From contig JBDRYB010000001.1 in the NCBI GenBank assembly GCA_039803205.1, positions 32,001-96,000 on the forward strand: DNA of 64,000 nt, in the 5' to 3' direction. Under the pieces are notes generated by a model. That model was not told the origin of the DNA and made no database searches. It worked only from the letters and a program-made list of their open reading frames with translations. Within the stretch, counting starts at the first letter, position 1. Each line of letters begins with the position of its first letter. Source of the stretch: a candidate division WOR-3 bacterium. GTDB lineage: Bacteria; Hydrothermota; Hydrothermia; JBDRYB01. A program made the position numbers and the translations under genes. Shown in pieces: positions 1 to 64,000 of this stretch.

Positions 1-408
1 CTCTCATACCTGAGGCATCTCTATGCCAAGGGCCACGAGGCAAGGCTGATCCTCTGGGCGAGAAAGGCGCTCACGACGGGAATAGTTGATCCCTTTGTTC
101 TCAGGGCCCTGGGCAAAGGGCTCCTCATATCAGGGCAATACACCGAGGGAGCGCAGGCGTTCTTCAGTCAGTTCCTCCTGGGCGACCCGGACGGCCTGCT
201 ATATCTCGCTGACATATACCAGAAACCTGAGCTCTTCAAAGAAGCGGAGCTCCGGGGCGCTAACTTCGCTGAGGTCTACCGAGACCTGGTCCAGATACAC
301 CTTATGAGGGGAGACGAGAATAGGGCTGTTTATTACCTGGATGCTTTGTTGGCCTCGTATCCGGAGGACACGGGGCTCAGATCCCTCAGAGAGAGGCTGA
401 AGCGTTGA
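1..408 (+). CDS. Partial (5'-truncated) helical, TPR-like hypothetical protein
   Basis: Frame 1 is open from the window start to TGA 406-408 (LSYLRHLYAKG...AVYYLDALLASYPEDTGLRSLRERLKR); TPR-like pattern. Not in the ORF track because it has no start codon. Confidence 0.6.
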   Translation, partial: LSYLRHLYAKGHEARLILWARKALTTGIVDPFVLRALGKGLLISGQYTEGAQAFFSQFLLGDPDGLLYLADIYQKPELFKEAELRGANFAEVYRDLVQIHLMRGDENRAVYYLDALLASYPEDTGLRSLRERLKR

Positions 409-480
409 TCTGCCCGGAGAAGTTGTGGCGGCCTCTGACCAACCTGGAAAGCCTGTCCTGGGTTGCTTTATAATCTAGAT

Positions 481-2280
481 ATGAGAGCCCTCCTGTTGAT
501 CCCTTGGGGTTGTGGGCTTATCCTTGCCCAGGAGAAGATCCTGATCCCCATGGATGCCTCTCAAACAGACCATCTCAGAGCATATGGTGTTGCCTACAGG
601 ACACTGGCAAGGGGGGTTAATGTTGAGTGGCTTTTGAACTGGGAAGGGGGGAGCTTCATGTGCGATCACAACAAGGCTACAGCGGCCGAGTGCGATTCCC
701 TCGGGGTTTTATATAGGGTAATATCCCCGTCCGAGGCCTCATCCATACACGCGCGGATAGAGGAGGCGAACGCGAACGCGGTTCTTCTTGAAAAGGCACC
801 CAGGGTAGCGGTCTACATCCCGCCATACGAGGAACCATGGGACGATGCAGTTTCCCTTGCTCTTGAATACGCTGGAATACCCTATGACAGGATATGGGAC
901 AGGGAGGTTCTCTCGGGCCAGCTCAGGAAATACGACTGGCTTCACCTTCATCACGAGGACTTCACGGGCCAGTATGGCAAGTTCTATGGTTCATACCGAA
1001 ACGCTCCGTGGTATCTTCAACAGGTTGAGATAAACGAGGCGATCGCGAAGGAGCTGGGATACCCCAATGTCCCTGAGGAAAAAAAGGCAGTCGCGAGGGC
1101 AATAAGGGAATATGTATCGGGGGGAGGGTTTCTGTTCGCGATGTGCTCGGGGCCCATTACCATGGACATAGCGCTTGCCGCGGAGGGCATTGACATCACC
1201 GAGGAGGTGTATGACGGGGATCCGCCTGACCCGGATTTCCAATCAAGGCTTGATTTCAGCAAGGCCATGGCTCTCAAGGACGCGCGGCTCATAACCAGCC
1301 CATACATATACGAGCACTCAGATGTTGATGTAACACGGGAGGCGAGTCTGAGGGGCGAAAATACATATTTCAGCCTCTTTGAGTTCTCAGCGAAATTTGA
1401 CCCCGTGCCCACCATGCTCACCCAGGACCACACTGGGGTTGTCAAGGAGTTCATGGGCCAGGATACGGGTTTCCGGAAGGACAAGCTTAAGCCAGAAGTG
1501 GTCGTAATGGGCCAGGTGGAGGGAACCGAGGAGGCAAAATACATATACGGGGCCTACGGAAAGGGCTTCTTCAGCTTTCTCGGAGGCCATGACCCTGAGG
1601 ACTACCAGCACATGGTAGGCGACCCCCCGACGGACCTCAGACTCCACAGAAACAGCCCAGGCTACAGGCTCATACTCAACAATGTGCTTTTCCCAGCGGC
1701 CAAAAGGGAAAAATTAAAGACATCGGCGCCCGGATGGGGTTTTGCTCTGGTTGGTGGGCCGAGATACACGACCGCGGCTGGGCATGAATCGCCGGGCCTG
1801 TCCTGGGAAATAAGCGCGCTTGGACTCATGGGAATCTCCGCGGGACTAACGAGCGGCCTTGGTTTCGGATTATCATGGTTTGATAGCAGGTCAGGGGATC
1901 TTCCGAATGGGGGCTGCGGCGAGGGTTACCTGGGGAAAGGTTTCAACGGAAGGCTCACTCTTATATGGGATCCCATGGCTGAAAGGATCTCGCAAACCAT
2001 CAGGCCACGGCTTACAGCAGAGGCTATCCTTTTCGGCATCCATTACCGCTATGAAGAAAGGGGTGCAGGTGGAACCCGTGTCTCTCCATGCACCTGGCGC
2101 GTTTTGCCTGTCATCCAGATGAGCGCTGGAGCGACCCTGGGGCCTCATCTGCAGATTGATCTTTCTGTTGCGACCGGGGCGGCCGCGCCAGGAGTCCATC
2201 CCGGTGAAACAATCGGTTATCCGGCATACCCGTGGTCCTTTGCCCTTACCAGCAGGCTCTGGTCCCAAAAACGCGCATGA
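481..2280 (+). CDS. Secreted class I glutamine amidotransferase-like protein (family often labelled 'asparagine synthetase B' in Bacteroidota) with an extra C-terminal beta-barrel-like region
   Basis: Motifs PWDDAV, DWLHLHHEDFTGQYGKFY, FAMCS, GGHDPEDYQH, PGYRLILNNVLFPAA. ATG 481 follows TATAAT 469-474. Confidence 0.7.
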   Translation: MRALLLIPWGCGLILAQEKILIPMDASQTDHLRAYGVAYRTLARGVNVEWLLNWEGGSFMCDHNKATAAECDSLGVLYRVISPSEASSIHARIEEANANAVLLEKAPRVAVYIPPYEEPWDDAVSLALEYAGIPYDRIWDREVLSGQLRKYDWLHLHHEDFTGQYGKFYGSYRNAPWYLQQVEINEAIAKELGYPNVPEEKKAVARAIREYVSGGGFLFAMCSGPITMDIALAAEGIDITEEVYDGDPPDPDFQSRLDFSKAMALKDARLITSPYIYEHSDVDVTREASLRGENTYFSLFEFSAKFDPVPTMLTQDHTGVVKEFMGQDTGFRKDKLKPEVVVMGQVEGTEEAKYIYGAYGKGFFSFLGGHDPEDYQHMVGDPPTDLRLHRNSPGYRLILNNVLFPAAKREKLKTSAPGWGFALVGGPRYTTAAGHESPGLSWEISALGLMGISAGLTSGLGFGLSWFDSRSGDLPNGGCGEGYLGKGFNGRLTLIWDPMAERISQTIRPRLTAEAILFGIHYRYEERGAGGTRVSPCTWRVLPVIQMSAGATLGPHLQIDLSVATGAAAPGVHPGETIGYPAYPWSFALTSRLWSQKRA

Positions 2281-3623
2281 TAATCGCAGAACCCCAGCTG
2301 ATTGAACGCCTCGCTCTTTGGGCAATAAAGGAGCGAATTCCATTTCTGGGGCACTTTGGTCTCACGAGGCACTGCAACCTCATGTGCAGTTTCTGTCTGT
2401 GGGGGAAAAAACTGAAGCCTCGCGGTTTCATGTCACAGTTCCTTTTCAAAAAAGCCCTCTCGGAAATGAAGGAAATGGGCACCTTTGAGATAGAGCTGAC
2501 GGGGGGCGATCCTCTTCTTCATCCGCATCTGCCTGATTTCATAAGGATAGCAACCGATCTCAGATTCGTGATAGCGATAACAACCAACGGCCTCAGGTTA
2601 ACAGAAAGAAACCTGTCTGCGATAAAGGAGGGCCTGATCGCGCATGTTTCAGTGAGCATTCACGGAGCTAAGCCCGAAACCCACGACAGAATAGTGGGAA
2701 GACCAGGGGCCTGGAATATATCCCTCCGCAACATGGAGAAGCTTCTGGATAGTGGCGTAAGAACTATTGTTTGCTTCGTGATCACCAAGGAAAATCACCA
2801 GGAAGTCAAAAATGCCAAAGCCCTCTTTGAGAGCATGGGAGCCAGGTTTCAGATGGTCCTGAAGTTGTATAATCCCTTCTGTCTTGAAGAAGTTGAGGCC
2901 TTGAAGCTCAGGGGCCATGCCCTCGCGGATCTGATGGGCCTCTTCCCTGATCCGCCGGTGTGCCCTCATCCTTGCGGCGCTTTCATGAACGCGGTATATA
3001 TCAACCCCAACGGAGATGTTTGGCCCTGTATATCATTTCCCTTTAACCTGGGCAACATCGGTAAAACTAGCTTCAGGGAAATATGGGAAGGGATAAACAA
3101 GGAGACCAGGGCGCTCCGGAGAAACCTTGTCCGCGCGAGAGAGAAGGGAGTCTACCGCGGAGTAGAGTATTTTTGCCCATCAATAAGTCGTGGATATGAC
3201 GGTTCTCTGGGAGGCCTTGAACCCCATGTAAAGGAGATAATAGACGCCTGGTTGAATGAGAGAAACGAATCGGCCAAGAGCAATTTTTCCCTGGATGAAG
3301 TAGTGTCCCCGGACAGACAAATCGCTATAAAGCTCGGGGAAAATCATGGATTCGTTCCCGAGGACGATGTTGCCTTCAGGTTACTGAGGGGAAGGGAAGA
3401 GACCTACCTTGTTCTTTGGAAGAGATCCACGAGGAGATATGCGGCTCTGGAGGGTCCCTGGGCGGAAGCGGTGAGCTGTATCCTCTCTGGCCAAAGGATC
3501 AAGGATGCCCTAAAAATTTTGGAATCATCATTTAAGGGGTTCCGCATGAGCGAGGCCATAGTGGACATGGAAGCTCTTCTCAGCGAAATAGCCGGCATGG
3601 GTTTCATCAAACTTGCCATTTGA
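2277..3623 (+). CDS. Radical SAM/SPASM(twitch) protein with C-terminal PqqD-like RiPP recognition element
   Basis: CNLMCSFC motif, TGGDPLL, TTNG, CGA...INPNGDVWPC...LGNI. The last ~90 aa show a 3-strand/3-helix PqqD-like pattern ending LLSEIAGMGFI. ATGA overlap with the upstream gene. Confidence 0.8.
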   Translation: MIIAEPQLIERLALWAIKERIPFLGHFGLTRHCNLMCSFCLWGKKLKPRGFMSQFLFKKALSEMKEMGTFEIELTGGDPLLHPHLPDFIRIATDLRFVIAITTNGLRLTERNLSAIKEGLIAHVSVSIHGAKPETHDRIVGRPGAWNISLRNMEKLLDSGVRTIVCFVITKENHQEVKNAKALFESMGARFQMVLKLYNPFCLEEVEALKLRGHALADLMGLFPDPPVCPHPCGAFMNAVYINPNGDVWPCISFPFNLGNIGKTSFREIWEGINKETRALRRNLVRAREKGVYRGVEYFCPSISRGYDGSLGGLEPHVKEIIDAWLNERNESAKSNFSLDEVVSPDRQIAIKLGENHGFVPEDDVAFRLLRGREETYLVLWKRSTRRYAALEGPWAEAVSCILSGQRIKDALKILESSFKGFRMSEAIVDMEALLSEIAGMGFIKLAI

Positions 3624-3643
3624 TCCGGATCACTTATCCGGAT
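3623..3643. terminator. Hairpin between convergent genes (ATCCGGAT-cactt-ATCCGGAT)
   Basis: Two copies of a self-palindromic 8-mer form an 8-bp stem; no clear U-tract. Confidence 0.3.
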
Positions 3644-3661
3644 TCATGGCCCGGTTAAGCG

Positions 3662-3826
3662 CTATTCCTTTTTCGGAGGCGGCGGTGCTGCCTTAGCGAC
3701 CCCTGTGAGGCTCAGGACATCAGCATTCCTTTCCGTGGCCAATATCCTCGGTTTCTCGTAAGGCTTTACCACACGGTCCTTTATCCTCGGGACCCTTCTT
3801 CCCTTATCCTCAGAAGATTTTGCCAT
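3662..3826 (-). CDS. Putative RiPP precursor peptide (54 aa; alternative GTG start at 3772 gives 36 aa)
   Basis: Manual translation: MAKSSEDKGRRVPRIKDRVVKPYEKPRILATERNADVLSLTGVAKAAPPPPKKE*. YxxPx(I/L) leader motif; AAGGA upstream of both possible starts. Confidence 0.65.
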   Translation of the reverse strand: MAKSSEDKGRRVPRIKDRVVKPYEKPRILATERNADVLSLTGVAKAAPPPPKKE

Positions 3827-3840
3827 AATTATATCCTTCA

Positions 3841-4173
3841 TGGAGGCGGGGGGATTCGAACCCCCGTCCAGAGACCCAACCCGTAAAGCACCTACACGCT
3901 TAGCTCGCCCTATTAACGCTCTGGAGGCTGGGCGAGCGAGCCCTTCCAGAGGTTTGCCCCTCTGTTTAACCGGACCCGCGGGGCACGAGCCCGGCGACCC
4001 CGGATCTATGAGGCCCTTCTGGCGCGTCCGGGGAGCGCGGCCAGAGAACCTACGCCCTCAATTAGGCGTATGCGTATGCCTTTTCGGCAGTTATCTTTGC
4101 CGCTTTTTACGGGATGCGGCAACCCGACGTGCGCTTTATCGGGTCTATGGCCCTGTCAAGACCATTCGCCCCC
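3841..4173 (-). ncRNA. ssrA: tmRNA; tag reading frame 4088-4062 encodes AEKAYAYA*
   Basis: 5' GGGGGCG pairs with 3' CGCCTCC-A, giving a G3:U alanine identity pair. T-arm GGGGGTTCGAATCCCC; ATAACT-GCC resume context; CCA not encoded. Confidence 0.95.
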
Positions 4174-4249
4174 AAAGCTAAGGCATATATAATAAAGGTT
4201 TTGCCGTGGAGGATCAAGTGCTTTTATGAGCGGGAATCTCTGGGACCCT

Positions 4250-4804
4250 CTAAATATCAATCAAAATCACCTTTATTGGCACGGCTGGAAAATGCCTCTT
4301 TAACCTCTCAATGTCCTCAATAAGCTGCTCTCCGTAGGAAACGCCGGATGACATTTCCTTGTGTAAGGCATAGGCAGGGACTATTTCTACGCCAGCATCA
4401 CAGTGGCCCTCGTTAAAGAAATACTGGAACTTAGCAAGATCGTAGAACATGAAAGCATACTTGCCCAGCTGAACTTCAACCAGAACCCTATCCTTCTGGA
4501 AATCTATCTGTTTAAACACCTTCACTGAATCAGAAACAAGTCTTTCGTCTTCGTATGGAAACCTCATATCATGATAGCTGCGGAGCTCCTTGAAGCCTCG
4601 CTTTGCAAACGCCCACCTGAACGCTCGGTTCATTTCCTTCGGATCGTAAAGGAGCTTACCTATCTTACCTTTCTCCTTGCTGATCTTGGTCTTCGTAGCT
4701 TGCACTTCTTCTATGATCTCGTCTATTTCGGACTCAATTACAGGGTATCTAACTCTCAATATCTCAAGCCCGCCCAAGTGCGAATACTCATAAACCTTTC
4801 TCAT
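4250..4804 (-). CDS. BglII/BstYI-family type II restriction endonuclease
   Basis: YSHLGGLE N-terminus, QIDFQKDRVLVEVQLGKYAFMFYDL, EMSSGVSYGE; coupled to a methyltransferase. Confidence 0.85.
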   Translation of the reverse strand: MRKVYEYSHLGGLEILRVRYPVIESEIDEIIEEVQATKTKISKEKGKIGKLLYDPKEMNRAFRWAFAKRGFKELRSYHDMRFPYEDERLVSDSVKVFKQIDFQKDRVLVEVQLGKYAFMFYDLAKFQYFFNEGHCDAGVEIVPAYALHKEMSSGVSYGEQLIEDIERLKRHFPAVPIKVILIDI

Positions 4805-5763
4805 AAGAGACTATCCTCCCAGGGTTGTTTTTTACCCGGCGGCTCATATATGGGCGTCCCCATCTCCCGAAGTCTAAGCTTGCCGCAGGAGAACAAATTC
4901 AACCTTTCAAGCCCTATTTTGTAATATCTTTCATTTATCTCTGCTCCGACAAAGCGCCTTCTGTGCTTTATGGCCGCAATCGCGGATGAAGCCACGCCCA
5001 TGAATGGATCGAAGACCCACTCGTCCTCGTTTGTTAATGAGAGGACAAGTCTCTCTATCAGCTCAACCGGAAACTGAGCTGGGTGCTCGGTCTTCTCCGG
5101 GTGATTACACTTGACATTCGGTATATCCCAGACATCTGTAGGGTTCTTGCCTAGGGGATTACAGGAAGGCTTACCTTTATTCGGCCCTTTGTGGAACTTC
5201 TTGCCCGGATACCTCTGAGGAACCCGAACAGCATCAAGGTTAAAGACATAGGGCTCGCCCTTAGTGAACCACATTATAACCTCGTATCTACCAGAAAATC
5301 TCTTGGACGCGTGAAGCCCGTGCCTGAAGTGCCATACTATCCGGTTGCGCATTACGAGGCCGAGATCCCTGAAAATAGGATAAAGCAGATAATCTATTGG
5401 GATTATACTGCTGTTTTTAACCCAATTTCCGACCTGCCAGCATATAGAACCCCCGGTCTTTGTCACTCGTAAAGCCTCTTTTATTATCTCTCTGTGCCAC
5501 CTTACATATTCATCAAGATCCATCTTTTGCTCGTATTCCTTGCCTATGTTGTATGGAGGAGAGGTTACTGTGAGCTGGACGCTTTCATCCGGTATGAAAC
5601 GCACCAGATCAAAAGCTGAGCCCAGATAAAGGCAGGCCTGTGCAGAGCTATCATAGGTGTTCGTTATCCGTATTTCTCTCTGTTGGTGGGGAACATCCAA
5701 CAGAACCGAAGCCTTGCCATTCAGAAGATCAGAAAGAATCCCCAAAGAATCTCGCTCTGCCAT
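4801..5763 (-). CDS. Site-specific amino-DNA methyltransferase (beta class, probably N4-cytosine)
   Basis: TSPPYN catalytic motif precedes the HPAQFP and DPFMG SAM-binding motifs. Confidence 0.9.
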   Translation of the reverse strand: MAERDSLGILSDLLNGKASVLLDVPHQQREIRITNTYDSSAQACLYLGSAFDLVRFIPDESVQLTVTSPPYNIGKEYEQKMDLDEYVRWHREIIKEALRVTKTGGSICWQVGNWVKNSSIIPIDYLLYPIFRDLGLVMRNRIVWHFRHGLHASKRFSGRYEVIMWFTKGEPYVFNLDAVRVPQRYPGKKFHKGPNKGKPSCNPLGKNPTDVWDIPNVKCNHPEKTEHPAQFPVELIERLVLSLTNEDEWVFDPFMGVASSAIAAIKHRRRFVGAEINERYYKIGLERLNLFSCGKLRLREMGTPIYEPPGKKQPWEDSLL

Positions 5764-5790
5764 GGAAACAAATTATAATCTTTTCGGCCC

Positions 5791-6819
5791 CTACGGTTCA
5801 AACACCCCAGGAACCCTCACTCCGCAATCCGGACACCTCCCCTCCTTTAACCTATTTTCAAGAAGGGAAAACCGCCACCTCCTTATGAGGGTTTTCCCGC
5901 AGGATGGGCAACGGGTATCCTCAAGCCCTCTCATTTCCCTGTTCCCGGGGTATACGAACAGTAAGCCCTCTTCACGGCCTATCTCCATGGCTTTCGTGAT
6001 GGAGGAGACAGAAGTCGGGGGGATGCTGTGGACCTTGTAGGCAGGGTAAAAACCGGAGATGTGCCACGGGGTCTCAGGGCCAAGCTCCTGAGCTACGAAC
6101 CTGGCCATTTCTCTGATCTCCCCCTCAGAATCGTTCACCCCTGGAACAAGGAGGGTGGTTACCTCAACCCACACCCCCATGCTCTTCATTATTTTCAACG
6201 CATTCATCACTGGCCTAGGCCTCCCGCCGGTCCATTTCTGCATGGAGGACTTGTTCACAAACTTGAAATCAACATTGGCCGCGTCCAACAATCCCTTCAA
6301 CTCACAAAGCGGTTTCGGGTTTATGAACCCATTCGTAACCCAATTGTTCTTTAGGCCTCGCTCCTTCGCCATTCTCATGGTGTCTAAAGCATATTCATAG
6401 TATATCGTGGGTTCGGTGTATGTGTAGCTTATTGAGGGAACTCCAGCGCTCAGCGCGGCCCTGACTATCTCATTTGGCGGAACCTGTTTTCTCGCAAGGG
6501 CATCCATGGTCCTGGGCTCAAGAACCGGCAGTTGGCTTATCTCCCAGTTTTGGCACCAGAGGCAGGATAGATTACAGCCGGGCGCGGCAACCGAGAGGCT
6601 CGCGGTTCCTGGCAGAAAGTGATAGAGCGGCTTTTTTTCAATGGGGTCTATGTGCGCGGCAATGAGAACGCCGTAATTCAGGCTGATGAGCTCATGGCCC
6701 CGTCTCTCCCTAACCCCGCAGGTGCCGCGCTCGCCTTCTCTGAGCCTACAAGAATGGGGGCACAGGTTGCAGATGATCTCCTGATCCTTCTGGGTGAAAA
6801 AAAGCGCCTTTCTGCTCAT
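5791..6819 (-). CDS. amrS: AmmeMemoRadiSam system radical SAM enzyme
   Basis: CNLCPHSC...GTCGVR, DPIEKKPLYHF, GCNLSCLWCQNWEISQ, C-terminal CPSCG/CPDCG. Confidence 0.9.
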   Translation of the reverse strand: MSRKALFFTQKDQEIICNLCPHSCRLREGERGTCGVRERRGHELISLNYGVLIAAHIDPIEKKPLYHFLPGTASLSVAAPGCNLSCLWCQNWEISQLPVLEPRTMDALARKQVPPNEIVRAALSAGVPSISYTYTEPTIYYEYALDTMRMAKERGLKNNWVTNGFINPKPLCELKGLLDAANVDFKFVNKSSMQKWTGGRPRPVMNALKIMKSMGVWVEVTTLLVPGVNDSEGEIREMARFVAQELGPETPWHISGFYPAYKVHSIPPTSVSSITKAMEIGREEGLLFVYPGNREMRGLEDTRCPSCGKTLIRRWRFSLLENRLKEGRCPDCGVRVPGVFEP

Positions 6820-6873
6820 CAAAACCCCCATAATAGCGGGAATATCACCTGGGCAACCATGGAGGGATTGCCC

Positions 6874-7995
6874 TTACTTCAGTTCAAAGATGTAATCAAC
6901 CTCAAAAACCTCATCCTTCTCCGTGTAATACCTCCAGGACTTCACATTGCTAACAGCCGCGTTGTCCAGGGTCTGACTCCCTGAGCTCACCACAACCTCA
7001 ACCCTATCAACCACGCCTTTCTTCTTGAGATATACCCTCAGAGTCGCTGTTCCGGCCTCCCAGTTTTCCTTCGCGGCTTTCGGATAGTCCAGGTTCGGCT
7101 TCTCCTTTATCTCAACCCCTGAGGGCTTCCTTATCTTCGTGGTGACCTGAGCAATGGCGGGGGTTTTTTTCGGTTTTCCGCTTATATCAAGCTCCGGAGT
7201 CGGGGTCTGGAGCCCTCCGGTGTATATTCCTCCAGCCGAGGGAAGCTGGGAACCTATCGTGAACTGGAACGAGATAAACCCCGTGTCAATAACCTCAGCC
7301 TTGGCAAAAACCCACCCCTTGGCGCACTCTATGGCCGCGTCGTCAAGGAGCTTTGAACCGGATGAGCTGTCAATCTTCGCTTGAGCAACAGTTCCTGACT
7401 TTGAAACCACAACCTGAACCCTCACGGTTCCCTGAACCGACTTATCAAGCGCCTCCTTTGGGTATTCCGTGGAAGGGCTCTTGATCTTCTTCCGGATCGC
7501 AACCGGGCCTTCTAGGGCTACTTTTACAAAGCCACTCTTCTTTACCCCTTCTGTTCCAAGAGAACCCGCGCCTATATCAATTACAGGGGACGGGGTCGTG
7601 CCAAGGCCGCCTACGCCCGTGGCGCCTATTTCCAGGAGGCCTGATCCCATGATAAACCTGAAAACAGCCACCCCGGTATCAGCCTTATCTCCCTTCGCGA
7701 AAACCCACCCTTTGACACAGTTCAGGGCAGCTGTGTCAAGGAGATTTGAGCCTGATGAGGAATCAACCCTTGACTTTGTCACCGTTCCAGCCTTTGAGAC
7801 GACAAACCATATCCTCACTGTCCCCTGAATGGAATCGTCTAGAGCCTCCTGCGGATACTGGGGAGATGGGTTCTTGACCTTCTCCCTGAGAGCCACCGAG
7901 CCCTCCAGGGTAATCTTTACCGTGCCAGCCTTCTGCGCCTCAAGCTCAACTGAGAGCTGAGACAAAATACCCAATATCAAGAAATAAGGCATCAT
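6874..7995 (-). CDS. TonB-family protein with three TonB C-terminal domains
   Basis: Three YP.eA...qGtv.....SSGS..LD.AA...k.W units. Confidence 0.8.
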   Translation of the reverse strand: MMPYFLILGILSQLSVELEAQKAGTVKITLEGSVALREKVKNPSPQYPQEALDDSIQGTVRIWFVVSKAGTVTKSRVDSSSGSNLLDTAALNCVKGWVFAKGDKADTGVAVFRFIMGSGLLEIGATGVGGLGTTPSPVIDIGAGSLGTEGVKKSGFVKVALEGPVAIRKKIKSPSTEYPKEALDKSVQGTVRVQVVVSKSGTVAQAKIDSSSGSKLLDDAAIECAKGWVFAKAEVIDTGFISFQFTIGSQLPSAGGIYTGGLQTPTPELDISGKPKKTPAIAQVTTKIRKPSGVEIKEKPNLDYPKAAKENWEAGTATLRVYLKKKGVVDRVEVVVSSGSQTLDNAAVSNVKSWRYYTEKDEVFEVDYIFELK

Positions 7996-8035
7996 GGCTT
8001 AATTATAAGGTCTAGCTGGGGTCTGAATTCAAGCT

Positions 8036-8944
8036 CTAGTACCCCACCATTTCCAGAAAGCAATAGCCCCTCTTGTTCCCTTTGGTTATCCGACAAGCGC
8101 CCTCCCATATGAGAGGCCCGCGCATCATCCTGAAGAACTGATCCCTCACAATAGCCTCTGTTGTTAATTCAATATCCGGATCCGGAACCGAGATGTGCCA
8201 GGAAAGGGGGCATCTTCCGGTGGAATCACCCGCGATCCAATAGTCTCCAAGGGGTTCGGCCTTGAATTTCTTTATTCGCGAGACCTCGCCATTTCTGTCA
8301 ATGTATGTGCCAAAACTGCGATCCTCATCGCGAAACTGCCAAAGCATCATCTCGGTGGTGTCCTCAAAACGGAACGAGAACCAGGCATACCTGCCCCCGG
8401 TTTCGCCCCACTGGTGATCCATCCAAGCGTCTCCCCGGAGAAAGAGGGTCTCGGCTCCCACGATCATCCTGCCGGAGGAGGCCATCCTAGTATAGGAGTA
8501 ATACCAAGAGGGTTCCTCTCCAATCAGAAACACAGAGCCCTCATTTCCGTGGCTCGCCGGGGGCTTGAGGGCCCGGACATCAAGGGATATGGAAAAACCT
8601 GTGTCCATGAGTCCAAACGAGAAGGCATCTTCTCCAATAGCCTTGAGATAACCCTCTTCTGTTTTTATGTCCAGTGCAAGAGAAGGGTTTTCCGGAACCA
8701 GCATGGGAAACGCTCTCGTTTTTCGGAAAACCGTCTCGCCTGTCCCCAGGTTCACCATGCTGAAAACATGAACTTCGGTCTGACTAGCCGGGAAATGAAA
8801 GATTATGAAGCAATACGAATATGAGTTTCCCTGGCTGTCCGTCAGGATCCCGCTGAAATACCACCATTCCTTGAGGACATCCTCATGGGGCGCGTGATCC
8901 TGGGGAAAGATGAAGCCCGCGGCCATAAGAAGGGTGACTAGCAT
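8036..8944 (-). CDS. Lipocalin-like AttH/CrtC-family secreted protein
   Basis: FPQDHAPH..EWWYFSG, SWYYSYTR, AWMDHQWG, WEGAC, C-terminal FLEMVGY. Confidence 0.85.
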   Translation of the reverse strand: MLVTLLMAAGFIFPQDHAPHEDVLKEWWYFSGILTDSQGNSYSYCFIIFHFPASQTEVHVFSMVNLGTGETVFRKTRAFPMLVPENPSLALDIKTEEGYLKAIGEDAFSFGLMDTGFSISLDVRALKPPASHGNEGSVFLIGEEPSWYYSYTRMASSGRMIVGAETLFLRGDAWMDHQWGETGGRYAWFSFRFEDTTEMMLWQFRDEDRSFGTYIDRNGEVSRIKKFKAEPLGDYWIAGDSTGRCPLSWHISVPDPDIELTTEAIVRDQFFRMMRGPLIWEGACRITKGNKRGYCFLEMVGY

Positions 8945-8947
8945 AGG

Positions 8948-10021
8948 CTATTTGCCAAGCTGACCCCACGACGAGACCACCTTCATCCGGAACCTGAGGC
9001 TGTCAGCCTTCGCCTCCTGACCCCTCTCCTCGTAGAGGTAGGCGGCGCGGCCCAATTCCTCACCCGCCTCAGCGTAGCGCTCGGTCTCCAGGTAAAGGAA
9101 AGCAATGAGCTCGTGGAGCCGAGGGTCATTCCTCATTTTCATGGCCTGCCTGTAGTGTTCCTCGGCCATCCCGAACAGGGTCTCGTCCCCCTTTTCCCTG
9201 GCCATGCTCCAAAGGAGGGATGCATATTCCTCGTGTGTTGTGGGGTTATAAGGGTCCTGTTGAAGGGAAAGTATGTAGCAGTTTTCAGCCTCCTTGTAGT
9301 TCCCCATAGCCCATGAACACCTCGCCATCTCCCTGAGCCCAGAGGGATCAAGCCTGTATGCCTCAAATGCCTGATCAAAGGAAACAGGGGCGTTATCTCG
9401 CGAACAAGCAATGAGCGCGCTTATTGGTTCTGGTTCAACCACATAAGCTACCCCGCTCCTTCCTGTGGCTGTTATCATTCCGACCACAACCCTCTGAGGA
9501 CCGTATATGGGATCGCTGATGAGGGGCGAGCCGCTGTATCCGGGAACAGGCCCAGCTGAGATAACGAGGTTTCTCACCCCATCGCTCCAGGTCTCTTCCC
9601 TCAGAAAATCCAAACGCAGGGGCCTGAGGACAAATGAGCCCTGATTCCTGGCTCCCCAGGGATATGGAACGACCACCCCTGAGAGCCTGGCCTGATTACT
9701 GGTCCCAATGGCAAGAAGGTTTCTCGTCGTATCCTTGACCGAGAGCAGACATATGTCGTTTTTTGGGTCCATTCCGAGAAGGCCCACTACTGGTATGCTA
9801 TTTCCATCCCTTTTAAGGATGCGGATCTGCTTGATCCTGTCTTTTGGGCTCTGCGGGAACACTACATGACAACAAGTTGCTACCACGCCCCTGTCCACGA
9901 AAAACCCGGTTCCGCGGCAGCTCCCGGATGCGAATTCTGCCTCTACGCCGACAACAGCCATGGTATCCACGCTTTCTAAATACCAAGGCACGCTCCCCAC
10001 TAAGAGGACGGCGAGAAGCAT
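8948..10021 (-). CDS. Trypsin-like serine protease with C-terminal TPR repeats
   Basis: GTGFFV, TCCHVV, DICLL, PGYSGSP catalytic triad motifs; TPR helices in the C-terminal third. Start chosen 6 nt after TAGAAT. Confidence 0.8.
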   Translation of the reverse strand: MLLAVLLVGSVPWYLESVDTMAVVGVEAEFASGSCRGTGFFVDRGVVATCCHVVFPQSPKDRIKQIRILKRDGNSIPVVGLLGMDPKNDICLLSVKDTTRNLLAIGTSNQARLSGVVVPYPWGARNQGSFVLRPLRLDFLREETWSDGVRNLVISAGPVPGYSGSPLISDPIYGPQRVVVGMITATGRSGVAYVVEPEPISALIACSRDNAPVSFDQAFEAYRLDPSGLREMARCSWAMGNYKEAENCYILSLQQDPYNPTTHEEYASLLWSMAREKGDETLFGMAEEHYRQAMKMRNDPRLHELIAFLYLETERYAEAGEELGRAAYLYEERGQEAKADSLRFRMKVVSSWGQLGK

Positions 10022-10093
10022 GCTCATATTCTAAGGGAAACACTGTCCGCGATCAAGTTGGAATCCCCCTGGGTTCCGGGTTATAATCTCAGC

Positions 10094-10615
10094 ATGCCAC
10101 TTATCCTGCCGTTCGAGGGAAAGTCTCCGAGGATCCGGGATGCCATATTCATAGCAGAGACAGCGGTTATCACCGGGGATGTTGAGCTCGGACCCGGAAC
10201 ATCCGTGTGGTATGGAGCGATCCTGAGGGGCGACACGAACAGCATAAGGATAGGGGAAAACACGAACATCCAGGACCTCTGCGTGCTCCACGGGGATGCT
10301 GATTGGCCTGTTAAGGTAGGCAAGAGGGTGACGATAGGCCATGGCGCGATAGTCCACGGTTGCGAAATAGGGGATGACTGCCTTATCGGCATGGCCTCAG
10401 TGATAATGAACGGCTGTGTTGTCGGCCCTGAAAGCATAATAGCGGGCGGGACGGTTCTCACCCCAGGGAGCCAGATACCTCCGAGGAGCCTGGTTGCTGG
10501 GGTTCCCGGTAAAGTAAAACGAGAGCTCAGCCAGGAGGAGATTGACGGGCTCATCCGTCACTCCTGGGAGGTGTATGTGGAGCTGGCACACAGGAACAGG
10601 AAGGGGAGTATTTGA
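10094..10615 (+). CDS. Gamma carbonic anhydrase family protein
   Basis: SVWYGAILRGD, TNIQD, TIGHGAIVHGC hexapeptide repeats. Confidence 0.9.
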   Translation: MPLILPFEGKSPRIRDAIFIAETAVITGDVELGPGTSVWYGAILRGDTNSIRIGENTNIQDLCVLHGDADWPVKVGKRVTIGHGAIVHGCEIGDDCLIGMASVIMNGCVVGPESIIAGGTVLTPGSQIPPRSLVAGVPGKVKRELSQEEIDGLIRHSWEVYVELAHRNRKGSI

Positions 10616-11706
10616 GCGCTTTACTCGCTTTAGGGATCACAGCCGGGGGCGGAAGGATAACCCTCCCTCCTGTGATTGTCATGGTTCCATTATCAGGAGA
10701 GGTAGCCCCCTTAGGTGAGGAGTTCCTGAGGGGATGGAGAATGGCAGTGGGGGATGCCCTGAACTATGAGGTCGTTGACACATATGCATCCCCGGACTCC
10801 GTGCTCAAGATCCTCAACATTTTGGCTGGTAGCGATGGAGCATCGCTGATCGTGGGGCCGTTGCTCTCGGTGACATCCCTGCCGGCCGCTGATTTCGCCA
10901 TGCGCAACCGCATCCCCATACTCCTGCCCACGGCAACTGACCTCAGGTTGGGGACTTTCGGCAGTTATGTCTTTCCCTTCAATTACAATCTGTTCCTTGA
11001 AACCGCATACATAATGGAAGTGATGAGCGAACGCATGAGCAGGTCCGATTGGCTAATACTTTACACGGACATGGCCGAGGACAGGGCGATAACAGGATGG
11101 TTCATCTCCCAATCAACGGAGTTCGGCATAGGCATCATGGATACCCTCGTGTATTCGGAAACCGAGATGGTGTATGATGGGCTTTCAAAGGCAGTGGTTG
11201 GGAAGAATCCAAAGGTAGTCTTCGCCCCTAGGGGCTCAAGGGCCTCCGCCCTGTTATTTCTTTCCCTGAGGAAGCGCGGCCTAAAGTGCCCTGTTGTGGG
11301 CCTTGATGGATGGCTTTCTCCGGATGTGGCGGAGATAGTTTCTGGCGCTATGGGAGGGCTTTATGTGGTTGGGCCAGAAAGGGGGGATTTCATGGCCAGG
11401 GCCCTTGCCCAGGCGCACAGGGAGGACTTTGAGGAAAGATACAGGGCTGAGTCTGGTTCGCCTCCCTCAGAGGTTGCGGGGAGGGGCTACGATGCTGGCT
11501 GTATAGCAAAGGAGGTCTGCTTTGACAATCCGGACAGGGAAACCGTGAAAAGGAGGCTTTTGCTCATGGGAGTCTACAAGGGGGTCACGGGGGACATAAT
11601 GCTCTCAAAGGACCCCAGGCTCCTGGCTGTATATACCCTGAAAAAGGGTGGATTCAAAAAGGAAGAAAGCTATGGCAAAGAAGAAGAAAAAAAAGGAAAG
11701 CCTTGA
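10612..11706 (+). CDS. Periplasmic binding protein-like (LivJ/LpoA-type) protein
   Basis: VPLSGEVAPLGEEF..G, IVGPLLS, GYDAG, YKGVTGDI. Confidence 0.7.
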   Translation: MSALLALGITAGGGRITLPPVIVMVPLSGEVAPLGEEFLRGWRMAVGDALNYEVVDTYASPDSVLKILNILAGSDGASLIVGPLLSVTSLPAADFAMRNRIPILLPTATDLRLGTFGSYVFPFNYNLFLETAYIMEVMSERMSRSDWLILYTDMAEDRAITGWFISQSTEFGIGIMDTLVYSETEMVYDGLSKAVVGKNPKVVFAPRGSRASALLFLSLRKRGLKCPVVGLDGWLSPDVAEIVSGAMGGLYVVGPERGDFMARALAQAHREDFEERYRAESGSPPSEVAGRGYDAGCIAKEVCFDNPDRETVKRRLLLMGVYKGVTGDIMLSKDPRLLAVYTLKKGGFKKEESYGKEEEKKGKP

Positions 11707-12094
11707 GGAGAGGCTGAGAAGGGCCGCGGCCAAGGAGAAGACCGAGGAACCAAAGCTAAAGGTGCCATCCAAGGTCGCTGAGGAAAGGGCCGCGATGGGC
11801 GGCGTGAAGCTCAGACGGCCAACGAGGTTATCCCAGGAACCCGTCGTGAAGACCGAGACGCCCTTTGGGCCCCTGAATTGGTGGCTCCTCGCCGGAGGCG
11901 TGATCCTGGCCGCTGTCGGGTTCGTGTTCCTGTATCTCGGTGATACCATAATCTCAACGACCCTGCTGGTCATGGGCTACTGCGTTGTTATACCCGTAGC
12001 GCTCTTAATCAGTCCCAATATACTCAAGAGGAAGCCGAAGGAAGAAGGCGAGACCGCCCAAGGGCCTGAGACACAAGAGGGGGACAAGGGCTAG
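11672..12094 (+). CDS. Small membrane protein (DUF3098-like)
   Basis: Lys-rich N-terminus, PFGPLNWWLLAGG, two TM helices, GYCVVIPVAL. Confidence 0.6.
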   Translation: MAKKKKKKESLEERLRRAAAKEKTEEPKLKVPSKVAEERAAMGGVKLRRPTRLSQEPVVKTETPFGPLNWWLLAGGVILAAVGFVFLYLGDTIISTTLLVMGYCVVIPVALLISPNILKRKPKEEGETAQGPETQEGDKG

Positions 12095-12193
12095 CGCGAA
12101 CCGGACGAGGCTGTTTGGGGTTTCTGGGTATTAACTATGGCCTAATCAACTGATGGCCTGGCTCTTGAAAGAGTGGCCGCGGGACTCGTAAAG

Positions 12194-13003
12194 TCATTTC
12201 CTTATAAGCTTATTCAACAATTCTTCGCCTCTGGTAGTTCCAACCTCACGAAATACATCCAAAACAGCTTCGTAAGAACCTTCACCACCAATAAAATCCC
12301 AGAATTCTTTGCCAATTAATATCTCATTATTCAGATCAAATAAAGAGAGGGTAAATCCCCACTTATAATTCACCTTTTCTTCGCCCCAGGGATTATAGGG
12401 GAAGCAAAATTTATAAACTCCATTCGGACCAATACCTGCTATAAAATAAAGGAACTTTTCTTTAGTTTGTGAACAAACATCCTTATTTGGCTCCGGACTT
12501 TTTATCTCAAAAAAGTATTTTTTATCATTTTTATCCTCCAAATAAAGATCAGCTCTCAACAGAATCTCTTGACCTTCACTAGAAGAAGGCTCCAACCGAG
12601 GCAAGGGGGGTGGCGGATAGGGTCTCTCCTTCTTCCTTTTTACATTTTCTATAAAGGTAGCAATTGATTCCTTTATCCTATTATTTGTAGGAATTGCAAG
12701 GGTATAGTTTCGTTCCACCTTAACCCAAAAAGTATTATCGCTAGCTATAAGTTGTGCAATGTACTCAAATACCCCTTGCCCCAATGAAGTGTCAAACGAT
12801 CTGAAAAAGCTATGAAGTCTAAGAAAGTGGGGAGGAAGCAAAGCGGTGTGGAATGGCTTATATTTTCCTTTTTTAGGATCTAACCATACCTGTTTTATAA
12901 CAGCATTTTTCACAACATCCGGATCATACTTATTGACCAGACCTTGCAAAAATCCTTCTAGATATCCGATTATATTCTTTCGCGTAGTATCTTTTAGTTT
13001 CAT
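12194..13003 (-). CDS. TdeIII/MjaII-family type II restriction endonuclease
   Basis: KPFHTALL, SFFRSFDTSLGQ, ADLYL...FEIKSPEPN, PYNPWG, LIGKEFWDFIGG; visibly AT-rich. Confidence 0.85.
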   Translation of the reverse strand: MKLKDTTRKNIIGYLEGFLQGLVNKYDPDVVKNAVIKQVWLDPKKGKYKPFHTALLPPHFLRLHSFFRSFDTSLGQGVFEYIAQLIASDNTFWVKVERNYTLAIPTNNRIKESIATFIENVKRKKERPYPPPPLPRLEPSSSEGQEILLRADLYLEDKNDKKYFFEIKSPEPNKDVCSQTKEKFLYFIAGIGPNGVYKFCFPYNPWGEEKVNYKWGFTLSLFDLNNEILIGKEFWDFIGGEGSYEAVLDVFREVGTTRGEELLNKLIRK

Positions 13004-14370
13004 TCTTTGTATCCTTTCTGTAGAAATAAAACATATTCATATCTAAGTTTCGCAAACCCCCCCAGAATTGGCCTTCTCATAGCATAGACATCAGAAAAGC
13101 CTATTTCTGGAGCCCAGCTCTCTATCTTTTGACAAAAGTCGGTTCTTTTCCCGTCCACCACTACATCTCCCAATACTATGGCGGCCCATGCTCCTGGTTT
13201 CAGAACCCGGTGCATCTCTTCAACGCTTTTTCTAATGTCCTCCTCGTAGAACAATAATTTTTTATCTTTACCCCCCCTTAGACCCACCATTTGCTCTCTT
13301 AGCGGCGAGGTATCTATGCCCAAATAAGTAAGCAAGTGAAAGTCATTCTTCACATAGTCCAGGGCAATACTGTAAGGTGGGGAGGTTATTATTCCCGTTA
13401 TGCTGTTGTCAGTGACCGGAAGGGCCATGGCCGAAGCAAGCTTTATCTCCGGTGCTTTAGGTTCCAGATTTAATTTCTTTAGAGTGAAATAGGTTCCCTT
13501 TATTGTCTGAAGGTATTCCGAAAGATTGATCAGGAAGAACTTTTCAAAAGACTTTTCTTTGGCTGTGCCCTTTAGATAAGTATAATCGGACAGGGCATGT
13601 AGATATGCTAACAGCAGGAAATTCCTTATCTCAAAAGGTAGTTCTTTGATTTGAGAAGAGGGAAAACGAAATTCCCAGACATAATCAAGAATTTCTTTGG
13701 CATCAACCGGTTCGCTTTCGGGTAAGAATTTCTTGGTTTCAAGCTTTGCCGTCTTAAAGTATTCAAATATTCGTAACGGGGAACCTATCTGGTTTATCGC
13801 GCTGTTCAGCTCATCATAGTTAATTCTCAGAGAATCTGTTTTTATTTGGGACACAATGCAAAGCGCAGGATTAATGTCTATCCCCAGTCCACCGGTTCTG
13901 AGGAGCGCTGTTTCCACAAGGGTGGTTCCTGATCCCAAAAACGGATCAAGGATGATATCCTCCTCGCCGGCGCCCATGAAGTTTATTATAGCCTTGATCA
14001 TCTGGCCGTGAAACTTGCCCTTGTAAGGGTAGAACCAGTGGGTCATGTATTGATTGCTATTTCCTATCTGACCCTTACCCCTTACTTTGGCTATTGAGGA
14101 GTGATAGCTGGGTTTCCCATCTACTATTTCAAAGTATGCTGACCTTTTCCGGAAGAGATCAAGGTCCTTCCCTAAGGTGGAGAACTCCATCCTTGCCAAT
14201 TGAAGCTCATAAATCTGGCCAGCATCATCAAAGAGTTTGAAGCCGTTTCCGGGAAGGATGCCGCCAGTAGCCCAGGAAACAGGATCTATGGATTCTCCAA
14301 GAACACTCCGTAGAGAGACGGCATTCTCTTCTGTTTTTACTGGAAACAAGGCCTTTGCCTTCACCTTCAT
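13000..14370 (-). CDS. Amino-DNA methyltransferase (alpha class, probably N4-cytosine)
   Basis: THWFYPYKGKFH, LDPFLGSGTT, then ITSPPY; GGAGG before ATG 14370. Confidence 0.85.
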   Translation of the reverse strand: MKVKAKALFPVKTEENAVSLRSVLGESIDPVSWATGGILPGNGFKLFDDAGQIYELQLARMEFSTLGKDLDLFRKRSAYFEIVDGKPSYHSSIAKVRGKGQIGNSNQYMTHWFYPYKGKFHGQMIKAIINFMGAGEEDIILDPFLGSGTTLVETALLRTGGLGIDINPALCIVSQIKTDSLRINYDELNSAINQIGSPLRIFEYFKTAKLETKKFLPESEPVDAKEILDYVWEFRFPSSQIKELPFEIRNFLLLAYLHALSDYTYLKGTAKEKSFEKFFLINLSEYLQTIKGTYFTLKKLNLEPKAPEIKLASAMALPVTDNSITGIITSPPYSIALDYVKNDFHLLTYLGIDTSPLREQMVGLRGGKDKKLLFYEEDIRKSVEEMHRVLKPGAWAAIVLGDVVVDGKRTDFCQKIESWAPEIGFSDVYAMRRPILGGFAKLRYEYVLFLQKGYKE

Positions 14371-14386
14371 ATTATACACCTCCCCT

Positions 14387-14638
14387 TCATTCCCTCTCCT
14401 CCATCTCATACCAGAACCTCTCTATTACCGGATTGGTGAGGAGTCTGCGGGACACATCCTCTATCTGAGCGCGCGCTGAGGCCTCGTCCGGAGCCTCAAG
14501 CGAAAACCGAACTATCTTTCCAACGCGCCCCTCTGAGACCGAAAGCCCAAGCCGCCTCATCGCGGCCTCAACAGCCATGCCCTGTGGATCTCTGAGATCG
14601 TCGTGGGGCAGAATGAAGACATGAACCAGGTATCTCAT
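14387..14638 (-). CDS. purS: Phosphoribosylformylglycinamidine synthase subunit PurS
   Basis: DPQG.AV, RVGK, LLTNPVIE. Confidence 0.9.
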   Translation of the reverse strand: MRYLVHVFILPHDDLRDPQGMAVEAAMRRLGLSVSEGRVGKIVRFSLEAPDEASARAQIEDVSRRLLTNPVIERFWYEMEERE

Positions 14639-15327
14639 TCCAATCTCCTAGCGACCTCTCTGTAGGTCTCAAGCACATCCCCCTTGTCCTCCCTGAAGAC
14701 ATCCTTGTCCAGGCTCTCACCATCAGGCGTCCATAAGCGCATGGTATCAGGGCTTATCTCATCAGCAAGATAAAGCTTTCCATCATCGCCCACACCGAAC
14801 TCAAACTTCATGTCCACGAGCTCAAGCCCTTTCTGAGCGAAAAGCCCCTTGAGGGCTATCCCTGCATCCAAGGCAATCTTCTGCATCTCCTGCACTTGCT
14901 CCTCGTCAGCGATGCCGAGAGCGAGAACGGTCATTGGGCATATCAGTGGGTCATGGAGGGAATCGTCCTTCAGGGTAAATTCCACGAGGGGGATCTCCAA
15001 GCGTCTCCCCCTTTCAATCCCATAACGCTTGCAGAGGGAGCCAGCGGCCCTGAAGCGAACCAGAACCTCAAGGGGTATTATCCTCACTCGGCGTGCCAGG
15101 AAGCTGGTGGCTGATAGTTGACCGAGGAAATGCGTCCTTATGCCCTTGCTCTCCAAGAACTGGAAGAGTTTGACGGATATTCCGCAATTCAAGGCTCCCT
15201 TTCCCTCAACGGTTGCCCTTTTCAGGGCGTCAAAAGCGGTTAAAGAATCCTTGAAATGGATTATAACCCTGCCTGGCTCATCAGCCTCGTATACCTGTTT
15301 TGCTTTGCCCTCGTGGAGGAGCTTCAT
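14635..15327 (-). CDS. purC: SAICAR synthase
   Basis: HEGKAKQVY, IIPLEVLVR..AAGS, KDDSLHDP, LVDMKFEFG, LADEISPD. Confidence 0.95.
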   Translation of the reverse strand: MKLLHEGKAKQVYEADEPGRVIIHFKDSLTAFDALKRATVEGKGALNCGISVKLFQFLESKGIRTHFLGQLSATSFLARRVRIIPLEVLVRFRAAGSLCKRYGIERGRRLEIPLVEFTLKDDSLHDPLICPMTVLALGIADEEQVQEMQKIALDAGIALKGLFAQKGLELVDMKFEFGVGDDGKLYLADEISPDTMRLWTPDGESLDKDVFREDKGDVLETYREVARRLE

Positions 15328-15340
15328 GCTGAGATTATAA

Positions 15341-15372
15341 CGGTTGCCGGTTGCCGGTTGCCAGTTGCCGGT
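15341..15372. repeat. Tandem heptamer repeat (CGGTTGC)x4.5 in the purC promoter region
   Basis: cggttgc cggttgc cggttgc cagttgc cggt. Confidence 0.85.
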
Positions 15373-15483
15373 CAACTTGAAACAAGTAGGTATTGGCCGG
15401 CTCTTTAACTCAATCGGAGGTAAGGTTTTGGCGCGAAGGCGCGCGATTGATCCTTCTTTGACCCTTGCCTTATAATTTACGCA

Positions 15484-15819
15484 ATGCGTAAAAAAATCAG
15501 GCTCATCCACAGGTATTCAAACAGGAAGATGTATGACACGGCAGGGAAAGCCTTCATAACCCTGGGACAGGTCCTGAGGATGATCGCCCAGGGCATAAGG
15601 GTCAAGGTCATAGACAAGGTCTCGGGGATTGATGTGACCAACCTAATAAGGATAAGGGCAATAGCCAATGAGGCAGAGCGTATCGCCAGAAGGATGTCAT
15701 CGGCGGCCTCCAGGGACGCGATAAAGCTCCAGGAATTAGCCGTGGAGCTCGGAAACCTCATGAGAGAGATGGCGAGGCTCAGTAGAATAGTGAAAAAGGA
15801 GGCGCAGAATGGAAGTTAA
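15484..15819 (+). CDS. PhaR-type (PHB accumulation regulator N-terminal) DNA-binding domain protein
   Basis: RLIHRYSNRKMYDT...ITL.....I..G..VKVID..SG.DVT. Confidence 0.75.
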   Translation: MRKKIRLIHRYSNRKMYDTAGKAFITLGQVLRMIAQGIRVKVIDKVSGIDVTNLIRIRAIANEAERIARRMSSAASRDAIKLQELAVELGNLMREMARLSRIVKKEAQNGS

Positions 15820-17287
15820 GGCACTATCCCCCAACATATCAAAGCTTCTCAAAGGCGCCAGCGGCCGAGAGATAATAACTAGGCTTTCGGCCCCTGCCTT
15901 CAAAAACAGGGCCGTGAGGAAGGGGCTTCTGCTATACATTAAGTCCCAGATAAACCGAGGGAACTACTCCGCGATCGTTGCGGGGAATAGGCCGCCCGGA
16001 GTCAAAAGGGATGTAGCGTGGGCCGCGTGGGCCTTGTTGAGATCACTAGATAGGGCCATAGAGGACAAAAGGCTCTCTCACAGGTTCGCGGGGAGGCTGG
16101 TTGAGGTTTTTCTGAACAACATGGTGGCAAGCTGGGCCGATAGGGGAGAAATAAGCGGGTTTTTCAAAAACAAGGGGGAGAAAGGCCCGCCCGGTTTCCT
16201 GGTCATCAGCCCCGCTAAGGCGTGCAACCTCAGGTGTCCGGATTGCTACGCGGCCTCAGGCGCAAACCCTGAGAAGCTCAGCGCGCGCGAGTTCCGGAGG
16301 ATAATCACGGAGGCAAAGGAGCTCTGGGGGGTCCGTTTCTTCGTGATCTCCGGCGGAGAACCTTTTCTATGGAGGGACGGGGATACCCGGTTCCTTGATG
16401 TGGTTGAGGAAAACCCCGATTGCTTTTTCATGGTTTATACGAACGGAACCCTGATAGAGGATGAGGTCGCTGACAGGCTCTCAGAGCTCGCTAATCTTAC
16501 CCCGGCAATATCCCTGGAGGGCTTTGAGGAGGAGACGGACAGCAGAAGGGGAAAGGGCACATACGAGAAGGTCCTCGGCGCAATGGCAAGGCTCAGAAAG
16601 AGGGGTATACCCTTCGGAATATCCCTCACTGCTACCAAGAGAAATTACAGGCTTCTGCTTTCTGATGGGTTCCTCAGCGAGTTCTTTGAGCGTCAGGGCG
16701 CGACATACGGTTGGATATTCCAGTATATGCCCATAGGCAGGGATCTGGATCTCTCGCTGATGCCAAGCCCGGAAGAAAGGCTATGGATGTGGAGGCGCGG
16801 GTGGGATGTGATAAGGAAGAAGGGTTATTTCCTGATGGACTTCTGGAACCAGGGAACGGTCTCAGCCGGGTGCATATCTGGCGGAAGGCACACGGGATAC
16901 CTTTACATAGACTGGAACGCTAATGTGTATCCGTGCGTCTTTGTTCCCTATGCCGGCGCGAACCTCAGGGAGATATACGCCAGGGGAGGGACGATAACCG
17001 AGGCTTACGATTCGCCGCTTTTCAGGGCAATAAGGCGATGGCACGACGCTTACGGGTATGGTAAAACAGAGCCCAATAAGCACAAGAACTGGCTCGCGCC
17101 GTGCCTCATAAGGGATCACTTCCGCGTGCTCAAGAGGCTTGTGGAAAGACACGGGGCAAGGCCGGCGGATACGGTGGCCGCTGAGCTCATAAAAAACCCC
17201 GAACACGGGGCATTCATGGAGGAATACGATAGGGTTTTCTCTGAGCTCACTCAACCGATATGGAAAAAGGAATATCTAGGGCCGTAG
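15809..17287 (+). CDS. Radical SAM protein with C-terminal SPASM/twitch-like region
   Basis: CNLRCPDCY, ISGGEPF, YTNGTLI, GCISGG...YIDWNANVYPCVF, PCLIRDH. Confidence 0.85.
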   Translation: MEVKALSPNISKLLKGASGREIITRLSAPAFKNRAVRKGLLLYIKSQINRGNYSAIVAGNRPPGVKRDVAWAAWALLRSLDRAIEDKRLSHRFAGRLVEVFLNNMVASWADRGEISGFFKNKGEKGPPGFLVISPAKACNLRCPDCYAASGANPEKLSAREFRRIITEAKELWGVRFFVISGGEPFLWRDGDTRFLDVVEENPDCFFMVYTNGTLIEDEVADRLSELANLTPAISLEGFEEETDSRRGKGTYEKVLGAMARLRKRGIPFGISLTATKRNYRLLLSDGFLSEFFERQGATYGWIFQYMPIGRDLDLSLMPSPEERLWMWRRGWDVIRKKGYFLMDFWNQGTVSAGCISGGRHTGYLYIDWNANVYPCVFVPYAGANLREIYARGGTITEAYDSPLFRAIRRWHDAYGYGKTEPNKHKNWLAPCLIRDHFRVLKRLVERHGARPADTVAAELIKNPEHGAFMEEYDRVFSELTQPIWKKEYLGP

Positions 17288-17931
17288 GCCTCGGGGTCTT
17301 CGCAGTAGCAATGGCATACCTTGAGTCCGCCGTAGTTATTTATCTGAGAAGGCTTTATTACCCTGAGGGCTTCTCCTTCCCAATGAAGCTGGCAGATCCG
17401 TTTGTTGCCGCGGTTGAGGTGGGTCGCGAGCTGGCTACCATAATCATGCTCGGGGCCCTTGGTTTTCTCTCAGAAAGAACTCACGCGAGGCGTTTTCTGG
17501 CGTTTCTCTTTGTTTTCGGAATATGGGATATGTTCTATTACCTATGGCTCAAGGTCTTTCTCGGTTGGCCATCTGGTTGGCTTGACTGGGATGTCCTCTT
17601 TCTCTTTCCGGTTCCATGGTTCGCTCCCTGGATAACACCGACCCTCGTTGCTCTCGTCCTCTCATTTGTATCTGGAACCCTGCTGTTGATGGCTCGGAAC
17701 GGCCGGGAAATAAGGATCGGCCTCCCTGAAATCGCCCTTGGGGTCCTCGGGTCCCTCGCATGCCTGTTCTCCTTCACATTTGACGGGTTCAGGCTCGCTC
17801 TCCGCGGCGTTGATGCGATCAGGGCCTTCGTGCCGGTCAGGTTCCTGTGGGAGGCCTATTTGCCGGGGCTCACGCTCATCACGGTAGCTGGTGGGATTGT
17901 CGTTGAGCGAAACCGGGGCTCTGGTGTATAA
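17260..17931 (+). CDS. Integral membrane hypothetical protein
   Basis: About 6 hydrophobic helices; AMAYLESAVVIYLR, WDMFYY, DVLFLFPVPW. Confidence 0.7.
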   Translation: MEKGISRAVGLGVFAVAMAYLESAVVIYLRRLYYPEGFSFPMKLADPFVAAVEVGRELATIIMLGALGFLSERTHARRFLAFLFVFGIWDMFYYLWLKVFLGWPSGWLDWDVLFLFPVPWFAPWITPTLVALVLSFVSGTLLLMARNGREIRIGLPEIALGVLGSLACLFSFTFDGFRLALRGVDAIRAFVPVRFLWEAYLPGLTLITVAGGIVVERNRGSGV

Positions 17932-17939
17932 TATGAGGT

Positions 17940-18473
17940 ATGGCCAAAATAAGACAAAATGTGCTTTCCGGAATAGGCAAGCTCTTTCTGAGAGCCGCGA
18001 AACGAGGCCTCATGCCAAAGAGGATCGCTTATACACTCGTCGGTCTCGCCACATCCCTTACAGGCGCGTCAAAAGGCCCCTGCGCTGTGATGTGCTATGA
18101 GGTTCCACCAACAGAACCGTGGATCTCTAGGGTTCTGATCACCAAGAATCCGCTGAGGGGCAAATTCAGGCTAACAGCCACCATAAAAAGCAACGAGAGG
18201 CCTGTGGGCGGTGCTGATGTCAATTTTTGGGTATGGAAGGATGGCCAGGCAGAGGTGTTTCGCGTTGTCCCCATGAACCCGGCTGATGGGGCGTTTGATT
18301 CTCTAACGGAGGAGGCATATGCCGATCTGGCCCTATGGGGATGGCCCCAAGGAACGAAGATGAACATTTCCGCTTACGACAAGGATGGGAATCACGGCAC
18401 CCCACTCAGGATTGGCGTTGAGGTGATGTTCGGGATCCTTTCATTTGAATGCGAGGAGATAGTGGGCTATTGA
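17940..18473 (+). CDS. Putative exported protein with CAVMCY motif and Ig-like domain
   Basis: Basic N-terminus, hydrophobic stretch, GPCAVMCYEVPP, then a beta-rich domain with PMNPADGAFDS..E. Confidence 0.6.
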   Translation: MAKIRQNVLSGIGKLFLRAAKRGLMPKRIAYTLVGLATSLTGASKGPCAVMCYEVPPTEPWISRVLITKNPLRGKFRLTATIKSNERPVGGADVNFWVWKDGQAEVFRVVPMNPADGAFDSLTEEAYADLALWGWPQGTKMNISAYDKDGNHGTPLRIGVEVMFGILSFECEEIVGY

Positions 18474-19495
18474 GCGACAAACCAGTTCTCGCGGCCGCTT
18501 TTGAGACAACTCCCAGGTGCAACGCCAACTGTTTGTATTGTTATAATGTCTGGAAGGCTCATCCGGACTATCCAAGGGGGGAACCGGACGCGGAGGGTCT
18601 CCTCCGGGTCCTTGATGCCATCCTTAAGAGCGAGCGGGTGACCATCGTGAGCCTAACCGGCGGAGAGCCACTGCTTCTGGGCGATCTCATCCTTGAGATG
18701 GGCGCTATGGCGAGGCTTTCAGGAAAATCCGTGAACCTCGTCACCAACGGTTCTCTTATCAGCAAAGGCTTTGCCAAGAACCTCAAGAGGCTCAGCATAA
18801 GGCCCGTAGAGATAACCCTCCTATCAGCAAGGGAGGAGTTGCACGATTCCTTGCAAAGAGCGAGGACATTCCGGAGCGCAGTTAGCGCCATAAGGACAGT
18901 GGCTGATGTCGGCGGGGAAGCAATAGTTGGCATAGTCGGAACGAAAGCAAACATTCCCTTTCTCTCCGAGACCCTTGAATTCGCAAAGACCCTCGGAGCC
19001 AAGGGCGCCATGTTCACCAGGTTCAACCCCGGCGGCCAGGGGCTTAGGCACTGGCGGGAGCTCGGGCCTTCCAAGGAGGAACTCAGGTCAGCCATAAAAA
19101 CCCTTATGAAATTTGCCGACGAAAACCCAAACCTGACTATAACCTGCGGCGTTCCTATTCCCCCATGCGTTCTAGGTTTCACTGACTACGGAAGGGTAAA
19201 GATGGGTTATTGCAACGCTGGGGGCGATCTCATAGCCATAGATTGGCTCGGAAACCTCCGTCCGTGCAACCATTCCTCCCTTATAGTGGGGAACATACTC
19301 AAGGTGCCCCTTGATGAGCTTCTGGAATCAAAGCGGTTAAAGGATTTCATGCTCCCTGTGCCTAAGATGTGCGTCGGTTGCCAGTTCTACGATCTATGCA
19401 AGGGGGGTTGCCGGGCCGCGGCATTTGAGATGGCTTGGTGGCTCAGGAAGGAAAGGTCTGCTGGGTCCATCCGGTTTTCCGGACACACCATCTAG
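18470..19495 (+). CDS. Radical SAM/SPASM domain protein
   Basis: CNANCLYCY; SPASM cysteines CNAG...RPC...CVGCQFYDLCKGGC. TTG start overlaps the upstream TGA. Confidence 0.85.
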   Translation: MSDKPVLAAAFETTPRCNANCLYCYNVWKAHPDYPRGEPDAEGLLRVLDAILKSERVTIVSLTGGEPLLLGDLILEMGAMARLSGKSVNLVTNGSLISKGFAKNLKRLSIRPVEITLLSAREELHDSLQRARTFRSAVSAIRTVADVGGEAIVGIVGTKANIPFLSETLEFAKTLGAKGAMFTRFNPGGQGLRHWRELGPSKEELRSAIKTLMKFADENPNLTITCGVPIPPCVLGFTDYGRVKMGYCNAGGDLIAIDWLGNLRPCNHSSLIVGNILKVPLDELLESKRLKDFMLPVPKMCVGCQFYDLCKGGCRAAAFEMAWWLRKERSAGSIRFSGHTI

Positions 19496-19572
19496 GGAAG
19501 CGTAAAGACCTCCGCTAACCACGAGAAAATGATTTCGGGGAGGGACCCATCTGAGTTATAATTTGGGGCTAA

Positions 19573-19654
19573 GCGAGGGTGGCGGAAAGGCAGACGCGCC
19601 AGATTTAGGATCTGGTGGGCTAATCCCGTGCGGGTTCAAGTCCCGCCCCTCGCA
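19573..19654 (+). tRNA. tRNA-Leu(TAG)
   Basis: Acceptor GCGAGGG/CCCTCGC-A, anticodon arm CCAGA-TTTAGGA-TCTGG, long variable arm, GGTTCAAGTCC. Confidence 0.95.
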
Positions 19655-19691
19655 TATCCATTCCAGTTCAGAGAAACATTTTGGAATAAAA

Positions 19692-20648
19692 ATGAAGGTT
19701 GCTGTTGTCGGAGCGGCTGGCCTGGTTGGAAGGACCATGCTTCGCGTCCTTGAGAAGAGGGGCTTTCCGGTCTCGGAGCTGGCGGCTTATGACAAGCTAT
19801 CGGGAGAAAGTCTGCTCTTCCGCGGCAATAAGCACCTGTGCATCAGGTTAACTCCAACATCCGTCAGGGGTTTTGACCTCGCGCTTTTTTCGGCAGGTGC
19901 GGATGTCTCCCTGAAATACGCGCCCCTGTTTGCCAAAAAGGGCGCGCTAGTGGTTGACAATTCCTCCGCCTGGCGCATGCATCCCAAGGTTCCACTTGTC
20001 GTCCCAGAGGTGAACCCAGAGGCGCTCATGGATATTCCAATGGGCATCGTGGCCAATCCAAATTGTTCAACGATCCAGATGGTCGTGGCTCTCAAGCCCC
20101 TGGTTCGCTTCGGCATAAAGGAGGTCTTCGTGGCGACATATCAGGCGGTCTCAGGGGCTGGAAAGGACGGGATTGACGCGCTCATATCGGAAGAGAAGGG
20201 CAAGAGGTCGTCAAATTCCCCTCACCTCGGCCCAATTCACAGGAATGTCTTGCCCGGAATAGGAAACTTTGAGGAGGGTTTCTACGAGGAGGAGACGAAG
20301 CTCATCCGTGAGACAAAGAAAATAATGGGCCTTGATGTTCCCGTTCATCCGACCGCGGTGAGGGTTCCTGTGATAGCTGGCCACTCCGAGGCCGTTGCGG
20401 TAAGGCTAAAGAAGAAGGTAAGCCTTGAGGAAATAAAAGCTTCTATGGGAGAGCAGGAGGGCCTCGTCCTCAGCGATGGTTTTGTCACCCCGAAGGAGGC
20501 CGAGGGCAAGGATGAGGTCTTTGTCTCCAGGCTCAGATTTTCGCCTGATGATCCGAGGGTTCTCCTGATGTGGGTTGTCTCAGATAACCTTCTGAAGGGA
20601 GCCGCTCTCAACGCGGTTCAAATAGCAGAGAGGGCCCTATTGCGGTGA
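19692..20648 (+). CDS. asd: Aspartate-semialdehyde dehydrogenase
   Basis: VVGAAGLVG, VDNSSAWR, ANPNCSTIQ, YQAVSGAG, DNLLKGAALNAVQIAE. Confidence 0.95.
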   Translation: MKVAVVGAAGLVGRTMLRVLEKRGFPVSELAAYDKLSGESLLFRGNKHLCIRLTPTSVRGFDLALFSAGADVSLKYAPLFAKKGALVVDNSSAWRMHPKVPLVVPEVNPEALMDIPMGIVANPNCSTIQMVVALKPLVRFGIKEVFVATYQAVSGAGKDGIDALISEEKGKRSSNSPHLGPIHRNVLPGIGNFEEGFYEEETKLIRETKKIMGLDVPVHPTAVRVPVIAGHSEAVAVRLKKKVSLEEIKASMGEQEGLVLSDGFVTPKEAEGKDEVFVSRLRFSPDDPRVLLMWVVSDNLLKGAALNAVQIAERALLR

Positions 20649-22229
20649 AAGAGGAGCGTCCCCGAACAGCCTCTTCCTCAGCCTGTTATAGTATTGCCTG
20701 TATTCGTCAATGTGGCGGTCATAGGGGAATTCGGGAAGGAGCTCTCCTTTCGCCAGCTCGCGGGCCCGGGCGAGGAGTTCCTCTTTCTCGGCGGGATCCC
20801 GGGTCGCGTCAGCGAGCCTCATCAGGTTCTCAAGCTCGCCAAGGTCTGTCCAGACATCCTCAAGCTGGTAATAATCCCCCTTTTTGATGAGGAGATCAGG
20901 CCTACCTAAGTTCCGTCTGGCGACCACCATAGCTGTGTAGAGCAACTCCCTGGATCTTTCGTTGTATTTTCTTCTCGGCCATATCAGATAAAAAAGGTGA
21001 TCGTAGGGCAATCTGTGTTTTGGTGAAAGGAGCAGATAGACGAATGCTCTGGCTGATTTCTTGTTCCGCCACTCGCTCAAATGAACCTCTCTTCGGTCGA
21101 CAAATATCCTCATCTCACCGATCAAATGTGCCCTTATACCGGATTGTCTCCTCTGATCAACCCCATAGGTAAGAAGGGGATAAATTGCCTCAAGAAACGG
21201 GCCTAAAATGGGATCACGACTCATAGCCCGGTAAGAAGGGGCAAGGGGAACCAAGAATCTCATGGCCTCATGGAAGACCGTACCGCCGTGCTTCCATGCC
21301 AAAAACGCGGAGGAGAGACCTGTCACGAAAGCCTCTACTGGTTGATAAGCGTTAAGATAATCTCTGGCGGCCTTCAAAAGCTCATGAGGAAGGTCCGCTT
21401 TGTCCTCAGATAATAGGGCCTCTATCTCTCTTAGGGCCGCGAGCTCACCCAGTCCACCTTTTTTAGCAAAGTCCATGCACCTATCCACCATTTCCCTTGG
21501 AGGAGGCTCCAGACCAGCAAATCTAGCGATTTCAAGGGCTTTCGCACAAGGAAACGCTGAGTATGCTGAGCCTATTTCCAGATATCCCAGGGCTGACTTC
21601 GTGTATAACTTCACCGCTCCTCCTAGATCCCCTAGCATCCTGAGAGCAAAACCCTTGACCTCCAGCAAGGCAGAGAGATGGCGCTTATCCTTTTCCGTTT
21701 TGATCAAGGATCTGAGCATATCAAGAGCCCTTTCCGGCTTGCCAGTTATTATGCTCAGAAGGGCCAGCAGATACCTGGCTCTGGGACTCTTTGACGAGGT
21801 TAGCGTGGGAAGAACTCCTTTTATATCCATGTAAAGGGTGTCGTATTCGGCTCTGAAAAACTTCAGGGAAAGGAGGTTCACTTTGGCAAATGACCACAAC
21901 TCCCTATCCTCAGCGTGCTCAGCTATGTCCAGGGCCTTTAAATAACAGTTCTCAGCAACCTCCATCTCCCCTGTTTGTCTGTAAACTAGCCCAAGCATGC
22001 CATATATCCTTCCGGTCATCTCCGGTTCGCCGCGAACACGAGCGAGAAGCCTTCTCCCCTTTTTGATGGCTTCTGGAGCACGGGAACCCAGAACTGCGGC
22101 GCAGAAGTCCAAGAACGCAAAACCCAAAGGGTCCTCAGATTTCAGCTTTTCGACATAATTAGCAAAGGCTCCGGGGGAGCCTGTCTTCAGGATCTCTAGC
22201 CCTCTTTCAACCCTTTCTAAGAGCTTCAC
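20637..22229 (-). CDS. Transcriptional regulator 1: N-terminal TPR region, C-terminal OmpR-like wHTH plus short BTAD-like tail (SARP-like)
   Basis: IRAHLIGEMRIFVD...WRNKKSARAFVYLLL...LIWP...ARRNLG...VWTDLGELE...AKGELLPEFPYD. The GTG 22229 start aligns with the paralog and lies 6 nt after TATCAT. Confidence 0.75.
   Translation of the reverse strand: MKLLERVERGLEILKTGSPGAFANYVEKLKSEDPLGFAFLDFCAAVLGSRAPEAIKKGRRLLARVRGEPEMTGRIYGMLGLVYRQTGEMEVAENCYLKALDIAEHAEDRELWSFAKVNLLSLKFFRAEYDTLYMDIKGVLPTLTSSKSPRARYLLALLSIITGKPERALDMLRSLIKTEKDKRHLSALLEVKGFALRMLGDLGGAVKLYTKSALGYLEIGSAYSAFPCAKALEIARFAGLEPPPREMVDRCMDFAKKGGLGELAALREIEALLSEDKADLPHELLKAARDYLNAYQPVEAFVTGLSSAFLAWKHGGTVFHEAMRFLVPLAPSYRAMSRDPILGPFLEAIYPLLTYGVDQRRQSGIRAHLIGEMRIFVDRREVHLSEWRNKKSARAFVYLLLSPKHRLPYDHLFYLIWPRRKYNERSRELLYTAMVVARRNLGRPDLLIKKGDYYQLEDVWTDLGELENLMRLADATRDPAEKEELLARARELAKGELLPEFPYDRHIDEYRQYYNRLRKRLFGDAPLSPQ
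20662..20870. repeat. Copy 1 of a 209-nt near-identical direct repeat (3' end of regulator gene)
   Basis: Matches 25857-26065 with 6 mismatches by manual alignment. Confidence 0.9.
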
Positions 22230-22292
22230 CCCGATATGATAAAATTCAGAATGGAGCAAATTCAAGTCGCGCAAGATGATAATATCATTTTG

Positions 22293-22324
22293 TTTCGGAA
22301 CTTTTTCGGAGGATCGCTTATAAT
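22293..22324 (+). promoter_or_regulatory. Putative operator (TTTCGGA x2, 11-bp period) and -10 box of the cargo promoter
   Basis: TTTCGGA at 22293 and 22304; TATAAT at 22319-22324. Confidence 0.6.
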
Positions 22325-22352
22325 ATGGGCATGTTAAAAAGGAGTGAGCATC

Positions 22353-23879
22353 ATGACAGAAGCATACACGCTAATAGGCCTTTTGGTGTCCCAGGTCTCT
22401 TTTGCTAGATCCTATGGAGGGCCTGATACTGAGAGCGTTCGTGGAATAGTCCAAACAACCGATGGAGGCTTCATTGTTGCGGGAGAGACAAAGAGCTTTG
22501 GGGCAGGGAGCTATGATTTTATGGCCATGAGGCTTCTGAGCACGGGGGATCCCTTCTGGGTAAAGACTCTCGGAGGGACCGGTGACGACAGGGCCTTCTC
22601 AGTAGCTCTGGCTATTGACGGTGGATGCGTCATCGTAGGAGAAACAAAGAGCTATGGCGTAGGGGACTATGATGTTTTGGTTATGAAGCTTGGCCCTGCT
22701 GGGGGATTCCGGTGGGCAAAAACCTATGGAGGGTTATTGCGAGAAAGAGGCACCTGCATCAAGCCAACCAGCGATACGGGATACATCCTCGCGGGATGGA
22801 CGGTTAGCTCAGGCCAGGGGTCCGCGGATCTCCTCGTGATGAAAATGGATTCAGCGGGCAATCGCGTCTGGACCAGGACATTTGGAGGTGACACCTCTGA
22901 TTACGCGCATCAAGTGATACAGACCCAGGATGGAGGCTTCTTGGTTGCGGGAACGAGTAGGAGCTTTGGGGCAGGCGACTTTGATTTTCTCGTGCTCAAG
23001 CTCAACAGCTCTGGCACGCTGAGCTGGGCCAGAGCAATTGGTGGCCCGGGCATAGAAGACGCCAGGATCCTGAGCCAGACTACGGATAATGGCTACATAG
23101 TCGGTGGGTGGACGAACAGCTTTGGCAGTGGAGACTACGATGTTCTCCTTGTGAAGTTGAATTCATCCGGAGGTTTTCAGTGGGCAAAAACCTATGGGGG
23201 TGCCAGCCTTGATTGGGGGACATCCGGCATCCTCCTCCCGGACGGGGGTTTCCTCGTTGTAGGAGTCACTTTGACTTACGATCCCGAAGGCGATCTATTT
23301 CTTCTCAGGCTGGACCCGGCAGGGAATCCTGATTGGCTTAAGGTTCTCAAGGAGGAGGGAGATGGGGTAAGTGGCGCGACTACTGTGATACAAACTGGAG
23401 ATGGTGGTTTCGCGGTTGGAGGTTGGAAGGGTGACTCGTGGGATTTTCTGGTCATAAAGACCGACCAAGACGGAAACTATGACGAAGACTCCAATTGCAT
23501 GAAGCCCGACATCCTTACAAGCCTGACCATTATGCCCAATCTTGAAACTCTGACGCTCGGGGCAAGCTGGGTTCCTCTAGTATCCAACCCAAACCCATCC
23601 CAGAATACGCCCTCCTTGACGATGACAAACGTGACCTGTGAACCTGTTTATGAGGAAGTTGGGGAATCTCTGGTTGAGCCGAATGACATAGTCTGCTATC
23701 CGATTCCAAGGGCCATTGCGTTTATTTCTTCCTGTGCCGCGGAGATAAGTATCTACTCATCTGACGGGTGCGTGGCCTATTCGGGCACTCTAGAGAAGGG
23801 CAAAAATATGATACCCATTGACCGAGGCATTTACTTTTGGCAGGCAGGAGCTTATAAAGGAAAAGCCGTTGTGAGGTAA
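22353..23879 (+). CDS. Secreted beta-propeller-like repeat protein with C-terminal sorting-like domain
   Basis: About 7 repeats of QT.DGG.IVAG.T.SFGAG.YD.LV.KL...G...WAKTYGG; C-terminus IYSSDG..AYSG...GIYFW...GKAVVR; AAGGAG SD. Confidence 0.75.
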   Translation: MTEAYTLIGLLVSQVSFARSYGGPDTESVRGIVQTTDGGFIVAGETKSFGAGSYDFMAMRLLSTGDPFWVKTLGGTGDDRAFSVALAIDGGCVIVGETKSYGVGDYDVLVMKLGPAGGFRWAKTYGGLLRERGTCIKPTSDTGYILAGWTVSSGQGSADLLVMKMDSAGNRVWTRTFGGDTSDYAHQVIQTQDGGFLVAGTSRSFGAGDFDFLVLKLNSSGTLSWARAIGGPGIEDARILSQTTDNGYIVGGWTNSFGSGDYDVLLVKLNSSGGFQWAKTYGGASLDWGTSGILLPDGGFLVVGVTLTYDPEGDLFLLRLDPAGNPDWLKVLKEEGDGVSGATTVIQTGDGGFAVGGWKGDSWDFLVIKTDQDGNYDEDSNCMKPDILTSLTIMPNLETLTLGASWVPLVSNPNPSQNTPSLTMTNVTCEPVYEEVGESLVEPNDIVCYPIPRAIAFISSCAAEISIYSSDGCVAYSGTLEKGKNMIPIDRGIYFWQAGAYKGKAVVR

Positions 23880-23897
23880 CCCACTTGTAGTCACTAG

Positions 23898-23945
23898 CCC
23901 CGGCCGGTAAAATCATTGCACCTCCCGTCCCGGCCGGGGGTTTTT
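23898..23945 (+). terminator. GC hairpin with 22-nt GCACCTCCC-containing loop and U-tract (copy 1)
   Basis: CCCCGGCCGG-taaaatcattgcacctcccgtc-CCGGCCGGGG-gttttt. Confidence 0.75.
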
Positions 23946-23965
23946 ATTTCCCAGATGAGAAGCCC

Positions 23966-25795
23966 TTATTGCCTATCCCAACCCAAACCCCACATTCCCC
24001 TGGTCCAAGCCCTGCCGTTCCTGCAGGGGGTTCCTGCTGGATAGTTGTCCTTGCCTGATAGGTCAAGGAATATGCCAACGCCTCCAGCGTCCCGGGCCCT
24101 GTTCGCATCGCCGAGGCCTATGTCCTCCCTGGCGGAATATGTGTCATCCCCATCAGAATCCACGAAGATCCCAACGGAATTCGTCAAACCTATACCGAGG
24201 CCGCCGGAGACCTGGTAGTTGTCGTTGCCGCGCTTGTCAATTAGCCAGCCAACAGCGAGGTCGTGGCCCTCGCCCTGGGATGGGCCGTATCTTGAATAAT
24301 AGTGATCCGAGCCGGAGTAATCCCCGAGAAGTCCGACCGAGAGGTGGATTCCGGAGCCCTGCGCGTATTGCACAGCGGAATAGAAGTCGTCGCCAGACAG
24401 ATCGAGGAGAATGCCTGCCGAATACCAGTATGAACAGCCCTGCGCGTATACCTCGCCCTGATACAGGTCGTTGCCCTCGCGGTCCAAAAGAACTGAGATC
24501 CCCCCAGAAGCGCGTGGTCTAATTCCGATTGAATAGCCTTGCGCGAACGCCCTGTAGTTGTGTTCAAGGAGGGGTTTGTGCAGGTATTCTCCTCCAGCGT
24601 AATAGACATCATCTCCCCCCACCTCGTCCAAGATAGCGCAGCCCTTGACCGATGAGAAGGCCTGAGCGCAAGAGAATGCCCTCATAACATCATCCCCTCC
24701 GCCCTCGTGCATGTAGGAGACCCCGAACATGGCCGCGGATTGTGCGAAAAAGCCGGAGTAATAGAGATCGTCTCCGGCCTTATCCGAGAGAAAACCCGCG
24801 CCGAAAAGCCCCATACCCATTGTGTAATGAGGGGCCCGATACAGGTCATCCCCTGAGAGGTCAACCAGGGCACCGTAGCCCATGAGGCCAGCGCCAAGGG
24901 AGACGAAATCTTCAGCCAGATAAGCGTCATTGCCGCAAAGATCAATCACGGCCGAGAGGGGCCTCCCCAGAAACCCAACCGATCCCCCAGGCCTCCCGTA
25001 GTAGGCGTCTGAGCCACCCTTGTCCAGTATAAGGTGATATAGGGCTGTGGTCTCGGCCGGATGAACATCATCCCCTTCTCCTTTGACCAAAACCCTCCAC
25101 TGGCCAGCGGAATAGCTGCCCTCAGGAATTCCCTGTGAGAACATCGTGATCTCCTCTACCCCCATTGAGAACGCTAGGGCTCCGAGGGCTAGCTCACGCC
25201 AATCAACCAGAGCCGCCAACTCCAGTATCCTTGAAGAGTCATCGCACCAGGCTGTGTCCACCGGAAACCCAAATTCCCTGAGCAGACAGCCCCGCAGAGT
25301 GTCCAGAAGGGTATCACCCTCGTCCGCCCAAAGGGAAAGGGAGTAGTAGAGGAGGGTATCAATCTGGGGCCTGCTCAGCCGCGAAAAGGCTTTTTGCCTG
25401 TGAGCATCAGCCTCGTCCCAGGAGGCTCTGAGGTATGCGAGGCCAGCTTCCCATCCCTTTTTGCCCGCCATGGCCTTTTCAAATCTCTTTCGCATCTCGT
25501 TCGTATCCTTGGGAGAGAGCCCGACATCGAGAAGGGAAAAGCCGAGGAACATGGTGGATGTCGGATTACCGGTTGATCTTGCTATTTCGGCCCTGCAGGA
25601 GTCAGCAAAATGAGGCACATCCATGGGCTTCGCCATCAATCTGTCAACCGTCTTGAGCCTGAATGAGTCGCGGTCGGCCCAGTCCTTGTTGTATGAGAGG
25701 TCCTCTGGGGCCAGATTAATGTAAGCTAGGGCCTGGATGATGGCACTTGTTTCGGCTGTATCAAGGAGAAACTGCGAGAGAAGCAAAAGCGTCAT
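23966..25795 (-). CDS. Secreted hypothetical protein with many D..G.D.Y glycine-rich repeats
   Basis: About 10 repeats like LLDLSGDDFY / IDLCGNDAY / LDREGNDLY. Confidence 0.7.
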   Translation of the reverse strand: MTLLLLSQFLLDTAETSAIIQALAYINLAPEDLSYNKDWADRDSFRLKTVDRLMAKPMDVPHFADSCRAEIARSTGNPTSTMFLGFSLLDVGLSPKDTNEMRKRFEKAMAGKKGWEAGLAYLRASWDEADAHRQKAFSRLSRPQIDTLLYYSLSLWADEGDTLLDTLRGCLLREFGFPVDTAWCDDSSRILELAALVDWRELALGALAFSMGVEEITMFSQGIPEGSYSAGQWRVLVKGEGDDVHPAETTALYHLILDKGGSDAYYGRPGGSVGFLGRPLSAVIDLCGNDAYLAEDFVSLGAGLMGYGALVDLSGDDLYRAPHYTMGMGLFGAGFLSDKAGDDLYYSGFFAQSAAMFGVSYMHEGGGDDVMRAFSCAQAFSSVKGCAILDEVGGDDVYYAGGEYLHKPLLEHNYRAFAQGYSIGIRPRASGGISVLLDREGNDLYQGEVYAQGCSYWYSAGILLDLSGDDFYSAVQYAQGSGIHLSVGLLGDYSGSDHYYSRYGPSQGEGHDLAVGWLIDKRGNDNYQVSGGLGIGLTNSVGIFVDSDGDDTYSAREDIGLGDANRARDAGGVGIFLDLSGKDNYPAGTPCRNGRAWTRGMWGLGWDRQ

Positions 25796-25840
25796 GTTCA
25801 AAGGTTAAACCAGAAGGAGGCTGGAAGGCAAGGACGGCTT

Positions 25841-27421
25841 TCAGGTCTGATTATCTCCGAACAGCCTCTTCCTCAGCCTGTTATAGTATTGCCTGTATTC
25901 GTCAATGTGGCTGTCATAGGGGAATTCGGGAAGGAGCTCGCCTTTCGCCAGCTCGCGGGCCCGGGCGAGGAGTTCCTCTTTCTCGGCGGGATCGCGGGTC
26001 GCGTCAGCGAGCCTCATGAGGTTCTCAATCTCTCCAAGGTCTGTCCAGACATCCTCAAGCTGGTAGAAGTCGCCTCGTTTGGTGAGCAATTGTGGTTTGC
26101 CCAGATTCCTGCGGATAGTGTAAATAGCAGTATAAAGCCACTTCCTCGTCCTGGCGTCGTATCTCCTCCTGGGCCACAGCAGATACGCAAGGTGATCCTG
26201 GGATATTCTGTGTTTAGGCGAGAGCAAGAGGTAGAGCAGAGCCATCAACGCCCTTGAGTTTCGCCACGCCCTAAGGGAAACCTCTTCCCCATCCACCTGG
26301 AGCATGAACTCACCAAGCAGGCTCGCCCTCACGCCCTGCACTGTCCTTTCGCCCTTCCCATATCTAAGCAGGGGTTCCACGCTGATCATGAATTCTCCTA
26401 GCAAAGGGTCGCGCCTGAACCCTGGGTGAAGAGGCAAGAGGGGCGCGAGTAACTTGAGGATCTTCGGGAAAACCGGGTGGTCGTCTTGCCATGCAAAAAG
26501 GGCTGCTGTGAGGCCTGTAAGGATGACCTCTATGTTCTGGTTGACCCTATAGTATCCGAGTGCGGCGTCAAAAAGGAGCTCGGTGGATCTTTTGGGGTCC
26601 TCACACAGGAGTGCTTCGATCTCCTGGGCCCCTGCCTTCTCTCCTGACGAACCCCTCCTGGCAAGTGCCAGACATCTCCTTACAAGCTTCTTGGGAGGAG
26701 GCTCCAGCCCAGCGAGTCGCGTGAGCTCAAGAGCCTTGGCACAAGGGAAGGTCGCGTAGGCAGAACCGAATTCAATGGCGATGTTCATGGACTCCACATA
26801 TAGATCCCTCGCCTCCTGTAGTTTCCCCATCATCCTGCTGGCCAATCCCTTCATCTCTGTAGCACCCAAAAGGACTATACTGCCGCCCTCGCTGATGATG
26901 GAATCCAAGAGTTTCAATGCCTTCTCTGGGTTTCCACGGATTATCTCAAGTGCGGCCACTAGGTACTTGGCACCCCCGGTGATCTCTGGACTCCTCACCC
27001 GCGCGAGGAATCCCCTTGCTTCGTTGTAAAGCGGTTCGTATTCAGCTCTAAAGAATCTGTTGGTCAGAAGTCTCAATCTTGCAATGGAGGCCAGGGTCAG
27101 GTCTCCCGCCTGTCCGGCCATATCCTCTGCTCTAACAAAGTATCCATCGGCTGCATCCAGTTCTCCTATTAGTTCGTAAGCGGTGCCAAGGCAGTTGAAA
27201 AGAAAACTCGCAAGCCTGGGCTTGCCCGAAACTCTTGAAATGAGCCTGGTTCCTTTCCTTATGGCGCTAGAATTGTGATTGTAGACCGCCAGGCGAACCT
27301 CCAGTAGTTCCGCGGCCAGAAGGTCTTCAAGCTTAAGGCAACGAATGTATCTCATTAAGTCATCCAACTGGCCTGACTTCATCATTGTTAGGCCGCGTTC
27401 AATCCTATCCAAAGTATCCAC
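25841..27421 (-). CDS. Transcriptional regulator 2, paralog of 20637-22229
   Basis: Same architecture (FFRAEY, FPCAKALE..R.AGLEPPP, YLLLSPKHR) and a near-identical C-terminal 70 aa; GTG start 6 nt after TATACT. Confidence 0.75.
   Translation of the reverse strand: MDTLDRIERGLTMMKSGQLDDLMRYIRCLKLEDLLAAELLEVRLAVYNHNSSAIRKGTRLISRVSGKPRLASFLFNCLGTAYELIGELDAADGYFVRAEDMAGQAGDLTLASIARLRLLTNRFFRAEYEPLYNEARGFLARVRSPEITGGAKYLVAALEIIRGNPEKALKLLDSIISEGGSIVLLGATEMKGLASRMMGKLQEARDLYVESMNIAIEFGSAYATFPCAKALELTRLAGLEPPPKKLVRRCLALARRGSSGEKAGAQEIEALLCEDPKRSTELLFDAALGYYRVNQNIEVILTGLTAALFAWQDDHPVFPKILKLLAPLLPLHPGFRRDPLLGEFMISVEPLLRYGKGERTVQGVRASLLGEFMLQVDGEEVSLRAWRNSRALMALLYLLLSPKHRISQDHLAYLLWPRRRYDARTRKWLYTAIYTIRRNLGKPQLLTKRGDFYQLEDVWTDLGEIENLMRLADATRDPAEKEELLARARELAKGELLPEFPYDSHIDEYRQYYNRLRKRLFGDNQT
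25857..26065. repeat. Copy 2 of the 209-nt near-identical repeat
   Basis: See 20662-20870. Confidence 0.9.
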
Positions 27422-27476
27422 GTCTAGAGTATAAACCAATTGGGGAATCCACTGCTATATGCGCATTTGTCCTAAC

Positions 27477-27511
27477 TTGCTAGAGTTTTGCTAGAAAACC
27501 CTACTTATAAT
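27477..27511 (+). promoter_or_regulatory. Putative operator (TTGCTAGA x2, 11-bp period) and -10 box of the cargo promoter
   Basis: TTGCTAGA at 27477 and 27488; TATAAT at 27506-27511. Confidence 0.6.
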
Positions 27512-27547
27512 TTAGGGCCTTATGAAAAAGAGACACGGAGGTGTCAG

Positions 27548-29152
27548 ATGATAGGGATGATAGGAATCTTTATCGGTGCAACCACGGTCAACTGGCCCTG
27601 CTGGGGCGGAGACCCGGAGCGCCAGGGATTGCAGACCACTCCAGGAGCGTTCATAAGCGCTCCTTCAACAAAGTGGAAAGTCCAGACCTACCAACTCGTC
27701 AGGTGGGAATTCTCAGCGATAGCCGATGTTGACGGCGACGGCCAGATGGAGGTCCTCGTAGGATGCTACAACGGATACCCCGGCTTCTTTTGCATCAATG
27801 GCTCCACGGGCACAGTTGAGTGGTCGGTTAACACATACCTAAGCGGAGTGCTTGCGGGTCCGGCCGTAGCTGATGTGGACAACGATGGCCAGAATGAGGT
27901 GATCTTCGCTAGCAGTGGTTCTGGTGCGGGAGACGATACGGTCTATTGTTACAGCGGAATGGGCTCTCGGAAGTGGGCCTTTTGTAATCCTTCTTCTGGG
28001 AGATACTGGTCCTCGCCGGCCATCGTTGATCTAGATGGAGACGGCAATATGGAGGTGTTAATAGGCAATTCTGACGGGGGGACAGACACTCTGAGCAGAA
28101 GAAGCCTCTATTGCCTGAATGGCTCTAATGGCACCCAGAAGTGGTCATACATTTCAGGCAACTCGGTGGACTGTGCATCCCCATCTGCGGCTGATGTTGA
28201 TGGCGATGGCAAGCTAGAAGTGCTCTTCGTGAACTGGGCTAATAGGCTCTTCTGCATCAGCGATACCGTGGTGGCCGGCAACGACACATGCAGGGTGGAG
28301 TGGACATACCCATTCGGTGCTAGCGGTGGGATACAGTGCACCCCGGTTCTTCTCGATCTTGATGGCGACGGTAAGATGGAGATAGTTACTGCCAACGCGA
28401 ATTTTAACTCTAATAACCTCTACTGCTTGAACACAGCCACCATCTCAGGCAACGATACAGCGGTTGTCAAGTGGACCTTCTCTGCTGGAAGATATATATA
28501 CTCCTCTCTATCCGCCGCAGACGCTGACGGAAATGGTATCATAGATGTTTTCGTTGGTAGTTGGGACTCCCTATTATACTGCCTGGACGGAGCAACTGGC
28601 GCCAAGAAGTGGCAATTCGGAAAGGTGCCGGAGATACTCTATACACCTATATCAGTGATGGACGCGGACGGCGCTCATCCCAGCGGCGACCCTGGGCTTG
28701 AGGTTCTTCTTACAGCCAAGGACACCCTATACTGTGTGAACGCGGAGGATGGCTCTCTGCTTTGGAAAGCGAGGGTGGCGCCCCGTGTCAACACACCGTT
28801 CTCAGGGGACATAGACGGAGATGGGGCTTCTGAGATAATAGTCGGTGCAGACAGCGCGTTGTACGCGCTTGATACAGCAAGTCCGGTTTACGAGGGCATA
28901 GGTGACAATAACAACAACGGAGACCTCGTCCTGTTCCGGTTCACAAACAACCGCTTTTATCTTTATCTGCCAGAAGAGGATGGGATCTCAATCGCTCTTT
29001 ACGACGCTGGAGGGCGATTCGTTAAAAGTATCTTTGAAGGCCATCTGAGCTCTGGTAGCCACAACTTTGAGCTGAGTTCGGAGGCCAAGGGGGTCTACAT
29101 CGCTGTTCTCAGGCACAACGAGGGCATAAAGACCCTGAAGATAGCGAGGTAA
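27548..29152 (+). CDS. Secreted FG-GAP/PQQ-like beta-propeller protein with T9SS type A-like CTD
   Basis: Repeats of SP..aDvDgDG..Ev..g.....lyClng..G..kW; CTD LYDAGGR...GVYIA...KIAR; GGAGG SD. Confidence 0.8.
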   Translation: MIGMIGIFIGATTVNWPCWGGDPERQGLQTTPGAFISAPSTKWKVQTYQLVRWEFSAIADVDGDGQMEVLVGCYNGYPGFFCINGSTGTVEWSVNTYLSGVLAGPAVADVDNDGQNEVIFASSGSGAGDDTVYCYSGMGSRKWAFCNPSSGRYWSSPAIVDLDGDGNMEVLIGNSDGGTDTLSRRSLYCLNGSNGTQKWSYISGNSVDCASPSAADVDGDGKLEVLFVNWANRLFCISDTVVAGNDTCRVEWTYPFGASGGIQCTPVLLDLDGDGKMEIVTANANFNSNNLYCLNTATISGNDTAVVKWTFSAGRYIYSSLSAADADGNGIIDVFVGSWDSLLYCLDGATGAKKWQFGKVPEILYTPISVMDADGAHPSGDPGLEVLLTAKDTLYCVNAEDGSLLWKARVAPRVNTPFSGDIDGDGASEIIVGADSALYALDTASPVYEGIGDNNNNGDLVLFRFTNNRFYLYLPEEDGISIALYDAGGRFVKSIFEGHLSSGSHNFELSSEAKGVYIAVLRHNEGIKTLKIAR

Positions 29153-29159
29153 AAACATG

Positions 29160-29213
29160 ACCGGCCGCGGAAACTTCGCACCCCCGGCACCTCCCGGATG
29201 GACCGCGGCCGGT
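29160..29213 (+). repeat. Intercistronic GC hairpin with two GCACC(C/T)CC motifs in the loop
   Basis: ACCGGCCGCGG-aaacttcgcacccccggcacctcccggatgga-CCGCGGCCGGT. Confidence 0.65.
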
Positions 29214-29241
29214 CCGGTTTTGTGAAAACAAGGAGATTACA

Positions 29242-30750
29242 ATGTCTGACATGTATATCATAGGAATGCTGGCCTCCCAAATCCTTGGGACCTGGCCTAT
29301 GTGGGGCTATAACCCAGCACACTGGGCTGTCCAACCGGTGCCTGGCACTCATACAACTGCTCCGGTTATGAAGTGGAGTATCTCAACTGGTGATCAGGTT
29401 CAGTGGCTCTTTTCTGCCACAGGTGATGTTGATCGTGATGGCAGAAATGAGGTTCTGGCTGGCTCTTTTTCTGGAACTTTTTACTGCTTGGACGGAACCA
29501 CCGGGGCAACCAAATGGAGCTTTAACGTCGAATCCGAATCACCGATAGAAACCTGCCCGGCTCTTGCGGACATGGCTGGAAATGGTTCAGTAGAGGTAGT
29601 CTTCGCCACTTGGGGCGGAGAAGTCTATTGCCTTGATGGGACGGACGGGAGCGTAAAATGGCAATACGTAACCACCTACTACGATCAATACCACCACGGC
29701 CCGGTTGTCGTTGATTGCGATGCTGATGGTGATCTGGATGTTGTTATCGGAAACATATATGGAAGTCTATACTGCTTCGATGGTGAGACGGGAACGCTGA
29801 TCTGGAACGCTAACATGAGCTCCACAGAAAACTCTTCTCCTGCCGCCGGTGATATAGATGGAGATGGCAAGATAGAGATAGTTATAGGAGGCTCATCGGG
29901 GACCTATTCTTTGAACGGTTCAAACGGAGCCTTGGAGTGGTTGGCTTCAACGGGTATCTGTGCTAATTCATCTCCAGGAATAGCTGACTGCGATGGAGAT
30001 GGTCTCGCTGAGGTGATTATAGGTTCTGAGGATTATAATATCTACTGTCTTGATGGTCAAACCGGAGCCGAGAAGTGGCGTTATTCTACCGGAAACAGGG
30101 TTTGGTCTTCTCCTGTGATCCTTGATGCTGACGGAGACGGGCTTCTTGAGATAATAATAGGGAGCTTTGACGGCTACGCTTACTGTCTGAGCGGGGAATC
30201 CGGAACCCTCCAGTGGAGAACGCAGGTCGGCGACATCCGCGTGGGCATCCCTGCTGGGGATGTGGACGGCGATAACAGATATGAGGTGATCATAGGGAAT
30301 ACTAGTGGATACACATGCCTCAACGGTGAGGACGGCTCTGTTCTTTGGAGATCAGCACCATCTAGCGGCGGTAGGTCCGTTTACCTCGCGGATGTTGACA
30401 TGGACGGGTGTGTTGAAATTGTGGGTGGGTCAACCGGTTATGATATATATGTGCTTGATGATCCCGGAAACTCGTCGGGTTGTATGAGTATGGGAAAGGA
30501 TGAAGAGGGGTATGGCCCAGATTCTCCTGAATTCAAGCCCATGGGTAAAAGTTTATATCTTTTTCTCCCCGAGGATGAGCAGGTTTCTCTGAGCCTATAC
30601 GATGCCTCAGGTAAGCTCGTTCAAAAGGTATATGATGGGGTCCTGAGGCAGGGAAGTCACACCTTCAGCCCCAACATAAACGCTAAAGGTATCTACTTCG
30701 CGGTTATGAGGTATCAGAAAGGGATGAAAACCCTGAAGATTGTGCGATAA
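29242..30750 (+). CDS. Secreted FG-GAP/PQQ-like beta-propeller protein with T9SS type A-like CTD (paralog of the upstream gene)
   Basis: Same repeat type; CTD LYDASGK...GIYFA...KIVR; AAGGAG SD. Confidence 0.8.
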   Translation: MSDMYIIGMLASQILGTWPMWGYNPAHWAVQPVPGTHTTAPVMKWSISTGDQVQWLFSATGDVDRDGRNEVLAGSFSGTFYCLDGTTGATKWSFNVESESPIETCPALADMAGNGSVEVVFATWGGEVYCLDGTDGSVKWQYVTTYYDQYHHGPVVVDCDADGDLDVVIGNIYGSLYCFDGETGTLIWNANMSSTENSSPAAGDIDGDGKIEIVIGGSSGTYSLNGSNGALEWLASTGICANSSPGIADCDGDGLAEVIIGSEDYNIYCLDGQTGAEKWRYSTGNRVWSSPVILDADGDGLLEIIIGSFDGYAYCLSGESGTLQWRTQVGDIRVGIPAGDVDGDNRYEVIIGNTSGYTCLNGEDGSVLWRSAPSSGGRSVYLADVDMDGCVEIVGGSTGYDIYVLDDPGNSSGCMSMGKDEEGYGPDSPEFKPMGKSLYLFLPEDEQVSLSLYDASGKLVQKVYDGVLRQGSHTFSPNINAKGIYFAVMRYQKGMKTLKIVR

Positions 30751-30761
30751 TTCGCCAAATT

Positions 30762-30814
30762 AAAAAGCCCCGGCCGGTAAAATCATCGCACCTCCCGTTC
30801 CGGCCGGGGTTTTT
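30762..30814. terminator. Bidirectional terminator-like hairpin with GCACCTCCC loop (copy 2)
   Basis: aaaaag-CCCCGGCCGG-taaaatcatcgcacctcccgtt-CCGGCCGGGG-ttttt; 2 loop differences from the 23898 copy. Confidence 0.8.
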
Positions 30815-31769
30815 ACACCTCCTCAGCCCAGGCCTCCCAGCACCAACTGTTCTCCGCGAACCAGGAAACGGTCTCCGAGAGCGCCTGATCAAAACTGAGC
30901 AAGGGCTCCCAGCCGAGCGCCTTTATCTTCCCCGAATCCATAAAATACCGGACATCGTGCCCAGGCCTATCCTCTACATGCTGAATGAGAGCATGGCTTT
31001 TCCCTAGGAGATCAAGTATCCTCTCCGCAACCGAGATGTTTTCTTCCTCGTGACCAGAGCCTATGTTGTAGACCTCGCCAGGGGATCCCTTCTCAAGAAC
31101 AAGTAAAATAGCCCTCGCTATATCATCTGCCCAGAGCCACTCCCTCCGCTGTTTCCCCGTGCCGTAGACCGGCAGGGGTTTGTCCAGGATGGCCCTCAAG
31201 GTCATCCTCGGGATGAACTTCTCCGGATGCTGGAAGGGACCAAGGCCGTTGCACGGCCGGACGACTATTGCCTCGATGCCGTAAGTTTTCTGGTATGCCC
31301 TGACGAACGCCTCAGCCCCGACCTTGCTCGCTGAGTATGGCGAGGAGGGCAAAAGGGGCCAGTCCTCCCTTGCCGAGCCTTTCTCAACCGGGCCATAGAC
31401 CTCATCCGTTGAGATGTGAAGGAAAAGCCCCTTCTTTTCCCACGCGAGCCTTGCGGCCTCCAAGAGGGTCTGGGTTCCTAGGACATTCGTCCTTATAAAG
31501 CCTCCGGGCCTCGCTATTGACTTATCAACATGGGTCTCAGCGGCAAAGTGCACGATAGCATCGTGATCAACGAGGAGGCCAACGGCAAGGTTTTGGTCCA
31601 GGATGTCGCCGTGGACGAAGTGAAAATGGACACCCTTGAGCCTCCTCATATCCCCAGCGTATGTGAGCTTGTCCAAGACGGTTATCTCCCAACCAGGTCG
31701 CTCGCGCGCGGCAAGTCGCACGAAAGCTGAACCGAGAAAACCAGCGCCGCCAGTGACTATAACGCGCAC
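30813..31769 (-). CDS. rfbB: dTDP-glucose 4,6-dehydratase
   Basis: VTGGAGFLGS, DKLTYAG, HFAAETHVD, HISTDEVYG, PYSASK, DRPGHDVRY. Confidence 0.92.
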   Translation of the reverse strand: MRVIVTGGAGFLGSAFVRLAARERPGWEITVLDKLTYAGDMRRLKGVHFHFVHGDILDQNLAVGLLVDHDAIVHFAAETHVDKSIARPGGFIRTNVLGTQTLLEAARLAWEKKGLFLHISTDEVYGPVEKGSAREDWPLLPSSPYSASKVGAEAFVRAYQKTYGIEAIVVRPCNGLGPFQHPEKFIPRMTLRAILDKPLPVYGTGKQRREWLWADDIARAILLVLEKGSPGEVYNIGSGHEEENISVAERILDLLGKSHALIQHVEDRPGHDVRYFMDSGKIKALGWEPLLSFDQALSETVSWFAENSWCWEAWAEEV

Positions 31770-31814
31770 CCTGATATTATAATGTCTTCCGGATTATCAG
31801 TGCTGGTTTTGGAG

Positions 31815-32237
31815 CTATCTTTTTCTAGGGGGTAGCCTCCTTGAGGCTCGGAGCTGGTTCTTTATGATCCGGCCTACCAGGAGTCCAACCCCAACCGGAA
31901 AACCCCTCCACCGGATTATCACTTGGCCATCCGGCCAGGGGAAATCCCCCTCTATGTTCTGGCCGTAAAGAAAGCCCTTGGCCTCGTTCTCCTCCAGATC
32001 AAGGGCGCGCAGGGTCGCACTTTTCCCTATGGCCATCGCCCCCTCGGCGGTGAGCTTCCAGCCATCTGAGGTTCTCTGTGCTAGCTTTATCCCAGTTCTC
32101 AGGATAGGCCCTTTGATCTCGTGGGCTTCCGGCGTTGAAATCCAGGCCTCCTTGCCCTGGACCCTTATCGCCAATCCCTCCCAGAATCCCCCGGGAATTC
32201 CGAATCTCTCTGAGAGGGGTCTCGTTATCTCTTTCAA
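31815..32237 (-). CDS. PUA-like protein resembling the RsmF/NIP7 C-terminal domain
   Basis: RTGIKLA....WKLT.EGA..IG..AT...LDL...EA..FL.G...GQVIIR..G.PVG.G......KNQL. Confidence 0.6.
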   Translation of the reverse strand: MKEITRPLSERFGIPGGFWEGLAIRVQGKEAWISTPEAHEIKGPILRTGIKLAQRTSDGWKLTAEGAMAIGKSATLRALDLEENEAKGFLYGQNIEGDFPWPDGQVIIRWRGFPVGVGLLVGRIIKNQLRASRRLPPRKR

Positions 32238-32449
32238 TATGCTACCGAACCACCGCTCTGCCTATAGGGCCGTATCCATCGGCTGTTACTTCCTCGGCTT
32301 GCAGGGAGAGTGAAGTTACCCTTTAGCACATATCTCGCATACTGGGCAAATGGGGTCGCGCGGACATCAGCCTCCTTATGATCGGTCCATCCGAGGCCAG
32401 TTTTCATTCCCGTGTCCGTAAGAGGGATCAGAGCAAAAAGATATACCAT
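32234..32449 (-). CDS. Small hypothetical ORF (71 aa)
   Basis: GGAGG SD before ATG 32449; its stop overlaps the TTG of the next gene. Confidence 0.3.
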   Translation of the reverse strand: MVYLFALIPLTDTGMKTGLGWTDHKEADVRATPFAQYARYVLKGNFTLPASRGSNSRWIRPYRQSGGSVAY

Positions 32450-32677
32450 CAAAAACCTCCCGTCTGTCCAAGGGTAATTAATTATGGAGCTTTGGAAATA
32501 GGCCACGCAAATTGTTGTATCCCGTAAGGAAGGGTTTCGGATTCACGAAGGACCCAAACAGCCGTGGGGCCGGGAACAAATTCTGGAAACCGGAGTCAAA
32601 TGGAGAAAGGGGTTGATCCTTGACAGAGGATATACTTTATACTTTGGGTCTAAACCTAAACCGAAAGGAGGAACAGG

Positions 32678-34465
32678 ATGTTGTATAACATAGCTTTGGC
32701 CGTGGCCGTGGCTTACCCATCGGCTTTCGGGCCATCAGGATACTACGATGTGATATCGCCCTCAGTGATGGAAAGGTTTGAGAACCGGGCCTCTCTGACG
32801 GTCGGCGGCTACTTCGGGTACATAGGAGGAACCTTCTGGGAGTATGAGAACTACGGAGGCGCTTCTGAGGAAGAGGTCATTTACCTCGGGAGGGCTGGCG
32901 TCTGCTACACTCCGTCGGACTGGTTTGAGATATTCTCCTTGCTCAGAGCTATTGAGTGGTATCCTGGCGCTGGATCGGATGGCATAGGAGGCTTCTCCGA
33001 CGCGGATCTCGGAATGAAGATAAGGCTCTTCAAGGCAGGCATGCTCACGACCGGAATAATGGGCGTTCTCACCTTGCCCACGGGCGAAACCCAGACATCT
33101 CCAATAGTTGTAGGCGGGAACAACCTCGGGACCTTCGTGATAACCGACAACGAACTGATATACGGTGGTTCTGTCTTGGCTGAGTTGGATTTCGGCAAGA
33201 TCCACGATCTCACTGCTTTCCGCATAGCCCTGAACGCTGGATATTACACCGGAGGCGGATATGTCCCTGCTGGTGGAAAAGATACCATGGCTGATCCCCT
33301 GAGGCTCGGGGGGGCATTCATCCTCTCATCTCGCTACTTGGACTACATCGTGGAGGCCAAGTATTACGGAAGAACGAGCATGAAGGATAAGGCCTTCGTG
33401 ACGCCAGCGCTCAGACTCAGGCCTTTTGAGGGAATTGGGCTTTCAGTCCTGGGCGGCGTCAACCTCAACACCACATACTATGTGCCCGAGAATCACTACG
33501 AGTGGAACTACGATGTGGTAATGGGCATAGGCCTCATCACCCCTCTCTTCAAGACAGAGGAGCTGGCGCCTGGCGGCGGCGTGATGGGCAAGGTGTTTGA
33601 TTCAAGGACAAAGGAACCCCTGAAAGCCAAGGTAAAGGTCGTTGAGGCAAACATGACCCTGGAGTCCGACACCAACGGCATCGTCCGGATAAAGCACCTG
33701 CCTGAGGGCGTCTACACCCTCGTGGCTGAGAAGGATGGATACCGCAAGACCTACTCCCTGGTCAACATCAAGCGCAGGTCCCAGAACATGGTTGAGCTTC
33801 CCATGGACCCCGCGGCCGTCCTGGTTAAGGGAATAGTGATAGACTCCCTGACATCCGGAGTGGTTGAGGGAGCGAAGGTGGCTTTTGCTGGACCGGAGTC
33901 CAAGGAGGTGACATCCGGTGCCGCGGAGTTTGAGGTCTCGCTCAAGCCCGGAGCCTATTGGGTCTCTGCTTCAAAGGAGGGCTACTTCACGAAATACATG
34001 GATGTTGCCCTTTACGAGCCGAAGTTCGTGAAGATAGTCATTGGAAGGCCCATGATCCGCGAGCCAAAGCTCATAGAGACCGTCAACTTCGCGACCGCCT
34101 CCGCGGTCCTCTCGTCCAGCGACAAGGCCAAGCTGGACAAGGTTGGCAAGATGCTTCAGGAGGACCCAGCGGCCATAATCGTGATAACGGGCCACACGGA
34201 CAGGCACGGCTCAGTGTTCTACAACGAGCTCCTCTCAGAGAAGCGCGCCAAGGCTGTCAAGGATTACCTGGCTTCAAAGTATGACATACCTGATGAAAGG
34301 ATGAGGATTGACTGGTATTCCGAGTTCCAAAAGGCCGGGAGCTCTGACTCCGGAAACCGCAGGGTTGAGATATACCTGCTCAAGCCCATAGAGGCTGAAA
34401 AGGCCAAACCCGAGGAGAAACCAAAAGAGGGCGGCAAGGAGCAACCCAAGGAAGGCGGCAAGTAG
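32678..34465 (+). CDS. OmpA-family outer membrane protein with carboxypeptidase-regulatory-like domains
   Basis: N-terminal beta-barrel-like region, two G.V.DS.T..P/V Ig-like domains, VNFATAS, GHTD..GS..YN..LSEKRAKAV, NRRVEI; AGGAGG SD. Confidence 0.88.
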   Translation: MLYNIALAVAVAYPSAFGPSGYYDVISPSVMERFENRASLTVGGYFGYIGGTFWEYENYGGASEEEVIYLGRAGVCYTPSDWFEIFSLLRAIEWYPGAGSDGIGGFSDADLGMKIRLFKAGMLTTGIMGVLTLPTGETQTSPIVVGGNNLGTFVITDNELIYGGSVLAELDFGKIHDLTAFRIALNAGYYTGGGYVPAGGKDTMADPLRLGGAFILSSRYLDYIVEAKYYGRTSMKDKAFVTPALRLRPFEGIGLSVLGGVNLNTTYYVPENHYEWNYDVVMGIGLITPLFKTEELAPGGGVMGKVFDSRTKEPLKAKVKVVEANMTLESDTNGIVRIKHLPEGVYTLVAEKDGYRKTYSLVNIKRRSQNMVELPMDPAAVLVKGIVIDSLTSGVVEGAKVAFAGPESKEVTSGAAEFEVSLKPGAYWVSASKEGYFTKYMDVALYEPKFVKIVIGRPMIREPKLIETVNFATASAVLSSSDKAKLDKVGKMLQEDPAAIIVITGHTDRHGSVFYNELLSEKRAKAVKDYLASKYDIPDERMRIDWYSEFQKAGSSDSGNRRVEIYLLKPIEAEKAKPEEKPKEGGKEQPKEGGK

Positions 34466-34487
34466 CTGAAAACATTTTGAAAAATAG

Positions 34488-34512
34488 GGCCGGCCGAAAG
34501 GTCGGCCTTTTT
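34488..34512 (+). terminator. Rho-independent terminator after ompA
   Basis: GGCCGGCC-gaaa-GGTCGGCC-ttttt. Confidence 0.8.
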
Positions 34513-34580
34513 ATTATACCCGGAAGTATCCCTCGCTGACGCGGGGTTGAACCGGGTTTCCTCTCCGGTTTACCATTTCG

Positions 34581-35690
34581 GTGTTGCGCATTCTGGTTGT
34601 CTCCATGGCCTACGGGTCTGGCCACACGATGGCCGCGCGAGCAATAGCCGACGCGCTTGAGGAAATGGACCCCGGGCTTGAAGTCATCCAGTTTGATGGG
34701 ATACTTGAGAGCAGTTCACGCATTGAAAGGTTTCCCCCTTCGTTCTACATATTCACCAACAAACACGCTCATTGGCTCTGGCACGCCTTCTACTACTGGC
34801 CGATATTTCGGACCCGGCTCTCCGAACAGCTCACCGAATACCTGTTCTCTCGCGGGATCATTGAGAAGATAAGGAATTTTGGCCCGGACGCGGTGATCTC
34901 AACCCACCTCTCCGCAACCAGGGCCTCTGTGAGGCTTGGTATCCCGACATTCGTGGTTATAACCGACTATGTGTTTCACCCGTTCGTTTTTTCCGACAAA
35001 GCGCGGGCATATTTTATTGCTTCCGAGGAGATAGAAAACGCTCTTATAGCCCGCGGTTTCCCCAGGGAAAGGATACACCTGACAGGCATCCCCATAAGGA
35101 GGATGTTTTGGAAAATGCCATCTCAGACGGCATCAAGGGCGAAGTTTGGGCTTCCGGCTGAGGACAAGATCGTTCTCCTCATGTCGGGCAATCAGGGCGT
35201 CACCCCTGTGGGTAGGATAGCTCGTGCGCTCAGGGATTCGGGCGCGTTCCTCCTCGTTGTAACTGGGAAAAACGAGCGCATGAGGAGGAGGATGAAAGCC
35301 CTTTTTGAGAAAAAGAAGATCAGAGGAAAGGCTATTGGCCATGTTGAGGACATGGCCAGCCTGTTGTCTGCTTGCGATGTGATCGTGACGAAGGGCGGCG
35401 GAATAATAAGCTCCGAGTGCTTGGCCGCGGGCCTACCCATGGTTTTCTATGACTGCATACCAGGCCAAGAAGAGGGGAACGCCAGGGTCATCTCTGAGTG
35501 GGGGGCTGGGGCGAGAGCCAGGAGCGCGGCAGAGGCCGCGGCGCTCATTAGGGAGATGATCACCGATCAGGCCAAGCTGGATCGGATAAAGGAGGCCGCA
35601 AGAGCCAGAGCAAAACCCCACGCGGCCCTGGATGTAGCGAAACGGGTTTTGGAATACTTGGGCTACCCCAAAACCCAGAATCAACCCTGA
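34581..35690 (+). CDS. MGDG synthase/UgtP-family glycosyltransferase (GT28)
   Basis: YGSGHTMAA, VITDY..H, TGIPIR, TKGGG...SE, IPGQEEGNA. Confidence 0.85.
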   Translation: MLRILVVSMAYGSGHTMAARAIADALEEMDPGLEVIQFDGILESSSRIERFPPSFYIFTNKHAHWLWHAFYYWPIFRTRLSEQLTEYLFSRGIIEKIRNFGPDAVISTHLSATRASVRLGIPTFVVITDYVFHPFVFSDKARAYFIASEEIENALIARGFPRERIHLTGIPIRRMFWKMPSQTASRAKFGLPAEDKIVLLMSGNQGVTPVGRIARALRDSGAFLLVVTGKNERMRRRMKALFEKKKIRGKAIGHVEDMASLLSACDVIVTKGGGIISSECLAAGLPMVFYDCIPGQEEGNARVISEWGAGARARSAAEAAALIREMITDQAKLDRIKEAARARAKPHAALDVAKRVLEYLGYPKTQNQP

Positions 35691-35706
35691 GCTATCGTAT
35701 GATAGC

Positions 35707-36243
35707 CTACTTCACGATATTGAACCTCATCCCTCCGCGGAAGAATACGGTTATATAGGTATCCGAACCACCATCCGAACCCGATATGGAGAAGCCGTCA
35801 ATCAACGCGCCTCCCTCCCCGAAAAACCTCATGGGAGATTTCTTCCCAAGGGGGAAGGATGCCCCTGCGCCTGCCTTGAGGCCATAGTTAAGGTCTCCGG
35901 CTAGGCTAATGAAATAGAGGCCTCCGAGCACATAAGGACTCATCTTGTATTTACCGGTCTTCTGCTTCGTGAAGTAATATAGGGCATCGCAGGACGCGCC
36001 TTCGAATCCGCTAACCCCTGAGCCAAAGCCTATACGGTTAGGTCCATCTTTGTCCCTAATGAAATAAAGTATGCCCATTCTCATGTAGAGCTGATCCTGC
36101 ATGAGGTGCGCGAGGAACTTGGCCTCCGCGCCGTAGTATTTGGGCTGAGGGTCCTCAAGACCCATGTAGAAAACAGGGCCTACCTCTATGTCCATGGGCG
36201 TCGCAACGCCCGCTATCAGTGCTATAAGTATTTCTGACATCAT
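35707..36243 (-). CDS. Outer membrane beta-barrel hypothetical protein
   Basis: Amphipathic strands, SPYVLGG, C-terminal RGGMRF; GGAGG SD. Confidence 0.6.
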   Translation of the reverse strand: MMSEILIALIAGVATPMDIEVGPVFYMGLEDPQPKYYGAEAKFLAHLMQDQLYMRMGILYFIRDKDGPNRIGFGSGVSGFEGASCDALYYFTKQKTGKYKMSPYVLGGLYFISLAGDLNYGLKAGAGASFPLGKKSPMRFFGEGGALIDGFSISGSDGGSDTYITVFFRGGMRFNIVK

Positions 36244-36318
36244 AACCTCCAAAAAGGTTTGTAGCTCGCTCATTGATTAGACACCACGGGCCTGAAAATT
36301 GTTTCCAGGCTCCCTTAT

Positions 36319-37428
36319 TCATCCTTCCTCCAAGATGCCCCTTAGCCATCTCTCGGTCTCCTCCGCGGCTCTTTCCCAGGAGAACTGAGATGCCCAGGCC
36401 CTCGCCTCAGAGGACATCCGGGCCCGAAGGTCTTGGTCCAGGAGCAAGTCCCGGAGGGCTTTCGCCAGGCCATTGAGGTCTCCAAAGGGAACGAGGAACC
36501 CTGTTTTTCCAGGGGCAAGGGATTCCCTTATTCCCGGCACATCAAAAGCAACGACAGGGGTTCCGGAGGCCTGGGCCTCCGTGTTGACCAGGCCCCAACC
36601 CTCCTTCACCGATGTGTTTATCAGCACCCACGCGCCGGAAAGGAGCTTGGACTTATCTTCCTGGGGTATGAACCCGTGGAATGTGGTGTATGCACTCATC
36701 CCTCTCCTTCTGGCAAAGGCCTCAAGCGCTGGCCTGTATTCCCCATCGCCTATTATGTGAAATCTCAGGGGAACGCTCTCAGCAACCCGAGCAACCGCCT
36801 CCATTGACAGCTCTATCTTCTTGTATTTCTTCAGCCTGCCCACATATACAACGGTTGGCTCCGGAAACTTCTCTGTTGGCCTATACCTTTCGGTGTCCAC
36901 CCCTGAATATATTATCTTTATATCATCCCTCCGAAATCCCCATCTCACCAGGTCCTCCCTCGTGCTCTCGGAGATCACGGCGAAAGGCAAGCCCTTGTAG
37001 CAATATCTAATGCTTATCTCGTAAAGATAAACATAGAGCGCTAAGGGGAAGGGCAGCTCCTGGAATATGGTTTTGCCGAAGAAATGCATGGCCATGCAGG
37101 CTATCTTCGGCCCTCTGACGAACCTCCTCGCGTAGAACGGCAGTTTGTTGAGGTCCTCAATTACCAGATCGAAGCCCTCGCGGGCGAATTCCTTCTTGTA
37201 AATGCCGGGGAGCTGATAGTTAAAGATGTTCCGGGAGCCGCGCCTGTGAACCATTATCCCATCCATCTCCTCGTCCCCAGGGAGACCCGGCACCCCGCAT
37301 ACTACGAGGTGGACATCGTGCCCCTTCCTGGCGATCCTGCCAAATACCTCGTGGAGATAAACCTCAGCCCCCCCTCCAAAGGGATTTTTTATGTCCTGCC
37401 AGTTTATAACCAGAACCTTCAAGCACAA
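36319..37428 (-). CDS. Glycosyltransferase family 4
   Basis: NWQDIKNPFGGGAE, VGRLKKYK, KEGWGLVNTEAQASGTP. Confidence 0.9.
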   Translation of the reverse strand: MCLKVLVINWQDIKNPFGGGAEVYLHEVFGRIARKGHDVHLVVCGVPGLPGDEEMDGIMVHRRGSRNIFNYQLPGIYKKEFAREGFDLVIEDLNKLPFYARRFVRGPKIACMAMHFFGKTIFQELPFPLALYVYLYEISIRYCYKGLPFAVISESTREDLVRWGFRRDDIKIIYSGVDTERYRPTEKFPEPTVVYVGRLKKYKKIELSMEAVARVAESVPLRFHIIGDGEYRPALEAFARRRGMSAYTTFHGFIPQEDKSKLLSGAWVLINTSVKEGWGLVNTEAQASGTPVVAFDVPGIRESLAPGKTGFLVPFGDLNGLAKALRDLLLDQDLRARMSSEARAWASQFSWERAAEETERWLRGILEEG

Positions 37429-37463
37429 AGCATATCGCAGGGAAGCGTCCTAAAACAAGCTGG

Positions 37464-38105
37464 TTATTGATACCGTCCGCCCTTCTTCTCAGCCTTCGCC
37501 TTCAGTAGTTTGAGCCTGAATGTATCCTCCCTCCCCCTGTCCTCAAGAACCTGCCTTATGAAGGCGATCTCACCATCAAGGTCCGGAATTATCTTCTGTT
37601 CAAGAGCGTTGACGCGCCGGGTCGTCTTCTTTATCTCCAGGCCCATCTTCTTGAGCTTGATCTCCGTTGGGACCAGGGCCAAAACAGCCTCAAGTAGCCT
37701 CTCAAACTCCTCTGCTGTCCAATCTATCCTGCTCGTTATGGAAAATGGGGAGTATCCCCTGGCGAGAAGCCCCTTGGTCGCGGCGCCCGGCTCAAGGGAT
37801 GGAAGATGAACCCCCCAGACCTTCCTATCCTTGATTTCAACGGATAGATCCGCGCCAGAAGCCATGCCTGCCGAGGCGAGAGCCTCCGGACCATCAATGC
37901 CCATGGCCACAGCCAGGGCCGAAAGGGCCTTTCTGGTTCTCTCGCTCAGGTCCCTCCGCTGAGCGAGAAGCGGTTTTATCAGGGCCATGAACTCCGCCAG
38001 AAGTGCCTCGCGTTTGTTCCTCAGGAGGCTCGCGCCATCTGTCGCGAGCTTGCGCTGGCGTTTTTTAGCCAGGAGGACCATCCTCGTTGGGGTTATCCTT
38101 GCCAC
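37464..38105 (-). CDS. V/A-type ATP synthase subunit D
   Basis: PTRMVLL, LL..KREAL, EIKKTTRRVNALEQ.IIP, REDTFRLK. Confidence 0.92.
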   Translation of the reverse strand: MARITPTRMVLLAKKRQRKLATDGASLLRNKREALLAEFMALIKPLLAQRRDLSERTRKALSALAVAMGIDGPEALASAGMASGADLSVEIKDRKVWGVHLPSLEPGAATKGLLARGYSPFSITSRIDWTAEEFERLLEAVLALVPTEIKLKKMGLEIKKTTRRVNALEQKIIPDLDGEIAFIRQVLEDRGREDTFRLKLLKAKAEKKGGRYQ

Positions 38106-38158
38106 AGGCCGAAAAATCTAATGCAAGGTGGCAATAAGTTGCAAGGCCGGGGTTATAA

Positions 38159-39454
<1,296 letters not shown>

Positions 39455-39793
39455 TTGGCGAGAAAGGGAAGGACAAGGGCGGTTCTCAGGTGGTTTCTCA
39501 TCCTGGGCGGGTTTATCTTTGTTTACTACATTGGAACAACCCTCTATGGCCTCATCCGGGTGAAGATTGAACACGCCAAAACCCAAAAAGAATTGCTTCA
39601 CCTCAGGGCAAGGACCCTTGCTCTTGAAGCACGAAGGGAGGCCCTAAAGGACCCTGAAGTAATAAAAATGATAGCTGAGAGAAGGCTCGGGATGAGGCTC
39701 AGAAACCCCGTGAACCCAGTGGACAGCCTGAGGGGTGATAGCGCGGCTGGACATGGCCCGGATTCGGAGAAATCTCCAGCGCCAAAGCCGTGA
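39455..39793 (+). CDS. Septum formation initiator (FtsB/DivIC family)
   Basis: Single TM, coiled coil, DPEVIKMIAERRLGM; follows eno. Confidence 0.7.
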   Translation: MARKGRTRAVLRWFLILGGFIFVYYIGTTLYGLIRVKIEHAKTQKELLHLRARTLALEARREALKDPEVIKMIAERRLGMRLRNPVNPVDSLRGDSAAGHGPDSEKSPAPKP

Positions 39794-39794
39794 A

Positions 39795-40484
39795 CTACTG
39801 AGCCAATCTCAGGCCCCAGGCCGCTATCTCAGTATCACCAGCTAGGATCGCGCCCAAAACCCCATCTTGGCCCTTTATAGCCTCCATGGCCTCGCGAACA
39901 GGAACCCCGGGGCCCAGCTCGTTTCCGAGCCTCGTTGCCCACGCATCTGCCAGAGCACCTGATTCCGCGACAACGGTAGCGGCCCAGGCATTGCCCAGGC
40001 TGAGAGAGGGGCCTAATCTGCCTGAGGATGTCGCTATTCCCCACCTCCCTGGGGGGATAACGAGCCTCAGGCTGGGGAGCTTCGGGTTGCCGATGAATGC
40101 CTCAGCGACCCTTTCCTCTCCTGTCCTAATGAAGACATCTCCACCGTTTTCTATGGCCATATCGCCTTCGTAGGCCTGGCATATCTCCTCAGCAAAGGCC
40201 CCAGCGACCCCTGCCATTGGGCCGACCCCAGCGGCTTCAGCCGCGCTACACATCTTTGCCACTATATCAGGAACAGGTGGAGATGGATCAACCGGCTCAA
40301 GGCTCATCTTGAATATGGGATGCCTAGCGATATACCCCTCTAGCTCAGACCAGAGCTCCTTCAATCTCTCGCAAGCTGGTCCAGAGGGGATGGGCTCCTC
40401 CGATAAAAGGAGGATATCGGAGTGTCTGTAGACTATCCTGATGGCATGCCGCCAACCGGAGACCCTTCCCCTGTATGGTTTCAT
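39795..40484 (-). CDS. UPF0280/ApbE-like protein (COG2122)
   Basis: AGVGPMAGVAGA, ENGGD, GIATSSG..G.S.S.G, ADAWAT..GN. Confidence 0.85.
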   Translation of the reverse strand: MKPYRGRVSGWRHAIRIVYRHSDILLLSEEPIPSGPACERLKELWSELEGYIARHPIFKMSLEPVDPSPPVPDIVAKMCSAAEAAGVGPMAGVAGAFAEEICQAYEGDMAIENGGDVFIRTGEERVAEAFIGNPKLPSLRLVIPPGRWGIATSSGRLGPSLSLGNAWAATVVAESGALADAWATRLGNELGPGVPVREAMEAIKGQDGVLGAILAGDTEIAAWGLRLAQ

Positions 40485-40864
40485 TCAAGCGCCTCAAGAG
40501 CCTGAGTGGGGCAGGAATCTATGCAGAATAGGCAAAAAAAGCAGGCATCCGGGTCAAATTGAAGCGCGTCGTTCTTCATGTGGAGGGCACCAGATAGGCA
40601 AACACCAACGCAACTCCCGCAGTCAACGCATCGCTCCTCATGCCGAACTATCTTTTCAGCCAGGGGGATAACCGAGACCCCCGCGGCCTCCAGCCACTCA
40701 ATTGCTGGGCCCGCGTCCTCAGGTATATCTACTACCATCTCACCGATCTCCCGAGGGCTAACGCTCGCCCGCAGGATGTTTATCTCAACGCCCTTCTCCC
40801 TTATCAGGGCTGAGATTATTGGCTTGTCCAAAAGCTGGCTTGGAAACCTGAGAAATAGTTTCAT
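40481..40864 (-). CDS. NIL domain + 2x[4Fe-4S] ferredoxin (MA1822-like)
   Basis: KPIIS.L.....INILRA NIL motif; CVDCGSCVGVC and CFFCLFCIDSCP. Confidence 0.85.
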   Translation of the reverse strand: MKLFLRFPSQLLDKPIISALIREKGVEINILRASVSPREIGEMVVDIPEDAGPAIEWLEAAGVSVIPLAEKIVRHEERCVDCGSCVGVCLSGALHMKNDALQFDPDACFFCLFCIDSCPTQALEALE

Positions 40865-40865
40865 T

Positions 40866-42011
40866 TCACGCCTCCAGGTTCCTGATCTGGCCATCCACCG
40901 GAAGGGGAGCTGTTCGCTCGGATAGCCTGAACACGCCTCTCCTGATCCACTCCCTGAGGGTTTCCGCGACCTTCCTTGAGAGCCTCATGCTCGTCCGAGA
41001 GCCTGTTTTTACCGGTTTTCCCATTATCTCAACATAGCCGGATCTGAGCTCTCGGTATGAGACGAGTTTTACCCGGGGCCTTGCCCTTCTCGGGATTCCG
41101 TAGTCAAGAATGGCTGTCTTGATGAGGCTATCGGGCCTTGAGGCGGACTCAGCTATATCCTCGTCAAGTATGGGTATTGCGGTTCCTATGCCAAGAAAAA
41201 GGCTAATTCCGTATCCCGGGATGTAGGCGGCCCTCAGGAACTCAGCGCTCATCTCCTTCAGATTGCCAACAAGGGCAAGGGTCGCGCCGGGTGTGAGTGG
41301 CAGGCCGGACTCGTCCCTCATGGGGGATGCGTTGAACTGGGTTCCCTCCCAGGCAACATAGCCTATTGCTCCCCCGAGGAACACTCGCGTCCCTATGCCT
41401 ATGGTCCTCAGATCAGGGTCCTTCAGGAGGGGTGAGAGCTCCCCTGATGTGGCATACATGACATTCCCGTAGCCGGGGAGGAGTTTCCCCATGTATGTGT
41501 ATAGAACCCTCTCAGAGGAATTTGTGGCCGCTGGATAGTTCTGATACAGGTTTCTCGGGTTAAAGAGGAACGCCTGATTGATATCCTTCAGGGTTATCTC
41601 CGCCTCAACATGCTCCCTTGGATAGCAATCCGTGCGGGCCCCTCTTGCTGAGAGCCTAACCCTCTCGCCCCTCAAAAGGGCCTCTATCACATGCGCGCCG
41701 CCATACCGAGGGTCGCTCTCAGAGGCCTGGGTTGCTCCCATGTAAAGGTCAACCGCGGCAAGGCCGCCGTGCGCCTCAACCCCGTTCAGGAAAACCCTCT
41801 GGAGCTTAGCTGGAGGGTCGGTGTGGCCAGTGTTCAGGAAAAGGCCAGAACTGCACATCATTCCAAAAGTCCCTGTTGTCACAACATCAACCCTTTGGGC
41901 TATTGCCTTTGTCCCCTCTGATTCTCGGAGCCTCGCGGCCTCCTCGGCCGTGAGAACGACAACATCGCCTCTTGCTATTTTTTCGTTTATCTGCTCTATG
42001 GTTCTTCGCAT
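40866..42011 (-). CDS. Homocysteine biosynthesis protein / L-aspartate semialdehyde sulfurtransferase (DUF39, MA1821-like)
   Basis: RTIEQINEKI..G.VVVLTAEE, VDVVTTGTFG.MCSSG, YGGAHVIE, TDCYPR, NPRN.YQNY, GELSPLL.DP. Confidence 0.9.
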   Translation of the reverse strand: MRRTIEQINEKIARGDVVVLTAEEAARLRESEGTKAIAQRVDVVTTGTFGMMCSSGLFLNTGHTDPPAKLQRVFLNGVEAHGGLAAVDLYMGATQASESDPRYGGAHVIEALLRGERVRLSARGARTDCYPREHVEAEITLKDINQAFLFNPRNLYQNYPAATNSSERVLYTYMGKLLPGYGNVMYATSGELSPLLKDPDLRTIGIGTRVFLGGAIGYVAWEGTQFNASPMRDESGLPLTPGATLALVGNLKEMSAEFLRAAYIPGYGISLFLGIGTAIPILDEDIAESASRPDSLIKTAILDYGIPRRARPRVKLVSYRELRSGYVEIMGKPVKTGSRTSMRLSRKVAETLREWIRRGVFRLSERTAPLPVDGQIRNLEA

Positions 42012-42254
42012 AAAAACATCTCCTTTTGTCTTGGGTTTCTCAGGGGAGAGCGCAGTGTAGCTCGCGCCAGATCACGCGCCTGTCTGCGAAGCAGACCCAT
42101 GCCCCCGGCCCGGGGGCCGGAGAATGGCGCGCATGTCATAGGATCTCATTCGGTTGGGAGCAAATTATGGATCAAGCGGAGGGAGAGATTCAACCTGAAG
42201 CAACAAGCTTTCTCTACTGGCAAAATGAGGACTCCAACCATTATAATATTCAGG

Positions 42255-42602
42255 ATGACTTCCCTTGATGTGCTTTGGGTGGCGGTAGCTTTCTCAGTGA
42301 TCCTTATTGCCGTTGGCCTTTTTATTGCCCTCTTGGAACTACGGAACCTACTCAGGGACGCCAGGAACACAGTTAGAATAACCAACGCGGAGCTTCCCGA
42401 CATTCTGAAAAGCCTGTCGGGAGCTGTGGAAGAAATAAGGGGGGCCGCGTCAAACCTAAACCTTATCACGGGCGGACTGGCCTCGGTCTCCGGGGCCATA
42501 TCTTCGGTATCAGAGAAATTGAAGGGTGGTTGGTTCGGGACAGGCTTGGCCGCAGGCATAGACCTCATTAGAAACCTATTCAGAAGGAGGAAAGAGAAAT
42601 GA
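42255..42602 (+). CDS. DUF948-like membrane-anchored coiled-coil protein
   Basis: N-terminal TM, helical body, typical pairing with YtxH. Confidence 0.6.
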   Translation: MTSLDVLWVAVAFSVILIAVGLFIALLELRNLLRDARNTVRITNAELPDILKSLSGAVEEIRGAASNLNLITGGLASVSGAISSVSEKLKGGWFGTGLAAGIDLIRNLFRRRKEK

Positions 42603-42814
42603 GCGATAGAGGCAGTTCAACCGGATGGGCCCTGGCGGGTTTTGCCCTGGGGGTCATAGTTGGGGCCGCTATAGGCGTGCTTCTAGCCCCGGCCTCCGGA
42701 GAAGAAACCAGGGAACGCCTGAAGGAGACCCTTGAAAAAGCAAAGGAGAAAGGCAAAGAGCTCGTTGAGAAGGCCAGGGAAAAGCTCTTTGAACAAGAAG
42801 AGGAAGAGGTATAG
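42599..42814 (+). CDS. YtxH domain protein
   Basis: GF.LG..VGAA.GVLLAPASGEETR. Confidence 0.85.
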   Translation: MSDRGSSTGWALAGFALGVIVGAAIGVLLAPASGEETRERLKETLEKAKEKGKELVEKAREKLFEQEEEEV

Positions 42815-42860
42815 GCCACGGAGGCAGGCCATCGCTTTGTCTCCATAAGGAGAGTCTACC

Positions 42861-43850
42861 ATGCTCATAGGTATAAATGGTTTCGGCCGGGTTGGCCGGC
42901 AGGTGTTTAAGATAGCCCTAGAGAGAGGGCACAAGGTCGTTGGCATAAACGACCTTTTTGACGCAAGCGTGCTCGCGCATCTTCTCAAGTATGACTCGGT
43001 CTACGGCAAATATGAGAAGAGGGTTGAGGCCGGAGAGGGCTTCATAGCCGTGGATGGCCTCAGGATCCCTGTCACCGCGCACAAGGACCCGAAGGATATA
43101 CCGTGGGGAGACTGGAAGGCTGAGATCGTAATTGAGGCATCCGGAGCCTTCAGGTCAAAGGACAAGGCCTCCGCGCACCTAAGGGATACGGTTAAGAAGG
43201 TCATAATAACCGCACCGGCCAAAGGCGAGATAGACGCGACCTTCGTTATGGGCTGTAATGAGAACACATACGATCCCCAGAAGCACCATATCGTGTCCAA
43301 CGCTTCCTGCACGACCAACGCCTTCGCGCACATGGTTCGGGTGATAAAGGAACGCTTCGGGATAAAGAGGGGCCTAATGACCACGGTCCACGCCTACACA
43401 AACGATCAACGCATACTTGACTCGCCCCACAAGGACCTGAGAAGGGCCAGGTCCGCTGGCATATCCATAATCCCCACATCAACCGGAGCGGCAAAGGCGA
43501 TAACCATAATATACCCAGAGCTCAAAGGAAAGCTTGACGCTGTCGCCCTGAGGGTCCCAACCCAGGACGCTTCCCTCGTTGATTTCGCGGTTGAGGTTGA
43601 GAGGCCAACCACACCTGAGGAGGTCAATGAGGCATTCCGGGCCTACGCAGATGCAAATCCAAAATACATGGGGATAGCCGAGGACGAGCTCGTCTCCATA
43701 GACATAGTTGGGGAGCGCAGGTCCGTAATATTTGACCCGTTCCTCACCCAGGTGGTTGACGGAACGCTCGTGAAGGTATTCGGCTGGTATGACAACGAGT
43801 GGGGCTATTCCGAGAGGGTCGTTGATCTGGCCGAGCACATGCTGAAATAA
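42861..43850 (+). CDS. gap: Glyceraldehyde-3-phosphate dehydrogenase type I
   Basis: GINGFGRVGR, SNASCTTN, WYDNEWGYS. Confidence 0.97.
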   Translation: MLIGINGFGRVGRQVFKIALERGHKVVGINDLFDASVLAHLLKYDSVYGKYEKRVEAGEGFIAVDGLRIPVTAHKDPKDIPWGDWKAEIVIEASGAFRSKDKASAHLRDTVKKVIITAPAKGEIDATFVMGCNENTYDPQKHHIVSNASCTTNAFAHMVRVIKERFGIKRGLMTTVHAYTNDQRILDSPHKDLRRARSAGISIIPTSTGAAKAITIIYPELKGKLDAVALRVPTQDASLVDFAVEVERPTTPEEVNEAFRAYADANPKYMGIAEDELVSIDIVGERRSVIFDPFLTQVVDGTLVKVFGWYDNEWGYSERVVDLAEHMLK

Positions 43851-43852
43851 CC

Positions 43853-45199
43853 TTGATAGCTTCTTGGAAACCAGGGAGGGATGTTCGTTATCATCCCTCC
43901 CTTTCTCACGCCTTGGGGTCTGGAGCACCCCTCATACTTTCCCTGGACGGAGGCGCTTCCCTCTTCAAGGGTTCGCTTGACCGATTTCTCGTTGAGCTTC
44001 AGAAGCCAGGCGTCTCACTCGCTTACTCCTCATACGAAACGGATTCCGGCGCGGTTGAGGCAATGCCCTTTAATCGCGACATAACCGAGCGCTTCCCATT
44101 TGGGCCGGTAAGGGCTTACCTCTCGGAAAAACTCATGGGAACCGGGGCAGAGGGGTTCACATATGCGTGGGAATACCACGCGAGGCTGGTTCTTGAGGAG
44201 CGAGGGCTTTTGCCATCAGCGATCCCGGAGCCCCTCTACTTTTACGAGCCGGATCTGAGACCGAGGCCGGACCTCAGGGAGTATTGGGACAAGGGTGAAA
44301 GGGGTTCTCATGACCTCTGGGAACCCTTCTCTTACCTGAATTATCCCCCGGAGGCGGACTCGGAGATCCGCGAAGTCTTCTACGCTATGCTCAGGAGGCG
44401 AGAGGCCTTCCTTGAGGATTTTGAGCCTGAGAGAAGATTTCCGCCCGGCAAAGGGGACTACAAACTCATGGCTTCTGTGGTGATCCCCGTCAGAAACAGG
44501 GAGCAGTTTATTGGCCGAGCAATTGAATCCGCTCTCGCTCAGGACTTCTCAGACTACGAGGTTATCGTTGTTGACAACGCATCGGAGGACAAAACAAGGG
44601 ATGTCGTGAGGAATTTTGACGATCCCAGGCTCCGGTTGATAGAGAACCCAAATGGCTCAATTGCTTTTGCTCTGAACACTGGCCTCAGGGCCGCGAGGGG
44701 AAAATACATTCTGCAGCTTGACTCGGATGACGCGTATGCCCCGGAGACCGTGCGCATCATGGTTGGTTTCATGGAGGCGCACCCGGAGTGCGGCCTTGCC
44801 ATATCCTATTATCAGATAACCGACGAAAACCTAAATCCCCTGCCGGGCGGCATAGTTAGGCATCTGGAATACGACAGGAACAACATACTGAGGTGCGAGG
44901 GCGCTGGTGCTGTTCGCTGTTGGAGAAAGGAAGTATTGCTTGAGATAGGTGGTTTTGACGAGGAGTTCGGGATGTATGGTGAGGATTACGATGCTGTCAT
45001 AAAGGTCTCTGAGAGATACGATGTCTGCCGCGTTCACGAGGTCCTTTACTTCTACAGGAGACACAAGGGCTCTCAGGATGTTGTCCAGTCCAGGTCCCAT
45101 AGGCTTGATGCTAAGACCAGAATAAGGTTAAGAGCCATAGAAAGAAGAAGGGCGCTGGTCAAGAGCCGTGAAGCTAGAGGATATTCCAAAGATACTTGA
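43853..45199 (+). CDS. Glycosyltransferase family 2 (degenerate N-terminal GT-like domain plus intact C-terminal domain)
   Basis: SVVIPVRNR, VVDNASED, QLDSDD, YGEDYD. Confidence 0.85.
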   Translation: MIASWKPGRDVRYHPSLSHALGSGAPLILSLDGGASLFKGSLDRFLVELQKPGVSLAYSSYETDSGAVEAMPFNRDITERFPFGPVRAYLSEKLMGTGAEGFTYAWEYHARLVLEERGLLPSAIPEPLYFYEPDLRPRPDLREYWDKGERGSHDLWEPFSYLNYPPEADSEIREVFYAMLRRREAFLEDFEPERRFPPGKGDYKLMASVVIPVRNREQFIGRAIESALAQDFSDYEVIVVDNASEDKTRDVVRNFDDPRLRLIENPNGSIAFALNTGLRAARGKYILQLDSDDAYAPETVRIMVGFMEAHPECGLAISYYQITDENLNPLPGGIVRHLEYDRNNILRCEGAGAVRCWRKEVLLEIGGFDEEFGMYGEDYDAVIKVSERYDVCRVHEVLYFYRRHKGSQDVVQSRSHRLDAKTRIRLRAIERRRALVKSREARGYSKDT

Positions 45200-45821
45200 G
45201 GCCAGATACGGAAGGCCTAAGAGAAAGCCAAAGCCCCTCCTTGATTGTCTGGTGAGGACCATACTTTCTCAGAACACAAACGATAAGCTCAGGGATGAGG
45301 CGTATTCCCAGCTCCTCAAGAGGTTCGGCTCCTGGAAAGAGGCGCGCGAGGCCACGGTTTCGGAAATAGCGCGCGCCATAAGGGTAGCAGGACTACACAA
45401 ACAAAAGGCCAGGGCCATAAAGGCTCTCATTGAACTGGCCTCAGCCTACGGATACGATCTCTCTTTCGTGAGCGAAATGGATCCGGACCAAGCTTATGCC
45501 TTCCTCAGAAAGATCAGGGGTATAGGTGACAAGACCGCGAAGGTTTGCCTTCTTTTCTCTTTCGGAATGCCATTTTTCCCCGTTGATACGCACATAAACC
45601 GCGTCGCTAAAAGGATAGGCTTGGCCCATAAAAACTGGACGAGGGAAAGGGTTTCCGAACGCCTTGAGAGGCTCTTTGAGCCGAGAGATTACTATTCTCT
45701 GCATCTAAACCTGATAGAACTGGGGCGCGATCTCTGCAAGCCGCGCGAGCCGAGGTGCGGGGAGTGCCCGATTAGGGCGGTCTGCTCTTTTGGGAAACGC
45801 TCTTCAGGGTCCCCAGTTTGA
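45168..45821 (+). CDS. nth: Endonuclease III family DNA glycosylase
   Basis: TILSQNTND, GIGDKTA, PVDTHINRV, CKPREPRCGECPIRAVC. Confidence 0.88.
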   Translation: MKLEDIPKILEARYGRPKRKPKPLLDCLVRTILSQNTNDKLRDEAYSQLLKRFGSWKEAREATVSEIARAIRVAGLHKQKARAIKALIELASAYGYDLSFVSEMDPDQAYAFLRKIRGIGDKTAKVCLLFSFGMPFFPVDTHINRVAKRIGLAHKNWTRERVSERLERLFEPRDYYSLHLNLIELGRDLCKPREPRCGECPIRAVCSFGKRSSGSPV

Positions 45822-45829
45822 GGGCCCGG

Positions 45830-46807
45830 TTAATGTCCCGCAAAATGGTCATAACCCGAGGATGCTAGGCTCTTCTCAGTCCCGTTAACTATTATTCTGG
45901 AGTCCGGCCTCCCCTCCCTCGCTGAACCCACCACAGTCGCGGGGAAATTCAGCTTTGAGAGCCAGGCCTCGTCCTTCGGGCTTATGGCAAGAAGAACCTC
46001 GTATTCCTCCCCAGACTCTAAGGCGAGCTCCCACGGAGGCTTCTTCGCCCTCTCGGCTATAACCTTCACGGAATCATCTATGGGAAGACGATTGATGTCT
46101 ATGACAACCTCAACCTCTGAGGCAATAGCGAGCCTCCAGGAATCAACTCCGAGGCCATCGGATATATCTATTGCCGCGTGGAGCTCCACATCCATGGCAA
46201 GGCGCTGTATCTGCCTTATGGCTGGCCATGGACGGGCAAACTTCTCCCGAAGGCGCCTGAGCCACGGTTCGTATCCTCGCGTTACTCCCATCTCCTCAGC
46301 AAGGAGCCAACCCCTAACCCTTCCTATGTCCCCCGTGATGACCAGGAGGTCTCCGGGCTGGACGCCTCTCCTGGTTATTGCCTTGCCTTTCGCTATCTCG
46401 CCTATGACCACAACGGAGAGCCCAAGCTTCTCCCCCCTAGAGAGATTTCCGCCGCACGGCGAGATGCAGAACGCTGACATCAACTCCTCCATTCCCTCGT
46501 ATATCTCGGATGCCCTGCCCGCGAGCCTCTTCGGAAGCTGGATGTCAACCAGGAATGTGATGGGTTCCGCGCCCACTGCCGCGAGGTCGCTGAGAGCACC
46601 AGCCAGGGCCCTGTGTCCTATCTCCCTGAGGGTCAGGACATCAAGGGTAAAGTGCACATCCTCATGCGATGAATCAACGGAAACAGCCAGCTCCTTGCCC
46701 GGTATTTCAAGGATAATGGCGGTGTCGTCTCCTGGCCCCAGGGAAACCCTCGGATGCTCCCTGAAGAATGTTGCGAGACTGGTTACTATCTCATCTTCTC
46801 TGATCAT
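45830..46807 (-). CDS. thiL: Thiamine-monophosphate kinase
   Basis: GPGDDTA, LSDLAAVGA, IDISDGL, SGEEYE, GYDHF. Confidence 0.9.
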   Translation of the reverse strand: MIREDEIVTSLATFFREHPRVSLGPGDDTAIILEIPGKELAVSVDSSHEDVHFTLDVLTLREIGHRALAGALSDLAAVGAEPITFLVDIQLPKRLAGRASEIYEGMEELMSAFCISPCGGNLSRGEKLGLSVVVIGEIAKGKAITRRGVQPGDLLVITGDIGRVRGWLLAEEMGVTRGYEPWLRRLREKFARPWPAIRQIQRLAMDVELHAAIDISDGLGVDSWRLAIASEVEVVIDINRLPIDDSVKVIAERAKKPPWELALESGEEYEVLLAISPKDEAWLSKLNFPATVVGSAREGRPDSRIIVNGTEKSLASSGYDHFAGH

Positions 46808-47631
46808 AGCTCTTTCAAGGCCTTATCTAGCTGTTCCTTACTTGGTGCTATCCCGTGCCAGCTGGGGTCGTCCTCCATGAATGAGACACCCTTGCCCTTT
46901 ACGGTCCTAGCCCTTACGAACACGGGCCCAAGACCGTAATCCCTCGCCCAGGCCAGCGTTTCTATGAGCTCGCGAAGGTCGTGCCCATCAACAGAACGGG
47001 TCTCCCAGCCGAATGCCCTGAACTTCTCCTCTATTGGCTCCATGCAAAGCACATCCGAACACCTTCCCTCTATCTGAAGCCCATTATGGTCAAGTATGGC
47101 GATGATGTTCCCTAGGCGGTAATGAGAGGCCGAGGCCGCTGCCTCCCAGACCTGGCCCTCGCCCAGCTCCCCATCTCCCAAAAGCACGAAAACCTTAGCC
47201 GGATTTCTGTCCAGGCGCAATGCCAGCGCCATCCCGACCGCGAAAGAGAAGCCCTGGCCCAGAGACCCTGTGGATGCCTCCACCCCCGGAACCGACCGGA
47301 AGTGCGGATGGCCCTGCAATAGGGAACCGGGTTTCCTCAGAGTCGCCAGGAGCTCGCGAGGGAAATAGCCACACCTCGCCAAGACCGCGTATAACCCGGG
47401 AACAGCGTGGCCCTTTGAGAGGATGAACCTGTCCCTCTCCGACCACCAGGGTTCATGAGGCCTGTGGTTCATGACGGCCCTGTAGAGAGCGAGGAGTATC
47501 TCAACCTCAGAGAGCGAGCCACCCGGATGGCCAGAACCAGCCTCAGCGAGCATAACGAGGATGTCCCGGCGTATGAGCCTCGCCTCCTCCTGGAGCTCTT
47601 CAATGGATGGCGAGAGGTTTCCCTTTTTCAC
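46804..47631 (-). CDS. Transketolase N-terminal (TPP-binding) subunit
   Basis: SGHPGGSLS, DRFILSKGH, TGSLGQG, GDGELGEG. Confidence 0.92.
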   Translation of the reverse strand: MKKGNLSPSIEELQEEARLIRRDILVMLAEAGSGHPGGSLSEVEILLALYRAVMNHRPHEPWWSERDRFILSKGHAVPGLYAVLARCGYFPRELLATLRKPGSLLQGHPHFRSVPGVEASTGSLGQGFSFAVGMALALRLDRNPAKVFVLLGDGELGEGQVWEAAASASHYRLGNIIAILDHNGLQIEGRCSDVLCMEPIEEKFRAFGWETRSVDGHDLRELIETLAWARDYGLGPVFVRARTVKGKGVSFMEDDPSWHGIAPSKEQLDKALKEL

Positions 47632-47648
47632 GAGCGGATGGCGAGCAC

Positions 47649-49016
47649 TTAGAACTCCGTGGAGCTTGTGAACCTGAATCTCCTGAGCTTCACCGAAGGG
47701 AGGGTGTCCCCTGAGGGGAAGTGAAGATCATACCAGGATGTTCCACCAACTAGGACCTGATCAGAGCCCGGCTCCGCGTCCGAGAGGGCCTCAAGCATGT
47801 TCTGGGTGAAGCGCATGTTCCTGAGCGCCTTCGTTATCTTGCCGTCTTCTATGAGGAAAAGCCCATCCCTCGTCATCCCCGTTAGGGTAAAGCTCATGGG
47901 TTCAGCGACATTCACATACCACAGCTTTGTTATCAGTATTCCCCTCTCGGTCTCGGATATGAGCTCATCCCTGGTTTTGGTTCCGGGTTTCACAACGATG
48001 TTCATGGCATACGGGTAGTTTCCAAAAGGAATAACGCCGTTTCCGGTTGATTCCTTGCCCTCTGCGGCCGCGCACTTGAGGTCATAAAGTAGGTTAACGG
48101 GAACGCCCCTCTCAACGAGAGGGAATGGTTTTCTGGCAACCCCTTCCATGTCAAATGGGTATGGGAATCCCTGGGTTGGGTCCTCCCATATCTCTATATG
48201 CTCCGAGAATATACGCTTCCCCATCTTGTCCTTGAGGAAGCTCCTTCCTTCCTGAAAGGCCCTCGCAGAGAAACCCATCCAATTGGCGAATGCGATGATC
48301 TCCGAGACGGCCAAGGGCTCCAGCACAACCTCATACTCGCCCGGGGAGATGTCCTCAGGGTTCTCGGTCATCTCAGCCCTCATCCTGGCTTTTTCAGCAA
48401 CCCTCCTCGGTTCAACATCCCGGATCCTCACCGAAGATTCCTGACCCCAGGAGGATGCGAGACCCCTCATTGGGTTTATTGAGAAGTGAGCATCAGTCAT
48501 CCTGTGATAAAGCCGAAGCCCTCTGGAATTGGCGATAACTATCTCCACCGAGCCCTTTGAGAATGAGCCGTATCCCTCGTATGGGCCGAGCACCCTAACG
48601 GCATCTGAGACCTTCTGGCCCATGTATTCAGGGGGAGTCTCAGCGGTTTCCTCGTCAAACGCCCAAGGAACCCGATCCGGCTCCGAATGGCTAAGCGGCT
48701 CCGGAAGGTCCTGCTCAGGGCTATGGGACGCCACATCTCTTGCGCTAGAGATGAGCCTACTCAGAGCCTCATGCTCATCCGAGTTTATCCAAGCGACCCC
48801 TACCCGTTTTCCGTATCTCACTCTGAGACCAATGCTCAGGTTCCTGATGGCGACATTCTGGTGAACCCTGGAACCCGAAAACCTCGTCAGGATGCTATCC
48901 TCGCTCAGGATAACGATCTCAGAGGTATCCGCATCCGAAAGCCTAAGAACAGCATCAGCCAGCCCAAACAGCCTGTCAGGCCCGTAAAGACTGTTCAAAA
49001 CCCTTTTCATTTCCAT
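47649..49016 (-). CDS. TldD/PmbA family protein
   Basis: LTRF.....HQN, PGEYEVVLEP.AV, PFDMEG, TGMTRDG.F.IEDG. Confidence 0.85.
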   Translation of the reverse strand: MEMKRVLNSLYGPDRLFGLADAVLRLSDADTSEIVILSEDSILTRFSGSRVHQNVAIRNLSIGLRVRYGKRVGVAWINSDEHEALSRLISSARDVASHSPEQDLPEPLSHSEPDRVPWAFDEETAETPPEYMGQKVSDAVRVLGPYEGYGSFSKGSVEIVIANSRGLRLYHRMTDAHFSINPMRGLASSWGQESSVRIRDVEPRRVAEKARMRAEMTENPEDISPGEYEVVLEPLAVSEIIAFANWMGFSARAFQEGRSFLKDKMGKRIFSEHIEIWEDPTQGFPYPFDMEGVARKPFPLVERGVPVNLLYDLKCAAAEGKESTGNGVIPFGNYPYAMNIVVKPGTKTRDELISETERGILITKLWYVNVAEPMSFTLTGMTRDGLFLIEDGKITKALRNMRFTQNMLEALSDAEPGSDQVLVGGTSWYDLHFPSGDTLPSVKLRRFRFTSSTEF

Positions 49017-50259
49017 CTATCCATACCCTCTTTGGTTTTGCTTTAAGCGTTTTCCCCAAAAACGGGGTGTTCCTTGAACGGGAAGCGAGATCCCTCACCT
49101 CCCACTCCTCGTTCAGATCCCACGCTACGAGATCAGCCAGCGCGCCCTCTCTGATGTGCCCGATATCCTCAATGCCGAGAACCCTTGCCGGGCCAACCGT
49201 GAGCGCCTCAACGAGGCGCTCCAGGGTTATGCGTCCTGGTATAACGAGGTCAGTATAAAGCGCGGAAAAGGCCAGCTCAAGCCAGATCATCCCCGGAGCC
49301 GCGAGTGGAAACTCATATTCCTTGTCCAAGGGGGAATGCGGCGCGTGATCCGTTGCGATGGCGTCTAGGGTCCCATCGCAAAGCGCTTCTATGAGCGCGG
49401 AGCGGTCCCGCTCCTCCCTGAGGGGCGGGTTCACCTTATAGACGGTATCATATGTTTCCAAAAGCTCGTATGTGAAGAGGAGATGGTGGGGCGTAACCTC
49501 AGCGGAAACAGGAAGCCCCACATCCTTTGCCCTCCTTACGAGCTCAACTGACCCAACGGATGATATGTGTTGCAAGTGAAGCCTCGCACCAGTGAGCCCG
49601 CAGAGAAAGAGATCCCTTGAGACCGCTATGTCCTCGGCCTCCCGAGGAGCTGTCTCAAAACCGAGCTTCAGGGTAATGGGTCCCTCGTGCGCGCAAGCGT
49701 CCCCCGAGAGGGTTTTGTCCTCAGGGTGGGATGCTATTACCCCCCCGATACCCGAGGCGTATTCAAGGGCTCTTCGCATCACGGAGGAGGACGAAACCCA
49801 GCTCCCGTCGTCAGTGAACATTAGGGCCCCCTCCATGGCCATGAGGCCCATCTCCGCCAGCTCCTTCCCTTCCCTGGCCTTGGTTATTGCGCCTGCTGGG
49901 AGAACCCTCGCTAGATCAGCCTCCCTTGCTCTCTTGATTATGAACTTTACCCCCTCAGGGCCGTCAATTGGCGGCTGGGTGTTTGGCATTGAAACTATTG
50001 TTGTGTAACCTCCGCGAACAGCAGACAAGGCTCCTGTCTCTATGGTCTCCTTGTATTCTTCTCCCGGCTCCCTCAGGTGCGCGTGCAGGTCAACGAAACC
50101 AGGCATTAGGGTCAGGCCAGAGAGATCAACGACCTCGTGGCCTCCAGGGTTAATCTCCCCTATCTGAGATATCCTCCCGTTCTCCACGAGGACATCGCCC
50201 TTCCGGTCAACTCCATCGCCCGGAGAAAAAAGCCTCGCTCCTTTAAGCAGAAGACCCAT
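48976..50259 (-). CDS. pyrC: Dihydroorotase
   Basis: PGFVDLHAHLREPG, MPNT.P, EVTPHHL, KVNPPLR, IATDHAPH. Confidence 0.95.
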   Translation of the reverse strand: MGLLLKGARLFSPGDGVDRKGDVLVENGRISQIGEINPGGHEVVDLSGLTLMPGFVDLHAHLREPGEEYKETIETGALSAVRGGYTTIVSMPNTQPPIDGPEGVKFIIKRAREADLARVLPAGAITKAREGKELAEMGLMAMEGALMFTDDGSWVSSSSVMRRALEYASGIGGVIASHPEDKTLSGDACAHEGPITLKLGFETAPREAEDIAVSRDLFLCGLTGARLHLQHISSVGSVELVRRAKDVGLPVSAEVTPHHLLFTYELLETYDTVYKVNPPLREERDRSALIEALCDGTLDAIATDHAPHSPLDKEYEFPLAAPGMIWLELAFSALYTDLVIPGRITLERLVEALTVGPARVLGIEDIGHIREGALADLVAWDLNEEWEVRDLASRSRNTPFLGKTLKAKPKRVWIDGNEKGFEQSLRA

Positions 50260-51193
50260 TTGATTCCTCCTTTGAACCTGCAAGAAGAAGGTAAAGAATT
50301 GCCATTCTTATCGCTACCCCGTTTGTTACCTGGTCAAGTATGACGGTCTTAACCATCTCCGGAACCCTTGGATCAAGCTCAACCTCCCAATTAACCGGCC
50401 CTGGATGCATGAGTATCACGCCCTCTTTTGCTCTCGCTATCCTTTCCGCGGTTATCCCGAAAAGCCTCCTGTATTCCCGGACCGAGGGGAAGAAGCTCGC
50501 AGAGAGCCTTTCTCGTTGTATCCTCAAGGCCATTATCACATCGGCTTTAGGTATCTCAGCATCTATGTCCCACGAGACCTCAGCGCCCAAACCCCTGAAC
50601 TCCTCAGGAACCAGGGGCCTCGGCCCGCAGAGGACGACATTCGCTCCCCAAGCCCTCATCCCAAAAATGTTGCTCCTGGCAACCCGGGAATGGAGTATAT
50701 CGCCCACAATGAGGACCCTCTTGCCGGAGAAATCGCCCATCTCCCTCATCAGGGTGAACATATCAAGGAGGGCTTGGGTTGGGTGCTCGTGAAGCCCATC
50801 TCCGGCGTTTATCACGGATGCCTGGGTGTGCCTCGCGAGGAAGTGAGGAGCGCCCGGCGCGGAGTGTCTTATCACCACAGCGTCTATCTTCATCGCGTCT
50901 ATGTTTCTCAGCGTATCAAGGAGGGTTTCGCCCTTCTCAACGGATGAGCCCTTTTTTGAGACAGAAACCGTGTCAGCTGAGAGCCTTTTTGCCGCGAGGT
51001 CAAAAGAGGCCTGGGTTCTCGTTGATGCCTCAAAGAACATGTTCAATATGGTCTTTCCCCTCAGGGTCGGGAGTTTTCTGATTGGCCTATCGAGGAACTC
51101 CCTGAAGGTCTCAGCGGTTGAGAAGATGAGCTCCAGCTCTGGTTTCGTTATTCCTTCCAGTCCAACTAGGTCCTTGGAAAAGAGGGTCTCCAT
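50243..51193 (-). CDS. pyrB: Aspartate carbamoyltransferase catalytic subunit
   Basis: FFEASTRT, NAGDGLHEHPTQALLD, HSRVARS, MHPGP. Confidence 0.96.
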   Translation of the reverse strand: METLFSKDLVGLEGITKPELELIFSTAETFREFLDRPIRKLPTLRGKTILNMFFEASTRTQASFDLAAKRLSADTVSVSKKGSSVEKGETLLDTLRNIDAMKIDAVVIRHSAPGAPHFLARHTQASVINAGDGLHEHPTQALLDMFTLMREMGDFSGKRVLIVGDILHSRVARSNIFGMRAWGANVVLCGPRPLVPEEFRGLGAEVSWDIDAEIPKADVIMALRIQRERLSASFFPSVREYRRLFGITAERIARAKEGVILMHPGPVNWEVELDPRVPEMVKTVILDQVTNGVAIRMAILYLLLAGSKEESNGSSA

Positions 51194-51267
51194 CAAAAGC
51201 AAATGATAACCCAGACGCAGGCGGCCGTTCAAGTTTATTGCGCCAGAGCCTGCCGAGGGATTAGAAT

Positions 51268-53688
51268 ATGGCGCGGATGGATTGGCTTTTGCCCCTCCTA
51301 TACATACTCATTCTGATCGCGGTTCCTTGGGTCCTTCTCGCCGGCAAAAGGGAGCGCATATATCACCTTGTTGCGACGCTCTACATTCTCGTCGGGATAT
51401 TCCTGTTAATAAGCCTCATCTCATACAGGCCGTCTGCCCAGCCCTATCAGAACTGGGGAGGGTTTGTTGGCCACTACTCAGGCGCCGCACTCTACGGTTC
51501 GGTCGGGCTTATAACTGGCCTCGCCCTCGTGTGCCTCTCGTTCGTCGTTGGCGGCCTCCATTTTGCGAAGAGGCTCAGCCTGGGAAACCTTCTGAGAGGT
51601 TTCGGGGTGCTCGCGGCCTTCATATGCATAACATCCATGTTTCCTTCAACCGGCGGAACCGTCCAAAAGGGGTTATCGGGGTGGTTGGCTGGGCTTTTGG
51701 GCTGGGGAAGGTTCCTCCTACTTGGTTTCCTTTTCTTCGCTTTTCTATGGCCATTCTGGTGGCTAGTGAGGCCGGTCAAGGAGGGAATGGCAAGATTATT
51801 CAGCCGGATCAGGTGGCCGAATACCAGAAATAGAAGGGGATCAACCACAGAGATTTTTGAGATCAAGCCAAGGCCATCCGATAGGATAGAGAGCAGAATA
51901 GTGAAGGCCGAAAAGCCCGCGGATGCCCCTCAAAACGAACCGGAGGAGGAAACCGAAACCATTCTCGGGACAGTCTGGGATGCACCGCCAGAGGAAAAGC
52001 CTGAGCAGACAGAACCCTCTTATTACTCAGGCCAGAATCTAGACCCAATAACCCTTCTCTCCCTTTTCAACGAGCCTCCGGCCGTAAAAGAGATGGACGA
52101 CTCAGAGGCCAAAAGGATAGCAGGCCTGATAACCGAGCGCCTGAAGGAGTTCGGGGTTGAGGGGAAGATCGTTGATTACAAGAAGGGCCCGGTCGTAACC
52201 AGATACGAGTATGAGCCAGCCCCAGGGATAAAGCTCTCAAGGGTCGTTGGGCTCGCGGATGACCTCGCTCTGAGGATAAAGGCGCTCTCCGTGAGGATGG
52301 TCGCCCCTTTGCCCGGAAAGGGGCTTATCGGCATAGAGGTCCCGAACCCAAAGAGGAGGGTTGTTTATTTTAGGGAGCTAGCTGAGAGGGAGGAGTTTCT
52401 CAGGGCATCAGATCCCCTGACATTCGCTCTCGGGGTTGACCCAGGGGGAGAGCCCAAATACGAATCCCTCTCAAGGATGCCCCACCTACTCATAGCCGGG
52501 ACAACTGGTTCAGGCAAGTCCGTCTGCATAAACACCATACTCTCCTGCTTCCTCATGGCTTACAGGCACAGGGATATGAGGCTTATACTCGTTGACCCGA
52601 AGAGGGTTGAGCTCTCCTTCTACGAAGGGGTCCCGCACCTCCTCATGCCAGTGATAAAGGACAGAAAGCAGGCAGGAGAAGCCCTGAAAAAGGCCGTGGC
52701 CTGGATGGAGATAAGATACAGGCACTTTGCCAGGGAAGGGGTAAGGGACATAGAGAGCCACAACAGGACAGCCCCATCAAGGGGGGACGACCCTATCCCA
52801 TACATAGTCATAGTCATAGACGAGTTCTCCGACCTCATGCTCACGATGGGGAAGGAGGTTGAGGAACCGCTTGCCAGGCTCGCGCAGATGGCAAGGGCTG
52901 TTGGGATCCACCTAGTTGTAGCTACCCAGCGCCCATCAGTTGATGTGATAACAGGAATAATAAAGGCGAACTTTCCCGTCAGAATAGCGTTCAAGGTCCC
53001 ATCAAGGGTTGACTCAAGGACAATACTTGATGAGATGGGCGCTGAGAAACTGCTGGGCAAAGGGGACATGCTGTTTATTCCTCCTGGATCAGCAGAACCA
53101 ACGAGACTCCACGGCCCATTTGTCTCCGAAGAGGAAACCACCCGTCTCGCGTCAGCTCTCACCCTTGACTACCTTAACCACAGGCTCGGCGAGGCATTCG
53201 GAAAGATCAGCGAGGTCTACGATTGGGCCGCCTGGATAGTGAACGAGGGGCTTACGCCGGCTCTGACGAGGGAGGATGAGCCCGGAGCAGAGGACAGGCT
53301 CTCTATGATCGCGGAACGCGGGGCCAGGGTTTTGGGCAAGAATCAGGAGGATATAACCGAAGAGCTCCTCAACATAAGAAACACATATTACATGCCCATA
53401 GAGGAGATGGAGGAGGCGCCAATAGAGACCCTCTCTGAGGAAGGCGTCACCATCTCGGGCGAGCTAGATCCTCTATTGCCGGAAGCGGCTCGTCTCATTG
53501 TCTCCAGGGGCCAGGGGAGCGCGACAATGCTCCAGAGGAAAATAAAGGTGGGTTTCGCGAGGGCCGCGCGCATAATGGATCAGCTGGAGGAGCTCGGGAT
53601 AGTTGAGCCGGGCGAGGGAACCAAGTCCCGAAGGCCCATCATCTCCCTGGAGGAATTAGAGGCAAAGCTCAGGAGCTTGGGCCTATAG
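51268..53688 (+). CDS. ftsK: DNA translocase FtsK
   Basis: N-terminal TMs, PHLLIAGTTGSGKS, DPKRVEL, ATQRPSVDV, gamma domain LQRKIKVGFARAARIMDQLE. Confidence 0.95.
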   Translation: MARMDWLLPLLYILILIAVPWVLLAGKRERIYHLVATLYILVGIFLLISLISYRPSAQPYQNWGGFVGHYSGAALYGSVGLITGLALVCLSFVVGGLHFAKRLSLGNLLRGFGVLAAFICITSMFPSTGGTVQKGLSGWLAGLLGWGRFLLLGFLFFAFLWPFWWLVRPVKEGMARLFSRIRWPNTRNRRGSTTEIFEIKPRPSDRIESRIVKAEKPADAPQNEPEEETETILGTVWDAPPEEKPEQTEPSYYSGQNLDPITLLSLFNEPPAVKEMDDSEAKRIAGLITERLKEFGVEGKIVDYKKGPVVTRYEYEPAPGIKLSRVVGLADDLALRIKALSVRMVAPLPGKGLIGIEVPNPKRRVVYFRELAEREEFLRASDPLTFALGVDPGGEPKYESLSRMPHLLIAGTTGSGKSVCINTILSCFLMAYRHRDMRLILVDPKRVELSFYEGVPHLLMPVIKDRKQAGEALKKAVAWMEIRYRHFAREGVRDIESHNRTAPSRGDDPIPYIVIVIDEFSDLMLTMGKEVEEPLARLAQMARAVGIHLVVATQRPSVDVITGIIKANFPVRIAFKVPSRVDSRTILDEMGAEKLLGKGDMLFIPPGSAEPTRLHGPFVSEEETTRLASALTLDYLNHRLGEAFGKISEVYDWAAWIVNEGLTPALTREDEPGAEDRLSMIAERGARVLGKNQEDITEELLNIRNTYYMPIEEMEEAPIETLSEEGVTISGELDPLLPEAARLIVSRGQGSATMLQRKIKVGFARAARIMDQLEELGIVEPGEGTKSRRPIISLEELEAKLRSLGL

Positions 53689-53752
53689 GGTGCATCTCAC
53701 GAAAGGTTGGGGAGCTTGATCCGCGCCGGCGTCCGGGCTATAATTATGGCCT

Positions 53753-54490
53753 ATGAGAAGGTTTTTGTTTGCTTTGTCCGCTTTTTTGCTCTCTTGCTCC
53801 CCAAAAGAGGAACCGCCTGAGCCCCAGAGGTATTTCAACCTCACGAAGGGAAACTGGTGGGAGTATGAGACAGCGAAGGGTTTTAAACTGGACACATCGT
53901 CATGGACCCTGGACTCGGTCACCGAGACCTACCACGAGACCCTTACGATAACAGACGAGGCAGATGGGGTCTATACCTGGGTGATAACCTACTCCTCAGA
54001 TACCTTTGCTGATACCATGCAGGCCTTCATCTCCGGGGATACCCTCATGCTCTCAGTGGTAAAAACATTCGCCAACCCTCTGGATCCCACAGATACGATA
54101 ACTGTCTCGGACACGGTTCCCTACGCTCCTTGTCCTCTCGTGGTTGGCATGGCGTGGGGCTCCGAGGAGAAATTCGTCCTCGCCATGGACCTAGATGGGG
54201 ACCTCTTGGAAGATTCAGTCTTCTATCACCTAGAGGCAAGGGTTGAGACACAAGCCGATGTCTCTGTTCCAAAGGGCACCTTCAACGCCTTCAGAACCCT
54301 ATACATTCACAAGTTCAGGATAAAATCCACATCCATGGGCCCACTGACCATTGATCTCATCCAGAGGATATGGTGGGTGGAGAGCGTTGGGCCTGTTCGC
54401 TGGATTGACAGGGACTACAGGGAGAACCCAAGCCCTCTTGACGCGCCCTGGCTGGTCAAGAACCTCTATGACATGGGAGGAGGCCAATGA
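53753..54490 (+). CDS. Beta-rich lipoprotein, hypothetical
   Basis: Lipobox LLSC; YFNLTKGNWWEY; VSVPKGTF; WWVESVGPV. Confidence 0.7.
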   Translation: MRRFLFALSAFLLSCSPKEEPPEPQRYFNLTKGNWWEYETAKGFKLDTSSWTLDSVTETYHETLTITDEADGVYTWVITYSSDTFADTMQAFISGDTLMLSVVKTFANPLDPTDTITVSDTVPYAPCPLVVGMAWGSEEKFVLAMDLDGDLLEDSVFYHLEARVETQADVSVPKGTFNAFRTLYIHKFRIKSTSMGPLTIDLIQRIWWVESVGPVRWIDRDYRENPSPLDAPWLVKNLYDMGGGQ

Positions 54491-55257
54491 GAGGGATTGT
54501 TCGTTTCCTGGGATTTGCCGGGGCCACAGCCGTTTCCCTGATCTCGTCCTGCGATTGCGACAAAGAAAAGGCTTTCAGCTATGAGTTCTACCCGTCTGTA
54601 GGAGACACCTGGTATTACAGAGAGGTTGAGGATGAGGCCGCTTCTTATTACCTTGATACCGTTATATGCGTTGGAACAACTGAATATCACGGGATTCCCG
54701 CTTGGCTACTGTTTTCAACCCACAAGAAGGACTCCTCTCAGCACGAGACGACCGTCGTCTTTTTCAGGCAAGACACATTCTACCATTACTCAAGGACCAC
54801 GGGTTTCTTCCCGGAGAGCATAACATACCAGGGAGAAAGGTATGTCTGCACATTCGATCATCCGTTCATAGAGATAGCCTGGCTTCCACGGTATATTGAT
54901 ATGGGGGATCAGTGGGAGGTCGCTACGGATGAGGGCAAGATAAAGAGGCTCTCTGATGGGCGCACATACGAGCTTACCGCGACCGTGACAGCTGTCTTTG
55001 ACTCGGTGCAGAACCTTTCCTTCACGGATACCATATACGACACCCTATTCGGGTCCGATCCCCACACATACAACGAGTGCATCAGGGTGGTTTATACGGG
55101 GAAATTGGAGTTTGAGGGCATACCCATAGAGCTCATCATAGGCAAAACCTGGTGGATGTCCGGCCCCGGCATGGTAAAGCAATACGCTTACGCTACGGAT
55201 AGCTCGGGGAATTACGATCCCCTGGACATGTATCTCCTATATTACTCAGGGGATTAA
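54487..55257 (+). CDS. Beta-rich lipoprotein, hypothetical
   Basis: Lipobox ISSC; FYPSVGDTWYY; WWMSGPGMVK. Confidence 0.7.
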   Translation: MRGIVRFLGFAGATAVSLISSCDCDKEKAFSYEFYPSVGDTWYYREVEDEAASYYLDTVICVGTTEYHGIPAWLLFSTHKKDSSQHETTVVFFRQDTFYHYSRTTGFFPESITYQGERYVCTFDHPFIEIAWLPRYIDMGDQWEVATDEGKIKRLSDGRTYELTATVTAVFDSVQNLSFTDTIYDTLFGSDPHTYNECIRVVYTGKLEFEGIPIELIIGKTWWMSGPGMVKQYAYATDSSGNYDPLDMYLLYYSGD

Positions 55258-55266
55258 TAAAGGGCT

Positions 55267-55686
55267 TTGAAGACCCTCTGGCCTCACAGAGGAACGATAT
55301 ACTCGGTCGGTCATTCCAACCGGAAAATTGATGAATTCATCGCTATTCTCGTGAAAAACGGGGTGGAGCTGGTCGCTGATGTGAGGCGGTTTCCAGGCTC
55401 AAGAAAGCACCCATGGTTCTGCCGTGAGAACCTTGAGGCCTTTCTGAAAGAGCATGGGATCCGATACATCTGGCTTGGGGAATCGCTTGGCGGGTTCCGG
55501 AAAGGAGGATACGAGAAATACGCTAAGACGGAGGAATTTGAGAAGGGCTTGAAAGATCTTGAGAACCTAGCGGAGGAACACCGGGTCGCGTTCATGTGCG
55601 CGGAGGCTTTTGAGGGCAAATGCCACAGAAAGCACATAGCGCGCGAGCTGGAGGCCAGGGGATGGGAGGTTATACGAATAGGCTGA
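55267..55686 (+). CDS. DUF488 family protein
   Basis: IYSVGHSNR, ADVRRFPGS, LGGFR, MCAE....CHR..IA. Confidence 0.88.
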   Translation: MKTLWPHRGTIYSVGHSNRKIDEFIAILVKNGVELVADVRRFPGSRKHPWFCRENLEAFLKEHGIRYIWLGESLGGFRKGGYEKYAKTEEFEKGLKDLENLAEEHRVAFMCAEAFEGKCHRKHIARELEARGWEVIRIG

Positions 55687-55727
55687 TGTTGTTGAAGCCA
55701 TATCCCAGCATAATTTATAATTAGAAC

Positions 55728-56594
55728 ATGCTCTTCTGGAGGAAGAAGAAAAAGCCCCTGGAGGCCAAGAAGACGGAAGCCCCTGAGGATGCTTGGGTAA
55801 AGTGCTCGTGCGGAGAGGTTCACTACAGGGCCCAGCTTGACAGGAACTGGTGGGTTTGCCCAAAATGCGGCGCTCACATGCGCATTCCCGCTAGGAAGTT
55901 CGTTGAATACCTCCTGGATGGCGGAGGGTTCAGCGCGGAGATAGCGCCGAACCTGGTTCCAACCGATCCACTTGATTTCCCCGAATACAAGGAAAAGATA
56001 AAGCGGGATCAGAAGAAGACGGGGGAGACCGAGGCGGCCATCGCGGGGTTAGGGGAAATGGGTGGGCACAGGGTTGTCCTTTTTGTCACGGATTTCAACT
56101 TCCTCGGCGGCTCAATGGGCTCTGTCGTCGGAGAGAAGTTCCTGAGGGCCGCGCGCAAGGCCGTTGAGCTCAGGCATCCCCTAATCGCTGTAACAGCGTC
56201 CGGAGGTGGGGCCCGGATGCACGAGGGAATAATCTCCTTGATGCAGATGGTCAAAACCACACTTGGGTGTATTGACCTGGATGCGGCCAAGATCCCATAC
56301 ATAAATGTCCTCTCTGATCCGACCATGGCAGGGGTAATGGCATCATTTGCCTCCCTCGGGGACATACTGATAGCGGAGCCGGGCGCCCTCCTCGGTTTCA
56401 CTGGCCCTCGCGTTATCCAGCAAACAATAGGAGTTGACCTCCCGGAGGGGTTTGAGACATCTGAGTTCCAGCTCGAGCACGGCCAGATTGATATGGTCGT
56501 GCCGAGACCTCGCCTCCGCGAGACCCTCATAAGGATACTTGATGTGCTCTGGGGGATCCCCAAATCAAGAAGGAAGGAGGAAGCCAGGGCATGA
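55728..56594 (+). CDS. accD: Acetyl-CoA carboxylase carboxyltransferase beta subunit
   Basis: WVKC, CPKC, FLGGSMGSVVGEK, GGARMHEG..SLMQM, GFTGPRVI. Confidence 0.93.
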   Translation: MLFWRKKKKPLEAKKTEAPEDAWVKCSCGEVHYRAQLDRNWWVCPKCGAHMRIPARKFVEYLLDGGGFSAEIAPNLVPTDPLDFPEYKEKIKRDQKKTGETEAAIAGLGEMGGHRVVLFVTDFNFLGGSMGSVVGEKFLRAARKAVELRHPLIAVTASGGGARMHEGIISLMQMVKTTLGCIDLDAAKIPYINVLSDPTMAGVMASFASLGDILIAEPGALLGFTGPRVIQQTIGVDLPEGFETSEFQLEHGQIDMVVPRPRLRETLIRILDVLWGIPKSRRKEEARA

Positions 56595-57265
56595 GGAGGT
56601 TATTTCCGGCCCTCATGGCCATCCTGCTCTCGTGCGGCATCGTTGACCGAGACCAGGCCGATTACCTTATGTGGGATAAAGGGAGAACAACCTGGGCCTT
56701 TCTCGTTTCAGAGGGAACATTTCCGGACGATACTTTTCATTTGGTCTCTGACACTGCCACTGATACCGCATTTGGTTCCGAGAGCGCGGATGTTTATCTT
56801 GATTGGGAGGGCCGTAGGGAATACTTCAGGCTCGCTGGCGACAGGGTTGAGAAGCTGACGGACTTTTCGGTCTATCCAGGTGGTCAGGTTATCCCATTGC
56901 AATACGGGTTCACCCTTTTCATGCGATATCCGCCAGTGCTTGGAAATACTTGGAACGACACCTCGCGGGGGAGCTTGGTATACCAGGGTGATACCTTCAG
57001 CTACTATCACGCTGTTTCTGGTTCGGTTGATTCCATACTCACGCTTTCGGTCCCATTCCGAGAGAATGTAGAAAATGTCTATCTCATCAGGATCGACGAG
57101 CACCTTTTCTCAGATTTGTCCGAATCCAGGGTCCACAGGGTCTATTACCTTGGCCCTGACATAGGGATAATAAAAGCAAAAGTGGGGCCTGACACATTCC
57201 GGTTTGCTGATTCATCCTGGGTTGAAGAGCGCCTGGTTCTTGAGCTTTTTGAGATTCAGAGATGA
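56591..57265 (+). CDS. Beta-rich lipoprotein, hypothetical
   Basis: Lipobox LLSC; YLMWDKGRTTWAF; YYLGPDIGIIK. Confidence 0.7.
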   Translation: MRRLFPALMAILLSCGIVDRDQADYLMWDKGRTTWAFLVSEGTFPDDTFHLVSDTATDTAFGSESADVYLDWEGRREYFRLAGDRVEKLTDFSVYPGGQVIPLQYGFTLFMRYPPVLGNTWNDTSRGSLVYQGDTFSYYHAVSGSVDSILTLSVPFRENVENVYLIRIDEHLFSDLSESRVHRVYYLGPDIGIIKAKVGPDTFRFADSSWVEERLVLELFEIQR

Positions 57266-57786
57266 TCCTCCGGAATCCTCTTTTGTTCGTTGCTCTCGGG
57301 GCCATGCTTTCGTGTTCAAGAGAGAGATCGGGCGAGCCATCAGCATTCCCGGGGAACGAATCCGCAGAGGGGGTCCGGATCCTACAAACGGACAAGGGTA
57401 GAAGGCTCTGGGAGCTATTCGCTGATAGCATGGAGATTATCGGTGATACTGTCAAGGTTAAGGGGGTTAATCTGAAATTTTACGGCAAGCGAGGCGAGGT
57501 TCAGAGCACACTCACATCGGATTCCGGGAGATATTACCAGTCATCTGAGGACATGTCAGCGCATGGCAGGGTTGAGGTTAAGGGTCAGGATGGCTCATAT
57601 CTTTCAACTTCAAGCCTTTTTTACAGCAGGACCAGGGAGGAAATATTCACGGAGGAAAGGGTGTATCTGAGAACAAGGGACAAGGAGGTCTGGGGAAAGG
57701 GGCTCACATCCGATCCTGCCCTTACCAGGATTGAGATAAAGGAAGAGGTCTGGGGAAAGGGTCAGGAGGAAGAGTGGCAGAGGTAG
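57262..57786 (+). CDS. lptC: LPS export periplasmic protein LptC
   Basis: WELFADS, LKFY...G...STLTSDSG.Y, L.TS.L.Y....I.T...V, GKGL..D beta-jellyroll pattern. Confidence 0.75.
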   Translation: MILRNPLLFVALGAMLSCSRERSGEPSAFPGNESAEGVRILQTDKGRRLWELFADSMEIIGDTVKVKGVNLKFYGKRGEVQSTLTSDSGRYYQSSEDMSAHGRVEVKGQDGSYLSTSSLFYSRTREEIFTEERVYLRTRDKEVWGKGLTSDPALTRIEIKEEVWGKGQEEEWQR

Positions 57787-58034
57787 ACGATCTGGCCGAA
57801 AGGATAGCCCAAAGGGTTGTTGGGATGGGCTTGGGTATGATATCAATCGCCCTTTTGGAGAGCCTAAAGCCCATTAGTTTCATAGGCTCTTCGGTCCTCG
57901 TTTTCATGAGGCCATTGGCCGGGGTATTTTTTGACGCTGAGGCCTACGACCGCTTCATAGATCTCATAGAGGACAGGAGAAACATAGAACGCCTGACCGA
58001 AAGAATAGAGCAGTTGCAGGATGAGCAGGGATGA
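57774..58034 (+). CDS. Small conserved hypothetical protein
   Basis: LAERI...G......LLESLKP.SFIGS...EDR.NIE.L...IE. Confidence 0.6.
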   Translation: MAEVDDLAERIAQRVVGMGLGMISIALLESLKPISFIGSSVLVFMRPLAGVFFDAEAYDRFIDLIEDRRNIERLTERIEQLQDEQG

Positions 58035-58122
58035 AGCGCCCGCATGATCCAAAAGGAAGGCGTAGCATTCCCGGATCGTTCCGCAGGTGCAAAAGACCCA
58101 TCTTATCCGCTATAATTTCCTC

Positions 58123-58833
58123 ATGAACATAAGGGCACAGGCCTGGGCAGAGGAGGCCAGAAAAGCCTCCCTTGAGCCCATAGGGGCTGATGAGACCGCA
58201 AGGGTAATAGACAACACCTTCCTCCATCCTGAGGCAACCCCGGATCAGGTCAAAGAATTCATCGTAAAGAGCCTAAATTATCCCTTTAGGGCCATAGTTG
58301 TTGGCCCAAACATGGTCCGTGTCGCCAGAGAGCTGGTGCCAGAAGGAGGGCCGAGGCTCGTTTCGGTCGCTGGTTTCCCCATGGGATTCCACGCGCTTGA
58401 TGTCAAAATGAGGGAGGCCGAAATCTCAATAAAGGCTGGGGTTTCCGAGATAGATTATGTGATTGACATATCCCTGGCAAAAGATAAGGACTACAGGGCG
58501 CTTGAGAACGAGGCAAAAGCCCTCCTCTCTCTTGGCGTTCCCCTGAAGGCGATCCTGGAATGCGGGCTTCTCTCCGAGGACGAAAAGGAGGACTCAGCGA
58601 GGGCTCTGGCCGGGGCTGGCATCTCCTTTGTCAAGACATCAACGGGTTTTCTGGCTGGCGGCGCGACGCTATACGATGTAGCCCTATTGCATTTCGCTGT
58701 TGAGGGAACTGGTTGCGGCGTAAAGGCATCCGGAGGCATAAGGACCCTAGAAGACCTACAGAGAATGCGGCTGGCCGGAGCGGATATCATAGGCACATCA
58801 TACGGGTTAAAGATAGTCCAAAGCGCTCTGTAG
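58123..58833 (+). CDS. deoC: Deoxyribose-phosphate aldolase
   Basis: IDNTFLHP, GFPMG, EIDYV, FVKTSTGF, VKASGGIR, IGTS. Confidence 0.93.
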   Translation: MNIRAQAWAEEARKASLEPIGADETARVIDNTFLHPEATPDQVKEFIVKSLNYPFRAIVVGPNMVRVARELVPEGGPRLVSVAGFPMGFHALDVKMREAEISIKAGVSEIDYVIDISLAKDKDYRALENEAKALLSLGVPLKAILECGLLSEDEKEDSARALAGAGISFVKTSTGFLAGGATLYDVALLHFAVEGTGCGVKASGGIRTLEDLQRMRLAGADIIGTSYGLKIVQSAL

Positions 58834-58854
58834 CGATCTCGCGAACGGCCCTTG

Positions 58855-59733
58855 CTATGACCCGAAACCCTCAATGACCGCGCCCTCTATGCACCTCTTT
58901 GCCAATCCCTGCAAGACCTTTCCTGGCCCCATTTCAATGAAGCGTTCCGCGCCTTGGTTTTTTGCCTCTCTCAGCATATCCGTCCACCTGACTGGACTCA
59001 ATAACTGGATGAGAAGAGCCTTTTTGAGCTCCTCGGGATCAGCCGTGGCTTTCGCTGTCGCGCAAGGGATAACAGGAACCCTCGGCGGCCTGAATTCGGT
59101 TTTCTCTATCTCGCTCGCTAGCGCCTTTGAAGCTGGCTCCATGAGGGGGGAATGGAAGGCCGCGGAAACCCTGAGAGGGATAACCCTCTTTGCCCCTCGC
59201 TGAGATAGTATCTCGCTTGCCCTCGCGACAGCATCAGTATCCCCCGAGATCACGATCTGGTCAGGCGAGTTAATGTTGGCTATTATAACCGTGCCGCCAG
59301 CCTCCTCAAGGGCCTCTCGTATGCTCATTTCTTCCAGGCCCACGACCGCGGCCATGGTCCCAGGCCTCATCTCGTCCGCCTTTGCCATGAGCTCGCCCCG
59401 CGTTTTCACCAGTCTCATGGCATCCTCGTAGGATATGGCCCCTGCCGCGGCAAGAGCGGAATACTCCCCTAGGCTGTGGCCCATGGTCAGATGAAATTCT
59501 CCCTCCCACGCGGACAAAGCGGCCAAGGAACACGCTACTATGCACGGCTGGGCATTTTCCGTCCTGGTCAAGACCTCCTCCGGCCCCTCAAAACACATAC
59601 TCTTTATAGGCACACCTGTTATCTCCTCGGCCATTTCAATTACAGCGCGGGCCCTTTCGCTTCCTTCATAGAGGGCCTTACCCATCCCGACATACTGAGA
59701 TGCTTGGCCCGGAAACATGAGCGCGGTTTTCAT
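58855..59733 (-). CDS. fabD: Malonyl-CoA:ACP transacylase
   Basis: FPGQASQYVGMG, GHSLGEYSAL, AFHSPLM, PVRW, GPGKVL. Confidence 0.96.
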   Translation of the reverse strand: MKTALMFPGQASQYVGMGKALYEGSERARAVIEMAEEITGVPIKSMCFEGPEEVLTRTENAQPCIVACSLAALSAWEGEFHLTMGHSLGEYSALAAAGAISYEDAMRLVKTRGELMAKADEMRPGTMAAVVGLEEMSIREALEEAGGTVIIANINSPDQIVISGDTDAVARASEILSQRGAKRVIPLRVSAAFHSPLMEPASKALASEIEKTEFRPPRVPVIPCATAKATADPEELKKALLIQLLSPVRWTDMLREAKNQGAERFIEMGPGKVLQGLAKRCIEGAVIEGFGS

Positions 59734-59999
59734 AGAGGGAAATTATATCATCTATCGCTCATCGGTTGCCATTTGCTCAGGGGGCCCCACCCTGCGACAC
59801 GAGGCCATCCTCCCAAAGCCTCCGCAAGGAACGCACGGGGCAAGAGGTCTAATAAATCCACCCCAAGGCTCCCTCTATTTCCCCGGATGGTTGGGCCACA
59901 TAGTGGGAAGGCGATGGTGATATAGCATCTCTCACCGTAACTCCAAGTTTCAAACCCCTTTTCTCCGGCCTTATACTTTGTGGCCTTGGAGATGTTGCT

Positions 60000-61718
60000 A
60001 TGAGTGATACATACACTCACGATATTTTGATCCTCGGAACCGGCCTCGCTGGGCTCAGAGCCGCCCTTGAGATAGGCATGAAAACCAAGGGCAGGTTGAA
60101 CATGGGCCTGGTGTCCAAGGTGCAACTCATGCGCGCTCACTCCGGAGGCGCTGAGGGCGGCACTGCGGCTGTCCTCAGGACCGAGGAGGGGGACAGCACC
60201 GAATTGCACGCCTGGGACACGGTTAAAGGCTCGGATTTCCTCGCGGATCAGGATGTTGTCTTTCGGTTCGTGGAGGGTATGCCAAAGGAGATCCTCATGC
60301 TGGATCACTGGGGCATGCCTTGGTCAAGGAGGCCAGACGGAACCATAGACCAGAGGCCCTTCGGAGGCCACACCTTTCCACGAGCCACCTTCGCGGCTGA
60401 CAAGACCGGATTCTTTGAGATGCAGACCCTATACGATGCGCTTCTGGAATACACGGACAACTTCGCCAGATACGAGGAGTTCTTCGCAACGGCAATACTT
60501 CTCAAAGACGGGAGGTTCGCCGGCCTCGCGGCGATTGACATGCCGCGCGGCAAGCTCGTTCTCTTCAGGGCAAAGGCGCTCATAATCTGCACGGGAGGAG
60601 CGGGAAGGCTTTACGGGTTCACCACATACGCCCACACCGTGACCGGCGACGGGCTCGCTATGGCTCTTAGGATAGGGCTTCCCCTTGAGGACATGGAGTT
60701 CCTCCAATTCCACCCAACCGGCCTCGTTCCGAACGGGGTTCTCATGACAGAAGCGTGCCGAGGAGAGGGAGGCTACCTCAGAAACAACAAGGGCGAGAGG
60801 TTCATGGAACGCTATGTCCCAACGAAGATGGAGCTTGGACCGAGGGACATAATTTCACGCTCAATGATGACCGAGATAGAGGAAGGCAGAGGATTTCCTG
60901 GTCCTGATGGGCTTGATTACCTTCACCTTGACCTCACCCATCTCGGAGCCGATAAAATAAACGAGCGATTGCCCCTCGTCAGGGATGCATCAATGAGCTT
61001 CGTCGGGGTTGATCCCATAAAGGAACCCATCCCTGTCCGACCCGTCGCACACTACTCAATGGGAGGGATAGCCTGTGATATAGATGGCAGAACCGCTATA
61101 GAGAACATTTGGGTTGCTGGAGAGGCCGCTTGCGTGAGTCTCCACGGCGCGAACAGGCTGGGCTCCAATTCAACGGCCGAATGCCTCCTCTGGGGAGCGA
61201 TAACCGGAGCTGAGGCCGCGAAATACGCGTCGGAACACGAGCTTCCCCCTGAGCCCACTGAGGCCTTCTCAGATGAAGAGAAGAAGATGTCCAGGCTTCT
61301 CGGGATGAACGGCAAGGAAAACCCATACGAACTGAGGAACGAGTTGAGGCGGACGATGGACAACTCATTCGGCGTCTTTAGGACAGGCGAGGACATGGAG
61401 CGGGGCCTGAACAAGATCCGCGAGCTAAAACGCAGATTTTCCGACATAAAGGTGACGGATAAATCAACGGTTTACAATACCGACCTGGTTACGGTCTACG
61501 AGCTGGAGAACCTCCTGGACATCGCTGAAGCGCTCGCTTTAGGGGCCATAGCAAGGGAGGAGTCCAGGGGTTCACACGCGAGGCGAGACTTCCCCAAGCG
61601 TGATGACGAGCATTGGCTCAAACACACCCTCGTCTACAGAGAAAAGGATGGAAGCCTCCGGCTGGATTACAAGCCGGTGACCATAACCGCTTGGCTCCCC
61701 ACCGAGCGCAAATACTAG
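60000..61718 (+). CDS. sdhA: Succinate dehydrogenase/fumarate reductase flavoprotein subunit
   Basis: GTGLAGLRAA, RAHSGGAEGG, QFHPTG, HYSMGG, HGANRLGSNS, ESRGSH. Confidence 0.95.
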   Translation: MSDTYTHDILILGTGLAGLRAALEIGMKTKGRLNMGLVSKVQLMRAHSGGAEGGTAAVLRTEEGDSTELHAWDTVKGSDFLADQDVVFRFVEGMPKEILMLDHWGMPWSRRPDGTIDQRPFGGHTFPRATFAADKTGFFEMQTLYDALLEYTDNFARYEEFFATAILLKDGRFAGLAAIDMPRGKLVLFRAKALIICTGGAGRLYGFTTYAHTVTGDGLAMALRIGLPLEDMEFLQFHPTGLVPNGVLMTEACRGEGGYLRNNKGERFMERYVPTKMELGPRDIISRSMMTEIEEGRGFPGPDGLDYLHLDLTHLGADKINERLPLVRDASMSFVGVDPIKEPIPVRPVAHYSMGGIACDIDGRTAIENIWVAGEAACVSLHGANRLGSNSTAECLLWGAITGAEAAKYASEHELPPEPTEAFSDEEKKMSRLLGMNGKENPYELRNELRRTMDNSFGVFRTGEDMERGLNKIRELKRRFSDIKVTDKSTVYNTDLVTVYELENLLDIAEALALGAIAREESRGSHARRDFPKRDDEHWLKHTLVYREKDGSLRLDYKPVTITAWLPTERKY

Positions 61719-61730
61719 GAGGCGAAAAAG

Positions 61731-62177
61731 ATGAAAACGCGCGAACCAAAAACCTTATCCCGCTCCCTCGGCCTCAGAGGCTGGGTATGGGCCGGGAGAT
61801 ACGGGCTTGAGCGCTGGGCATACCTGTTTCACAGGATAACGGGCCTTGCGCTCATAATCTACCTCCCCGCGCACCTCGTAGTCACGGGCCTCAGGCTGTT
61901 CGGGCCCGGACCGTGGGAGGCGTTCGTTGAGTTCTCGCACAATCCGGTTGTCCTCTTCTTTGAGTGGGCACTCATGATCGCGTTTCTCTATCACGCCATA
62001 AACGGATTTAGACTGCTCCTCACAGAGCTTTTCGCGCTCACCATAGGCAAGCCCGCTCACCCGCATATCCCTCCCAGAACCTCCTTAAAGCGTCAGAGGC
62101 CCTTCAACATAGTCCTCATGATCCTCGGGGGCATCTTCATAGTTCTCACTGTGCTTGATTTCTTCGTGTGGAGGTGA
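61731..62177 (+). CDS. sdhC: Succinate dehydrogenase cytochrome b subunit
   Basis: FHRITGL, YHAINGFR, three TM helices. Confidence 0.85.
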   Translation: MKTREPKTLSRSLGLRGWVWAGRYGLERWAYLFHRITGLALIIYLPAHLVVTGLRLFGPGPWEAFVEFSHNPVVLFFEWALMIAFLYHAINGFRLLLTELFALTIGKPAHPHIPPRTSLKRQRPFNIVLMILGGIFIVLTVLDFFVWR

Positions 62178-62180
62178 GCT

Positions 62181-62549
62181 ATGAGAGAGAGACACCTTTG
62201 GCTACTTTTCATCCTTGCCGCGGCGTTTATCCTGGTCACCCTTGCCATCCACATGTTCCTGATGCACATGGGAACCGTGCTCGGATGGCTCGGAATAACC
62301 CTAGGTGATCCCCTCGCCTGGGAGAGCACAATCGCACGGAGCAAGCAAATAGGAACCCTCGTTCTCCTCTTCATCCTTCTTACCGCAGGGCTTTTCCACG
62401 GGCTATATGGCCTCAGGGGAATCCTGATTGAGTGGATAAAGAACCCCATAGGCCAGAAGGCAATAAGCTGGCTCATTGCCCTTTTCGGTGTAGTGGCATA
62501 CGCCTGGGGGCTCGTTGTCCTCTTCGGCGTCTATGCAAAGGGAGGTTGA
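62181..62549 (+). CDS. sdhD: Succinate dehydrogenase membrane anchor subunit
   Basis: Three TMs, FHGLYGLRGILIE. Confidence 0.75.
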   Translation: MRERHLWLLFILAAAFILVTLAIHMFLMHMGTVLGWLGITLGDPLAWESTIARSKQIGTLVLLFILLTAGLFHGLYGLRGILIEWIKNPIGQKAISWLIALFGVVAYAWGLVVLFGVYAKGG

Positions 62550-62550
62550 G

Positions 62551-63351
62551 ATGAAAGCGGTCGTTTTCAGGGTTTTCAGGTTTGATCCTAGCAAGGACGA
62601 GAAGCCCTATTTCAAGGAATACGAGATAACCCTTACAAAAGGCATGACGGTCCTTGAGGCCCTCATCTACATAAAGGAGAAGATAGACCCAACCCTATCG
62701 TTCAGGGCCTCATGCAGAATGGGCGTCTGTGGCTCGTGCGCTATGTATATAAACGGGAAGCCACGCCTTGCTTGCTACAACCAGGTTGAGGGTCTCAAGT
62801 CAAATGTGATATCCGTCGCTCCTCTGCCAAACTACCCGGTCATAAGGGACCTGGTTCCTGACCTCACTTCCCTCTTCCAGAAACACGCCCACATAAAGCC
62901 ATACATAATCCGTCCTGACAGGCAGGAGATGGAGAACCCAACGGGCCAATTTCTCGTTACCCCGAAACAACTAAATGATTTCATCCAATTCGCATACTGC
63001 ATAAAGTGCGGAGCGTGCCTTGCCGCTTGCCCCACTGTCGCGACCGATCCCGCTTTCCTGGGGCCCCAAGCTCTCGCTCAGGCATACAGGTATATCGCTG
63101 ATGTCAGGGACGGAGGCGCTGAGATAAGGTTAAAGATCCTGGACACGGCCCACGGGCCGTTCAGGTGCCACTTCGCTGGTGCTTGCACCGACGCTTGCCC
63201 CAAAGCGGTTGACCCTGCTCTTGGCGTCCAGTATCTCAAGAAGCACATGTTCTTCGGCAAGAAGCAGAAGCCTTCCGGCGTGAAACCCCTAGCTAAGGAG
63301 CATGTGCCCAACGAGAAGTATCCCGCACCGCCGGAGAGAACGGCAAAATAG
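62551..63351 (+). CDS. sdhB: Succinate dehydrogenase iron-sulfur subunit
   Basis: SCRMGVCGSC, CIKCGACLAACP, CHFAGACTDACP. Confidence 0.95.
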   Translation: MKAVVFRVFRFDPSKDEKPYFKEYEITLTKGMTVLEALIYIKEKIDPTLSFRASCRMGVCGSCAMYINGKPRLACYNQVEGLKSNVISVAPLPNYPVIRDLVPDLTSLFQKHAHIKPYIIRPDRQEMENPTGQFLVTPKQLNDFIQFAYCIKCGACLAACPTVATDPAFLGPQALAQAYRYIADVRDGGAEIRLKILDTAHGPFRCHFAGACTDACPKAVDPALGVQYLKKHMFFGKKQKPSGVKPLAKEHVPNEKYPAPPERTAK

Positions 63352-63362
63352 CTTAAGCAGAT

Positions 63363-63395
63363 AAAAAACAAGCCCCGGCCTCGGCCGGGGCCTTT
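63363..63395. terminator. Bidirectional terminator between sdhB and the convergent gene
   Basis: aaaaaacaa-GCCCCGGCC-tc-GGCCGGGGC-cttt. Confidence 0.7.
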
Positions 63396-63409
63396 GATTT
63401 TGTCAGGAT

Positions 63410-64000
63410 TTACCTTACCGCAACCTTCCCCGATTGGTTCTGAGTTTTCCAGAGATAAACCCCTGGCTCAAGGCTCAGCCGGTTTTCGCCCTCGTGCAAT
63501 TCCCCGGAATAAGCTAGCCTCCCGTCGGATTTGTAGATCTTTATCCCAATATCATAAGTGGAGATGAAAAGCGCGGCTCCCGGAACCGGGGAGCAGGTTA
63601 TTTCGGGCTTGGCAAGCTCGGTTTCAGTCAGTTCAAGTGGCGCGCAAGCATCAGTTATAGTCAGGCTCGGGTTAGTTATAGTGGGGCTTGGGGATGATGT
63701 GCTGGGGGAACAGTTCACTCCAACAGAAGGCGAGGATGTGGCTGGCGAAACATCGTAGACAGCTGGCGAACAATCCTGAACACAGCCGGGATAGTTCCCG
63801 TTCTGATCCAGCTTGAGGACGAGGAAATCAGCATCGCCAGCGCCAAAACTCCATGTCAATCCCGCGACAGCGTAGCCTCCATCAGAGGTTTGGGTTATTG
63901 ACCAGGCGTCGTCACCGCTCGTTCCGCCAAATGTCCTCGCCCAGGCAAGAGAGCCGTCCGGGTTCAGCTTGAGGACGAGGAGATCTACATCGCCGGCGCC
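63410..64000 (-). CDS. Partial (runs off window) paralog of the 22353-23879 secreted repeat protein
   Basis: Frame open to 64000: GAGDVDLLVLKLNPDGSLAWARTFGG...QTSDGGYAVAG; C-terminus IYKSDGRLAYSG...GVYLW...GKVAVR. Confidence 0.8.
   Translation of the reverse strand, partial: GAGDVDLLVLKLNPDGSLAWARTFGGTSGDDAWSITQTSDGGYAVAGLTWSFGAGDADFLVLKLDQNGNYPGCVQDCSPAVYDVSPATSSPSVGVNCSPSTSSPSPTITNPSLTITDACAPLELTETELAKPEITCSPVPGAALFISTYDIGIKIYKSDGRLAYSGELHEGENRLSLEPGVYLWKTQNQSGKVAVR

Follow-up and report, generated by a model that had tools for sequence, protein, structure and literature searches.

Linear polyphosphorylated peptides (LPPs) were described in 2026 as restricted to Bacillota, the final product being unknown (PMC13381572). 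Their precursors share the consensus YxxPxVLxHQxIxFETxxS, with phosphoserine at Y+18, and LppK left the S3T and S3Y variants unphosphorylated (PMC13381572). Lasso kinases modify substrates whose C-terminal residue is Ser, in the cases covered by the part of the report cited here (PMC6993621). As far as the cited sections go, the radical SAM enzymes SkfB and CteB form thioethers and have an open auxiliary iron site (PMC8326336), and TqqB (Thr-Gln ether) and EpeE/YydG (epimerase) act on cores without Cys or aromatics (PMC9389541, PMC8326336). Radical SAM/SPASM, PqqD, HprK-related kinase, and nucleotidyltransferase genes are also combined in the SynChlorMet, HPr-rel-A, and GeoRSP cassettes, which are defined by NCBIfam models only. 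A literature search, mostly outside subscription journals, returned nothing relevant on HPr-rel-A with PqqD, on SynChlorMet, on radical SAM with HprK, RRE, and precursor peptide, or on WOR-3 RiPPs with radical SAM; within the same scope, no title or abstract start named an enzyme of the type radical SAM plus C-terminal RRE.

Here we analyzed a window of 64,000 nucleotides, the whole stretch of DNA considered, from a candidate division WOR-3 bacterium. Its radical SAM ORF (2277..3623, + strand; 448 aa) matched PF04055 (E 3e-24) and, over only 52 of 67 positions, PF13186 (E 2e-9). The CxxxCxxC motif of the SAM cluster (C33, C37, and C40; 2373..2396, +) was invariant in 10/10 orthologs. Beyond this motif, only C233, C251, and C300 in the auxiliary-cluster region (2973..3176, +) were invariant; ligands for the second SPASM cluster are missing, and CxxCx4-6C was found in 0/10 orthologs vs 90 of the 115 scorable relatives. 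The enzyme thus lacks the SPASM cysteine set for two auxiliary clusters, and the SPASM label given in a preliminary description of this DNA holds as far as the PF13186 match, but for a truncated domain with three invariant cysteines. Candidate spare cysteines were C166 (9/10 orthologs) and C229 (7/10), neither of them invariant, and C166 is replaced by Gly in one ortholog that retains the peptide described below. Unlike in EpeE/YydG, a spare Cys that could donate hydrogen is thus not invariant in the enzyme, which disfavors the epimerization that had been suggested. EpeE, the one compared of the enzymes that act on cores without Cys or aromatics, aligned over the N-terminal barrel only (E 2e-12), without close sequence relation.

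The last ~97 residues of the enzyme (3330..3620, +) adopt, in a structure model with pLDDT 94.5, the lasso-type RRE fold (lasso B1/PqqD), with the winged-helix arrangement of solved RREs, in which a three-stranded sheet is joined by three helices. The model superposed on TbiB1 with Z 11.9 (rmsd 1.8, 84 residues aligned), on the B1 protein 6jx3 with Z 11.2, and on PqqD 5sxy with Z 8.6; the TM value against a PqqD cluster was 0.76. Foldseek gave prob 1.00 and TM 0.70–0.73, but E values of only 2.5e-3 to 2.4e-2. The PqqD-like C-terminal domain claimed earlier is thus recovered by structure search, whereas Pfam PF05402 and a sequence search of solved structures both miss it. D430 and L434, each conserved in 10/10 orthologs, indicate an Asp-lined pocket for a leader tyrosine: D430, L434, I438, and F443 are spaced as D70, F74, M78, and L83 of LppB, a correspondence that rests on residue spacing along the last helix and not on a superposition. 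At the position of the LN asparagine, 9/10 orthologs have Glu. Leader binding by this RRE is putative.

Among solved structures, SkfB was the best match of the enzyme by profile (E 4e-39) and by fold. As in SkfB and CteB, to the extent that they are treated in the part of the literature cited, a three-cysteine auxiliary cluster and an RRE are present; unlike there, the RRE is C-terminal instead of N-terminal and the core offers no Cys as substrate (PMC8326336). The core Cys that sacti- and ranthipeptides require was found in 0/16 tailed homologs of the peptide. The next-best relative in the phylum, in genome G032 (E 3e-49), has the same three-cysteine pattern and lies in a cassette that starts with a precursor and continues with the radical SAM gene, an RRE-like gene of its own (89 aa), and an ABC transporter. 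Comparison of the 89-aa gene with the C-terminal domain of the enzyme by hhalign gave E 2.4e-4 at a probability of 43%, and the RRE apparently derives from fusion of such a formerly separate downstream gene. The G032 match in the RRE profile search arises by construction, the protein being part of alignment A4; a search of GTDB genomes for further split-type relatives returned the G032 locus alone, and the join of fused and split enzymes in a quick tree was weak (SH-aLRT 80).

The peptide ORF (3662..3826, − strand; 54 aa) is convergent with the enzyme gene, and 38 nt separate the two stops, which confirms that part of the preliminary description. Between the stops lies a 9-bp hairpin (3622..3644) that may act as a terminator, and a Shine-Dalgarno-like GAAGGA (3834..3839, −) precedes the ATG. 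The ORF had been called unannotated; database gene callers do call it (P0082 and P0083). A shorter 36-aa version starting from GTG 3772 is unlikely because RRVP, near the N-terminus and upstream of this codon, is invariant in 23/23 aligned homologs. In KPYEKPRI, the YxxPxI RRE-binding motif at residues 21–28 (3743..3766, −), K, P, Y, K, and P are invariant in 23/23 aligned homologs. The motif alone is at chance level: [YW]xxPx[ILVMFA] is present in 44/1230 small intergenic SD-bearing ORFs of the genome. A stricter scan of the genome left six matches, among which only this ORF has a credible start and leader layout.

Codon comparison of six f1 loci (15 pairs), f1 being the family of this genome and f2 and f8 other families of the phylum, gave 91 synonymous vs 18 non-synonymous differences, and the peptide ORF is therefore regarded as a real, conserved coding gene. 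The f2 peptides likewise showed purifying selection (36 pairs, 300 vs 151). Ser, Thr, or Tyr was located 18–20 residues past the YxxP tyrosine, and at L+3, in 25/25 homologs. This hydroxyl residue stands at Y+18 in all eight f1-type sequences, being Ser in five and Thr in three, including this genome, where Thr41 (3704..3706, −) is the proposed phosphorylation site. It is followed by a Pro-rich tail (residues 42–54; 3665..3703, −), the proposed substrate region of the radical SAM enzyme, with P-x-[P/T]-P in 16/16 tailed homologs. The earlier statement that the core lacks Cys, Trp, Tyr, and His is right for the core of this peptide and for the tails of all 16, but Trp, Tyr, or Phe immediately precedes the conserved hydroxyl in 3/16. 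Fourteen f2-type peptides end at the hydroxyl residue (one with an extra Pro) and have no Pro-rich tail. All ESM Atlas matches of the peptide were below 0.9. P0254 (409 aa), an unrelated GTPase-like sequence in the cluster of the peptide, was taken as a database artefact. Five weak matches (G004, G021, G048, G049, and G160; E 0.003–0.03) were excluded because two are antisense to a neighboring membrane-protein gene and three lie within frames of 257–392 aa.

A tmRNA gene (3841..4173, −; tag AEKAYAYA), which the first reading had not seen, lies next to the peptide ORF and is covered by RNA contigs in runs X1 and X2. The peptide ORF starts 14 nt past its CCA end, and the tmRNA is directly 5′ of the peptide in 8/8 f1-type loci. 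The peptide is probably carried on the tmRNA primary transcript; upstream of the tmRNA, the match to a sigma-70-like promoter (4189..4217, −) is weak (one found vs 1.9 expected by chance). On the other side, the stop of a gene at 481..2280 (+) overlaps the radical SAM start (ATGA). It had no Pfam or NCBIfam match, precedes the enzyme in 8/8 loci, and has homologs in 60/64 genomes of the class. Since it is class-wide and the enzyme is not, it is unlikely to be the substrate of the enzyme and is probably a neighbor, not part of the pathway; its C-terminal extension did not resemble the gene that lies upstream of the G032 cassette. A mobile island at the tmRNA was rejected because no integrase was found among the neighbors and the layout is stable in eight loci. 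A peptide of this kind did recur beside homologs of the enzyme, facing it in 7/8 loci examined; in G002, the two are on separate contigs.

The peptide occurred in 15 of 272 genomes of the phylum (f1, 3/3; f2, 12/12). The enzyme was present at E<1e-200 only in the three f1 genomes, and its RRE in 0/12 f2 genomes. In contrast to the self-contained pair proposed earlier, the peptide tracks a PqqD, HprK-like kinase, and NTP_transf_5 set encoded elsewhere in 15/15 peptide-bearing genomes (PF05402, HprK-like kinase, and PF14907 each in f1 3/3 and f2 12/12). In f1, the PqqD, kinase, and nucleotidyltransferase genes form one run after a polysaccharide-export gene; in this genome, they lie together in trans at G000:C21, with the PqqD stand-alone. 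The kinase scored 54.7 bits vs the TIGR04352 cut-off of 200, and the f2 kinases are only 27–35% identical to it. TATAAT stands upstream of the peptide in 11/11 f2 loci scored, and a hairpin lies downstream of most f2 peptides. As previously stated, neither a protease nor a transporter was found among the neighbors of the pair, which would reflect a dispersed pathway. A macrolactam cyclase was not found next to the pair. A SipW-like or B2-like leader peptidase was not found in five genomes searched, each of which has one strong S26 match and a LexA-like S24, and the PF13471 matches were transglutaminase-like proteins of 460–505 aa.

These features place the peptide closest to the LPP of the Paenibacillus alginolyticus lpp cluster (PMC13381572): both have a YxxPx[V/I]L leader, a hydroxyl at Y+18, a stand-alone RRE, a kinase of the HprK-like type and an NTP transferase (here in trans, the kinase being below the TIGR04352 cut-off), and a link to polysaccharide genes, and both lack lasso ring residues. 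Unlike LPP, the peptide belongs to the WOR-3 phylum, its genes are dispersed, Thr or Tyr is allowed at the hydroxyl position, the HQxIxFET segment is absent and RRVP is extra, no SipW-like peptidase or exporter was found clustered with the precursor, and f1 adds the RRE-fused enzyme and the Pro-rich tail. An HprK-like kinase with an uncharacterized nucleotidyltransferase also recalls the tailoring of paeninodin and pseudomycoidin (PadeK, PsmK, and PsmN), and the Ser or Tyr end of f2 peptides resembles their phosphorylated C-terminal Ser, on the available portion of the report (PMC6993621). In contrast to lasso peptides, core positions 7–9 lack Asp/Glu, no B2 peptidase was found, and the f1 hydroxyl is internal. 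The cassettes known from NCBIfam models combine the same protein types, and the PqqD of G003 passes TIGR04353 (40.9 vs 35 bits); however, the enzyme scored only 58 (ScmE), 80 (ScmF), and 74 bits (GeoRSP) against a cut-off of 400 and does not belong to SynChlorMet, and here the second cluster is lost, the precursor is Cys-free, and the genes are scattered.

We consider that there is an even chance of an LPP-like pathway with dispersed genes, to which f1 has added the RRE-fused radical SAM enzyme acting on a Ser/Thr–Pro-rich core. This reading builds on what was observed: the genes exist and are conserved, the C-terminal domain has the RRE fold, and the parts co-occur as described, with tail and enzyme found together in f1 only; we infer from these observations that the enzyme modifies the peptide. 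The peptide would be translated from the tmRNA primary transcript, and the stand-alone PqqD of G000:C21 would bind its YxxPxI leader and present it to the adjacent HprK-like kinase. The kinase would phosphorylate the conserved Ser/Thr at Y+18, and the neighboring NTP_transf_5 protein may attach a sugar to the phosphate. In this lineage only, a Pro-rich tail would have been gained and the radical SAM enzyme would dock its own RRE on the same leader, probably to make a further, so far undescribed chemical change. A 5′-deoxyadenosyl radical would take hydrogen from the Ser/Thr-(Pro/Gly)...PxPP core, and an oxidative step would be completed by the only auxiliary cluster, which has three cysteines and leaves one iron site open; oxidative action is more likely than epimerase action. 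Should the enzyme act here, a C–O or C–C crosslink near the hydroxyl or the prolines has roughly even prospects, proline desaturation or another proline change is rather unlikely, and epimerization is slightly less likely still. Were an ether to form at the conserved hydroxyl, that residue would be contested between it and phosphorylation. More tentatively, and with doubt, the system may be a new RiPP class in WOR-3 with scattered genes, in which an enzyme with a C-terminal RRE and a single open-site auxiliary cluster would act on a linear peptide that is phosphorylated, possibly glycosylated, and made from a tmRNA transcript, and would equip its polyproline tail with a crosslink or proline change not described so far; a bond from Ser/Thr-O to a proline or glycine carbon, or dehydroproline, would be examples.

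Several observations stand against the LPP-like pathway. The gain of tail and enzyme counts as only one evolutionary event, within one genus; three of the seven linked loci are near-copies. Thr occupies Y+18 here, though LppK did not accept S3T (PMC13381572). The low kinase score, the negative peptidase search, and the weak fused/split join also count against it, as does f8, which holds the kinase trio (PqqD 7/7, kinase 6/7, and NTP_transf_5 6/7) while searches for its peptide gave 0/7, 0/5, and, among promoter–SD matches, 0/24. Since the pair is unlinked in G002 and each gene stays with its own neighbor there, the facing of the two genes may reflect synteny and nothing more. In the most probable alternative, still an unlikely one, the peptide serves only the PqqD–kinase–nucleotidyltransferase set, the substrate of the enzyme is elsewhere, the facing is coincidental, and the tail acts as a spacer that stays unmodified or as protection for the C-terminus. 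The 12/12 f2 genomes with peptide but without enzyme agree with it, as do links to tmRNA (8/8) and upstream gene (8/8) that are tighter than the pair itself (7/8), and a YxxP-like motif occurs in 43 further small ORFs of the genome, which are candidate substrates. Against this alternative, a pocket of the Tyr type is retained in the enzyme (D430, 10/10), tail and enzyme co-occur, a Pro-containing precursor lies directly upstream of the nearest split relative, and the peptide ORF is the sole one of the six strict matches with a credible start and leader layout.

It is improbable that, as the preliminary description held, the two genes form a self-contained RiPP system with new chemistry to which the kinase set is unrelated: the convergent pair in 7/8 loci, the RRE fold, and the kinase set without detectable peptide in f8 agree with this, but 12 f2 peptides are left without an enzyme while retaining both the leader and the L-x-x-[S/T/Y] end, as well as TATAAT, mostly the hairpin, and purifying selection. 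Least probable of all is that the peptide, instead of being a precursor, stays unmodified and works as a small protein by occupying or regulating RRE proteins, such as the PqqD beside the polysaccharide exporter, under tmRNA control in f1: RRVP matches YxxP in invariance but nothing in the LPP consensus (PMC13381572) corresponds to it, the f2 core would be only about three residues, and no leader peptidase was found, but 25/25 homologs have the hydroxyl fixed at a spacing that equals that of LPP or differs from it by at most two residues, and the kinase and nucleotidyltransferase are present in 15/15 peptide-bearing genomes.

If the LPP-like pathway is correct, the LPP design reaches another phylum beyond Bacillota, and a substrate is named for a kinase–PqqD–nucleotidyltransferase cassette that usually looks orphan, its precursor being far away behind a tmRNA. 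One enzyme and one 54-aa peptide, with a core limited to Ser/Thr, Pro, Lys, and aliphatic residues, would make a small, direct system for new radical SAM chemistry, in which the tailless f2 and tailed f1 peptides are natural controls. Assembled RNA contigs from three runs, a form of evidence that can show presence but not absence, cover parts of the enzyme gene at 2990–3225 and 3456–3654, by one contig each, and in no case the peptide ORF. In other families, full-SPASM relatives lie in compact cassettes with PqqD, an S24-like peptidase, NTP_transf_5, and YxxP-type small ORFs.

The preliminary description had placed a radical SAM gene and a small ORF on opposite strands, and both are present with 38 nt between them: the gene at 2277–3623 (+ strand) encodes a 448-aa protein (hereafter the enzyme), and the ORF at 3662–3826 (− strand) encodes 54 aa (hereafter the peptide). 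Its account of the locus lacked a tmRNA, which lies at 3841–4173 (− strand), its CCA end 14 nt before the peptide ATG; a ribosome-site-like GAAGGA also precedes this ATG. The peptide faces the enzyme in seven of the eight enzyme-bearing loci (three of these are near-copies), and the two are on separate contigs in genome G002. In all eight loci, the tmRNA directly precedes the peptide and a class-wide gene directly precedes the enzyme. This class-wide gene measures ~410 aa elsewhere; in most loci of f1, the window's own lineage, it has a variable extension of ~190 aa at its C-terminus (window 1720–2280), which L091–L093 lack. Directly upstream of the tmRNA, 4250–5763 encodes a BglII-like endonuclease and an N4/N6 methyltransferase at lower GC (0.48). 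In the remaining f1 loci, this position is taken by an FtsX/MacB-type ABC permease or by different genes. One RNA contig (run X1, window 3867–4145) links tmRNA position 4145 back to 3867, either because some tmRNA is circular or through misassembly.

The YxxP motif alone is common: among the 1230 small intergenic ORFs with an SD site in the window's genome (G000), 44 carry it. A 60-aa ORF of this genome (G000:C23:25230–25409) with a strong ribosome site has a WxxPxI-like motif. At E<1e-15, peptide homologs were detected in 15 of 272 phylum genomes (five weak matches left out), comprising 3/3 of family f1 and 12/12 of family f2, and 25 database proteins match the peptide. Homolog records are labeled Candidatus Hydrothermia or candidate division WOR-3. 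Synonymous versus non-synonymous differences numbered 91 versus 18 in f1 and 300 versus 151 in f2. Judged from this distribution and the mostly synonymous substitutions, the peptide ORF is a real gene. RRVP, KPYxKP, and one later Leu were invariant among 23 aligned sequences. The f2 peptide gene stands alone, with an upstream TATAAT in 11/11 loci scored (the twelfth, containing Ns, was left out); in 9/11, a hairpin (−9 to −30 kcal/mol) follows downstream. It lies before a membrane acyltransferase-like gene (PF07786/PF01757) in 11/12 loci (L041–L054). The enzyme at E<1e-200 was restricted to the three f1 genomes. Any match at 1e-15 was found in one of the 12 f2 genomes and was generic, and a domain search detected the enzyme's C-terminal domain in 0/12. 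Since the enzyme is confined to f1 while the peptide also occurs throughout f2, this distribution indicates that the peptide predates the enzyme.

The CxxxCxxC motif of the enzyme is intact. A homolog search gave 75 matches, including nine full-length orthologs (49–56% identity); among 50%-identity representatives, there was a single full-length family member, and the next match spans the barrel only. Because C233, C251, and C300 are the only invariant cysteines outside the SAM motif, the second SPASM cluster, kept by 90 of 115 scorable relatives, has been lost. The best solved-structure match was SkfB. In SkfB and CteB, the auxiliary cluster is described as bound by three cysteines, leaving one iron site open (PMC8326336); outside the SAM motif, the invariant cysteines of the enzyme also number three.

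The C-terminal domain had been called PqqD-like; the RiPP recognition element (RRE) fold held, and a Pfam search of these 97 residues (352–448) gave no match to PF05402. Their predicted model (pLDDT 94.5) best matched lasso B1 proteins among solved structures (Z 11.9 and 11.2, against 9.5 for the next unrelated structure), and Foldseek supported this match. In LppB, the RRE of the linear polyphosphorylated peptides (LPP), D70 holds the leader tyrosine and F74, M78, and L83 line the pockets, as reported in PMC13381572; D430, L434, I438, and F443 of the enzyme are spaced likewise, and D430 and L434 are invariant among orthologs. In genome G032, a 35-aa precursor is followed by a 328-aa radical SAM protein in which these three cysteines recur. 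Next come a separate gene for 89 aa, whose product by hhalign (E 2.4e-4, probability 43%) resembles the enzyme's C-terminal domain, and then an ABC transporter. This arrangement explains the C-terminal placement of the RRE, and the simplest reading of these sequences is that the enzyme arose by fusion of two adjacent genes; the tree joining fused and split enzymes is weak. This compact cluster (G032:C99; L063/L099) also includes an outer-membrane-type gene; Leu replaces the YxxP Tyr in its precursor, whose core contains Pro and Cys, and its RRE-like gene has Glu at the pocket Asp position. Small PqqD-domain proteins with an N-terminal twin-arginine-like signal (RRxFLK), possibly exported RREs, occur in f1 and f2 (G000:C10:29013–29180 [L032], L031, L033, L034, L035, L037, and L137); in the f2 forms, the RRE sheet seems to lack its initial strands.

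A Ser, Thr, or Tyr follows the invariant Leu by three residues in 25/25 peptide homologs. Fourteen f2-type peptides terminate there, one with an extra Pro, and 11 extend into a Pro-rich tail, whose sole invariant feature is P-x-[P/T]-P (16/16 tailed homologs). The f1-type Ser/Thr is at exactly Y+18, the spacing of the phosphorylated serine in the LPP consensus YxxPxVLxHQxIxFETxxS (PMC13381572); the residue is at Y+19 in three further tailed peptides and Y+20 in f2. According to the same paper, the LPP core genes encode an RRE, a kinase resembling HprK, an NTP transferase, a SipW-like peptidase, and an exporter, and the kinase LppK rejects S3T and S3Y variants, whereas the peptide homologs allow Thr or Tyr. 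A search of five genomes turned up no dedicated leader peptidase; this and the LppK specificity speak against an LPP-like phosphorylation. The pathway probably works like that of LPP yet falls outside LPP membership, because a SipW-like peptidase and gene clustering are missing and the leader middle differs. Lasso kinases are reported to phosphorylate a C-terminal Ser, and PsmN to be required for hexose addition (PMC6993621).

At G000:C21, a polysaccharide-export gene, a stand-alone PqqD gene, an HprK-related kinase-like gene (TIGR04352 match below cut-off), and NTP_transf_5 form one run with no precursor gene nearby. PqqD, kinase, and NTP_transf_5 each occur in 15/15 peptide-bearing genomes; the f2 kinase gene was apart from the PqqD gene in the seven loci viewed. 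These counts carry no statistical test since kin are not independent. Outside the peptide-bearing families of the class, the kinase was common only in family f8 (6/7), where homolog and small-ORF searches found no peptide; this is the main gap in the kinase–peptide link. Full-SPASM relatives in other phylum families belong to compact cassettes whose further members are PqqD, an S24-like peptidase, NTP_transf_5, and small ORFs of the YxxP type; their kinase-like neighbors (294–302 aa) have no Pfam match and are named by position only. Because these cassettes join radical SAM and kinase-set parts, the enzyme and the C21-type set plausibly belong to one pathway. SynChlorMet-like examples are L140, L144, L146, L147, L070, and L078, with Cys-containing YxxP/WxxP small ORFs.

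The most likely of the explanations considered, at about even odds, is that the C21 set would phosphorylate the peptide and that, in f1 only, the RRE-fused enzyme would additionally modify its Ser/Thr-Pro-rich core. Our partial literature search found no published report of an LPP-like kinase set combined with an RRE-fused radical SAM enzyme, and the Supplementary Data of PMC13381572 could list similar members. Epimerisation, suggested in the preliminary description, is disfavored: EpeE is reported to need a cysteine as hydrogen donor (PMC9389541, PMC8326336), and the enzyme has no invariant spare cysteine. The predicted open iron site and the fixed hydroxyl recall the Thr-Gln ether that TqqB forms (PMC9389541, PMC8326336). 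Two more radical SAM genes, each beside a near-identical ~178-aa ORF, lie at about 16200–19300 of the window (G000:C1:48214–51381; L168, L170).

Follow-up and report, generated by a model that had tools for sequence, protein, structure and literature searches.

Two Cassettes of a Genus-Restricted Regulator–Cargo Family Whose Contents Differ Between Species at the Same Chromosomal Site

The window analyzed here, a stretch of 64,000 nucleotides from a candidate division WOR-3 bacterium (contig JBDRYB010000001.1, positions 32,001 to 96,000), carries two neighboring cassettes with nearly identical ends and divergent interiors, in each of which a regulator gene stands back to back with genes for predicted secreted proteins. 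The locus raises the question of whether these cassettes are more than a local duplicate and, if they belong to a larger family, by what route their contents vary. A first-pass annotation had proposed a dispersed family of modules, each pairing one regulator, with its own sensor and operator, with one surface protein, that spread or swap content by recombination between conserved ends; the parts it described in the two cassettes were all found where it had placed them.

The first cassette begins within the 3′ end of asd (19692–20648, plus strand), the left flank, which lies outside the cassette and is overlapped for 12 nt by the last codons of regulator 1. This open reading frame (20637–22229, minus strand) encodes about 530 aa arranged as a TPR solenoid, a predicted OmpR-type winged helix and a truncated BTAD; the region coding for the half-BTAD (20659–20867, minus strand), here called the tail, is the left conserved end. 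A σ70-type promoter is predicted for regulator 1 at 22236–22265 on the minus strand (−35 at 22260–22265, −10 at 22236–22241). On the plus strand, the predicted operator 1 (22293–22312), two copies of TTTCGGA at 22293 and 22304 and thus at an 11-bp period, replaces the −35 box and precedes the −10 box TATAAT (22319–22324) of the promoter for cargo 1 (22353–23879, plus strand; about 508 aa), a propeller of DUF5122/delta-60-like repeats with a T9SS-like tail. Hairpin 1 (23896–23945, plus strand), the right conserved end, consists of a GC stem, an open loop with GCACCTCCCG (23918–23927) and a T run. The flank between the cassettes, part of neither, is a 611-aa gene (23966–25801, minus strand) with a match in 52 of the 64 genomes from the class and none in Pfam or NCBIfam.

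The second cassette has the same arrangement. Regulator 2 (25841–27421, minus strand; 526 aa) shares the architecture of regulator 1 and ends in its own homogenized tail (25854–26062, minus strand); a −10-like box (27428–27433, minus strand) lies 6 nt before its GTG. The predicted operator 2 (27477–27496, plus strand), two copies of TTGCTAGA at 27477 and 27488 with the same 11-bp period, is followed by the −10 box TATAAT (27506–27511, plus strand) of the promoter that cargos 2 and 3 share, and by cargo 2 (27548–29152, plus strand; about 534 aa) and cargo 3 (29242–30750, plus strand; 502 aa), both FG-GAP/PQQ-type propellers with a T9SS type A tail. Hairpin 2 (29157–29216, plus strand; z = −3.58) is internal, between the two cargo genes, and hairpin 3 (30762–30814, plus strand; z = −5.27), the right conserved end, has the loop motif and a T run overlapping the stop codon of rfbB (dTDP-glucose 4,6-dehydratase; 30813–31769, minus strand), the right flank, which again lies outside the cassette. 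As first described, the cassettes abut unrelated genes, one overlapping asd and the other touching the rfbB stop, and their cargo differs in repeat type.

In the regulators, the TPR solenoid occupies residues 1–350 and the winged-helix region lies behind it, as judged from the domains of homologues and from an AlphaFold model whose confidence is low for the C-terminal 170 residues (block means mostly 32–66). Profile search found TPR matches in regulator 1 but neither Trans_reg_C nor BTAD in either window regulator; Trans_reg_C is above cut-off in the close homologue P0017 and weak in P0008 and P0023, and BTAD in P0017 spans only positions 1–66 of 146, a full BTAD being limited to relatives of 580–630 aa. 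Foldseek gave TM values by target of 0.54–0.61 to Rap and NprR chains, a generic match in which LGN ranked first, and PDB sequence and fold searches returned nothing beyond generic TPR matches. The longest reading frame of regulator 1 starts at 22274; the family alignment and the position of the promoter point to GTG 22229 as its likely start, and GTG 27421 is the likely start of regulator 2. Both lack a Shine-Dalgarno sequence, and the two transcripts are likely leaderless, to judge from the sequence. The 48–142-nt spacers of most cassettes contain no small open reading frame.

The cassettes belong to a dispersed family, as the first-pass annotation had supposed from two copies: the source genome (G000) encodes 19 full-length paralogous regulators, on 10 contigs, and one distant copy. 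Linkage of regulator to cargo likewise extends beyond these two cassettes: the gene divergent to the regulator encodes a T9SS-type tail in 17 of 20 cases, compared with a background of 62 of 1480. Two congeners have 16 and 5 matches, respectively, and 198 other genomes of the phylum have none; the family is genus-restricted. A search of genome contigs for related loci, queried with a protein and with an alignment, found none, and a metagenome pattern scan gave nine loci, four of which (L139, L140, L145, and L146) are high-GC chance matches and were discarded. The supposed pairing of one regulator with one surface protein did not hold, since regulator-headed runs carry 1–7 cargo genes and some operators are found again at remote promoters. 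What emerges is a hot-spring genus with up to about 20 scattered units, in each of which a predicted switch protein is encoded divergently from genes for secreted proteins and likely switches them on.

The propeller cargos are likely secreted by the type IX system (T9SS), as far as their sequences indicate. TIGR04183, the profile for the T9SS type A tail, scored 26.1 bits in cargo 2 and 28.2 bits in cargo 3 (cut-off, 23) and did not match cargo 1, and the translocon protein SprA (TIGR04189) was above cut-off in five of the five genomes searched. A C-terminal domain on all the propellers, as first claimed, is therefore upheld for cargos 2 and 3, but the tail of cargo 1 is recognized only by an in-genome profile of which cargo 1 is itself a seed. 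T9SS-like tails occur in 241 of 2183 called genes (about 11% of those in G000), and 194 of 236 cargo genes lie outside regulator-headed runs, so that most T9SS cargo is not cassette-borne. The closest paralogue of cargo 1 in the genome is 43% identical; cargo 3 has a paralogue 300 kb away that is 74% identical.

The 11-bp-period direct repeat reported from the divergent promoters is present in both cassettes, ending 8–10 nt before TATAAT, and is a property of the family. At a score of at least 8/9, period-11 repeats precede 11 of 17 regulator-headed cargo genes (none of the 17 at periods 9, 10, 12, or 13), compared with 4 of the remaining 157 cargo-run heads and 2 of 1524 genes of other kinds, each regulator facing its own repeat, as the proposal of one operator per cassette implies. 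The same repeat is kept at orthologous regulators of the congeners, and a promoter layout like that of regulator 1 was read by eye before most of the 19 paralogues. Operator similarity tracks the recognition helix (r = 0.249, p = 0.0006, 23 regulators), and when windows along the regulator were scanned the top 4 of 73 fell at the helix (TPR part, r = −0.035); this was a second, shift-tolerant attempt with six regulators added, after a first test in fixed register, on 17 regulators with some operators mis-picked, had given r = 0.086 and p = 0.21. These patterns suggest that the regulator likely activates the divergent cargo promoter through its own predicted operator.

The near-identical regulator 3′ ends with divergent remainders are equally clear: the segments 20659–20867 and 25854–26062 are identical at 202 of 209 bases, whereas outside the tail regulators 1 and 2 share 44% amino-acid identity. 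Codons for shared residues are identical in 61 of 69 cases in the tail and in 75 of 190 outside it, the bodies being saturated, and the identity begins directly behind the winged helix; the tails of regulators 1 and 2 have been homogenized. Near-identity is restricted to this pair, the other tails matching at 65–84%. In FastTree phylogenies, the comparison that the first-pass annotation had called for, bodies form a star-like tree and many tails cluster by genome, although the tail tree is poorly supported and no other part of the regulator is as conserved at the protein level. Four-fold-site identity of tails is 0.49 within G001 vs. 0.37 between G000 and G001 (bodies, 0.30–0.37), but within G000 the signal beyond regulators 1 and 2 is weak (0.435 within the genome vs. 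0.412 across genomes).

At the right end, the near-identical hairpin reported earlier is real (23896–23944 and 30766–30814 match at 94% over 49 nt), although a third copy, hairpin 2, and the loop motif CACCTCCCG, present in all three, had been missed. The stem covaries, and the loop copies the anti-Shine-Dalgarno sequence, its invariant letters being those of the 16S tail (alignment A4). A loose pattern applied to 31 genomes gave counts above the reversed control in the genus and near control level in most others; it was superseded by a covariance model, all 31 strong matches of which lie at cargo runs. Gene-less hairpin doublets occur at three places in G001. A search of Rfam over 19000–32500 with E up to 1 found no hairpin family, only a tRNA and one chance match. 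Terminal copies end in a sense-strand T run, and the hairpin is likely a 3′ terminator or stabilizer. GGAGGT is about four times as frequent in cargo genes as in other genes; the loop showed no preference for pairing with the ribosome-binding site of its own or the next cargo (mean rank 0.49 of 26 and 0.545 of 16, with start codons picked automatically and some of them wrong).

Contents at a given site differ between species. At site B, that of cassette 2, the flanks are 82–89% identical across the three genomes, whereas the regulators are 54, 42, and 43% and the rfbB-side cargos 31, 38, and 32% identical (true orthologous regulators, 66–76%); the site holds unrelated regulators and cargos across congeners. 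The family hairpin is present at the rfbB site of G001 and G002 as well, behind other cargos. In G001, an assembly of 390 contigs that may mix strains, the right end of the rfbB site, including about 17 nt of rfbB, is copied at another locus (G001:C202); chimeric right ends reach about 100 nt or more into the cargo tail coding region, as expected of homology-driven exchange. Site A, that of cassette 1, is empty in G001 and G002, where asd directly adjoins the 611-aa gene; these two genomes are closer to one another than either is to G000, and so the empty site may reflect one loss. Neither asd nor a regulator lies within 1.5 kb at 27 loci of the 611-aa homologue in other genera, and gene order between the three genomes is often broken away from cassettes too.

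Contents likely differ between co-occurring strains as well, on evidence that consists of 30 loose letters in contigs, seen at contig ends, from two runs of one study (X3 and X4; a further run, X5, with 7% of words, was left out as it held short pieces only). The contigs that carry the 611-aa gene in X3 and X4 (29 and 24 differences, respectively) continue through hairpin 1 into a different sequence, 270 and 426 letters long, which ends like a cargo gene and matches none of the 241 cargo ends of G000 exactly; in X4 a second contig joins the end of cargo 1 to the same hairpin variant. The switch at site A maps to the foot of the hairpin and not into the flanking gene. Over few contigs, strain differences amount to 1.3–1.5% in the 611-aa gene and rfbB vs. 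0–0.8% further out. The cargo swaps sought among loci are accordingly seen between species at site B and, in contig ends, between strains at site A; of the proposal that cassettes spread or swap through their conserved ends, the empty and swapped sites are observed, while the route through the ends is what we infer.

The reading that we consider fairly probable is that the two cassettes are members of a genus-wide family in which each regulator acts on its own repeat in the manner of a SARP and contents are varied, likely by homologous recombination between tail and hairpin. By analogy with SARP biology as outlined in PMC10972967, the tandem heptamers standing in for the −35 box would be occupied by two regulator protomers, which would bring in RNA polymerase. 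The TPR solenoid would gate activation on a cytoplasmic ligand. Since the two conserved ends appear to enclose the helix that reads DNA together with promoter and cargo, crossovers in tail and hairpin would shift sensor, helix, operator and cargo as a matched unit, for which any site already holding such ends could serve as recipient; crossovers between hairpins alone could replace, add or delete single cargo genes.

Paralogue expansion with allelic replacement offers another account, which we regard as possible though rather unlikely: regulator–cargo pairs would be small replacement islands exchanged through flanking core genes, and the likeness of tails and hairpins would stem from protein or RNA constraint with occasional local gene conversion that does not drive movement. 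It explains the between-strain data equally well, agrees with the conservation of the tail, with its near-identity in one neighboring pair and with some regulators being stable orthologues in three genomes, and would lead to the greater strain divergence of bordering genes, a feature of replacement islands as described in PMC4033161. On its own, however, it makes no new sites and no copy of the rfbB end elsewhere, accounts neither for the twin of cargo 3 300 kb away nor for tails grouping by genome, and sits poorly with a strain switch outside the flanking gene. A bolder form of exchange through the ends, which we think unlikely, is a recombinase-free library for shuffling surface proteins, in which about 20 orthogonal sensor–operator pairs, each tied to its cargo, would be copied between sites via two homology handles; the right handle would act as RNA, its anti-Shine-Dalgarno loop damping translation of other cargo messages so that few propellers are shown per cell.

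Little probability attaches to the hairpin being an attC-like single-strand recombination site, with cargo genes as cassettes that a dedicated recombinase from another locus mobilizes. The confinement of all strong hairpin matches to cargo runs, the gene-less doublets, the strain switch at the hairpin and five full-length tyrosine recombinases in the genome would fit, but no recombinase stands beside the cassettes (among six recombinase matches checked, none lies within 4 kb of any regulator and two are near a cargo gene), the letters that do not vary sit in the loop and reproduce the 16S tail, and the sense-strand T run of terminal hairpins indicates a role as RNA. That a single local duplication made both cassettes and nothing more general is involved is hardly credible and was rejected as a full account, for although both ends are most alike between these neighbors, there are 19 copies on 10 contigs linked to cargo, the interiors have diverged as far as those of any pair of paralogues and the cargo repeat types differ; such a duplication may have seeded site A, its interior having since been replaced or its ends converted.

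If recombination between tail and hairpin does move these units, sensor, DNA-reading helix, operator and exported protein would travel together, and a moved cassette would therefore keep its own control. The roughly 25 natural helix–operator pairs are a resource for deciphering the code by which OmpR/SARP winged helices recognize DNA, and possibly an orthogonal activator set from a hot-spring organism; the family also lets one test how part of the cell surface is varied and regulated in an uncultured lineage.

A literature search found no published account of such a unit, which combines SARP-type activation, replacement islands and conserved-end gene conversion, each of them a known idea. Compared with integron arrays, the cassettes have no tyrosine integrase beside them and carry their conserved hairpin letters in the loop. 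The RRNPP sensors (Rap, NprR, and Rgg) are TPR proteins with a divergent gene layout; the cassette regulators have a TPR solenoid of similar size but a different DNA-binding domain at the opposite end, and no small peptide gene was found. Anaplasma msp2, Borrelia vlsE and Helicobacter hop/bab are surface genes with conserved ends and a variable middle, varied by gene conversion. The cassettes resemble them in having alike ends round a divergent interior and in within-genome homogenization, but what would be exchanged is a pair of divergent genes with a promoter instead of part of one gene, and no single expression site with silent donors was seen. Replacement flexible genomic islands, as described by Lopez-Perez et al. 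(2014; PMC4033161), are positions at which strains of a single species carry different surface-related genes, with no border integrase and with raised divergence in bordering genes. Cassette sites similarly hold different genes of similar kind, between species and (at contig ends) within species; unlike those islands, the cassettes are 3–5 kb, are scattered over many sites and have their own regulator and operator, and their paralogous conserved ends would permit exchange between different sites. The Cuckoo RNAs of Alphaproteobacteria (RSs0680/ar14) are presented in PMC4615179 as 2–4 adjacent hairpins with CCUCCUCCC loops, co-transcribed behind a gene. The cassette hairpin shares with them variable stems and a conserved anti-Shine-Dalgarno-like loop behind a gene, but is single, with one large loop containing CACCUCCCG, is tied to the stop codons of one gene class and has no Rfam match. 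The SARP activators (ActII-ORF4, DnrI, RedD, and CcaR) have, in the account of PMC10972967, an OmpR-type winged helix followed by a BTAD, and their sites are two direct heptamers at an 11-bp period over the target −35 region. The cassettes share with them heptamer repeats at that period over the −35 position, and their regulators have a predicted winged helix followed by a BTAD region; in the cassette regulators, however, a TPR solenoid of 350 residues comes first and the DNA-binding module is at the C-terminus instead of the N-terminus, about the first half of the BTAD is retained, and the predicted targets are secreted propellers instead of antibiotic clusters, with about 20 paralogues each facing a different repeat.

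The genes at the locus run in the order asd (forward), regulator 1 (reverse), cargo 1 (forward), hairpin, a gene for a 611-aa protein (reverse), regulator 2 (reverse), cargo 2 (forward), hairpin, cargo 3 (forward), hairpin and rfbB (reverse), the order and orientation proposed for two cassettes in the first-pass annotation. Its near-identical regulator 3′ ends and hairpins also held: the regulator tails (the half-BTAD region) match at 202/209 bases, and the outer hairpins of the two cassettes at 94% across 49 nt. Same-residue codons of regulators 1 and 2 are identical at 61/69 positions in the tail and 75/190 in the body, and the remaining paralogue pairs (171 pairs in all) reach shares of at most 0.71 and 0.47, respectively; the near-identical tails are the product of recent exchange and not of protein constraint alone. 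The homogenised tail starts a few codons past the predicted recognition helix.

Several neighbouring features were recorded. A tRNA gene (19573–19654, forward strand) lies immediately upstream of asd, whose longest reading frame (from 19563) passes through it; the likely asd start is 19692. The 611-aa protein (23966–25801, reverse strand) has DxxGxDxY-like repeats, no Pfam or NCBIfam match and, among 64 genomes of the class, homologues in 52 (~900 aa in some families). A 595-aa outer-membrane-like protein (32678–34465, forward strand) with CarboxypepD_reg and OmpA domains is possibly part of a secretion machinery.

The cassette family is real. The genome (G000; assembly of 2.32 Mb, 96% complete), with the window at C1:32001–96000, encodes 19 full-length regulator paralogues (blastp; 34–51% identity to regulator 1), a dispersed family rather than two copies only, together with a distant paralogue of 621 aa (blastp), a second distant member of 629 aa that faces a cargo run, and fragments at C3:70314 and C29:20470. 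The C3 fragment (70314–70466) is a decayed tail beside a cargo run that still has its operator, and the congener G001 has a whole regulator at the same site; elsewhere in G001 (L039:968–2519), a frameshifted regulator stands beside an mreB-like gene with operator and cargo intact. The two congeners, G001 and G002, hold 16 and 5 regulator matches, partly pieces at contig ends; no full-length match was found in 28 genomes of the class, and alignment against 198 other genomes of the phylum gave nothing at E 1e-20 (best ≤7 candidates per genome). Among 1.84 billion representative proteins, 46 reach E 1e-30.

Linkage of regulator and cargo extends beyond the two cassettes, as had been proposed. A T9SS-like C-terminal tail, called by a profile built in-genome on G000, marks 241 of 2183 called genes, and SprA is encoded. 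The divergent upstream neighbour is a tail-bearing gene for 17/20 regulators vs. 62/1480 other genes; one exception faces a cargo-like gene cut by a contig end, one precedes another cassette, and one has a cargo run downstream. Regulator-headed runs account for only 42 of 236 cargo genes.

The hairpin likewise recurs at cargo ends throughout the genome: all 19 matches of a profile search stand directly behind a cargo gene on the same strand. A motif-and-stem test was positive for 27/240 cargo genes, 0/20 regulators and 7/1746 other genes, all seven with mismatched motifs. Across 39 aligned copies, two-sided changes occur at 10 of 12 pairs, and 93.5% of cells are paired, exceeding 500/500 shuffles and slid controls (the copies are related, hence no probability is given). 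The loop always contains ACCTC, and CACCTCC is identical to the 16S tail of G000; loop pairing with the start region of the own or next gene is no better than with other genes. GGAGGT occurs in the start regions (picked automatically) of 93/210 and 10/26 cargo genes vs. 148/1526 other genes in G000. At E < 1e-6 a hairpin model matches 31, 15, and 9 times in the three genomes of the genus, and never in 28 other genomes (best ≤150 candidates per genome). The 31 matches in G000 comprise 18 in regulator-headed runs (13/17 runs) and 9 in operator-bearing runs; two others stand behind the distant regulator, and the last two at a contig end. At G000:C3:57921–58251, an interior deletion has fused a cargo gene start to its own last codons, with operator and hairpin kept.

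The first cargo gene is preceded by a period-11 direct repeat, the predicted operator, ending 7–10 nt before a TATAAT-like box. Among 17 regulator-headed runs, 11 score at least 8/9 and 13 are found at 7/9; at 8/9 the controls gave 0/17 at four other periods, 4/157 other run heads and 2/1524 other genes. Three of the four runs missed show the repeat after allowing for a truncated first gene or wrong start, and the fourth belongs to the distant regulator. Of the four positive heads among other runs, three share their repeat with a regulator elsewhere (on C16, on C3 and a cargo-less one on C22), which suggests action in trans; the remaining one sits immediately behind a regulator. The repeat of the C22 regulator recurs ahead of a remote cargo gene (C2:123469), and a cassette (G000:C22:25116–29969) lies directly behind that regulator's operator. 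Every repeat differs from cassette to cassette and is retained by orthologous regulators across genomes, in keeping with the proposal of a predicted operator for each cassette. A fixed-register comparison of recognition helix and operator in 17 regulators showed no significant association (r = 0.086, p = 0.21). A second comparison, which tolerated shifts and covered 23 regulators, yielded r = 0.249 (p = 0.0006); its top 4 of 73 windows fall at the recognition helix, and the TPR part gave no operator signal. Regulator genes mostly begin 6–7 nt past a −10-like box and have weak Shine-Dalgarno pairing, thus their transcripts are likely leaderless.

Content at fixed sites differs between relatives, as the proposed swapping of cargo implied. 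Cassette 1 is absent in G001 and G002, where asd and the 611-aa gene are immediate neighbours, and a second cassette, on C22, is likewise missing from both. At the rfbB site of both congeners, a regulator stands behind the 611-aa gene, and on a separate contig a cargo with a hairpin abuts rfbB; across the three genomes the regulators are 42–54% and the cargos 31–38% identical, the flanks 82–89%, and true orthologous regulators 66–76%. In G002 the gene opposite this regulator has no cargo tail. The site by argF and a 226-aa gene has different fillings in five sequences; hairpins behind argF, itself without a cargo tail (L138:7001–7042, L143:1417–1455), are likely remnants after cargo loss. Eight more genes have a cassette component (regulator, hairpin or cargo) as neighbour in a relative and not in G000, with one flank visible only; gene order between genomes is broken away from cassettes too. 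The right end of the rfbB site, including ~17 nt of rfbB, recurs on G001:C202 before a cargo remnant and hairpin doublet, with ~90% similarity across its final ~150 nt. Regulator bodies form a near-star tree, and many tails cluster by genome at low support, a pattern that is clear in G001 and weak in G000.

The stretch is present in five hot-spring DNA runs, four from the same study; one run, X1, may be the source. In two of them (X3, X4) the flanks assemble into contigs 98.5–100% alike at depth 6–15, and the cassette interiors into pieces only, at depth ~2.5–5.5 (depth does not equal copy number). Contigs with the 611-aa gene extend past hairpin 1 by 270 and 426 letters of other sequence, of which the 30 shown look like the stop region of a cargo gene and lack an exact match in G000. 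An additional X4 contig links the end of cargo 1 to the same hairpin variant, which places the switch at the foot of hairpin 1. Two X3 contigs, not placed at any locus, match the regulator tail and depart from it at 26072 and 26074, beyond which their sequence has no match in G000. Allelic replacement is probably also at work: strains differ by 1.3–1.5% in the bordering genes vs. 0–0.8% in DNA further out, a rise that fits such replacement as described in PMC4033161. Exchange of cassettes would run by homologous recombination in the regulator tail and at the hairpin, keeping helix, operator and cargo together. Of the proposed spread by recombination, the differing content stands, and exchange through the conserved ends would be its route; no tyrosine recombinase was found beside a cassette.

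These results show that regulator and cargo form a linked family restricted to the genus, that its repeats are private and its 3′ element structured, and that content differs at fixed sites; no description of such a system was found in the largely open-access literature searched. In the structural model of the regulator, confidence is high for the TPR solenoid (residues 1–350) and low for the C-terminal part; its fold matches are generic TPR proteins, Rap and NprR included. Trans_reg_C and BTAD are found in homologues, the BTAD match ending at position 66 of 146 in those of the 520-aa type, and Atlas matches likewise lead to BTAD proteins. The heptamer-repeat layout at the predicted cargo promoters is that of SARP operators (PMC10972967); cargo genes would be activated in the SARP manner, with the TPR part gating regulator activity. 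The regulators would work as SARP-like switches, but their domain order and BTAD length place them outside that family. The cassettes work like replacement islands; the empty sites, the site-by-site replacement and the strain junction were each tested in this analysis.
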